DNA of 51,575 bases, filler included, from Dimargaris cristalligena (lineage: Eukaryota), in assembly GCA_003614675.1 (NCBI GenBank). It is 3 parts of 3 records of this genome, joined end to end, with 100 filler letters (N's around TTAATTAATTAA, not from the genome) between each part and the next. Parts side by side here need not be neighbours in the genome. Positions count along the whole stretch, not along the records: positions 17,259 to 34,414 come from ML002820.1; 2 more parts are not named here. One strand, given 5' to 3'. Below are positions 1 to 51,575 of this stretch, one piece after another; the stretch's first letter is position 1, and every line of letters starts with the position of its first letter. Below the pieces are notes generated by a model. The model did no database searches and was not told the DNA's origin. It saw nothing but the letters and a program-made list of their open reading frames with translations. Position numbers and translations under genes: made by a program.

Positions 1-83
1 TACTCGTCAGGGGCATACTTCCGATAAGTGCAAAAAATAGATAAAAAATAAAAGTAGGTAAAAAATGTGGTAAGTTCACCACA
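1..83. repeat. End of a dispersed repeat (family 3) with a terminal hairpin TGTGGT-AAGTTC-ACCACA; inverted copy at 16953-17036
   Basis: 1-83 aligns to the reverse complement of 16953-17036 with few differences, including CG->CA changes. It ends in ACA and directly abuts a truncated family-1 LTR-like copy. Confidence 0.75.
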
Positions 84-316
84 ATTGGCCCCCGCTGGGA
101 CTAGTTGGATTTCTTAGCTTATTCTTACCCCCTTGTACTGACCCATAAGTATGCCTGCTGCATGTCCCTTGCATTTACCTGTACTTTCCTTTATTAGTTA
201 GTACTGTGCCCCATACCTGATACTAGTAGCCCACTTGGCCAAGTCTAAGCCCTATCTACCATTAGAAACCTATCCACGGGACTCTTGACAGCCTAAGAGT
301 GGTTAACCCAGGAGCA
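84..316 (+). mobile_element. Partial solo LTR-like repeat, family 1 (3' half)
   Basis: Aligns by eye with 14450-14717, 16195-16467 and the reverse complement of 654-827. Shared core: 'tactagtagccc...ctaagagtggttaacc'. Confidence 0.7.
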
Positions 317-653
317 GGCTGGTTCAACACTAGTAAGTTTAGGGCATTTTAGTAATCACTAACTAAAATGGTTATGCTTAGAAAATAGCAAAAAGGGAGA
401 AAACCAGGGAGGGCATCTCATATAGAAATGAGCTGGGTGTGGGTTACTGTGTTGGCCATTAGGGCCACACTAGGGGCTAAATATCCATTAAAAGCAGGCC
501 TTGTGAAAGAATATATCATTACAAATGCCAAAAACAGCTGTCATAAACTAATATCATAGGAAATATTAGAATGATCATAGTTAGAACAGATATTCCCAGA
601 GAATACACTAGATAATGATAAGAGAAGCAATTTATAAATACAGATACTGATGG

Positions 654-1589
654 TGTTGCCTGGGTTAACCACTCTTAGTCCATCAAGAGTCCTGAGGATA
701 GGCTTCTAATAGTAGGTGGGGCTTAGGCTTAGCTAAATGGGTTACTAGTATTAAGTATAGGTCATACTACTAACTAATAAAGGCTTAGTAGTAGGTATAT
801 ACAAGGGATGTACAGTGGGTATACTTATGTCATGACTGGTTAATTCGAACTACAAGAATAACCAGCCATATAAGTAAAAAAACCCATACCAACAAATGGG
901 TAAAATTAATAATTAATATTATCAGAATATATTCCCATTATTTATTCCCCATATTACCTAGTTACTGATTTAAATTTATTAGTCATTATCATTCTTCTCC
1001 TGCCCCTCAAGTTTGGATATAACCCCAACTATTCCCCCACAGCTTGCTCTTTAGCTTGCAACTCCTCTTTTATTTTCTCTTTCTGATATTTAGTCTAATA
1101 AACCTATATTCCATCTTTCGAAGTCCTGTCCATCTTGTGGTACCTGGTCTTACTTATAGCCTATCATAACAACTTACTAGTTAATATAGTGGGGGAGTAA
1201 GCATATATAGAGTTTATTGGGAGTAAACTAAGGATAGGAATAAGTTAAGGAGACTAATTAGTCCTAATGGGGCCTGGTTATATATATGTGGGGATAACTC
1301 CAGAGGGAGGTCCTAAGGGAAGGATATTATTAAGGCTATATAATAAATAAATAGGCTGGCCAGATGGCTGCTAGTATCTGGAAGACTCTGATGGTAACTA
1401 AAGGAGTATAATATATTATAACTTAAGTGATTAGTGTAAACAGCAGAGTCTGGGTGGGGGAAAGGTTATATAATAATAGATGATCCCAGAGTACTAGGGG
1501 TAATTATAGGAAGGTTAATATGGTACCATAAGGCCTAATATGGTCAGACACTAAACTAGCTGGATTAGGGTGGATTAGAAAGTCTGACA
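654..1589 (-). mobile_element. Solo LTR-like repeat, family 1, split by a nested insertion at 828-1171
   Basis: 654-827 plus 1172-1589, read as reverse complement, reconstitute the ~585-bp unit seen at 14134-14717. TG...CA termini and an internal TATATATAA box are present. Confidence 0.7.
828..1171. mobile_element. Nested 344-bp solo LTR-like element (family 2) with a 5-bp target-site duplication
   Basis: Starts TGTCATGA and ends TCATAACA (imperfect terminal inverted repeat). Flanked by ACTTA at 823-827 and 1172-1176. Removing it restores the family-1 sequence 'atacttactag'. Confidence 0.75.
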
Positions 1590-1871
1590 CTTAATAATTA
1601 AAATGATTAAACCTGCCAAATATTTGTGCATTAATTTCATCCATAGTCCACCTTGTTCACCTAGGGGTGAACATATACTCACTGAAGGAGTTACACTACT
1701 TTGGTCATTCCCACCTCCCTTATTCACCAATTCAATATCTATACTCCGCCTCCAATATCTGCCATCTTTTTATTTCATCTCCTAGTAATCCCATATAGTA
1801 TTTTTCTAGCTGGCCGCACGTTTATGTCCTTAGCCGGTTCGACTATATAAACGAGTGCCAATTCCTATACG

Positions 1872-2015
1872 ATATGGGAGAAGTTCATCTAAGCTGTATA
1901 ACGAAAAATCCATTAGATTCGGCTAATATTACTAGTTAAAAATACATTTCCCATATATTTTCCCATAGACGTATAATGTAAACCCTTATATAGCTGGGCC
2001 AAATTTCACCCATAT
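1872..2015. mobile_element. ~144-bp palindromic MITE-like element, copy 1
   Basis: Imperfect ~30-bp terminal inverted repeats (atatgggagaagttc..gctgtataac / cttatatagc..aatttcacccatat). Same length as 40304-40447 and homologous to it. Confidence 0.65.
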
Positions 2016-4880
2016 CCTGTTTTTAAATTGATCGACTATTGATATCTCATTCCCTGGTTAGCCCAGCCCTATACTAGTATTCGTGTTTAATGTTAGCGAT
2101 AAAGCGCACGCCACAGCTTGGTTTTGAGCGGATTCTTGGCACATTCTTACTCTCTATAGAAAAGCTGACAATTACTCGAGTATCCTCTTCGATAGGTATA
2201 CTGAAGTACGTTTTGTAGAATAAATCAATAGGAATAGTAAGCGGCCATTGTATGGCTTATGTAGGATTTAGAGCGTATATTATTGTATGAAAGGGTTAAC
2301 TACAAATGATACATTAGATGGTTGAATTTGGGGTTGCCATTAAATGTTTGACAATATATAAATTGTCGTAAATCCCAACTCTACATCGGATATGTACTCG
2401 CCGACATTGGGTGTAGTGCGCGTAATTTAGGAAAACTGGAGTACTATATGGTGAAAACTTCGCCCGACCCTTGATTCATTAGTTAACATTTATTAATCAT
2501 ACACTGTCGTGAAAGACACAATCCTTGAAATACTTAGTCCCCGTTTTCCACGTTATATGCAATCCTTCAAGAATTTTTGTCCAAGACCAACGCCAAGTGC
2601 ACCTTTATCTCAGTGGTCGCAATAGCGCACAAAAACTCTTCGATAATGAGGGGCTGGCTTGCAATATTAGCTGCTGTCGGTGTTGCTCGGGCTTATTTGA
2701 CCCATCAGGGCCCAGTCCTATCCTACACACCATCCTGTATAAGGCCTTATTATACCGGATCACTTTGTCCATGGCAGCGCTTAACACTGTAATGTTCTGT
2801 TCCTTAGCCTACTTGGCACCCGGTAGACTCTACTGCTATACAACCCTGTTAATCCAAAGTGTCACTAAGTTCCTATCATCAACTTCTGGATAGCAGCGGA
2901 AGCCGGCGAATGCCGCTTTTTACTGTTTCTAAGGTGCTTCTCTAGTTTTATCCCTACATATAAATACGCCGCCTGGTTACACAGTCTGTTTATTCTATAG
3001 TTTATGTTCACCTGGTTTACTCCAGCAATCCCCCCTATACGCTCACCCCCCGGTTAGTATCTGTGCTCTAGGTAACCCATACATTGCTGCGCCCTACTGG
3101 GAAAGTACCAGTTCAAATGGCTTCTGGTGCTATATTCCTAGGGAATATCTACCATAGTGAACCCCCTGTTGGGTATTAGAGTGTTGAACTACCACGACAC
3201 TATAGTCCTACACTGTCACGGGCCGCCGGTTAATCATACATTTGGGCTTAAAGGGTTTGGCCTCCCGAGAAGTGGAATGAGCAGTTGCGAAACACTCATA
3301 AAATATAGTTTGATCGAAAATTACTAATCTGAGGAGTAATGTCGTATGTTGAACTCCGCTATTACCAAAGAGTATCTCATTTGGGTGTTCACTTCTGACA
3401 GAATTACCTTCTAACATAACCCATTTGGTAATACGGTCCAGCACACCTACCTAATTAAATCTAAATTGGCGCAAATCGCTCCAATTACCAATAACCCCGC
3501 TTGTTTATAAGCCGGTTACTTACGGTCAGTAAGTGATTACTAAAAACTCATTTCCCATATATGATCACCCTTTAATGTAGAATGAGTTTACTTAATACTC
3601 CACGGCTGTTCCACTAGACTATTTCTTCCAAAGCCCATAGCATCACCGATAGCGGGAATTCTTCTAAGCGGTGTAATAGGCGGATGTTTTGGTAATGTAC
3701 TTGTACTTCAATGCCAGTCGATGGCTATTCTATTCAGTTCAGTAATTCCATTGTAGGTTACACATTTCGACGGAAACAATGATAAAGCCTAAATGGAACC
3801 TGGCTCCGGTAAATTAACCAAGGGTTCCTGGTATATGACAATTCATTGGCGGAAATTATCAGTCGGGATGTCTCCACTATGGTAAAGTATTAAGATGCCC
3901 GATATTAAAGTTCAACATAACTCCATTTGGGTTTCCTATCCCATCGGTACAGTGCCGCTCTTGTACCCCATTTGTTAAACAGTGTGACGCCAATGTATCA
4001 CTACACACACAAACATAAACACATCCGTAGTCAAGTCAGGTTTATTCGCTAAAAGGCCGGGGAAAAGGATGACGCGGCCGGTCAGTTGGGTGTGCGAATA
4101 TTACCAATAATAACCACCGACGTTAGGTAGACCAAAGTGAGGTTGAGCCATCGGCTACTTGGATCTCAGGGGCAAAATACACTAAGGAAATGGGCAGCGT
4201 GGATCATTGTCCAGGAATATGCGATAGCAGCGCTATTCGCCGGACAAATGAATTGGTCAGGTTGGGGCTGTGTAATAATCCCAACACAATAAACGTGGTA
4301 CCTGTTCATAAAATGCGAATACGGCCGAAACGCAGAGGAAATGAACTGAAAAGGTAGGGATGAAAGCAAATAAAGCTTTCTAAAAATAGGCATCGAAATC
4401 TTGCCAAACCCTACGATGAAGATATAGAAGAAATAGAAAAACGGGCTGGTTGTATGGAGAAAAATACCAAACCCAGTTGGTTAGCAAAAAAGGTAAATAT
4501 ATATATAAAAGAGCTAATACAAACTATTCAGACGTTTAAAATGATAAATGAAAATATCCGTTAAATCGGATAAAAGTACACAATAGGAATACAATAGCTT
4601 AAATAATAATTCGAATAGGTATATACCGTGAATACCAAAAAAAGGGTTACGAGTGAGATGGGTCGCCCGAACCATTCAAAACAAGCAATATAGGTTGGAT
4701 ATCTTCATTTATACCCTGTCCTTACGAGCCACTGAGGATAGGAATTGAAGACCAGCTGTTTCTAACAAGCAAGTACAAGAGGTTACAGTGCCGAAGTATA
4801 GAATAAAAGATAGCGCCTTGCGCAATCGACACCATTTAGAAATGGTGGCAAATCGATACTGCTGATAATAGGCACTGGGC

Positions 4881-6757
4881 CTACCATAACCAGACATTCT
4901 TGCCGGCCTCGCCGGGCGCGCTTGAGTTCGGTGGGGGAGGCTCGTTAGGTATGTTTTCGACGGGGAATTGGGCGATGGAAGCACTCAGCATGACCAGATC
5001 ATCGGAGCTGTCGTAGTCATCGGTGGCGAGGCAACGGTTGGGGATAGAGGAGGGTGAGAATGTAGAGGTATCGGTGGGAATAGCCGCACGATCCACGAGA
5101 GGGGCGGCATCGGTAGACGGGGTGGGCATAGCCGTGGACTCAGCAGCGGGGAAAGAGGGGGCGGTCGTATGACTGGTTTCCGGGATTGCATTATCAGGTC
5201 GAGTCACCGGCTGAAGGGGCTCCACAGTGGAATTTGACTGATGGGCCTTCAGTTGAGCCTCCGACTCATCCAACTGCAAAAGAAGCGCCTGGAGCTTTTC
5301 GCGCTGGTCCTTGATTCGACGGGTTTGGGTCTCCATATCCTGGGGATTAGACAGGCCATTCTGGATCAGGGCAGAGTGAAGGGAGGTGACAAGGGACATT
5401 GGGGTAGCCGAAAGGCGGGTTAACCCTTCCCCGATGTAGCCCGAGGCCCAGGCCGCTAGGCCTTCAAAATTCACGGTGGGCGGGGGTACGCCACTCGAAT
5501 TGGCATTAGCATCAGCCTGGGTGCGGCGCTGACGAAGTTGAGAAACATGAGACACTGATGGGCTCTGGTCAGCGTCATCACTCAACTCCTCGATGCGATC
5601 AGAGGATTGGATTGCACCAGTGGCCGAGTTAGTGGACCGGGTGGGGTCGGGCTGGTTAACGAGGTAAGATTGACCCTGCAAGGAAGCATATGACAACAAC
5701 ATTGGTACAGGTATAGCCGAAAATTGAGTAAGATACATGAGTATTTTAGAGGGGGAATCAAGCGACAGGCGGATTAATTGTATAATTAAATGCCCTTCCC
5801 TAGGGTGTCCATCATGTTAGGACAACTTACCAGGGCTATACCGTTGAGGGCCACTCGCTGGAGGGTCTCCGCACCACGCTGACCCCAGACCGCGGACTTG
5901 GATTTGGCCTTGGTTTCGGCCCGGTGTAGATATTGGTCAATCTCGGCCTCGTGCTGTACCAGCCAAGGCCGGATGACGGTGTTATAGATATACGTCGAAC
6001 CCTGTGACATGTAGCATAATGCGCGGGTTACGTGGGGTAGTAGTGATACGACATGGTTATCAATTAGTGTCAATACAAAAACAAAGGGTCCAATGACGAC
6101 AACACAAGCGTGCAAGTAGTAGACACTGCCTTAAGAGGTGGACAAACCAGTCATGAGACACCCCAGGCAAATGACAGGCGAGGTATTGGGGGAAGGAGAC
6201 AATCCACCCATTGAAATTCGGCAGGGGTAAGTTGAGCACCCCCATAAGAAGAAAGTCGGCGGTCACACTACTTAACTTACCTGAGTCTGGGGTAACATAA
6301 GCCAAACCACAAAAGCCATTTTAAAGATATTGTAGAAAGGCAACCAAAAAATAAAAGTGTCGGTCACAAATTCCACGCCGGTAAACACACCAATGACAAT
6401 CCAGTAAGTCAGCCAATGGGTCAGGAGGGCTTCGTTATGGGACACTTTGAGAGCCTTGTACGATGCATAGGCGGGGTAAATATGGCCCAGGGTATGGCTA
6501 GAACGAGCAGATATATATACATATATTGAGGTTTTAGGGAGAGGGTATCGAGTAACGGTGGGGGTTAGTGGGTCGTAACAGGAAGAGGCGGGACAGTATA
6601 TAGTCAAAAGACCCTCCGCCAAGGAACCGGGGGGTACCGTATCACCACCAGATACGAAGGCAGGCTGGGTGGGAATGGACGAATGGAGAAGTGTCTGGAC
6701 AGGACAGTAATAGAAGACTACTCACCAGACAATGCGGCCAATAAAATAGAACACCAT
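4881..6757 (-). CDS. REEP/Yop1/HVA22 (TB2/DP1) family ER-shaping protein, REEP1-4-like N-terminus; exons 6757-6726, 6497-6281, 6001-5831, 5675-4881
   Basis: The spliced product reads MVFYFIGRIVCHTLGHIYPAYASYKALK...WLTYWIV...WLPFYNIFKMAFVVWLMLPQTQGSTYIYNTVIRPWLVQHEAEID, a typical TB2/DP1/HVA22 domain. GT-AG junctions keep the frame. Long S/P/T-rich C-terminus with a coiled-coil-like segment. Confidence 0.88.
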
Positions 6758-7196
6758 GGCGAAACGCAGGGTGCCGGGAAAGGCGGAAGACGGGGGGTTC
6801 GAACACGGGTGAGGCAAGGCGGGGTGAGGCAAGTCGAAACGAGGCGAAATAGGCGGGCGGGTGAGAGAATAATGCCAAAAGACAGTAGACAGGTTGAGGA
6901 ATGCGAGACAAAGGACGGGTAAGAAGAAGTTTAGAGTAGAGCAGTGTAAAGTAAAGTATGAGTAGAGTAGAAAGTTGGCAAAGGCAAAGGTAAAGGTAAA
7001 GCCAAGATAAAGCAGCAGCGGGCCGGGGGTTTGAAATAGTAGGCCAAGCAATTAAAGGTGCTTGGCATCCATTGGCTCTCCTTTTCCTCAGCTCGGCTAT
7101 TAGGAAGAGAGGGAGAGGGGTGGTGGCGCATAGAAGGACCGAGGGAAATCAGCGACCCCAGTAAGTCGGCTACAATAGATTCACCTAGTACTATGG

Positions 7197-7248
7197 ATAT
7201 TATTACTATTACTATTACTATTATTACTATTACTATTATTACTATTAT
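7197..7248. repeat. (TAT/TAC)n trinucleotide microsatellite
   Basis: Run of 'tattactattactattactattattactat...' seen directly in the sequence. Confidence 0.9.
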
Positions 7249-8110
7249 TCGGCCAGAGCAGCCTGCATACATGCATATAACGAAGGTGGCCCTTCCCTCT
7301 TATTCGCTTAGGCAGGGGTCCTCCACTAACCCGAAGGTCCTTCCCCGCGTGACCCTTCCATTAGTACACAGCGAAACATCTCCTCTATGATTCCCACCTA
7401 GCCTACCTTCCCATTTACATATTATATATGTATCCATAACATACTTCCACCAACATATACTACAGATAGACAGGAGACGGACAAACCCATATGGAGGACA
7501 AGACCTCTCCCCTCCTTACAGCTGTACTGTACGGTCCTTTTAAAGTCGTTGTCCCCGAGCAAACATCGGCTCTTTATTTCACTCGCGACTGCACAGTCAC
7601 ATTGCCTGGCAGTTTTAACTCGGCTGATACTTGCTGCTGCGTATAACTTGGTGGGATACCCTGTAATAATATATACCCAGCCTGTCCCCGACCATGGCGG
7701 AAAGGAATCGTCCCTTGTGGTCAACTGACCCTCCTTCTAATAATCCGTTCAGCAATGCACTTCTGGCCTGATATGCGTCAATAAAGGCAGGAGATATATA
7801 GCCCGAAATGTCCTTGACAGCCCCACAGCATACTGGAGTGAGACTGTCTCTCTATAGGTCGCATAAACTTACCTACCACCATGGGTACACTGCTACTGAC
7901 TTGCTCGTTCATTGGCAAACTCAGGCCGAGCTATGTGGTTCAGGTTTATGGGTGAACCTTGTTCCCGTAAGACGAATGCGAAAACAACAGGGAATTCAGT
8001 CGAATTCCCCTTTTCCTCTGTTCGAGGCCTCTCCTAACAACTTCCTTTTTACAATTCCACGTGTCTTCAGTCTATTGCTTTACGCTAGAACCCGCCACTG
8101 CCATCGTCCT

Positions 8111-9649
8111 ATGGCCACTAACTCACTCCACGATCAGCTGCTTACGTCGTTTCGCAAGCTCATTGTACCCGCCTGGTTTGCTTCGCTGGTTCATCAGACC
8201 GACCCGGTGCAGAATGCCGAGGATCCCGTTACATTCCGCCAGAGAACCGGAGCGGCTCTGGCTGACATTCACACTCAGCTCAACCAATTATTAAAGCAGG
8301 AACCAGAGGAGAAAGGTCTCGACGCGGAAACCAAACCAAGGCTACCGGGAACGACAACGCCAGAAACTTCGTCCACGGAGCCCAGCTTCATTGCGGTAGG
8401 GGTGGCTGTATGCGCTCAGTTCCATACCACAGCTACCATTGACCGGCCCTGGACCAACCGTGAACTAGAGTCCATTGCTCGCCGTATCCTTCGGCAGCTT
8501 GCCAGTCTATCCCAACGCTACCAGCCCACCGCCCCTGTGCCGTGTTTATCCAGTATAGTTCCGGAAGATAATCATGGTCGCCCTAATGAAAATAGTACTC
8601 ACCCCCCTACTGCTACTGACGAGGTTAATGGCGGTAATGACCATGATGCTGAGACACCGCCGGTCGATACCCAGTTAGTCCATTCGTATTTCATGGCCAT
8701 CGTGAATGACTGGATCCGCCCTGCTTTTAGTCATGCCACCCCCCGCTGGGCCACGGTCCGCCCCAACGCTGGTGTCCCCCACCGCCGGGACCAGGAAAAC
8801 CAGCGCGTTTTATTTCATAGCGACCAGCCCTGGAAGAAGGAGTATCCGGCCACCGTCGCTATCCTGGATTGGTGCATCCAGTACGCCCCTACAACCATCT
8901 GGCGCGCGGATAACGCTTCCCCTCGCCATTTATTGGCCGTTATGCCCCCAGTCCTGACCCTCCTCGACGATTATGACACGGCCTGTAAACTACAGGGGGT
9001 CTACCTAGTCCAGCGTTTATTAGTATCGTCCGCCGCCACGGTTAAACACCTTAAAACTACGGGGCTGGCCTTGGCTATTAACGATGCCATCATGCAGGCC
9101 ATCCTTTACCGCCCCCAAGAACCGCTGGCCCTGAATCTACTACAAGCGAATTGGACCACGCTGCTCCAACTGACGGATGTCCTACATATACCCCGCTCCG
9201 AACCGTGGTTCGACTGCCTCCAGAATCTCGTCGAACATGGTCTGCTCCCCAATTTTTTGTACCATGGTCAGCACATCCAAGTGCGACCCGTACTCCTGGA
9301 CCAGATTGGCGGTCTGACGGAACGGATGGGCCTCTCCGTTACCCTATTTCTTAAACCTATGCTCCACGAGTGCTGTCAGAGTCTCGGGGAACCTATCCTG
9401 GGGGGGCCCACACTTCTAAAAATTCATATCGCTGCTTCCCGCGCCCTTGTCAGCCTGGCTCGGGCCTGTCGGCCACGCCTGGATAACTACGGTCCCGACA
9501 TCTACCAGAGTGTGCGGGCCTCGTGGGAGGAAACCCTATTGCCAGAGAATCAAGAACTGACAGAACTTCCGGAGTTGATCGCGTTGCTGCGGGAGTTTAC
9601 CGAAATAGTGGCGGACCCTTCGGATAGTCAAACGCCAGAACCAGCGTAA
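8111..9649 (+). CDS. TTI2: Tti2 family (Tel2-Tti1-Tti2 co-chaperone subunit); single exon, probable start ATG 8111
   Basis: Motifs QPWKKEYP..ILDWCI and PPVLTLLDDYDTACKLQGVYLVQRLL..LKTTGL resemble Tti2. The N-terminal part of the ORF from 7808 looks like promoter or UTR sequence. Confidence 0.78.
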   Translation: MATNSLHDQLLTSFRKLIVPAWFASLVHQTDPVQNAEDPVTFRQRTGAALADIHTQLNQLLKQEPEEKGLDAETKPRLPGTTTPETSSTEPSFIAVGVAVCAQFHTTATIDRPWTNRELESIARRILRQLASLSQRYQPTAPVPCLSSIVPEDNHGRPNENSTHPPTATDEVNGGNDHDAETPPVDTQLVHSYFMAIVNDWIRPAFSHATPRWATVRPNAGVPHRRDQENQRVLFHSDQPWKKEYPATVAILDWCIQYAPTTIWRADNASPRHLLAVMPPVLTLLDDYDTACKLQGVYLVQRLLVSSAATVKHLKTTGLALAINDAIMQAILYRPQEPLALNLLQANWTTLLQLTDVLHIPRSEPWFDCLQNLVEHGLLPNFLYHGQHIQVRPVLLDQIGGLTERMGLSVTLFLKPMLHECCQSLGEPILGGPTLLKIHIAASRALVSLARACRPRLDNYGPDIYQSVRASWEETLLPENQELTELPELIALLREFTEIVADPSDSQTPEPA

Positions 9650-10118
9650 ACCTAAAAGCATCCCGAGCCGCGGTCCCTATTTCCTCGATTAGCGGCGACA
9701 TACATCGACATCAACCTCGACCTCCAATACCTAATGTATTACTACAACTGCCATTGTTATTTTCAAGCTGAGTGGGGAAAAGATACGCGGCTTTATGGGC
9801 GCATACAGTTTAATTGAGTAAAAAAATATATTGATGTGTGTATGTATATATAATTGTATAGCTGGATAACTATAAATATATGCTGTGGCTGATTATTTTT
9901 TATGGAAAAGGAAGGGTGGAAAAAGCAAGCACTATTGGAATATCTTCTGGGATAGTGGCGTGAACCTTTTTTTAAGTGGCATGGATAATAGAGGGTACTG
10001 TATGAAACAACTCATTTCGGACGCCTGAGATATTCGGGCAGATATGCCGGCCAGGGTGGATGATGGTGATATAAAGGGGGGGGGGCAGCTGCTTGTCCTC
10101 CTCCTAGTCTAATCCTCT

Positions 10119-11995
<1,877 letters not shown>

Positions 11996-14133
11996 GATGG
12001 CAATAGTGGTGGTAAAGATTTGTGAGTGGGATTTGGTTTACACCAAAGAAGAGGCTAGGCAATGAATGGCAAACAAAAGCGGGGAACTGGGGTGACTCTA
12101 GGGCAAGGAGGGGGGAGATCAGGGCAAAAAGTCAAGGACAAAAGCGAAGCGAGTAAGATATATGGGGAAGAGGTAGGTGTGGTGGAGTAGAGAATAAGAA
12201 GAGCTGAGAGGGGGGGTATGAGGCAAGGTTTTTGTACTCGGGCGGGTACACACACCCATTTACTATTACTCTCCTTATTACTGCTAGTATGGGCCAATCA
12301 ATTGGGAAAACTCAGAAATGGTGTGACTGGGGAGGCGTATGTATTCTCCAGCCAGCCTGCCCATTTATGCCTATGGTGCGCGTGTATTTCTTCGTTGGGT
12401 GCCGCCTACCTATTAATCCGGTTGTGGTGGTTGGTGGTGGCGAGTGACTGTTAAGCCAGCAAAAGTTGGCGCGGCTGGGGAGAGACGCCTTCTCTGCTAT
12501 ACTAGTTGTTAGTTCGTGTCAATCAGAACCCATTTAAGAAGGCACAAGTAGTGTGATAGCTGGACGGGGACAATCAGGGTACCTCTTTTTCCATAGACCT
12601 CCTCCTCCTCTCCTCTCCCTTCACTCCCACTCGCTCTTTATATTTCAGTAGTAGTCGTCGTAGTAGTAGTAGTCAAGGGCTATTAAGGAATGAGAGAGAA
12701 GTTAACAAGCCCCTCGGAGTAACCACTACTCTTGAGTGAGACTGCCTGCCAATCTATAGTTAGAATCATCCGATAATCCACTCCGCAAACAGCTGGATGG
12801 CCTGCTGCTCAACATGGGTGCGGGTGAAATTCCTTTTTCATTTAAAGTCTTATACAACGGGGCAGACGGGAGAACAGGCACCAGATTGATTTATAACCAA
12901 TAGCAACTGGTCTTCTTTCTTATTTTTTGCTTATGCAGCGTGAATGAACCTCTCACATATATATTGCCTGGATACCAAAATAAAGGGGAATGGCTCACTG
13001 GGGACGACACCCCCGAAAACCAATGCCGAACAGTAAGTCCTGTAAAAAGCCCGGACGGGCTCTAGTCTAGTAGTGGTGGACAATCCGATGGTTTTATTAC
13101 ATCCCATGGAGCCTGATCCTCCTTCGTTCCCACATTATACCCGCTGGACCAACCGGTAGGGGTTCTTATTACACGAGTCTTCCGCCAACTCAGTTGGGGA
13201 GGGGAGATATTCGCCATTGAGGTTGTCGGGATATCTGGAGCTCCCATGATTGGTCGCTAAGTCGCGATGAGACAATTCGTCGGTGGGGGACATGAGGGCG
13301 CCATTGATTACATTATACAACCAGGCTGCACTGTAATCTCTGTGTCTCCTGAAAATTTTCCGGGTTTTTGATTGCACCCGGTTGCTATGGTTATATTCTC
13401 TAACCAATGATACCCGAGGGTGTCTTCAAATACGCCTGCTATTGATAGCGCTGTCAGTTTGCGCCAAACATTCTCTGTAGCAATGCCATTAATAGGAGCG
13501 GCTCCGTCAGGCTGTAGCCACCACTACCTCCCCCAGGTATCTTCCGATTCCAAGACTACGGCCTTTGTCTAGGCCAGTCGGACATTACATACTGGGGCCG
13601 GGGAAAGAATGGGGCGACTCGGCAGATGTGATTAACGAACTATTATGGTCAACTGGTGTGTGACTCGAAAACACAAGCGCCAGTTCGCTCCCAGCAACCA
13701 ATTCATCAACAGTTCGACCAGCAAACCAAAGGGCCCGCAATAACGGCATAATAGTATGGATGAGCACATTCACCCACTCTTCCCACTCAATAAATCACCA
13801 GGACCAATGGGCCCGCCTTTTGGGATAGCAATCAACTGAAATAATGAATACTGACCCCCAATGGGGCTGTGCTTATTTGATTCCCTTTATGGATTACCCA
13901 AAGTCAAGGGTCAAAAGATGTTCTAAGAAAAGTCACAGTTAAAGGATATACACACATTTCAAATGGGGATAGTGAGATATTCTTCCGGTGTTTAGCCATT
14001 AATAGTACAGACTAAAACAAATCATTTAATCCACAGTTGTCCTTCAACAGACCTAATTATTATATATGGTACAAGTAACTATTATTCAAATACACTATAT
14101 ATCCTGCTCTGTTTTTCTTAAACTATACACTGA

Positions 14134-14717
14134 TATTGGACTATCCAATCTACTTTAACCCCATAGGCCTAGATACCCAACCATATTAGGCCATATTGTG
14201 CTATATTAAGCATTCCCATAGTATATCCAGTACTATGGGATTATCCTTATTATATAACACCTCCCCTTCTAGACCCCACCTCTTCACATTAATTACTCAA
14301 GTGCTGATCTGAAGAGTCTTCCAGTTACCATCAAAGTCTTCTGGATACTTACAACTATCTAGATAGCACATTGATCTATACCTTAGTTTAGTAGTATCTT
14401 CCTCCCTGGGATCTCCCTCTGGAGTTGTCCCTACATATATATAACCAGGCCACTTTGGGACCAGTTAGATTCCTTAGCTTATTTCTTACATCCTAGTTTA
14501 TCCCCATAAACTCTATATATGCTTACCCAATTATACTAACTAGTAAGTATGCCCTTTATACATCCCTTATATATCCCTACCTCTTAGCCTTTATTAGTTA
14601 GCACTATACCCCTTACCTAATACTAGTAGCCTACTTAGCTGAGCCTAAGCCCTACCTACTGTTAGAAGCCTATCCTCAGGACCCTTAATAGACTAAGAGT
14701 GGTAAACCTGGGTAACA
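14134..14717 (+). mobile_element. Solo LTR-like repeat, family 1, with a probable 4-bp TSD (CTGA)
   Basis: Ends GGTAACA and starts TATTGG (inferred TG->TA mutation). CTGA at 14130-14133 and 14718-14721. Internal TATATATAA. Homologous to the other three copies. Confidence 0.7.
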
Positions 14718-14721
14718 CTGA

Positions 14722-15903
14722 TAATTCTGATACTAGAATAGTTATTGGGGAGGCTGAAAAGGTAATCAAAATACTTAGTACTAGATAGGTAAATCTCAAT
14801 CAGTATAAAGTGTCAGATAGTTTTAAAAGACTCTTGATGAATATTAGCTAACTGATTGTATGCTATATTATAAAGGGTAATCAGCTATAAATGGGGTACA
14901 ATCCATCCCATTTTTTTCATATAATATAAAATATCTGGTGGTAATTGGGATAAACACATATTTATATAGCCTTAATTCTAATATAGAGGAGGATAAAGGA
15001 ATCATATTTACCACCACAGGAGAGTTGTGTGGCAACCATTATAATACCACATATATTACCTGTAAGTTTTCTCCTCAACTGTTACTTTTGTTCTTCTCTA
15101 CTCAAGCAGCTAAATGTTAGCTACCCATTACCCACACACTGTTATAGGTATATGCCACCAATAGTCTAAGAGTGATCACTCTCTAAACCATCTAGGGAAG
15201 TCTAGTTCACCACCCCAAATGATATTTTCTATTTGGTGGTGTATCCCTATGGGTCCATAGGTGGAAAGCTGGTGTTATTAAGGCCAATACCCTAGTAACT
15301 AGAGAGAAAACCATATGGGTGTTTTTGGAAAATCCCAACCTATAAAATGACTTGAAGGGTCCACTTTCATAACCCCACAGGGGTAGATATGCCATAGTCT
15401 ATCTCTCAGCTTGTGCTGATATTGGAGAAAGAGACTGTTAGAAATCTAATTGAGTATGGATGTAAAATGTTATTTAGAGTAACCATAGTAACTGTGATAT
15501 ACCTATTGTAGATAAGTCTTTATGGTTATCTTCATTTCTTTACCAAGCTTAGTAACATCTGTGTCCACTCACCAGCGGTAATTGTATAAGGTCTTGGAAT
15601 GGATACCTTGAACCCCCAGTCACAGTAACTATACTAACAACAACTATAACCTAGCCATGACTGTAATCTCCAAACACACTCAGTAGAACACTGATGCATC
15701 CAGCATAATTTCCCAGGTTATAATCTTCTTGCATATTCTTTGTCATACCTGTAGCATAGGATCCAACTACATAATAAATTGTTCCAACTGATCCATCATC
15801 ACTGAGAAAAAATGCTTTATGGTCAGCACCACCACTCATGAATTCATTAGTATACAGCATTTTGATATATTCCTTTCAGCAACCATCAAATAAGTGTACA
15901 TTC
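14722..15903. repeat. Degenerate, CpG-depleted repeat relic (family not identifiable)
   Basis: Almost no CG dinucleotides, only short broken ORFs, and lies between LTR-like copies. Confidence 0.4.
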
Positions 15904-16467
15904 TGTTGCCCCTCCTAATCCATCCTAATCCATCCGCTATGATTGCTGTCATAGCAGGCTGTATAGAGCCATATTGAGCCCCGGCCCTAATAAGGCTGGA
16001 CACCAAATACATCACCTTACTGGCTGGACCCCCCCAGAGTTCACACTAATCACTCCTAGGTGATCTTAGTGCCTTCCAATTCCCATGGAAGCCCCCACTT
16101 GTATGAGGACCACCCAGCCCTCCTTATTGTTGCCTTTATTAGGTAATTTCCCCTTGGGACCTCCCCTTTGGAGTAGTCCCCCACATATATATAACTGGGC
16201 CCCCATTGGCACCAGTTAGGACTCAAGCTTATTCTGACCCCCTAGTTTACCTCAATTAACTCTATATATGCTTACCCCCTCATACTGATTAGTAAGTATG
16301 CATCAGTACATGTTCCCCACATACAATTCCACACTTGCTTTATTGGGTTAGTATCTACCCTCCACCTAACACTAGTAGCCCACTTGGCCATGCCCAATGC
16401 CCCGCCTACCATTAGAAGCCTATCCCTGAGACTCTTGACAGATTAAGAGTGGTTAACTTGGGTAACA
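15904..16467 (+). mobile_element. Solo LTR-like repeat, family 1 (more diverged copy)
   Basis: TGTTGCCC...GGGTAACA 8-bp near-perfect terminal inverted repeat and a TATATATAA box. The 3' half aligns with 14540-14717. Confidence 0.68.
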
Positions 16468-16952
16468 ATATGTGGGGCCATACTAAACCAGTGACTAGTG
16501 TATGGTGTAGCTTCCAGTACTTTGGCATATCCCCAGTATTTGGGCTAAAACCCTACATAATCCCAATCAATAATGTCTGCTATATGACCATTGTGGGCTA
16601 GAGTGTTACATGGGGTTAGGCCACCATGGGTAAAAACATTGCAGCTATCAGTAGGTAAGAACTGTAAAACAAAAGTTTGAGATGCAATACTTAAAATGCC
16701 TAGGGGGATATATATAGAAGCTGTGATGTTTCACATTACATATCTAATATATAATCAATTATTGATGTATCTATCTGCATTGCTTCTATAATTATTCAAC
16801 AGTCCATGCCATTACTGCCTTACATTCTTATGGGGTACCCTGGCTTTACTCCAATATGCCATCTTTACACCTTGGCCCCAACAACTACACCAATCTTTTA
16901 TAAAGAATGTCCTCAGTGGATGTGTAATAAAAACAGGCATTATCATTCCCAA

Positions 16953-17158
16953 TGTGGTGAACTTACCACATTTTTTACCTACTTTTATTTTTTAATCCAT
17001 TTTTCGCACTTATCGGATGTACGCCCCTGGCGAGTGAATGAGCCCCTGCCCCTGCCCCTGACGAGTATAGTCATTTTTCTACCATTTTCATTATTATCTT
17101 CTTTTTCCTATTATTATATTTTATACCCTTGACTTTGATGCACCCCTGCCCCTGGCCC
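16953..17158. repeat. Family-3 repeat end followed by (GCCCCT)n motifs, running into the gap
   Basis: Inverted copy of 1-83. 'gcccctgRcgagt' occurs twice (17023, 17054), with short GCCCCT tandem runs. Confidence 0.65.
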
Positions 17159-17258
17159 NNNNNNNNNNNNNNNNNNNNNNNNNNNNNNNNNNNNNNNNNN
17201 NNTTAATTAATTAANNNNNNNNNNNNNNNNNNNNNNNNNNNNNNNNNNNNNNNNNNNN
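17159..17258. other. Artificial assembly spacer (100 nt, six-frame stop linker)
   Basis: N-run with an embedded TTAATTAATTAA; same design as the second gap. Confidence 0.97.
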
Positions 17259-20200
17259 TCCCATACATATATTGTGTAAAATCTTATACAGTTGGGTTGA
17301 AGTTCACCCATATGAATAATTATGCGGGAAATTTATTCCCAACCAGTAATGATTATCTCATCCACCGGGCATTTCGTTTTACAGCCTAGTTGAATCTCTC
17401 CTATACCAGTTTTCAAAAAATAAGGGTATGTTGTATCTAAATAGACAATACCAGATTAACAAATAGTACTTTTCTATTTGTAGAATTGGCCATAGTTGGC
17501 AAGAGTTTCAAGCAATCAATATGCAAATGATTTCAATCGGGCTTGGTAATAGTTGCCAGTTTAGGTAACGAAGTGACCTCTTTAAAACCCAAATATATAC
17601 AGTGGGACACGAATAGTTCCTTTATATTATAGGATCTGGAGTAACTCACGCATATGCCCGCAAAATACATAGAATATTTGACTCTACACCCTCAAAATGC
17701 TGCCGGTCCAGATATATTCACTATTGAGAAGGGATTGCAAGAATTGGTGCGGATGGAGCTTAGAACAGAGACCGCAAGCACTGGGAGAATATTTAGGATT
17801 TATAAATATGCCCAAGTTACCCTTGAGATTTCTAAAAATCACTGCCTTAAATAGCGGCCTTATTATTTCCGGTGGGCTTATTCTGTTGGCTGGGCAGCGC
17901 ATGAGGAGCAATATTGCTGTTAGATCGGGCAGTCTGGGGATTAGTATTGGGGCAAGTAGCCTGGGTAGTGGTGTTGAGGCGGGTAACTTGGGGGTGGGGT
18001 TGGAGCGTCCAGGATTGTTGTTCGAGGTAATACCTTCAACAGTGTACTAAATTACGTCGGGCATGTCCTGCTGGCCAGACTGTAGCCGAGGAGAAGTAAC
18101 GGGCTGGGCAGCATTGTTGTTTAAACCAGTACCTTGAACACCAGCCTTATTACCAGTGACCCTACTCTGCTGGTCGGATGGGAGCTGAGGAACGGTTTTG
18201 CTGTTGAAACGAGTATTCTGAACAGTGGCCTCATTTCCAGTAGACTTGCTCTGATGACCGGGAAGCTCCTAAGGTATAGTGCTGGAGCAGGTGGGATTGT
18301 TATTGGAATGGGTACCTTGGGCAGCGGTCTTGGTCTACTGGCCAAATTGCACCTGAGGAGTGGTGTTGGAATGGATGGGAATGTTGTTAGAACTGGTACC
18401 CTGGACACCGGTCTTGTTGATGGCGGACTTGTTCTGTAGACCAGGAAGCGCCTGAGGCACGGTGTTGGCGCGGATAAAATGTTTGGGGATTTGGGTGGTG
18501 GTCTGAAAAGCGCTAACTGGGGTGGTGGTCAGTGATAATAGCACACTAGGCGTCCAAAATCAAAACCTTCTTAGTCGATATGAAAGCCATAGTGAGTTGG
18601 ATGGGATATGATGGAATGTAATGGAAGATTGGGGTATGTTAATAGTCCGGCAAATAAGTAGGAATACTAATGTGGGTATAAGCTGCAAAAAGGAGGTGAG
18701 GAATGTGATGGTAGTGTTGATAAGGTTTTTAGAGAGGACGGTTCCCACTCTTTTATATCTAAATTGGCAAACCCCTCGACATGCTGCTGTGCCAATGTTA
18801 GGCTATGACTTTAAGCTCCCTAGTGCATTTTCTTGGCTATGTCCAATTAATTAATACATCCCCAAAGAAAGATATACGTCCACGTCCACGTCCACATCCC
18901 CATACCCATATAACTTGTCTATCCCAGTGCTCTGATGGCCGACGGGTCCAATTTTAACACCCTAGCCCTCCTCCTTTTACATTCCCCTCGTCCAACTTTA
19001 CACCGTGTATTTTTAATCAATTTGTTCGAGTACTATCCTCAGTGATAGACCTGCTGTTGAAAATAACTTGCTATAAAATGGGCAGGGATTTTTCTCACTC
19101 AGGTCACCGTCGCCTCCAGTCTTCTCATTTTTAAAATCTGCTGGCAGGTTATTGAGCCACGCGATCCCTTTGATGATATTTATATTTCTCCAACTCAGTG
19201 TCTAAGCCTAGCGTAGATTACCACAAGTACAAAGTGTACATACTAAAAGGAAAATCAGCTGTATCGCAGTATTGATGGTAGATAATACTTTCAGGCAATC
19301 GTACATCGATTGATTGCCTTTATCCACATGTGGGCCATTGGGTGAACTAGCGATAGGGGCTCCGTGCGAGTGGATAATTACCTTTCCATGGTGAAATTTG
19401 GCTATCCAGGGATTTTCGGCCATTCGCTAGCGACTGGCGGTCTATCACGGGTATTGCCTACCCATTCCCTAGTCAGTGCTTATCTACTAATAGGTCCGTT
19501 TGGTTTACTTTACACTGACCAATGGAAGGAATGGGGAGTCGAACATTTGGGATAGTTTCAACCCAACTATTTAGTGCTTTTTATGATATATTTAGGTAAT
19601 TATAAGGGAGGTTCAAATTTAACAGGTGATTTTTTCCTCATCTAACATATATTTTGAGATATAGCTGTGCCGAACCATTACCATAAGGGTAATAAAGTGT
19701 ATCCAGGATATTCCAGGGATTCGATCATATTAGATCATTAAAGGGACATCGATCAACAAAGACAGCATATAAATGTGTATTTCAAAACAACTGTAAAGGG
19801 CATCGTAGGGTAAATTTATAGCTAAGGGGAATTTGTATAATATCCAATAAAACCAACTTCATTAAACAACGGTCCCATTATACAAATAGGCCAAGTCTAT
19901 ACCCCATAATAGTCAGTAATATTTTTGCCATACAACCCATGAATCAATATGGGTCAAATACAGTGCAACTGTATAAGTATTGGAATAAATTTGGATGGTA
20001 AACTGCGCGGTATTTATTTTTAACCAGTATAATTAGTCCATGAGGCGGAGTTGTCGATACGTAATCAAGACGATTTGAACTCTTAATTCGAAGTATAGGG
20101 AGGCGCCACCAAGTATTTATCCATAAACACAAGCAGGCCGCACAAATCGGAAAAGCGGCCACTTATTGGAATGTAGCTATAGACAGCACGAAATTGCTAT

Positions 20201-22238
20201 AAAAGTATCAAATATACACCGATTGTACAGTTGTATTAGAAAGTAGGGAATACAAAACATACTGGATGATGTGGAGTATTGCCTGTTACCATGGCCGGTT
20301 TCAATGGGACTAATACAAAGTGTATTTAGTAAATAAAGGTCTGAAATTACCTCTTTGACTGGAATACATTATTCAGACTAGTAAAATAAATGGTAGTATC
20401 GCTTTTTTAATCAGCCAGTTCAATAATTTCCATCGAAACTAACAAAGGGTTTCATCCAAAGTCCTTATATCACTCACACAGCCACTATGGCATTAACATT
20501 ACTCTTTATCCTATTCTACCTCCATAACTTACATATACCTACTTACTTTTCAATATCCATCAAACAAAACCGTCAATATAAATAGGACATATTCCCACAT
20601 TGAAAAGCAACTTTATTCACAAATTTATTAGATGAAAGAAAATTAAAATATACATTTAACCTGCTCATTGGCAGGCACCACTTTGTATTTGATTATTCAG
20701 TGGCTGGTACAATTGGCAAGCCCCTGTCTGCATCAGAAAGGGGCTTATCACGTTCAGTGGTTGGGTAATCCCTCCCCAGGACAAATAAGGGATTACCAAT
20801 AACTCCCAATTGGGAGTGGATATAAGATTTTTTGATCTGCATTACCACGGGAAGCGATCCATCGAGTGTTGGACGGGTCATTGGGCTTCTGAAGATAGGC
20901 CTTAATGTGACCATTGGAAGCGGGGGGATATTGAGGTAATGGTAGAGTAAACAAAGAGGGGATACAGGCGATATTGTGATAAGTTTTGTTCAAGGGCTGG
21001 AACATCCAAGTAATTAAAAAATGACGAGTGTATATTTGGGAAGGCCTCCAGTCTGCTTTTTATAGTGTGCTTAGCCAAAGGTTTTATTAACCAAGTACTG
21101 GATAGGGTGACCCTACTACCCCCATCAAAGTAAACTGAAGTTACAGTTCTATTCCATAGACTTATTAAGGAGACAATAACCTAGTTTTGTATGGGTATTT
21201 GGAATGGCACGAGGAGTTGTATGCATGTCCATCCATTCCCTTTGTTGACAATTCATATTACAGAATAGAAGCCAACAATAAGCCATTTAGTATTAAACTG
21301 AAGCACTGTGGTATAATTAGGCACAATGTATTGATACTACGACCTAATCCCCTACTTATGTCACCCGGTCTTGGGATATTCCCATAACTGGGGTTTCTTG
21401 GCTGGTGCTCTTTTCTACAATACTTGCTATTTGTGACGACTATTTCGAATGGCGCCCTACAATACCGTGCCTATTTTCACACATAGATATTCAATTCAGC
21501 GAATATTATAAGACCCTGCAGTGGATAAGGGAGCATGCCATATTTGGGGAGGTTAATCCTGGTTAGTCACTACAGTGTACTATCAAAGGATCCAATTGTA
21601 CTCCGCCCGACTAACAGGGACTGCCGTCCAAGTTTTCGCAGCCTAGCTACAACATGGACAATGCCCAATGCCGTTACCTTGATAGGAGGTTTGAAGCCTT
21701 CCGGTCTTCAGTGATGCATTGTAGCTATAGATGGACCGGTAACTGCAAATGACTGTCTAAGTACAATTGTGATCACCCTAATTAAGTTACTATTCATTAA
21801 CTATTTTTGAATTTTGACGCACGCAATAGTTAGGAGAGGTATTAATATGTCTGGTGTTTTATATAGTGGCTATATTATGCCTTCATGGGTTGGACACTGC
21901 ATTGTTATCCCGGACTAGTCTTCGCGTCATACCATTGATGCCACAATTTTTCCGAATGGCAATCTCATTGTTGGGACGTTGGTATACTTTAGCGGATTTG
22001 TGTATTTGAATAGGGATATACCCACCCTTCAATTTTACCATTGCTTCGCCTACCTCCTGGGTCACTTTGTGCTAGTGGGGCAGATATTATGGTAACTGCC
22101 AGCCATATAGGGTATGGCAAAGTTGATTAATTAGAAGATACTTGCGCGATGATGAAGGTATTTAAACCAACTTGAAACAATTGGGCCTGAATTCTCAGGA
22201 TGGCTTGTTTCTTGTCCTTAATATGGAAGGGCATTCCC
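17259..22238. repeat. Left arm of a ~5-kb inverted repeat
   Basis: Every ORF in this interval has an identical mirror ORF in 29435-34414; paired coordinates sum to 51673. Confidence 0.97.
17847..18590 (-). pseudogene. Pseudogene of a secreted Q/N/T/P-rich repeat protein (left-arm copy)
   Basis: Mirror of 33083-33826. Confidence 0.6.
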
Positions 22239-22649
22239 AGCCAATATCATACCATAATTTTAATACCATCGGGATTTTATTTCATCCGATTGCATATGGC
22301 TTTAGATAACAGCTATATGGGAATAAAAGCGGTTGATTATTTTTAGCTAGGTATGCTTGTCTAGTCAATCCGATTGAATCTCCCCTCATATCCACCTTAG
22401 ATGTCACAATCTAATATGGCTCCCACCCGTATTTTAAACCCACATTTGAATACAGGATAGTTTGTTAAATTACTTTAAACACTTTTATACATGATTCATC
22501 TATTAAATTAAATACAGCGAACCCAGGCCTATACCATAGCACTATCCGACTTGGAATTAATCGGTCTAAGTCCACTGCAATTAAATATTATATACGTCTA
22601 CAAATAAAATAGAGAACACCAGCGAATGAATAATCAACAAAATCAAAAG

Positions 22650-24162
22650 TTATTTAAGTTCAATGGTCCAGATGACGGGTTCCGACGTATCAACCACGAT
22701 TTCGGGTGCATCTGGGATATTGGATGTGCTTAGCAGACCGTTGAAGGAAGTTTCGGTGTTATCTATCGACGGAATACAACAAACCGATCAGTTTGGATGA
22801 AAAATATAATTAAGCGAAGAGAAGAGAAGGGTGGGGTATACTAAATCTATCATAAGCGGGCAAATACGAGTCACTTACAGCCAGCTTTGGTTAAGCGCTA
22901 ACAAGCCCGCCGTTTTCCATGTACCTCAGTATGCGTTTATAAAGAAGGGAACTTACCAAGATTCCACCGGAGCCCCGTTGTGGTGACCGTGGCCGAGGAG
23001 ACGCCCAGGGGAATAATCCCACAGGCAGGCTGGCTTTTGTACCAGTCGCATTCGATTTGATTTTTACCCTAGAAATGGCCACCAGTATATGCCAATTGTA
23101 ATAATATGGCGCATTCAAATAAGGATCATTAAACCATTAGTTGGTTTCCCGTAGAATCCCTTTCTAGCAATGCCTTGATCCGAGGGGAGTTAGGGGAGGC
23201 GTAATGGGTCTTCTGTGATTGCCAGTAGTCGAGTAGAACGCGAATTCTGGACACGAATTAGTTGGCAAGCTTACCTTGGGAAGTAAAAACGTGATTGATT
23301 CCGGATTGGCCAGGTATATCTGTTTGGAGGCTCCGAAATTAAAGAGCACGTAAAGACTTGACATGGTTTGGTCAAGTCGGCCCCCAAGATTACCGTAGGC
23401 AATGACGGTCATCTAGTGGGGAGGGTCAGTGGTCAAATATAAGGGTTTTAGGGAATGGGTATCAATGAAGGATAGGTAATAGCGATGTGGGTGCATTTAC
23501 AATATAGCCAGTGCGAGTTGGTGGCCATGTCCGCTATTCGTATGACCAGCACAGCCCTATTCAACCAGAATTCGGATAGTGAGGAATGTCAATCATCAGA
23601 GTGGTTTACTTACGGCTGAATCAGTCCACCCGTGGCGCACTTGCAATTGATCGATCCAATTGAGGCATTTCATGAAATCGGTGGTGTCCTGATCCCGAAC
23701 GTGGTTAATCTCGGTACCCCGATGAGCGAAGTACTGGGAAACATCGGGACGAATCGAATCCATATCTCCGCAGATACCATCGGGAATGTATTGCTCTATC
23801 CGACGGGTGGTGGCCTGCTTAGGGTCACTATCATGATCGGCACACTTTCGAATAGTGCTCTCACTGTTAGCAGCATGGCCACCACCAGCAGTGTCGCTAT
23901 CGGTGGATTTTAGGGGTTTGGGGCTAGAGGAGGGAGTGGCCGTGGGGGAGTGGAAGGAGTCGTAGAGGCGATTGGCCGCCCCGTCTGCGCAGATGCGGAG
24001 GTCGGCGCGTCGCCATAGGCTCATGAAGAGGGAGTCGGCATGCTTCAGTGGCTGGTTCAATAGAAGGAGGACCAGACGGCCGGAAGGTGGGGAACGGGGG
24101 CAGTAGAGACAGCGGCTGGGGTAATGGTAGAGGGTTCGGAGACCTGGCGCGGCAGAAGCCAT
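22650..24162 (-). CDS. THI80: Thiamine pyrophosphokinase; exons 24162-23614, 23412-23275, 23068-22957, ~22761-22650
   Basis: Motifs LLLLNQP, RICADGAANRLYD, PDGICGDMDSIR, DQDTTDFMKCL, GGRLDQTMS, CGIIPLG..TTTGLRWNL and LLSTSN. GT-AG junctions. Confidence 0.95.
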
Positions 24163-24982
24163 GGTGAATAACTGGGAGGATAGCTGAGCTCTAAAAGTAA
24201 GAGGGGATACTAAGGAGGGAGTGGAAGTGCAATGGAAGGTGTGGCGGACTATGTTGGAGGAAAAGGGGCTTACTGGAATGAGTTTATGAAAGGGTTTGGG
24301 GGAATACCAAGTTAAAGGAGGTCGCATTTGGGAGAGACGGCTGTTGGGGGGTACAGGCCTCCTTGTATGCCTTTCAGCCACCGCTGTCATTTGTTACTTT
24401 ATAGTTCTTGCCCTAAAGTTCTGCTACATACTAACTAATCCCTCCTATACAGGCCACTGGAACTACGCACGTTGGATAGTAGACAGAATGAGGAGGGCGG
24501 TAAAAACAGATATCCCACCATGGGAGAGGGGATTGGTGGGCTAGCCACCACAAAGCATTTTTTCCAATGGAAGCGATTAGAGTGAGAGAGGCCTCCTCCT
24601 CCCTCTTATGGCATACAATCAGAGGCAGTGGTATAATGCGCATACACCCAGCCAGCACAGTGGTATACAAGTACAGGCCCTGGGCCACCGAGTAAAGGGT
24701 TCGCTTGCGGTTCTTTTCCTTCCTTCCTTTCGCTTCTTTTGTATCTTTGTGTGCCGTGGTCGTTGTGCTCTCCATTCCCCCGGATCTCCACCGGTGGCGC
24801 TGTATATACCGTTCCTCCTTCTCTGAATCCTTTCCCCGCTCCTTTTCATCTCCGCCTTTCCCCTGTTTTCCTCGTCCAAGGCCACTGCTTCCCGTTCCCA
24901 CTCACAACCCTCGTTTCCCGCCCTCATCTCTCGCTGTTTCCACCCCACACATATTCCGGCGCGACCAAGTCCGATCCCCACT

Positions 24983-26843
24983 ATGACTAAAACCCAATTC
25001 GCATGTAAGTGCCCCCTTTCGGCCAAAACTATATTAAATAAAAAGAAAGAGAAATAGTACTATCCACTTCGTCTACAGTCCTATTTTCCCCTCTGCCCTT
25101 GTCGCCCTTTAAATCGACCTCGAGAACTTACACCCCTCCCCCGAGTCTCATCCGCCATACCCCTCCATCTTCTCTGCATTTACCTCCTTTTTAATCTATT
25201 TAGATCGCTCCCTGAACGAGATTGGCCTTGTGACTGGCCCCCCGTCCCTCCAAGATGTCGTCGGATTCACCAAGCCCACCGGCAATAACCGCGCCATAAA
25301 GTACAGTCCTGATGGTCGGCTCTTTGCCTGGGCCTCAACGACCGCTGTGGAAGTTATGGACGTCGCCTCGGGCCAGCTCCTCCAAACCATCGCCCGGCCC
25401 AATGTGATGGAAATTGATTTCTCCCCCCGGGGTACCTACCTACTCACCTGGGAACGCTACATCAAACCCGAGTCGGGCCCTTTGCCCACCAACATGCTAA
25501 TTTGGGAAACGACCACTGGCTCTCAAATGGGTGCCTTCACCCGTAAGTTGCAGTCCAGCTGGGGATTCCAGTGGACTCCGGACGAACAATATTGTGCCCA
25601 GTTGGCCCCCAATGAAGTTCAGTTCTTTGATCCCACTAATTTCGGCAAAGGTATCCACACCCGGCTATCCATGGATGGTATCCAGTCCTTCTCCCTGTCC
25701 CCCGGTCAGTCGCCCTCCGTGGCCGCCTTTGTGCCCGCCCAGAAGGGTCAGCCCGGCCACGTCCGCCTTTACTCCATTGGTAATTTCCGCCAACCGGTAT
25801 GCCAAAAGACCTTCTTCAAAGCCGATTCGGTGAAGATGATCTGGAATACTCTGGGCACCAATTTGCTCATTTTGGCCTCCACCGACGTGGATCTGACAGG
25901 AAAGTCCTACTACGGTGAAACGAACCTCTACTATCTGACGGTAGCCGGCAACTTCGACTGTCACGTGGTGCTAGACAAGGAAGGGCCCATCCATGACGTG
26001 GCCTGGAACCCCAATCCCGAAATCAAAGAATTCGCCGTCGTGTACGGCTACATGCCCGCCAGAGCGGCCCTGTTCGATCGTCGGGCGAACTTGATTCACG
26101 ATTTCGGTACCGCCCCGCGCAACTTTATCGGGTTCAACCCGCAGGGTCGCCTGGTGGCCATTGCCGGGTTCGGTAATTTAACCGGTCAGATGGACATTTG
26201 GGACCTCAAAACCCACAAGAAGCGAGTCACCATCAACGCCAGCAACTCGACGACTTGTGAATGGTCCCCCGACGGCCGGCACCTGATGACCTCGACCCTG
26301 TCTCCTCGGCTGCGGGTCGATAACGGCATTAAGGTATGGCACCACACCGGATCTCTCATGTTCCACCGGTTGATCCACGAACTCTACCAGGTGGCGTGGC
26401 GTCCTCTGCCGGTCGCCAACTATCCCGACCGGTCCGCCTTGTCGCCCCCACCTCCGCCATGCGCCTCGGGAACGGGGACCAACGCTGACGCGAAAACCCC
26501 GACCCGTTCAGTGGCCTCCGTGGGTACGTACCGACCCCCACATGCGCGTGGTACCATGACCCCGCCGTCGTTCAAACGGGAGGATGAAATCCAACGGTCC
26601 AACGGAAAATCCTCTTTGTCTGTGGATCCTAGTTCGCCGAATGCCCCCGATGTGTCCCAAATGACCGAAACGGAAAAAACCACGCGTATCCGCAACATCA
26701 ACAAGCAGCTCAAACAAATCTCGGCCCTTAAGAAGCGGGAAGAAGCTGGTGAGCATTTGGAGCCGGAAAAGTTGGTTAAGATGCAAAAGGAACCAGCCCT
26801 TAAGCTAGAGCTGAAGGCCCTGAAATCCAAGAAACCCCAGTAG
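24983..26843 (+). CDS. EIF2A: Eukaryotic translation initiation factor 2A (WD40 beta-propeller); exons 24983-25004, 25204-26843
   Basis: Motifs KTFFKAD, TDVDLTGKSYYGETNLY, KEGPIHDVAW, VVYGYMPA, AGFGNL and SPRLRVDNG, plus a C-terminal IRNINKQLKQI coiled coil. The intron GTAAGT...TTTAG yields MTKTQFAYRSL. Confidence 0.95.
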
Positions 26844-27961
26844 TTCAAACATGTTAATGGGTAGATTATGGGTCTGCCAAGCTGATGTAAAAAATGTCAG
26901 TGGCTGGACAGAGGCGCTATAGGAGGGCGGAATAGTGAAATGCGGTTCCCAATTGTTGGCGGATTTTCTAATTTTCCTATAAATTTTTTCGATCCGTTGG
27001 TCCCATTTCCGTCCTATTTTGTACCTTTCATCCCTCCTGACCTAGGGCGCCTTTTCGTCTACTCTTTTCTAACCCAACGTAATGCTTTCCATATCCAACC
27101 CCCCGCCCTCTTATACCTTATCATTTGGGTTAAAACGTGACTTCCGCACGATCGGCGTTGGCTTACACACTTAAGCACTTGAATATCCCGCTACTTATAC
27201 CACCCCCCCCTAAAAACAAAGAAAAGCAAACTAAAAACATGGCCTTTTAATTTGTTGATATACATGTTCGATTATTTTTTATTATTTTCATGATCATACA
27301 CGTTACTGCCGCCCCTCCTCTTCAGTTATCAATAAATTTCGGGACATTTAACCTTTATTTAATATTATGGTATGGCTCCAAAACAATACATAGAAGAATC
27401 AGTCACCTACTTGCTGGCTGGTCTAAATGGGTAATATTTTTTGGTCCTGAGTTACATCTATTCCCAGGGTTATTTAGTGTCATCTGATTTAAGTCGAGCC
27501 ACATAATTTGGGCTGGGCATGCTAACCCTCTAAAGGTGGAATTTGGACTGTTATTATGGCTGAAAGCTGTCACAAGCCAGTTGGAGATGAGTTGCACATT
27601 TCAAATAGCGGGGAGTTACTAACCCTTAGGTCTCTTATCTACTAGACCAGGCTGTAGAAGCGCTGTTAAACTATTATCTATCCCGGCTCCCTCAATTTGC
27701 GATCGGTTTCTTTCGGATAGCACGTTGAAAAGACCCTTAAGTCGAGACTGAGACATACACTCCTCCATTCCATCTCATTCCATAATATTTCCCTTGCTTG
27801 GACGACTCTCGAGCTTTTGTATTCACGCGCATTACTATAAACAAAGGCTGTTCATTCGTTTCGTCCCGAAAGCCAGGCGTCATTGCCTCCACTTTGAAGT
27901 CTACCCCCCTCTCTATATATATATATAGGACTAGACCAAAAGGGACAGTAGAACCAGGGCT

Positions 27962-29242
27962 ATGTCACCTCAGCAACGACCTCCTTCGCAGCGTGCCGTC
28001 GGTAAAGCACCGGCCTCCACAGCTCCACCGACCCCATCCTCCAACTATAATTCCACCGCCGGCCAGGAACCCGCTCGCAGCCGCCACGAGGACCCCGCGA
28101 CTAGCCGCCCGCCCGCCGCCCCGGGCTCATCGTCATTAGGCCAGCGTATGGTCGCTTCCACCCAGGGACTGCTAAGTGCCGCCGCGGCCCGGTCGTCGAT
28201 TGGACTGGCCCAAGGGCTACAGGCGGCGATACCAGGAGGCAAAGCAGGCCCATCGACGGGAGGGGGGGAAGCCAGCCGTCACCATAGTGACCATGCAGCA
28301 GTCGAGGCGGAATGGAAGACTGCCGTAGGGGTAACCGAAGGAAAAGGAAAAGGGAGTAGGGGTAGAATCCTAGATCAAACTGTACGTCTCACTAACCCGC
28401 GCAGCCTTTTTACTCCAAACTCACCAGCTGGCCTGGAGACTGGTACGACCATGTCGACTATGCTTGCGATGGATGCGGCCCCAGAATTGCCATCCCCACT
28501 ACCTCTCCGGGGCGGAGCAGTAGGGGGATGCGAGGCCGACCATTATTGGCATGGTTCCCCAGCATCCAACAACCCCTTCAGCCTTCCCGAAACCCCACTA
28601 TCCCTGAAGTCATGGCCGTCGTCACCGTCATCGCCACAACCGCCGCCGCCTTGGGCGACGGCTCCCTCCTCCAACCGGTCCAGAACGGACCCAGGGCAGT
28701 CAATGTTTGAATCTTCGGGCGGGGGTGATATTATGGACTTCCTGCGAAATCCACGATCTTTGCATACCGGCGATTATGACGCCGTATTCCATACCAACGA
28801 CCTGGAGTTACAGCGCCGCCAACATAACCGTGAAGTGCCCCTATCGTCGCCATCTACCGAGCCCATGTACTCACACCTTTCAAATTCCTCTGCCTTCCGG
28901 CAGGGAGTTGGCCGAGGTTCGGGCCAAGTCTTAGAAGTGCTTACCAGTGCCGATATGGAGCTGGCCGTCCACAGTTTTCTTTCCCGCCGAACCGACTATA
29001 CGGATGCCGTGTATGGTACCGGTGATCAGCATGTACCTGCCTCTCCTTTCACTATGCAGGGTGAATATGATACCGGTCGATCGGCAGTGGTGATCGATGC
29101 TACCGCCGATACCCTCCAACAATTAAATCTGGAGGAAGCATGGTCGGGCTCGCAAAGTCCACTCACTAAACCAATGAGCCCTAAACAAGAGGCCCTCGAA
29201 CGGTTAGCCATGTTCCAGAAACAGTTGCGACCACGATTATAA
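27962..29242 (+). CDS. Hypothetical protein, 426 aa, largely low-complexity
   Basis: Long GC/CpG-rich ORF with an ATG start and a TATA-like run at ~27915-27927. No family recognised with confidence. Confidence 0.75.
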   Translation: MSPQQRPPSQRAVGKAPASTAPPTPSSNYNSTAGQEPARSRHEDPATSRPPAAPGSSSLGQRMVASTQGLLSAAAARSSIGLAQGLQAAIPGGKAGPSTGGGEASRHHSDHAAVEAEWKTAVGVTEGKGKGSRGRILDQTVRLTNPRSLFTPNSPAGLETGTTMSTMLAMDAAPELPSPLPLRGGAVGGCEADHYWHGSPASNNPFSLPETPLSLKSWPSSPSSPQPPPPWATAPSSNRSRTDPGQSMFESSGGGDIMDFLRNPRSLHTGDYDAVFHTNDLELQRRQHNREVPLSSPSTEPMYSHLSNSSAFRQGVGRGSGQVLEVLTSADMELAVHSFLSRRTDYTDAVYGTGDQHVPASPFTMQGEYDTGRSAVVIDATADTLQQLNLEEAWSGSQSPLTKPMSPKQEALERLAMFQKQLRPRL

Positions 29243-29434
29243 ATTCCTGTAGATAAATCGTACGGGAGAGGTGCAGTCTACACTGTATAATGAAAACCCC
29301 GAATTATGAGACACATACTCCCGAATAAAAAAATAACTATCCACCCTTATTCCCCTATACCTGTTATTTAAACCCGGATATACTTATATTGGGTATCGCC
29401 CATATCTTATTAAAAACATGGCATATTATCGGCC

Positions 29435-32400
29435 GGGAATGCCCTTCCATATTAAGGACAAGAAACGAGCCATCCTGAGAATTCAGGCCCAATTGTTTCA
29501 AGTTGGTTTAAATACCTTCATCATCGCGCAAGTATCTTCTAATTAATCAACTTTGCCATACCCTATATGGCTGGCAGTTACCATAATATCTGCCCCACTA
29601 GCACAAAGTGACCCAGGAGGTAGGCGAAGCAATGGTAAAATTGAAGGGTGGGTATATCCCTATTCAAATACACAAATCCGCTAAAGTATACCAACGTCCC
29701 AACAATGAGATTGCCATTCGGAAAAATTGTGGCATCAATGGTATGACGCGAAGACTAGTCCGGGATAACAATGCAGTGTCCAACCCATGAAGGCATAATA
29801 TAGCCACTATATAAAACACCAGACATATTAATACCTCTCCTAACTATTGCGTGCGTCAAAATTCAAAAATAGTTAATGAATAGTAACTTAATTAGGGTGA
29901 TCACAATTGTACTTAGACAGTCATTTGCAGTTACCGGTCCATCTATAGCTACAATGCATCACTGAAGACCGGAAGGCTTCAAACCTCCTATCAAGGTAAC
30001 GGCATTGGGCATTGTCCATGTTGTAGCTAGGCTGCGAAAACTTGGACGGCAGTCCCTGTTAGTCGGGCGGAGTACAATTGGATCCTTTGATAGTACACTG
30101 TAGTGACTAACCAGGATTAACCTCCCCAAATATGGCATGCTCCCTTATCCACTGCAGGGTCTTATAATATTCGCTGAATTGAATATCTATGTGTGAAAAT
30201 AGGCACGGTATTGTAGGGCGCCATTCGAAATAGTCGTCACAAATAGCAAGTATTGTAGAAAAGAGCACCAGCCAAGAAACCCCAGTTATGGGAATATCCC
30301 AAGACCGGGTGACATAAGTAGGGGATTAGGTCGTAGTATCAATACATTGTGCCTAATTATACCACAGTGCTTCAGTTTAATACTAAATGGCTTATTGTTG
30401 GCTTCTATTCTGTAATATGAATTGTCAACAAAGGGAATGGATGGACATGCATACAACTCCTCGTGCCATTCCAAATACCCATACAAAACTAGGTTATTGT
30501 CTCCTTAATAAGTCTATGGAATAGAACTGTAACTTCAGTTTACTTTGATGGGGGTAGTAGGGTCACCCTATCCAGTACTTGGTTAATAAAACCTTTGGCT
30601 AAGCACACTATAAAAAGCAGACTGGAGGCCTTCCCAAATATACACTCGTCATTTTTTAATTACTTGGATGTTCCAGCCCTTGAACAAAACTTATCACAAT
30701 ATCGCCTGTATCCCCTCTTTGTTTACTCTACCATTACCTCAATATCCCCCCGCTTCCAATGGTCACATTAAGGCCTATCTTCAGAAGCCCAATGACCCGT
30801 CCAACACTCGATGGATCGCTTCCCGTGGTAATGCAGATCAAAAAATCTTATATCCACTCCCAATTGGGAGTTATTGGTAATCCCTTATTTGTCCTGGGGA
30901 GGGATTACCCAACCACTGAACGTGATAAGCCCCTTTCTGATGCAGACAGGGGCTTGCCAATTGTACCAGCCACTGAATAATCAAATACAAAGTGGTGCCT
31001 GCCAATGAGCAGGTTAAATGTATATTTTAATTTTCTTTCATCTAATAAATTTGTGAATAAAGTTGCTTTTCAATGTGGGAATATGTCCTATTTATATTGA
31101 CGGTTTTGTTTGATGGATATTGAAAAGTAAGTAGGTATATGTAAGTTATGGAGGTAGAATAGGATAAAGAGTAATGTTAATGCCATAGTGGCTGTGTGAG
31201 TGATATAAGGACTTTGGATGAAACCCTTTGTTAGTTTCGATGGAAATTATTGAACTGGCTGATTAAAAAAGCGATACTACCATTTATTTTACTAGTCTGA
31301 ATAATGTATTCCAGTCAAAGAGGTAATTTCAGACCTTTATTTACTAAATACACTTTGTATTAGTCCCATTGAAACCGGCCATGGTAACAGGCAATACTCC
31401 ACATCATCCAGTATGTTTTGTATTCCCTACTTTCTAATACAACTGTACAATCGGTGTATATTTGATACTTTTATAGCAATTTCGTGCTGTCTATAGCTAC
31501 ATTCCAATAAGTGGCCGCTTTTCCGATTTGTGCGGCCTGCTTGTGTTTATGGATAAATACTTGGTGGCGCCTCCCTATACTTCGAATTAAGAGTTCAAAT
31601 CGTCTTGATTACGTATCGACAACTCCGCCTCATGGACTAATTATACTGGTTAAAAATAAATACCGCGCAGTTTACCATCCAAATTTATTCCAATACTTAT
31701 ACAGTTGCACTGTATTTGACCCATATTGATTCATGGGTTGTATGGCAAAAATATTACTGACTATTATGGGGTATAGACTTGGCCTATTTGTATAATGGGA
31801 CCGTTGTTTAATGAAGTTGGTTTTATTGGATATTATACAAATTCCCCTTAGCTATAAATTTACCCTACGATGCCCTTTACAGTTGTTTTGAAATACACAT
31901 TTATATGCTGTCTTTGTTGATCGATGTCCCTTTAATGATCTAATATGATCGAATCCCTGGAATATCCTGGATACACTTTATTACCCTTATGGTAATGGTT
32001 CGGCACAGCTATATCTCAAAATATATGTTAGATGAGGAAAAAATCACCTGTTAAATTTGAACCTCCCTTATAATTACCTAAATATATCATAAAAAGCACT
32101 AAATAGTTGGGTTGAAACTATCCCAAATGTTCGACTCCCCATTCCTTCCATTGGTCAGTGTAAAGTAAACCAAACGGACCTATTAGTAGATAAGCACTGA
32201 CTAGGGAATGGGTAGGCAATACCCGTGATAGACCGCCAGTCGCTAGCGAATGGCCGAAAATCCCTGGATAGCCAAATTTCACCATGGAAAGGTAATTATC
32301 CACTCGCACGGAGCCCCTATCGCTAGTTCACCCAATGGCCCACATGTGGATAAAGGCAATCAATCGATGTACGATTGCCTGAAAGTATTATCTACCATCA

Positions 32401-34414
32401 ATACTGCGATACAGCTGATTTTCCTTTTAGTATGTACACTTTGTACTTGTGGTAATCTACGCTAGGCTTAGACACTGAGTTGGAGAAATATAAATATCAT
32501 CAAAGGGATCGCGTGGCTCAATAACCTGCCAGCAGATTTTAAAAATGAGAAGACTGGAGGCGACGGTGACCTGAGTGAGAAAAATCCCTGCCCATTTTAT
32601 AGCAAGTTATTTTCAACAGCAGGTCTATCACTGAGGATAGTACTCGAACAAATTGATTAAAAATACACGGTGTAAAGTTGGACGAGGGGAATGTAAAAGG
32701 AGGAGGGCTAGGGTGTTAAAATTGGACCCGTCGGCCATCAGAGCACTGGGATAGACAAGTTATATGGGTATGGGGATGTGGACGTGGACGTGGACGTATA
32801 TCTTTCTTTGGGGATGTATTAATTAATTGGACATAGCCAAGAAAATGCACTAGGGAGCTTAAAGTCATAGCCTAACATTGGCACAGCAGCATGTCGAGGG
32901 GTTTGCCAATTTAGATATAAAAGAGTGGGAACCGTCCTCTCTAAAAACCTTATCAACACTACCATCACATTCCTCACCTCCTTTTTGCAGCTTATACCCA
33001 CATTAGTATTCCTACTTATTTGCCGGACTATTAACATACCCCAATCTTCCATTACATTCCATCATATCCCATCCAACTCACTATGGCTTTCATATCGACT
33101 AAGAAGGTTTTGATTTTGGACGCCTAGTGTGCTATTATCACTGACCACCACCCCAGTTAGCGCTTTTCAGACCACCACCCAAATCCCCAAACATTTTATC
33201 CGCGCCAACACCGTGCCTCAGGCGCTTCCTGGTCTACAGAACAAGTCCGCCATCAACAAGACCGGTGTCCAGGGTACCAGTTCTAACAACATTCCCATCC
33301 ATTCCAACACCACTCCTCAGGTGCAATTTGGCCAGTAGACCAAGACCGCTGCCCAAGGTACCCATTCCAATAACAATCCCACCTGCTCCAGCACTATACC
33401 TTAGGAGCTTCCCGGTCATCAGAGCAAGTCTACTGGAAATGAGGCCACTGTTCAGAATACTCGTTTCAACAGCAAAACCGTTCCTCAGCTCCCATCCGAC
33501 CAGCAGAGTAGGGTCACTGGTAATAAGGCTGGTGTTCAAGGTACTGGTTTAAACAACAATGCTGCCCAGCCCGTTACTTCTCCTCGGCTACAGTCTGGCC
33601 AGCAGGACATGCCCGACGTAATTTAGTACACTGTTGAAGGTATTACCTCGAACAACAATCCTGGACGCTCCAACCCCACCCCCAAGTTACCCGCCTCAAC
33701 ACCACTACCCAGGCTACTTGCCCCAATACTAATCCCCAGACTGCCCGATCTAACAGCAATATTGCTCCTCATGCGCTGCCCAGCCAACAGAATAAGCCCA
33801 CCGGAAATAATAAGGCCGCTATTTAAGGCAGTGATTTTTAGAAATCTCAAGGGTAACTTGGGCATATTTATAAATCCTAAATATTCTCCCAGTGCTTGCG
33901 GTCTCTGTTCTAAGCTCCATCCGCACCAATTCTTGCAATCCCTTCTCAATAGTGAATATATCTGGACCGGCAGCATTTTGAGGGTGTAGAGTCAAATATT
34001 CTATGTATTTTGCGGGCATATGCGTGAGTTACTCCAGATCCTATAATATAAAGGAACTATTCGTGTCCCACTGTATATATTTGGGTTTTAAAGAGGTCAC
34101 TTCGTTACCTAAACTGGCAACTATTACCAAGCCCGATTGAAATCATTTGCATATTGATTGCTTGAAACTCTTGCCAACTATGGCCAATTCTACAAATAGA
34201 AAAGTACTATTTGTTAATCTGGTATTGTCTATTTAGATACAACATACCCTTATTTTTTGAAAACTGGTATAGGAGAGATTCAACTAGGCTGTAAAACGAA
34301 ATGCCCGGTGGATGAGATAATCATTACTGGTTGGGAATAAATTTCCCGCATAATTATTCATATGGGTGAACTTCAACCCAACTGTATAAGATTTTACACA
34401 ATATATGTATGGGA
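29435..34414. repeat. Right arm of a ~5-kb inverted repeat
   Basis: Reverse complement of 17259-22238. The only mismatch I spotted is 29467 vs 22206; this was not an exhaustive alignment. Confidence 0.97.
33083..33826 (+). pseudogene. Pseudogene of a secreted Q/N/T/P-rich repeat protein (right-arm copy)
   Basis: TATAAAA at ~32915 and ATG at 33083. Signal-peptide-like MAFISTKKVLIL/VLLSLTTTPVSA (one frameshift). Repeats of PQxLPGxQNKxxGNKxxVQG, with stops at 33336, 33402, 33624 and 33824 and a second frameshift. Confidence 0.6.
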
Positions 34415-34514
34415 NNNNNNNNNNNNNNNNNNNNNNNNNNNNNNNNNNNNNNNNNNNNTTAATTAATTAANNNNNNNNNNNNNNNNNNNNNNNNNNNNNN
34501 NNNNNNNNNNNNNN
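34415..34514. other. Artificial assembly spacer (100 nt, six-frame stop linker)
   Basis: N-run with an embedded TTAATTAATTAA. Confidence 0.97.
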
Positions 34515-34515
34515 G

Positions 34516-36598
34516 CGCAATCTAGACCTGCAGTTTATCGACCGCCTCCTCAAGTCGACAACAACCACCACCGATTATCAATCCCACCAGGAACTGGCTC
34601 TATTGGTAGTGGCTAGCTTTTGTAACCATACCCAGTTCCTGGACCATGCGGGGCTTATAAACCTAGTACCTGCTGTAGCCCGGGTGTTCGTCCAAAGTAT
34701 GCTGAACGGACCCACTGACCTGCAGCAGGATAGTCTGCCTATACTGGTTCAGCTCGCTACTACCGATTCAGGATTAGCCCTTATGATCGATTCGCTGGAC
34801 AATGGAACGGCCCTGGTTCGCGCCGTAGCGGATCTCCTGGGACAAGCCGAAATCAGCGAAGGTACCGTAAATCTATGTGTGGCACTTTTGCGGCGCATTC
34901 TGAGTGGTGCTCCCCAAAAGGTGGATACGCCGAGTCTTATTTCGCGTATCAGTGTATGGTCACTCGCCCTGGATCGTGTTGCGACTTTATTTTACCAGCG
35001 CCACAGCGCTCTGAAATTCACGTTGCTGAACTGCCTATGCGAAGCGCTATCGGCCATTCCCGACGATCAAACCACCATGTTTGATGCATGGCTTCGTTCG
35101 GGGGATGTGCGCCTTGATCCTATGAGTGAAAAATCCACCGCCCTACTCTATCGTTCCCTCCTGCGTATCAAACTAGCCATCATGGATATCCAACGACGCA
35201 ACACCGATACCTATGACGCCAAAGACATTGGCATCCTCCTTACCGCCCAACTACTAAGGCTCTTGGGCGAACATTTTATCCTACCTGTGGGGTCCCCTCT
35301 ACTGCCCTGGTCCCTCGCTGCGGTCGATAATATTATAAAGCAAGACAACGAATCTACGGATCCCCTAGTCGAGGATACCACCCAACCCGCCCCAGATGAT
35401 GTTGACGGAACTCCACCCCGCACCAACGTCGAAAAGTTTATACCCCTCGCCATTGGCATGGCTGGCGTCGAACTACGCATGCTCCTTGATGAACGGCTCA
35501 TCTGTCCCCCTGGCGGGGCTCTGGACGAACTCGCTGCTAAGCGCCAGGAATGGCTCGTTCCTGCTTGTCTAGAAATCCTCGAAACGGGCATCCGGCTACT
35601 CACCCTGGTGGAAGATGATGCCTTGCCCGAACTTCCCGCTGATATCTCGACTCTGAGCCCCGCCCGGTGGACTGAGGCTAACCGACTGACCCAGCTTGTT
35701 TGCTATGTAATTAGCCGGCAGTCCAGCGAAGAAATTCTGGCCTGGTTGATACGGCTGAAGGACACCTTTGCCGCCACCGTCGAGTTCCTCGAAGAAATGA
35801 TGGTAAGTATTGTATTATATCCCACATGCGTGGTTCTTCTGGCGTATTAAAAGGCACTCCGTTGACTATTTATTTACCTGTATGGGTGCCGCCTCCTCCT
35901 CCAGGATATCTCCCACCGGCCACATTTGACCAGGTACATTCCCACAGGGACTCCCATCGCCGCTAATTGATACTCCCTATTGCTAATGCCTAATTACTAT
36001 TCGCCATTGAATTGCACCCATCGCTCGACCACCATCAGAGTCGATCTGGCCTTGAGAACCTTGCTCGGGATCTGGTTGGCATTGCTGTATTCCGGGTACT
36101 CTGCTGCTGGCTAAGTCAGGACTTCTCCCTTCTCAAGGATTACCCGCAAATGATCAGTATTTTCGGGAACATTGTCCAAACTAGGTAGGTTATTCTGGTG
36201 ATTTGATTGGAAACTCGATAGCCATATATCTCTTACGCTGCAGTTACCATTTAAGCGTACCTCCTCCCCCCCCTCCTAAGAACCACCGACATTGAGGAAA
36301 TTAGATATTACAGCTTAAATGGGCCACACTATGGGCATTTACTAACCTCTATTGTTTTACAATGTATATGTCCCCCCTTTCCTTTACTAGTCAATCGGAT
36401 CTATTATCGGATAGTTGGGAGCCCATTTTGTCCCTTATGATTCCCCCTGTCCACCTTTGGGTGTCAATCATCGAAGATACGGAGGCTGACCAGTCTACCA
36501 CGCCCCTGGAGATTATCTCGCAGTCGAATCGGGACGAGGTTCTGCAGATGGCTTCTATATTAAGAAAGCGCTTCCCTGATAGTGCATTCCATCAATAG
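34516..36598 (+). CDS. Neurochondrin-like ARM-repeat protein, 5'-truncated by the gap; exons ~34516-35802, 35905-35933, 36039-36184, 36390-36598
   Basis: The frame is open from the contig edge. LQFIDRLLKS...ELALLVVASFC and the downstream IAVFRVLCCWLSQD resemble neurochondrin-family motifs. Leu-rich helical sequence with GT-AG junctions. Confidence 0.65.
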
Positions 36599-37448
36599 GC
36601 AAAATGTTAAATAGCTTTAGAACCTTAACCCAATGGCTTATTCGAGCCTGCCGTTGTTATGCTTACCAACCACAGTTAATACGTTATTAATTAGTAATCT
36701 GATTAAAACCCTATGCCATTGCATCAATGCTGATAATCTGCCGAACTGGTGGGAGGTGGTAAATTGATATTTCTCGCTTATGTTGGTCACTTGAGACTAG
36801 TGCGGCGGATCTTTGGGGCCATCGATTCCCACTTAATTGGATGGCCAGCATTTACTACCTGGGTTTATCTAGAAACAGGGCAGTATGCGTTAATATCCCC
36901 GAGCTGAAAGTGTAATTTTTTGAGCATTTATGATATGGACCAACAGGTATTTATTAAGAGAGGCCACTATAGCGTGTGCTACACTTCAGTCCGTAAACTT
37001 ACGGATTGAGTTGGTGTCGAAATTGCCGATATGTCTAAATTTCCGAAAAAGATGAAACAGAGGGTTTCTCACTCTGCCGGGACCTCCTCTTCCCTGTCAA
37101 TAGCACTGAAGTGGCCAGATCCCGTCACGCGACCTCGCCTGGTAAGTGTGGGCGCTTTCCCTTCGCTTGGAAACCTCCCCACGATTCATTCTCTCTCGGC
37201 TCCGCCGGCCTGGGTTACCGTGCAATGCCTTTCTCTCGTTTTATAGCACTCTTTTCGTATCCACTCCACACCAATATCCCCAAGTCGGTTAACCCTGTAT
37301 TAAACCGCTTTCCCCTTATTATACCTATTTAACCCGTTCAGTTTTGAAGGTAGTTCGCCCGCTCCTCTCTACTTCCCCAACTTCCTGATACACTTAGCGT
37401 GTCCACCTCCCTTATCTCTCTCCTAATCATCACCATTCAGTAGCTGGG

Positions 37449-39179
37449 ATGGGCAATAGCCACTCCCAAGCCCATCCGGGCGGGGAAGCGGGCCAAGACC
37501 ACCATGTCGAGTCCTTCCCGCCCGTCCGCCCCACCCCTAAAAAACGCCACACCTTCCAGCCCGATTTCCCGAATCCTTCGGCCGCTGCTTCGTCGTCATC
37601 GTCATCTGCATCCCCCTTTACGTCTCCCCCGGTCGCCACCGGGGACACCTACGGTGAATCCGAGGCAACGCGTGGGAGCCCAGCTACTGCCGTTCACCAC
37701 CGGGCTGGGACGGCCTACGGAGGAGCGACTGCTGCGACCATTTCACCGTCCTCCTCTTCCTCACCCGGTCGCGGCATCCCCATTGGAGGCCCTGGTCTTC
37801 GCCCCCCTCACGGTCGTGCCACCCGGTCCGTCTCCCTGCGCTACAAAACCGGGGGCCGCCAATCCCCTTCGCTAGGCAGTCCTTCGCAAAATGCCCCCCT
37901 ATTCTCCTGTGAATCGCCCTCCCAGTACGCCTCATCCCCAATGGCCCCACTCGAATCGGGATCCCCGCATAGCCACCGGGCCCCCCATAGCGGCAAATCG
38001 ACTCGGTCCGAAGGGGCCGAATACGACCCCGTGGTTTCAACTCCGCCGTCCAGCACAACCGCCCCACGACCCATTCGGCAACAGCGACGGGTCAATGCCG
38101 TGCCTGAATTCATGCCCTCAACTGCCCCGGGTGCCTCGGTCCGTGGGTCGTGGTATTCGGCCGTGGCCACCCACAATCAGCCGTCCCATGGTTCACCCCA
38201 GAAACACCCTTCCGAGCCACCTGGTTTCGGTACCCCACCTACGCATAACCGGCCCCCGGGGTTCACCGACCGCAGTCCTGTTCAGTCGCCCCGTAAACCC
38301 CCTGTGCCCACCGTGCTGAACTGGTACGGAGCGGCCCACACCGTCTATGTATCGGGTTCATTTAATGAATGGCGGCATCGGGTCCGGCTTAGCCCAGTTG
38401 GTCCCAACCACTTTAATGTCACGCTGGCCCTCCCGCCTGGTATCCACTTCTTGAAATTTATCGTTAACGAGGAATGGAAGAATTCCTCCGATATGGCCAC
38501 TGCTCCCGACGACGACGGTAACTTGGTTAATTACATCCGGGTCGATAGTGTGGCGCCCCCTACGGAACCACCGCCGCCGTCGGTGTCGAACCCTACCTCC
38601 CGGGTTATTCCTACACCCAACCACGCCACGTCCGCTACACCGGCCCAGAATATCAACGGCCCAACCTCGACAGTGGCAACTGCGGGGACTTTACCCGTTC
38701 CGAATGCTCACCATGACCACTTTGAGTCCCACAGTGTTGCCACCTCCATCCCAGATGTGGGCGGGGCTCTCTCCGGACTCCAGGAACTGGGCCTAGAATC
38801 CGCGTTGTCCAACTCGCCCCCCGGCCAATACTCCAGCGTCGTCCCCGAGCACCTTTACCAGTCCCACCGCCCGCCCGCTCCAGGCCACCATCACTCTAGC
38901 AAATCCAATAACCCCCCTACGTTACCCCCTCACCTTTCCCAGGTACTTCTGAACCATTCCCAGTCTCACCACAATAACTTTAGCCAAGGCGGTGCCGTAA
39001 CCCGTGCACCCGGCCCTAGTGATCCCAACTCCGGCTTGCCGGTGCCCAACCACGTCGTCCTCAATCACCTGTTTGCCTGTTCCATTCGGAACGGAGTCAT
39101 GGCTATTGCGAGCACCACCCGCTACCGGAAAAAGTACACAACAACGGTCTACTATAAACCGTTCCGAACCCTTCAATAG
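37449..39179 (+). CDS. SNF1/AMPK kinase complex beta subunit (Gal83/Sip2 family); single exon
   Basis: MGNS myristoylation start, glycogen-binding domain (VYVSGSFNEW..LPPGIHFLKFIVNEEW..DGNLVNYI), and C-terminal ASC domain (PPTLPPHL..LPVPNHVVLNHL..TRYRKKYTTTVYYKP). Confidence 0.95.
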   Translation: MGNSHSQAHPGGEAGQDHHVESFPPVRPTPKKRHTFQPDFPNPSAAASSSSSSASPFTSPPVATGDTYGESEATRGSPATAVHHRAGTAYGGATAATISPSSSSSPGRGIPIGGPGLRPPHGRATRSVSLRYKTGGRQSPSLGSPSQNAPLFSCESPSQYASSPMAPLESGSPHSHRAPHSGKSTRSEGAEYDPVVSTPPSSTTAPRPIRQQRRVNAVPEFMPSTAPGASVRGSWYSAVATHNQPSHGSPQKHPSEPPGFGTPPTHNRPPGFTDRSPVQSPRKPPVPTVLNWYGAAHTVYVSGSFNEWRHRVRLSPVGPNHFNVTLALPPGIHFLKFIVNEEWKNSSDMATAPDDDGNLVNYIRVDSVAPPTEPPPPSVSNPTSRVIPTPNHATSATPAQNINGPTSTVATAGTLPVPNAHHDHFESHSVATSIPDVGGALSGLQELGLESALSNSPPGQYSSVVPEHLYQSHRPPAPGHHHSSKSNNPPTLPPHLSQVLLNHSQSHHNNFSQGGAVTRAPGPSDPNSGLPVPNHVVLNHLFACSIRNGVMAIASTTRYRKKYTTTVYYKPFRTLQ

Positions 39180-40303
39180 CCATGGTTGATTTAGTCCAGG
39201 TTTTAATTATTATTGATGTTCGTATCTCTCATGCAGATTATTTTACCCATCTACAGTTTTTTGTTGTTTTCTTTTTGAATTCGCCTCATTACCCACCCGA
39301 CAATACCTTTTGTGTTTTGCACTCACATATATATTATCCGCCCCATAAATATGGTTTCTTGCCCAGCCGTGGGTATTTGAACCACCTTTGCTTTGCACAC
39401 AGGCCCCATACCGCTTCTTTTTCTTCCATACCCCATACTTGTTTGATAAAATCAGTCTTGCACTTGTGTATAAAGGTTCAATTCTAATGTTAATAATAGG
39501 GAGTGGGATTCAATCAGGTTGTATAGCGAATAATCCGGTTGGTAAGATCGGAACTACTAGATTATGTGTCCTACCCATTTCCCCACACAGATGTCATTTA
39601 AAATGGTATACAGTCAATTTGAGTCCCGGTCATATCCCCAGAGGCATAAAAAATTGTTGGGTGTGGCCTATTCCCCACTCCCATAGACTCTTACGCATCA
39701 ATATACCACCACTATGTTCAAATCTGACTATTGTTGCGAGTAAATATACCTGTAAACATATCGCTGGGTTAATTGAATATAGCGGGTTTTATCTTGTCAA
39801 TTATTATAAGCCATACTATGGCCACTTTCGAAAAGGGGGGGGGTGGACTTAGCGGCACCTCTCAATCACTGCATTTGCTGACCTAATTTGCCTTTGCTTT
39901 TCTTGGCATAGACATCGTGGATAAAGTGACTGGGCTGCTCCCCCAAGCCGATAGAATAAAGCGTTTGCACCATAGATTGGCACTTGGGTCTAGTAAAATT
40001 ATACAATGTCAGTATATCGGGCTCCCTGTGCGGATCTCTTAATTACTTCTTGGACATTTTGATTATCCGATACTACCCTTAGATTCTCAAGGTATTAAGA
40101 ACCCAGGAAATACCAACGATACGGCACTTGGATTTTGGAAAGTTGGACTACCAATCCAGTTTCCAGAAGGGGTTTTGGTGATGAGAGCTTACCCGGGGAG
40201 TCGTAAATCCCTAATGCTACAAAGCCCTTAATAATGGCAAACGATAATCTCCGGCTAATTAATAGATGATCGGATTGTACTCTATAGATGTCCAATCACA
40301 ACA

Positions 40304-40447
40304 ATATGGGAGTAGTTTAACAAGGCTGTATAACGAAAAATCTACTTGATGAGGCAAATATTACTAGTTGAAAATAAACATCCCACCGATTTTCCCATGC
40401 ACATACCAGTTAAAACCTTATACAGCCAAGCTGAACTTCACCCATAT
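40304..40447. mobile_element. ~144-bp palindromic MITE-like element, copy 2
   Basis: atatgggag..gctgtataac / cttatacagc..ttcacccatat; core homologous to 1872-2015. Confidence 0.65.
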
Positions 40448-40449
40448 AC

Positions 40450-41690
40450 TCCCCATTTTATTCCCACCTGCAACTTGTAATCATTACCAGGTGTACTGCC
40501 ATAGGCTTAGACGATTTTCCCTTCCCATGAGACAACCTAGTTGTATTCCCTCACCACATAATAGCTGCACATTCAATATCCACAGTTACACTCTTTGAGC
40601 AAGCACTTGGAAGACCTCCATTTTGCTGATCTGTGTTTGGGCCTAATCACCTCCACTTTCAACTGACCTACTAACTACTTCTAATTTTGTCAGTTACATG
40701 ATTCCAGACAAGTCAGTGGGAAAAGCCTTCACACTAGAATAAGGGAGTGATGTAGAAGTTTTCCTTATTTATATCTTATTTCTATGAATGCCCCAGAGGA
40801 TCTGAGGCACTCTCGTTTTCCATTTTCCATTTTCCATATTTCCTTTCTCTTTTTGTACATTATTTAAACTTAAGGACCCAACTAGTTTTCTCCCTTTGTG
40901 GTTTTATAGTTGTCAGTTCATTTGGGGATGACATCCAAAAGGTCATAGTATAGTCTTAAGGTTGTAACATCAATTATTCTTATTTATAGTCTCACAGTCA
41001 ACCCTTAAAACAGCAAGTTATCTTTAAGATAAGTTTTATTATTCAGTTTAAATATCTATTTTAACTTATCCAGTGTTTTACCCAGCATCAACTGAGGACT
41101 TCAACCAGAAGTCAAATTTTTTATTCTCTTAATTTTATTATCTTATTTTTCAGTATGTAACCACTGTGGCTCCCCCAGTACCTAACTCTGACAATGGGAA
41201 TTTAGGATTGATTCATGTGCAACATTTTTCCACTGTACCCTAGTTTGACCTCCAACAACAGTTCTGATCAAATCCAACTAGCTGAAGGACCATTTCCCGA
41301 GTTCTCCATGTTATATCCAGGTGCTGGCCCCCTGAAACCAATGTCTGGTGAACCTTCCAGTCCAGAAGGGAGTGGGACATCTAACCCCAGCTCTTATCTT
41401 AGAATGGAGGTACCTCAAATCACCGGCACAATAGTAATTGCCCAGATGAGTTTTTAGAAGGTCAAAATTGAGTCTTTAAAACTCATTACTGATTGTCACA
41501 TGTAGGCTGTGTGGCTCACAACAAGATCCACTGTTATCTAAATAGCAGAAACATCATGAATGAGCTATATACTCCTGAAGTGTTACAACAGTTAGTGGGT
41601 ATTATTATGGACAACTAATAAATCTGGGTTAAATAAATTTAGCATATACACATAGTATTTGTATTGATGGCTTATGTAAACTTAGTGGGG
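40450..41690. repeat. CpG-depleted degenerate repeat relic
   Basis: Only a handful of CG dinucleotides in ~1.2 kb, broken ORFs, and bracketed by two MITE-like copies. Confidence 0.4.
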
Positions 41691-41985
41691 TATACCGTAG
41701 GCAATGATCGAAATAGTTGCTAGAATGCCTACGCCTAGAATGTGTCTTGAACTAACACACAGGCAGATGATGCGAAGTACGCTTTATAGATAATAAGGGA
41801 AATATCGATAGGTCGATTTCGCTAATAAAAAGGGGCATATAATAACCACTAATTCATTAAATATCCAGGTATAGGAATGGGCTCAGCTTTATATAGCCGA
41901 GAATACCAATGATAAAAGCACCGAACTAGTAAAGAACATGCTGGAAAATGTAATGAATAGTGGATAATAATAGAAGGGTAAAATA

Positions 41986-42123
41986 AATGTGAGAGGTTCT
42001 GATCAGCTGTATAACAAATTATCTGATTGACAAGGCCGGAATTTGGTAAAATGTGAAAACTCCACCTATTTGACCATACACTATTTATAATGTTATACAG
42101 TTGGGTTGGTTTTCACCCACACC
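41986..42123. mobile_element. Palindromic MITE-like element, copy 3 (diverged)
   Basis: cagctgtataac...gttatacagttg...ttcaccca; same orientation as copies 1 and 2. Confidence 0.55.
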
Positions 42124-42677
42124 AAGTCTGTAATAGCTATAGTATTAGAATTTAGTAAGTATAACAGGGGCAGTCTCCACCTAAACACCAATTTAAATTT
42201 TCGTATAATTCCATCGGTAGCCTAGCTATCCAATTGGGGTGATTCCACAACCATTTCTATATTCCAGCCGCCAGCGTTGGAATAAAAATGAGTACAAGAG
42301 GAGAAAATACCTATATATATTGGTTGACTAATCGCTTGATAGCTGTCCCGTAGCGGATTAAACTATAGGTTGGCTCTCAAACAGCCTGGTCGCCAGTTCT
42401 CCCTCCCATTCACACAAGCCTTACACATTCGGCACCACATAGTCTTTGCCTAACAATTTGCCATTGTATAGGACTGCCCATGTTTCATTATTTTTCACTT
42501 TATAATAATATATTTATAGTATTTTCTGCTCATTCTGAACCTCCTCATATTACCTTAATTGGGCCCCATTCGTTTTATTTCACACCAACGTTCCCAACCA
42601 CATCACCCCGCATCTTTATAGCGCGCATTTCCATTTTCTGCCTTATCCGTGGCTCTGCCCCCACCAAGTAGCCGACC

Positions 42678-45600
42678 ATGTCGTTCGCCAATTTTCTCTT
42701 CGGCAACATCGACGATGAGGGCCAGCTCGAGGATTTTGATCTAGGGGACGAAATGAAGACCACGCTGAACGGTGGCAGTGCCCGAAAGGGTGACCGCAAA
42801 GGTTCCCGAAAACCCAATGCGAACATTCTAAGCGCCCTCCTGGGTGGCGTGTCCGGGGACATGGGTTTTGGGCTCATGGCCGATGGGTCCGAGCCGTCCA
42901 CAACGGCCCCTACCACCCCGTCATTTCGGTCCCCGCAGTTGCCTAGCACCGATGACCAGGATTGGGTCAAGCCGGTGGCGGACGCGATCGATTTCTCCGA
43001 TTTCAATGAATTGGCCGACGATTTACCCGATTCGCCTGGATTAGCAGACGAGGAAGAAGGGACCGGCAAGGCAGTAGATAGTAGAGCGGAAAGTAGCTAC
43101 GTTTCACCCCAACCCCAGTATCCTGACGACGGCAAGAGCGGTTCGCCCGGGTGGGGGTCGTCACCCCTGGGCCTTGAACTACCGCTGGCGCCTACGTTTC
43201 CATTCCCCCTACCAGGTCTTGCCCTACCATCATTTGAAAAACCGAATACAGCGATGGATGTGGATATGGATGTACACATGCCTCCTAGATCCCCTTCGCC
43301 TACCAACGCGGCCTCTACACTCACCACCCCCCGGCGACCGGTACCTACGTCTGTACCCCCTTCTACGGCATCGCAGCGTATGGTTGATTTTGACGATACC
43401 CTGGAGAATCTATTTCAGTCTCCGGCAACTCTACCCAGTCAGAGTCCTCTGATGGACGGAGCCACGCTGACGTTACCCCCTAGGATGGACCTGGATGCCC
43501 CACAGGCCAACGTGCCCACTCCTATACCCCAAGTGAAAATGCTCTACCCATCTTTTGAACTTAACCAAATCCTAAAATTTACGGAAATATTCCGACCCCA
43601 GATAGAACGCACCAACATTCTCAAGAAGCGGAAAGTCCAGGACACGAGTGTATCGGTTATCACCCAAGCGCCTGACCAGCGCACCCTATTCGACCAAGTG
43701 GAGATGACCTCTTATCGCCGCAAAACACCTACCTTTCTCGAATTAGTTCAACAACAAGCCCAACCCCGGATTGCTTCCAGCGATACCTCCTATGATCTAT
43801 TAGAATCGGGCAGCGACTCTGAATTTATTCCCGCTGGTTCTTGTGGTCCTCAGCAGCCACACTTCCACCTACGCCAGTCTACTCTTGCCGCTACCCGGTA
43901 CCCCATTAACACCGACCAGTGGGACCGCCGCATCCAATGGGACCGTTCTCCCTCTGTGTCGCCACCCCCGGTATCCGATACCGTTGATCCCCTACGCTAC
44001 ACTAACGAAGCGCTCCGCTCAGGCTCGTGGGTTCGGTCGATTATTTGGGATCCGGAGGATGCTGACAATGATGTCTACCAACGCCCTTTTGACCGCCTCG
44101 TACTCGACCTCAACGACTCCCACCTCCTGTTCGAGCCAATCATTGAGTCCGCCCAGGAGCGGGCCGCTAAGCGCCGGGCTTTACGCAACGCCCAGGATCA
44201 ACTGCAAATGGCGGTGGCCGACGAGGCGGAGCACCGTAAGCAGGCTCAGAAGATCGATAAATTCAACTTGTCGAACGACTTCTTCTATGCGGCCCTCCAG
44301 GAGGGTAAGGTCCAGCGTGTGCGTCAGACTTTCGGACAGTTGGATGTGCAACATGCCGTTCCGGCCCAAAAACTACAGCCTCCTCTGTATAAGACCCGCC
44401 TACCCAAATCGGAGCTCCGCAGCTGGCATCGGCCCTCCACCGCTTTCCCCATTCATGAGACTTTGGTCTTTTCGAAACTAAAGCCCAGCAAACGCAAGCA
44501 CAAGCGCAAGCAGGGTGGAGAGGCCTTCAAATCCACCAAGGACATTACGCTTAAGGACACCGCCCCCTATCTTCTCCTGGAGTATTCGGAGGAGCATCCA
44601 CCCATCGTATCCAACGCCGGCATGGGTTCCCTGCTACTCAATTACTACCGGAGGAAAGATCTTCAGGACCAATCAGCGCCTACGGCCGATATCGGTGAAT
44701 TATTCATCCTGGACACGGCCGACGCATCCCCATTTCATAACTTCGGTAACGTTGAGCCGGGGCAGACTATCCCAACCCTCTCGAACAACTTAATACGAGC
44801 CCCCCTTTTCCGCCACAAGCCCAAGCCTAGCGATTTTCTTCTGATCAAGTCGACCTACAAGGGCGCGTCCAAATACTTTATCCGGGAAATTCCCTACCTA
44901 TTCACGGTGGGCCAAACCTACCCCCTGATGGAGGTTCCCGGTCCCCATTCCCGTAAGGTGACCAATACCATCAAGAATCGCCTCCAGGTTATCGCCTTCC
45001 GACTGATCCGGCAGAACCCCTATCACCGGTTACACATGAGCAAAGTGTCCCGCTATTTCCCCGAGTACCCGGAAACCCACATTCGGCTCCGCCTGAAGGA
45101 ATTCATGGAATTCCAACGCAAAGGGAATAACAGTGGCTTTTGGAAGCTCAAACCGACCCTGACGTTACCCAACGAGGAAGAAATCCGTAAAATCCTGACC
45201 CCGGAAATGATGTGTTTATACGAAAGTATGTTGGTGGGCGAGTGCCACCTACGTGATTCCGGCTACACCCGCAACCTGGACGGGCCCGACGAGGAGGGTA
45301 ATGAAGACGGGGACACCAAATACGCCGTGGAGGAACAGCTGGCCCCCTGGGCGATTACCCGCAATTTTATCAATGCCACCCAGGGCAAGGCGATGCTGAA
45401 GCTCTACGGGCCCGGTGATCCCACAGGCCGTGGGGAAGGCTTCAGTTTCATCCGCGTATCCATGAAGGATATTTTCTTGCGGGCTGGTGAAACGGCCGAG
45501 GAGAAATTGGCCGAAATCGAAGCGAGACCCAAGAGTGCCCATCGCTATAATGTGGCGGAACAGCAGCAGATTTACCGAGAGGAGATTACGCGGATTTGGA

Positions 45601-46762
45601 ATGCGCAATTCCAGGCACTGAGTAATCCGCAACCTCCGTTGGTTTCGGATGACGATGACGATTTCCACATGAACCACGGGGACCAAGCCGAGCATAGGGT
45701 AAGTAAACGAGCGAAGCCCCGGTTTCCTGACAGCGGCATTGGACGGTTCGACCATATTATTACAGTTGCCTGATATCATGGGCGTTTTAGTGAGCCATCT
45801 ATATCTAGGGGATTCCATTGTTCATTTGACCGTATTTCTAATCATATTCTTGTATAACTCCTTTATATTTCACTCCACCCCTCATTTTTGCCATCTCGTA
45901 GTCCGATGGAACCGCGTTGGAGTCTAGTACACAAGCCTCCCATCCGAGTCGGGCTTCGTCCCCAACCCCCTCGATGGACCGCTCATCCATCGCTGACCCT
46001 GACGACGACATTGGTATTGCATCCTCTTCGGTCCGGGCGGTAGGACGTGTTTCCCCTAACCAACGTAAGGGGTTGGTCATTCGCCGGTACATTCGATCCC
46101 CCATGACCGGTGAGCTCACCTGGCAAACCGAGGTTTTACGGAGTGTCCCTTTAATTAACGCCTACCTTAAACAACGTGCCATCATCGAGGCTGAAATCAC
46201 CGGGGTACCCAATGAACCCCCCCTAGCCAACCTGGATGCCCAGCAGCGGCCCGTCGCTCTCAAACGGCGCACGGCAGCCCAATTGACGGCCCTGCGGCAG
46301 CGACGGGAGAAACGACTAGCCCGGGAAAAGGCACGCGAAGCTATGCACATGAGTACTATTTCGTTGCCCCAGCAATGCAAACCGAAGAAGAAAACAATTG
46401 TAAGTTTGATACGCTGGTTTTTTTATATGTTTATGTATCTGCCATTCTCGTTCAATTATTATCGTGAAGCTGCAAGTCAGACACGTTGACCAGTGGCCAG
46501 AGTACCTCTATACATGGTAGCAATAGATCCGGATCACTTACAGTGTCTTTAAAATATATTTTTCAACCTACATACCATGCATCTGTTTAACTAACCTCCG
46601 GTTTACTATCTCTATTTTAATCGCCGCTCGATCCTGATCACCAATGCATGCTGACAATTACAGCGTCAATGCGGTAACTGTGGTCAGCTAGGCCACATGA
46701 AGACGAATCGCAAGTGTCCTAAATTCGACGAAATGATGGCGGGCACATTAACCCCAAAATAG
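42678..46762 (+). CDS. TAF1: TFIID subunit TAF1; exons 42678-45698, 45902-46399, 46664-46762
   Basis: N-terminal TAND (FLFGNIDDEGQLE), central domain (FNLSND, LLEYSEEHPP, EVPGPHSRKVT, GDPTGRGEGFSF, YNVAEQQ) and C-terminal zinc knuckle RQCGNCGQLGHMKTNRKCP. Splice junctions keep the frame. Confidence 0.97.
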
Positions 46763-46987
46763 TCGACTATGATCAATGATGTACCATTTTGTTTCGACCC
46801 AACAGATGTGTTGCTGATATAATATTGTTTGAATCATCCCGGAAACTAATAAATCGCCAAAGTAATAAAACCGAATTCATGGAAAGTATTACTATAAATT
46901 CGTGCGGGTAAAACACGGGCTACTAAACGAATAGGAAATATAAAAGTATGGCAACAATGCATTGATTAAGCAAAAAGAAAGTGCGCC

Positions 46988-49900
46988 TTAGGGGGAATTG
47001 AAAAGCCGTTGGATAGTACGATCCAGAATGTCCTTGGTGTAGCGTACGTATTTTCCTGAATTTTTGGCAAATTCGGTATGCTGGTATCTGTAGGGAAGAG
47101 GCAAGTAGAATGATTCGAAAGACGATGCGGAGGGGGAAGGGGATATCAAATTGATAAAACAAATGGGCAATGTTGATTAAATAATGATAGTTTGGATTAA
47201 GCAAGCATGCTCCGTTACTATGTGAACGTTAGTAGTTTAAAGAAATGAGGCATATCTGAATCCATATTGTACCTTTCCATGAACTCGGAGTAGGCGGGGA
47301 TCAGCATCTCACGAATACGGTCCATGAGGTTCAGTCGAAGGTCCTGGTCGGGAATGGCATAGCCCTGTTGGTTGCGCAACAGCTCGTCCAGCGTACTGTT
47401 GAAATGCTGTTATTAGTGTAAGGTAAGGTTGGTAGATTGGGATATGTAGGGATTTAAATAGAACATTAGTGGGTGCATGTATATGTAATTACGGTTGATG
47501 CTGTAGCCGGTTGTGGCCGATCGTGGAAGAGGAGGAATTCAGTCATTGGGAAACAGATCAGAATAAATAGAGAGCTGTATTAAAGGCGCTGGTTTATCTG
47601 CAGCAAAACATACCTTAAATTTATCCTTAATGGTCATCTTGTCATGGCCGACCAATTTATTCTTGAGACCCATAGGTCCGCCATTATCGTCAGCCAGGTA
47701 CTCCACGCATGACTTCCACCTGTTATAAATATAATCCAAGTGATGGAAAAAAACGCATTGTACATGTTATGGAAAACGATGGTGTGGGTAAATAATATAA
47801 AGGCAAAGTGAATGTCCCAGGCATCGGGTATAGTCTAGGCCGACAGTGTGCTACAAAATAAAATAAAAAATGTGGTTTGACTTACATGGCACAGAAATGA
47901 TCCTGGTATTTCCAATCGAGGTTTTCGTAGATACGAAGCTCGTTTTCGCCCAACACATCCAGAAGTTTGGAACCCATGATGTTCTTGGCAATGTAGTGAT
48001 AATTATTCATCAAAAACACGATACTAACTCCACTCTTTTTGGATCCTTTACACTTGGCCTCCAGCGACGTGGTAAGCAAATGGAGGATATCCACTATCGA
48101 GGGGTGGTAGAGAAAAGATGGGGTATAGTAAAAGGCGGTAACATAAACCAAATAAGTGTTAAATTAGCTAGCGAGTAAACCATGTCGGCACAATTTGATG
48201 CATGGTCTGTAGGCCAGGTAAACCGAGGTAACTAGATGGGCGGCAGTGACAAGCAAATCCAAAGGGTTTTTTGAGTTCAACTTACTGAAGTAGTGCTTAA
48301 GAATGACCTGTCCCGAAAAGGTTTTGCGGGGTTTAGCAGTCATGCTCGAATCCGCTATATAACCCCAATGGCCATCACCCAGAGTTACCATCATTGATTC
48401 AACAGTCTCTTGATGATCGAGTAGACGTTTCATATGGCTCATCGCCTACCGGATGGAGAGGGGAAGGCCAATAGTTGGGGGTAAAAAGAGGGATCGGGTA
48501 TATGGGGAGAGGAGTATAGTATGTTAGTCCAATAAGACCAGGTCGGACAATGGGGGTTTTCTTATCAAACTTGACAAAAAATAGGCAATAGACTTACGCT
48601 ACTAGAGAACTCGTAAATGGTTCCGTCGTGTGGCATGCTAATCTTAGCCATGCTCTAGAGATATAGTAATAGAAACCGGTGGGTATTGGGAATTATGGAA
48701 AAAGTTGGGTACAGGTAATTGTGGGTGGTTAGACAGCGAGCCTGGGTGAAATCGGGTATCAGGGTGACGGTAATCCAGTTGAATTGGCAGGGCCAATCAG
48801 TTAATATGGTGTACTTTACCTTGGCCTCCTCCATATACTCGGCAAACGAAGTCATCAACGGGGTGCTCATCGATGCGATTAGATTGGAAATAATCTTACG
48901 TTCAGATGGGCTGAGGTAGAGAACCTTGTCCAACTCGTTCTGGTAGAACTTAAGGGTCTCAAACACATCAAACAACATGAACTTCTCGGTCTGGATGGTT
49001 CGCCGAGCCGATTGGATCAATCCTTCGGCCGATTCAAAGTACCGCTTGACCGGCATGTGGAATGTCTTGATGAACACATCCATAGCCGAATCACCGGGGA
49101 GGACCGACTCGATAAAGTCATGCTCCGCCTGTTGTTTAACGGTTTAGGGTAATATCAACATAACCAATAAGCAATAGTGAAAAGGGGTAAGTATGATGTA
49201 CAAACTCAAAATACAAATGGTGGGCATCTATAACGCGTCGTAATCAGTGCCATTAACCTGCCCGTGTGCAACAGTGTATCCTACCTGAGCTATTTTAAGT
49301 AAATTGACCGTTAGCGTAATAAACGGGGAGGTGCCCTTCTGGTAGACCGTGGCGGTTGATTGAACCCGAGTAGTATCAGCGGCCGAATAGATCGCAGCCA
49401 TGGACTTGGAAATGTACAGTGTGCGAATGTCAATAAACGATTTGGTGTAGTCAATCGTAGTCCCGATTTCGGACTCCGACGTACTTAGGTACGTAATCAA
49501 CATTTCCAGTAGGCGTAGGGTTGCCGGTGGAGGCCGGGGAATGTCCAGGGCTGGCGGGTTATAATGGGGCCAGCAATATACATAAATAATATAAAAAGCC
49601 AGGGTATCGTTAATATTCGGCTAGAAAGAGCAGCGATGGAATGTGCAGTAAACAAAATGTAGAGAAACCTAGCCTAACATATACTTACGACTCTTATATT
49701 TAGTTGGATCGATCGGTTCGCTGTACTGCTGGAGCCACTTCTTGAAGAGCTCGTTTAGGTTTTGTAAACCTACTTCGAGGAGTTGTTTCTAAAAACAATT
49801 TATAGCCAGTCCAGTGCCTCAGTAAAAGCGTATTAGATGACCGAAATGGACATACACGGTGGCTGATTCAAGGTCAGTTAAATTTGTCATTGGATTATTA

Positions 49901-50865
49901 GGATGAGCTGTTCTTTTAAAATACTTACAATCTGCTTCGATACCCGCTCACAGCTACGCATATTGACCTGCTTAATGAAATCGTTGGCCAGCTGGAGGTT
50001 GTTGATGGATTTCAAATACGGAAGAAGATCGTCTTCGTTGGGCCTGTCAGATAAACAAGATCGAGTCGCGTTACAGGCATCAGGTTCATATATTAGGTGC
50101 CAATGGGAGAGGGTAAATAAATATTCGAAAAAATAAATGAGGAGCCACAACCATTACCGAAATTGATCTATTTGGATACGTTGTATTGGCTAGCTGACAG
50201 TCTCAGTTAATTAAATTGTAAAAACAATGACTTACCCTTGCTTAATAATAGGTTCTTCGTCGCGCACGCAGTCAAAATATTTGACCATGTTCTTGAGTGA
50301 TGCGATAGTATCGTCGACATCTGCAAGGCCAGGCCAATGGCATTGGAAAAAAGGACATTTGTATGATTAAACAGGTGTAGGCCGGGATCGGCAGAAAACG
50401 CAATATCACCATTCAAGCCCACGAGATTGTTACGAGGTTTGTAACCCCGGCCCCTACTTACTCTGCTGCATTTTACCCAAACTTCTGGATGATTGGTGTA
50501 TGGGCTTAACGAGCGAACCCAGTCTAGCCAGTCGCTGGTCAAAAGTTTGGAGAATGCCAGTCTATTTCCGTTGGCAGCAGTCGGTTGTTCGGTGGTATAG
50601 TTTAGTGGGGGACAGTAGTTAGACATAGGCAATGACATAGTTATATAATTTAGTCCGTGGTGAACCCTTGCATGGGGTAGAAAGTTACAGGCTTAGAGAG
50701 CTCATTGGCTATAGAGTTGAGTCTGGATGACAACGAGGGTCGACAGTATGGACATACCGCTTTGCTGGAAATCTGGTTTATCTGTTCGAGACTCTCCTGG
50801 AGGAATTGAAGTTCGTCATGTTCCTCGTCGAGGTCAAGGTAATTAGTCACATAGGCGCTGCCCAT
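46988..50865 (-). CDS. EXO70: Exocyst complex subunit Exo70 (multi-exon, about 11 exons)
   Basis: Exon motifs GILQTFDQRLARL, VFLMNNYHYI, IKDKFK, FNSTLDEL..YAIPDQDLR..LIPAYSEF and EFAKNSGKYVRYT. Start MGSAYVTNYLDLDEE at 50865. Confidence 0.92.
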
Positions 50866-51246
50866 GATTGCCAAAGAACGGAATGGAGGAGAAAGGGGTT
50901 ATACAAAAGGAAATGTGAAAAAAGCGTATACAGAGTAACTGGCTGTAAAGTAATTGGCACAGAGCAGGTAAAGATGAACTGGCGGTCACGTATACGCCAT
51001 GTAACAGAGCGGGTAAAATGAAGCTCATTCGGTTTATCCTTCACTCCGCCCAGTGCGACGAGAAATTGAGAGGTTAGTGGGCCATAGGATAAACGGTGTC
51101 TATTAATTATCCACTGTGACACGCAGCAGAATTCGACTTCTACCACTGCCTGATATTATCCAATTTGGACCGAAATGCACTCTGAACGGTGTATAGCAAA
51201 AGGCATTCCAGAAAGGCGGCCTATCGGGATAAAAAACAAAAAACTA

Positions 51247-51318
51247 TGCGCTGACGGGGAATCGAACCCCGACCACATGCTTGGAAGGCATGTATGATAA
51301 CCATTTCACTATCAGCGC
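51247..51318 (-). tRNA. tRNA-Gly (anticodon TCC), intronless
   Basis: Minus strand GCGCTGA...TCAGCGC-A acceptor stem, anticodon arm CATGC-CTTCCAA-GCATG, T-loop GGTTCGATTCC, and a downstream oligo-T Pol III terminator (~51230-51243). Confidence 0.96.
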
Positions 51319-51449
51319 TAATCGAAATGTTGTGACAGGTACTGAACACCCTTAAGCTTTGGTGATGTCACCGATGATGTACCTAACGTCCATTAATCAA
51401 ATTACTACCGTTTTACTATATTTAGCTTAGTTTATCAATTGCAATGTCA

Positions 51450-51542
51450 TATCATAGCTATATCCATTTATCACCTTCTATATCATAGCTATATCCATTT
51501 ATCACCTTCTATATCATAGTTATATTTCGTTTATCACTTTCT
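51450..51542. repeat. 31-bp tandem repeat, 3 copies
   Basis: TATCATAGCTATATCCATTTATCACCTTCTA twice exactly, plus a diverged third copy; no spacers. Confidence 0.9.
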
Positions 51543-51575
51543 GTTTTCATCCATCTCTTTATATATCATTAGTGC

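Follow-up and report, generated by a model that had tools for sequence, protein, structure and literature searches.

We analysed a window of 51,575 nucleotides from Dimargaris cristalligena (assembly GCA_003614675.1), in which the middle contig, C613, has the form R-U-R': a core (U) with three genes lies between two inverted arms (Table 1). In a pairwise comparison, positions 17259-22238 (R) matched the reverse complement of 29435-34414 (R') over 4,980 bp with a single differing base, T at 22206 and C at 29467, as the original prediction had recognized in outline. Arm homology extends inward by another 106 bp, to 22344 and 29329, at only 65% identity. The arms had also been described as running into gaps at exactly the mirrored base. 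We found the mirrored ends, but the apparent gaps are 100-nt linkers between separate contigs and the unit is the whole of C613, so that the mirrored ends are contig ends. None of 40 other whole contigs of 6.5-10 kb from the same assembly had end-to-end inverted arms; the R-U-R' layout is far beyond chance and rare within the assembly, and its absence from these controls shows that it is no routine artefact of this assembly.

Table 1 Features of contig C613 and its linkers (positions in the window).
Feature	Position	Strand	Remarks
Contig-joining linker (44 N, TTAATTAATTAA, 44 N)	17159..17258	.	Outside the locus; C612 is 1-17158, C613 from 17259
Final 55 bp of a young MITE-like repeat of 144 bp (ATATGG...CCATAT)	17259..17313	+	Contig starts within the MITE
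Outer left arm	17259..21702	+	Twice in assembly, single depth in run X5; mirror image doubtful
Left relic, unclassified interspersed repeat family	17314..22344	-	Residual minus-strand coding signal; older MITE-like piece at start
Left stem, 536 bp	21703..22238	+	Double depth in X5; contains the sole arm mismatch, 22206
Diverged inner end, left relic	22239..22344	+	65% identity with its right counterpart; 56-64% with four further copies of the family
THI80, thiamine pyrophosphokinase	22650..24162	-	Pfam TPK_catalytic; four coding exons
THI80 exons	24162-23608, 23412-23275, 23068-22958, 22766 to stop	-	Stop position read from sequence
eIF2A	24983..26843	+	PF08662; short first exon by eye, main exon from about 25206
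Orphan ORF, 426 aa, low-complexity	27962..29242	+	No Pfam match; only a 99% same-species match
Diverged inner end, right relic	29329..29434	-	Sequence comparison
Right stem, mirror of 21703-22238	29435..29970	-	Arm comparison, X5 depth
Outer right arm	29971..34414	-	Probably the left arm's graph edge reused, possibly a real isolate-specific copy
Contig-joining linker	34415..34514	.	N/TTAATTAATTAA linker, 100 nt

All three genes predicted for the core are present, two of them with Pfam matches (THI80 and eIF2A), and the outermost two face outward as proposed, THI80 toward the left arm and the orphan toward the right. Neither Pfam nor Atlas (best score 0.86) assigned the orphan to a protein family. 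The core is single-copy and includes the sole eIF2A match in the assembly. In a second D. cristalligena assembly the three genes share one 7,355-bp contig, within 5 bp of the size of the core plus twice 77 (7,196 + 2 x 77). The original prediction had pointed to THI80-eIF2A synteny in related genomes as a check, and we found the two genes adjacent in four of the five other Dimargaritales species compared. The THI80-eIF2A pair in the core is native and conserved within the Dimargaritales. The pair sits on contigs of 31-110 kb in T. parasiticus and D. simplex and of 10.6 and 23.9 kb in D. verticillata, so that no conserved, isolated 7-kb cassette is seen. Contigs of 7.6 and 7.8 kb in D. xerosporica and D. 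parvispora, considered as evidence for such a cassette, are ordinary for these assemblies given reported N50 values of 13.5 and 7.3 kb. We also considered paired sex loci as an explanation for the two copies of the gene pair in T. parasiticus and D. simplex; the copies are accounted for by genome-wide duplication, since BUSCO duplication reaches 66% and 59%, respectively, according to PMC9866270.

The arms are not unique sequence. A search that scored 40 of 204 candidates gave at least 54 matches, with 65-80% identity in the long matches, and a further search on the family returned 70 matches, none in an open frame over 243 aa. The arms belong to a multi-copy repeat family and are decayed. Over the inner 106 bp they share only 65% identity, as between unrelated family copies, which argues that the arms began as two old insertions. 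The original prediction saw no intact transposase or reverse transcriptase in the arms, and Pfam likewise gave 0 families over six read-through frames of the arm. A phmmer search with frame +0 of 20100-22340 gave 0 matches, and the likely coding frame was later placed on the minus strand; transposase or recombinase signal was thus absent from the arms by Pfam in six frames and by phmmer in one, probably wrong, frame. A 160-aa piece of a paralog had no usable Atlas match, and searches for KDZ and NDC10_II came back empty with their controls silent too, so that absence of either is not demonstrated.

At each outer end, C613 stops on exactly the last 55 bp of a MITE-like repeat whose pattern had 230 matches in the assembly; among 13 other contigs that were examined and end in the MITE, five carry 53-55 bp of it. 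Only one end among 13 MITE-ended contigs, that of C89, passed an empty-site test (score 100 versus 16-22). C89 is a 46-kb, gene-bearing contig whose last 640 bp are single-copy except for the MITE. Through the MITE the left arm continues into another, tandem relic copy on C89, and a comparable paralogous pair lies on C693. C89 was the sole outer flank identified, and the assembly yielded no leftover contig for the right flank. C1675 was rejected for that role, as its terminal stretch also occurs in C693 and C1675 is 63-87% alike to R.

These results bear on a second proposal, that the three genes are cargo of a composite transposon or of a giant TIR-bounded element. Two inverted copies of one repeat family do enclose the genes, as this idea would have it. 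Against it, the core is single-copy with the only eIF2A match, and its THI80-eIF2A adjacency is common to four other species; the left arm runs on past the MITE into a tandem relic, as the pair on C693 does; the outer ends are a contig break in a MITE and not element termini with a target-site duplication; and the searches described above gave no transposase signal, two of them with silent controls. We regard the cargo reading as largely refuted and give it hardly any credence.

We then compared the locus across the short-read contigs of four of five sequencing runs: X1, X2 and X3, which are possible sources of the assembly, and X5, from an independent sample and study. Contig depth here is one figure per contig and not a copy number. 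In 4/4 runs, both ends of the core meet one shared stem, with core contigs starting at 22209 and ending at 29464; both core/arm junctions are thus supported, including in the independent sample, and the inverted repeat is real. The same junctions speak to the suggestion that an amplification chimera folded back at chance complementarity and that there is no real repeat. Such chimeras are mostly inversions with joined sites less than 10 kb apart, as described in PMC1855051, and the depth profiles of X2 and X3 are amplification-like; separately, contig C2136 resembles an inverted join of two loci. The recurrence of 22209 and 29464 in a different sample and study, together with double depth of the stem there, refutes a chimera as the origin of the stem, unless some amplified material is common to X5 and the source sample, and we consider it extremely improbable.

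In X5, the stem has a depth of 297.3 (versus 146.7), the outer arm 125.7-147.9 and the core 183. Double depth is confined to 21703-22238 (536 bp), X5 contigs break at 21703-21732, and the remaining depth is too low to accommodate another near-identical arm (148 of 373 bp). An X5 contig of depth 148.1 was considered as the second arm and fits a C1862-like paralog; the contig that joins at 21703 lies outside the listed X5 pieces, which leave out 125. The possible-source runs look different, as all three have an unbroken contig over 21703-21732 with no branch. In X1 the arm has a depth of 137.9 versus 73.5 for the core, and the arm/core ratio of 1.9-2.5 is what two real arms predict. From the left arm across the core, depth falls from 1836 to 873 to 12.5 in X3 and from 59.9 to 44 to 19.7 in X2, where the inner arm (59.9) comes close to what the two core pieces add up to (63.7). 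Because depth varies 70-fold within the single-copy core in X3, depth ratios from the possible-source runs carry little weight. The arm-versus-core depth comparison originally suggested came out divided: X1 and the 536-bp stem in X5 agree with two copies, and the outer arm in X5 does not.

The stem is identical or nearly so between the two sides, although bubble removal could mask a few differences, whereas the adjoining 106 bp are 65% alike. Compared with the window, X5 differs at 2/536 stem sites, read from a collapsed short-read graph. The arms are more alike than expected from their age.

Our preferred reading, which we hold to be somewhat the better bet, is a short repeat that gene conversion made identical and the assembler then lengthened. 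Two ancient copies of one decayed family lie head to head around the native THI80-eIF2A-orphan block. In one or more repair events, one relic would have served as template for the other, starting about 106 bp in from their ends, and gene conversion would thus be the cause of the near-perfect inverted repeat of about 0.5 kb that we observe. Both core ends would enter this shared stem in the short-read graph; the true right flank, thinly covered in the window's uneven data, may have been lost, and the one remaining outward path was probably written on both sides to the next break, the 55-bp MITE tail. As in an assembler-extended repeat, the near-identical arms reach either end of the contig and stop there at a break in the graph. 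A shorter repeat is seen in one other sample (X5), and the possible-source runs are unbranched. The 5-kb arms are probably inflated in this way; the original caveat that one graph edge can serve both arms names the likeliest cause of their length. One SPAdes setting is k=55. The 55-bp ends look like those of a k=55 graph, which counts against an artefact of the DISCOVAR type. In favor of the preferred reading, PMC6692504 judged arms in yeast assemblies that reach the contig ends, 118 and 195 kb long and one mismatch apart, to be shorter real repeats lengthened by the assembler; it ties the artefact to DISCOVAR and says that it is absent with SPAdes.

Alternatively, though with clearly lower probability, the isolate of the window does have arms of 5 kb. 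The right flank would then have been overwritten recently from the stem, by a long gene conversion or a break-induced copy, with the tract ending in a MITE or far beyond the contig, and the other sample would keep, or have been cut back to, the 536-bp stem; passive inversion of the core would be possible in this case too. The unbranched contigs over 21703-21732, the X1 ratio and the X2 sums favor such arms, as do the lack of an alternative right flank in the assembly and the absence of the layout from all 40 control contigs. Since only C89 fits as a flank, however, a real second arm would need either to stop inside the 144-bp MITE or to continue through C89, 46 kb of single-copy sequence. The supporting ratios are weakened by the depth swing in X3, and in a non-haploid isolate, as PMC9866270 suggests for D. 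cristalligena, the change would be needed on all homologues.

Whichever length the arms have, an inverted repeat around the core in two samples means that the core could invert through recombination: the two relics face opposite ways and have about 0.5 kb of identical sequence in common, which might allow an accidental flip of the genes. Under our preferred reading, the stem would permit an occasional crossover and so a passive, unregulated inversion of the 7.2-kb core, leaving promoters unchanged. We consider such passive inversion plausible.

A programmed flip/flop locus, as first proposed, is a far stronger claim. Here the stem would be kept identical through use, with regulated recombination setting THI80 (thiamine activation) or the orphan beside a silencing site at a chromosome end (telomere) or in silent heterochromatin, as in FF1 loci. 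A near-perfect inverted repeat surrounds a short core in two samples, and the mismatch at 22206, set against at least 77 identical bp spanning that position in the second assembly (if its 7,355-bp contig comes from a k=77 collapsed short-read graph), gives a weak hint of repeated exchange; speculatively, the rightward fall in depth would fit a nearby chromosome end. The contents of the locus argue otherwise. None of the 13 HMG-box matches in the assembly lies on C613, and Pfam placed none of the three core proteins in a mating-type family, although the lineage's own mating-type genes may be of another family, the orphan conceivably among them; the core holds housekeeping genes and an orphan, the repeat consists of transposon-like relics and not of gene sequence, no recombinase was found in the arms, and T. 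parasiticus, D. simplex and D. verticillata show no conserved isolated cassette. This part of the original prediction is not supported, and we judge a regulated switch very unlikely. Were it real, a zoopagomycete mycoparasite would have built a position-effect switch of a non-mating-type kind from dead transposon DNA.

Taken at face value, the locus suggests that long-diverged relics made identical over about 0.5 kb could allow a housekeeping block to invert; few genomes are available from this lineage. The locus also urges caution with mirror-image contigs that show one mismatch and arms to both ends, as these are possibly real short repeats stretched by assembly. Its importance would be much greater if both orientations occurred under regulation, and nothing here points there.

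A literature search, with subscription papers outside its scope, found no published description of this locus. Ectopic recombination between inverted transposon copies causes inversions, and here, too, two opposite copies of one family bracket host genes; unlike in those cases, the copies are old (65% at their ends), and their identity comes from a later tract and not from recent transposition. The FF1 flip/flop loci of Ogataea polymorpha, Pachysolen tannophilus and Ascoidea rubescens, as covered in PMC6692504, have cores comparable in size to this one, with 8 kb in P. tannophilus, and the single inverted repeat flanking the invertible region that marks FF1 is found here in 4/4 runs (536 bp in X5). 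Unlike FF1, the locus has no MAT genes that we could find and no known silencing site beside an arm. The assemblies of Cyberlindnera saturnus, Starmera quercuum and Kregervanrija fluxuum described in the same source likewise have a unique core with arms 0-1 base apart that reach the contig ends, and there, as here, independent data give a shorter repeat or a bare core contig; the yeast cores hold MATa and MATalpha, whereas here we found a relic repeat, a k=55 signature and no mating-type gene. The FF locus on Saccharomyces chromosome XIV differs, in the description given in PMC9731477, in its 4.2-kb repeat with expressed sporulation genes, its occurrence in eight species and its two orientations seen by long reads, compared with a decayed relic repeat in one species, known in one orientation, here. 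The two loci are alike in having a non-mating-type block between inverted repeats homogenised, here probably, by gene conversion, with inversion that is, or here would be, unprogrammed.

We confirmed the layout underlying the original prediction: contig C613 consists of two near-identical inverted arms (R on the left, R' on the right) around a core that is single-copy in the assembly (G000) and carries THI80, eIF2A and an orphan 426-aa ORF. The reading of this layout as an invertible locus was supported in part. What had been taken for gaps bounding the arms are linkers of 100 nt: the unit spans the entire 17,156-bp contig, and the adjacent parts of the window come from different contigs. Protein matches identify the organism as Dimargaris cristalligena. 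Of 40 further complete G000 contigs measuring 6.5-10 kb, none has arms running end to end; one has a 316-bp internal inverted repeat (99% identity).

Coordinates of arm and repeat features (window positions unless a contig is named)
Feature	Position	Remarks
Arms R and R'	17259-22238; 29435-34414	4,980 bp each
Single arm mismatch	22206/29467	
Stem (inner arm)	21703-22238; 29435-29970	
Inward limit of arm homology	22344/29329	106 bp further inward than the arms
Putative old coding, left arm, minus strand	20558-20858; 17858-18758	synonymous bias, few stops
Most conserved relic-family block	~20650-20770	exact 25-41-bp matches among copies
Short hairpin	near 20717-20746	inside the most conserved block
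CpG-poor repeats	14001-17158; 1-2000; 40001-42000	observed/expected 0.08; 0.23; 0.36
Opposed relic pair on C89 (L046, L047)	C89 30443-32203; 43762-45559	second such pair, around HSP60-like gene and neighbours
MITE-like repeat, example (L030)	L030 1905-2048	144 bp
Inverted repeat L167	C1300 170-485; 1785-2098	316 bp, 99.4% identity, 1.3 kb apart
Inverted repeat L173	C1065	1,439 bp, identity <95%

Five short-read runs contain the core, four from one sample, possibly the assembly source, and one (X5) from a different sample and study. We compared contigs of X5, X1, X2 and X3 over 17300-29467. In all four, core contigs start at 22209 and stop at 29464 and the arm contig stops at 22238; both ends of the core therefore lead into a single stem. 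Relative to the window, the X5 core carries 13 substitutions and small insertions. X5 contig depth, which like that of the other runs does not equal copy number, is 125.7-147.9 in the outer arm and 183 in the core, and doubles only across the stem (297.3, against 146.7 in adjoining sequence); the leftover depth in the neighbouring bin amounts to 148 of the 373 bp required by a second near-identical arm. The proposed check of arm against core depth thus upheld an inverted repeat of ~536 bp in X5, and not one of 5 kb. X5 also excludes, for the stem, a pure amplification chimera of the kind described in the available part of PMC1855051. In a second D. cristalligena assembly, the contig with the three core genes measures 7,355 bp. 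The core (7,196 bp) and two overlaps of 77 bases add up to within 5 bp of this length, so the break at either end of the core recurs in this assembly.

We lean slightly towards the 5-kb arms being an assembler extension of a shorter repeat. Short-read assemblers can drop a thinly covered right flank from the graph where the left arm is deeply covered. A real long arm specific to this isolate is possible but rather doubtful. In its favour, contigs run unbroken across 21703-21732 in each of X1, X2 and X3, the X1 arm/core depth ratio is 1.9-2.5, the X2 inner arm (59.9) approximates the sum of the X2 core pieces (63.7), and a search of G000 found no leftover right flank. However, coverage in X1, X2 and X3 is very uneven, falling from 59.9 to 44 to 19.7 in X2 and, in X3, from 1,836 over the arm down to 873 and 12.5 inside the single-copy core, and only one flank was found for two arms. 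The pattern supporting assembler extension, near-identical arms reaching both contig ends around a unique core, matches an artefact described in the accessible portion of PMC6692504, where arms with 0-1 mismatches reach contig ends around a unique core and independent assemblies show short repeats or the bare core; that portion attributes it to DISCOVAR and reports it absent with SPAdes.

R opens inside a MITE-like repeat of 144 bp, of which it keeps the last 55 bases (17259-17313). This family is young, with 230 pattern matches in G000, imperfect terminal inverted repeats, and ATAT at both ends of all 14 aligned copies. Many G000 contigs are broken at this repeat, and 5 of 13 other contig ends stopping in it carry 53-55 of its bases, presumably the mark of a graph break at an assembler setting of k=55. 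An empty-site comparison with a paralogous tandem relic pair on contig C693 gave the 46-kb contig C89 a score of 100 and the remaining 12 ends scores of 16-22, and we took C89 as the outer flank. The last 640 bp of C89 have no second near-identical copy, the MITE excepted, and the MITE-R junction is found in G000 nowhere but at either end of C613. Since a single flank was found for the pair of arms, the second one, if real, must stop within the MITE or continue through all 46 kb of C89.

On sequence similarity, we assign R to a decayed interspersed repeat family. A genome search gave at least 54 matches (40 of 204 candidates scored), the long ones 65-80% identical, and a 160-aa probe gave 70; no Pfam family was found in any frame of the arm. 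Synonymous bias and scarce stops suggest that the left arm was once coding on its minus strand. Because several family copies stop near 22344, this position looks like the element's end. The inner ends of the two relics show 65% identity to each other and 56-64% to four further copies; being as diverged as other copies, they indicate that the arms began as two independent old insertions and that arm identity is younger than both. Between the two copies of the opposed pair on C89 there is no match of at least 88% over 80 bp. Elsewhere, the 2.1-kb locus L013 (contig C2136) joins, in opposite family orientation, one piece matching C1795 and one matching C1627, both at 99.5% identity, and may be a chimera or haplotype variant; C1743 and C2204 have 1,695 identical bases in common. 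R has a CpG observed/expected ratio of 0.59 and the core one of 0.87; the lower values of the CpG-poor repeats, some of them inverted copies inside contig C612, suggest methylation-driven decay.

The locus thus comprises two old inverted relics and a native three-gene core, with the identical stem beginning 106 bp from the relic ends. Gene conversion or template switching between the relics probably produced the stem, and a crossover within it would turn the 7.2 kb around as a side effect. As originally predicted, such an inversion would swap no promoters; each of the three genes would stay whole, its promoter included. Position 22206, where the two arms differ in the window, has T in the left arm and the X5 stem contig and mostly C in family copies; if k=77, the length of the 7,355-bp contig means that the arms of the second assembly are identical there. 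This contrast weakly hints at more than one exchange.

THI80 and eIF2A are neighbours in 4 of 5 other species (D. xerosporica, Dispira parvispora, Dispira simplex and Tieghemiomyces parasiticus), as judged from adjacent or near-adjacent accessions and equal contig size rather than DNA; in D. verticillata they lie on two contigs, with eIF2A partial. Since the pair adjoins in these species, it is native, and not cargo of a giant TIR-bounded unit as had been suggested. Their doubling in two species reflects genome-wide duplication, according to the available part of PMC9866270. No family was found for the orphan protein. Four thiamine pyrophosphokinase (TPK) orthologues (P0123, P0126, P0129, P0136) are labelled 'cAMP-dependent protein kinase subunit' at source, and their Pfam domains are TPK.

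We found no description of this locus in the published literature outside subscription papers. It is highly improbable that the locus is a regulated switch acting by position effect next to a chromosome end. The locus differs from giant TIR elements in both termini and cargo, and from programmed FF1 switches, the mating-type parallel first proposed, in that C613 has no HMG-box match. It would work, if at all, like the FF polymorphism of Saccharomyces chromosome XIV, for which the accessible part of PMC9731477 proposes inversion as a by-product of repeat exchange.
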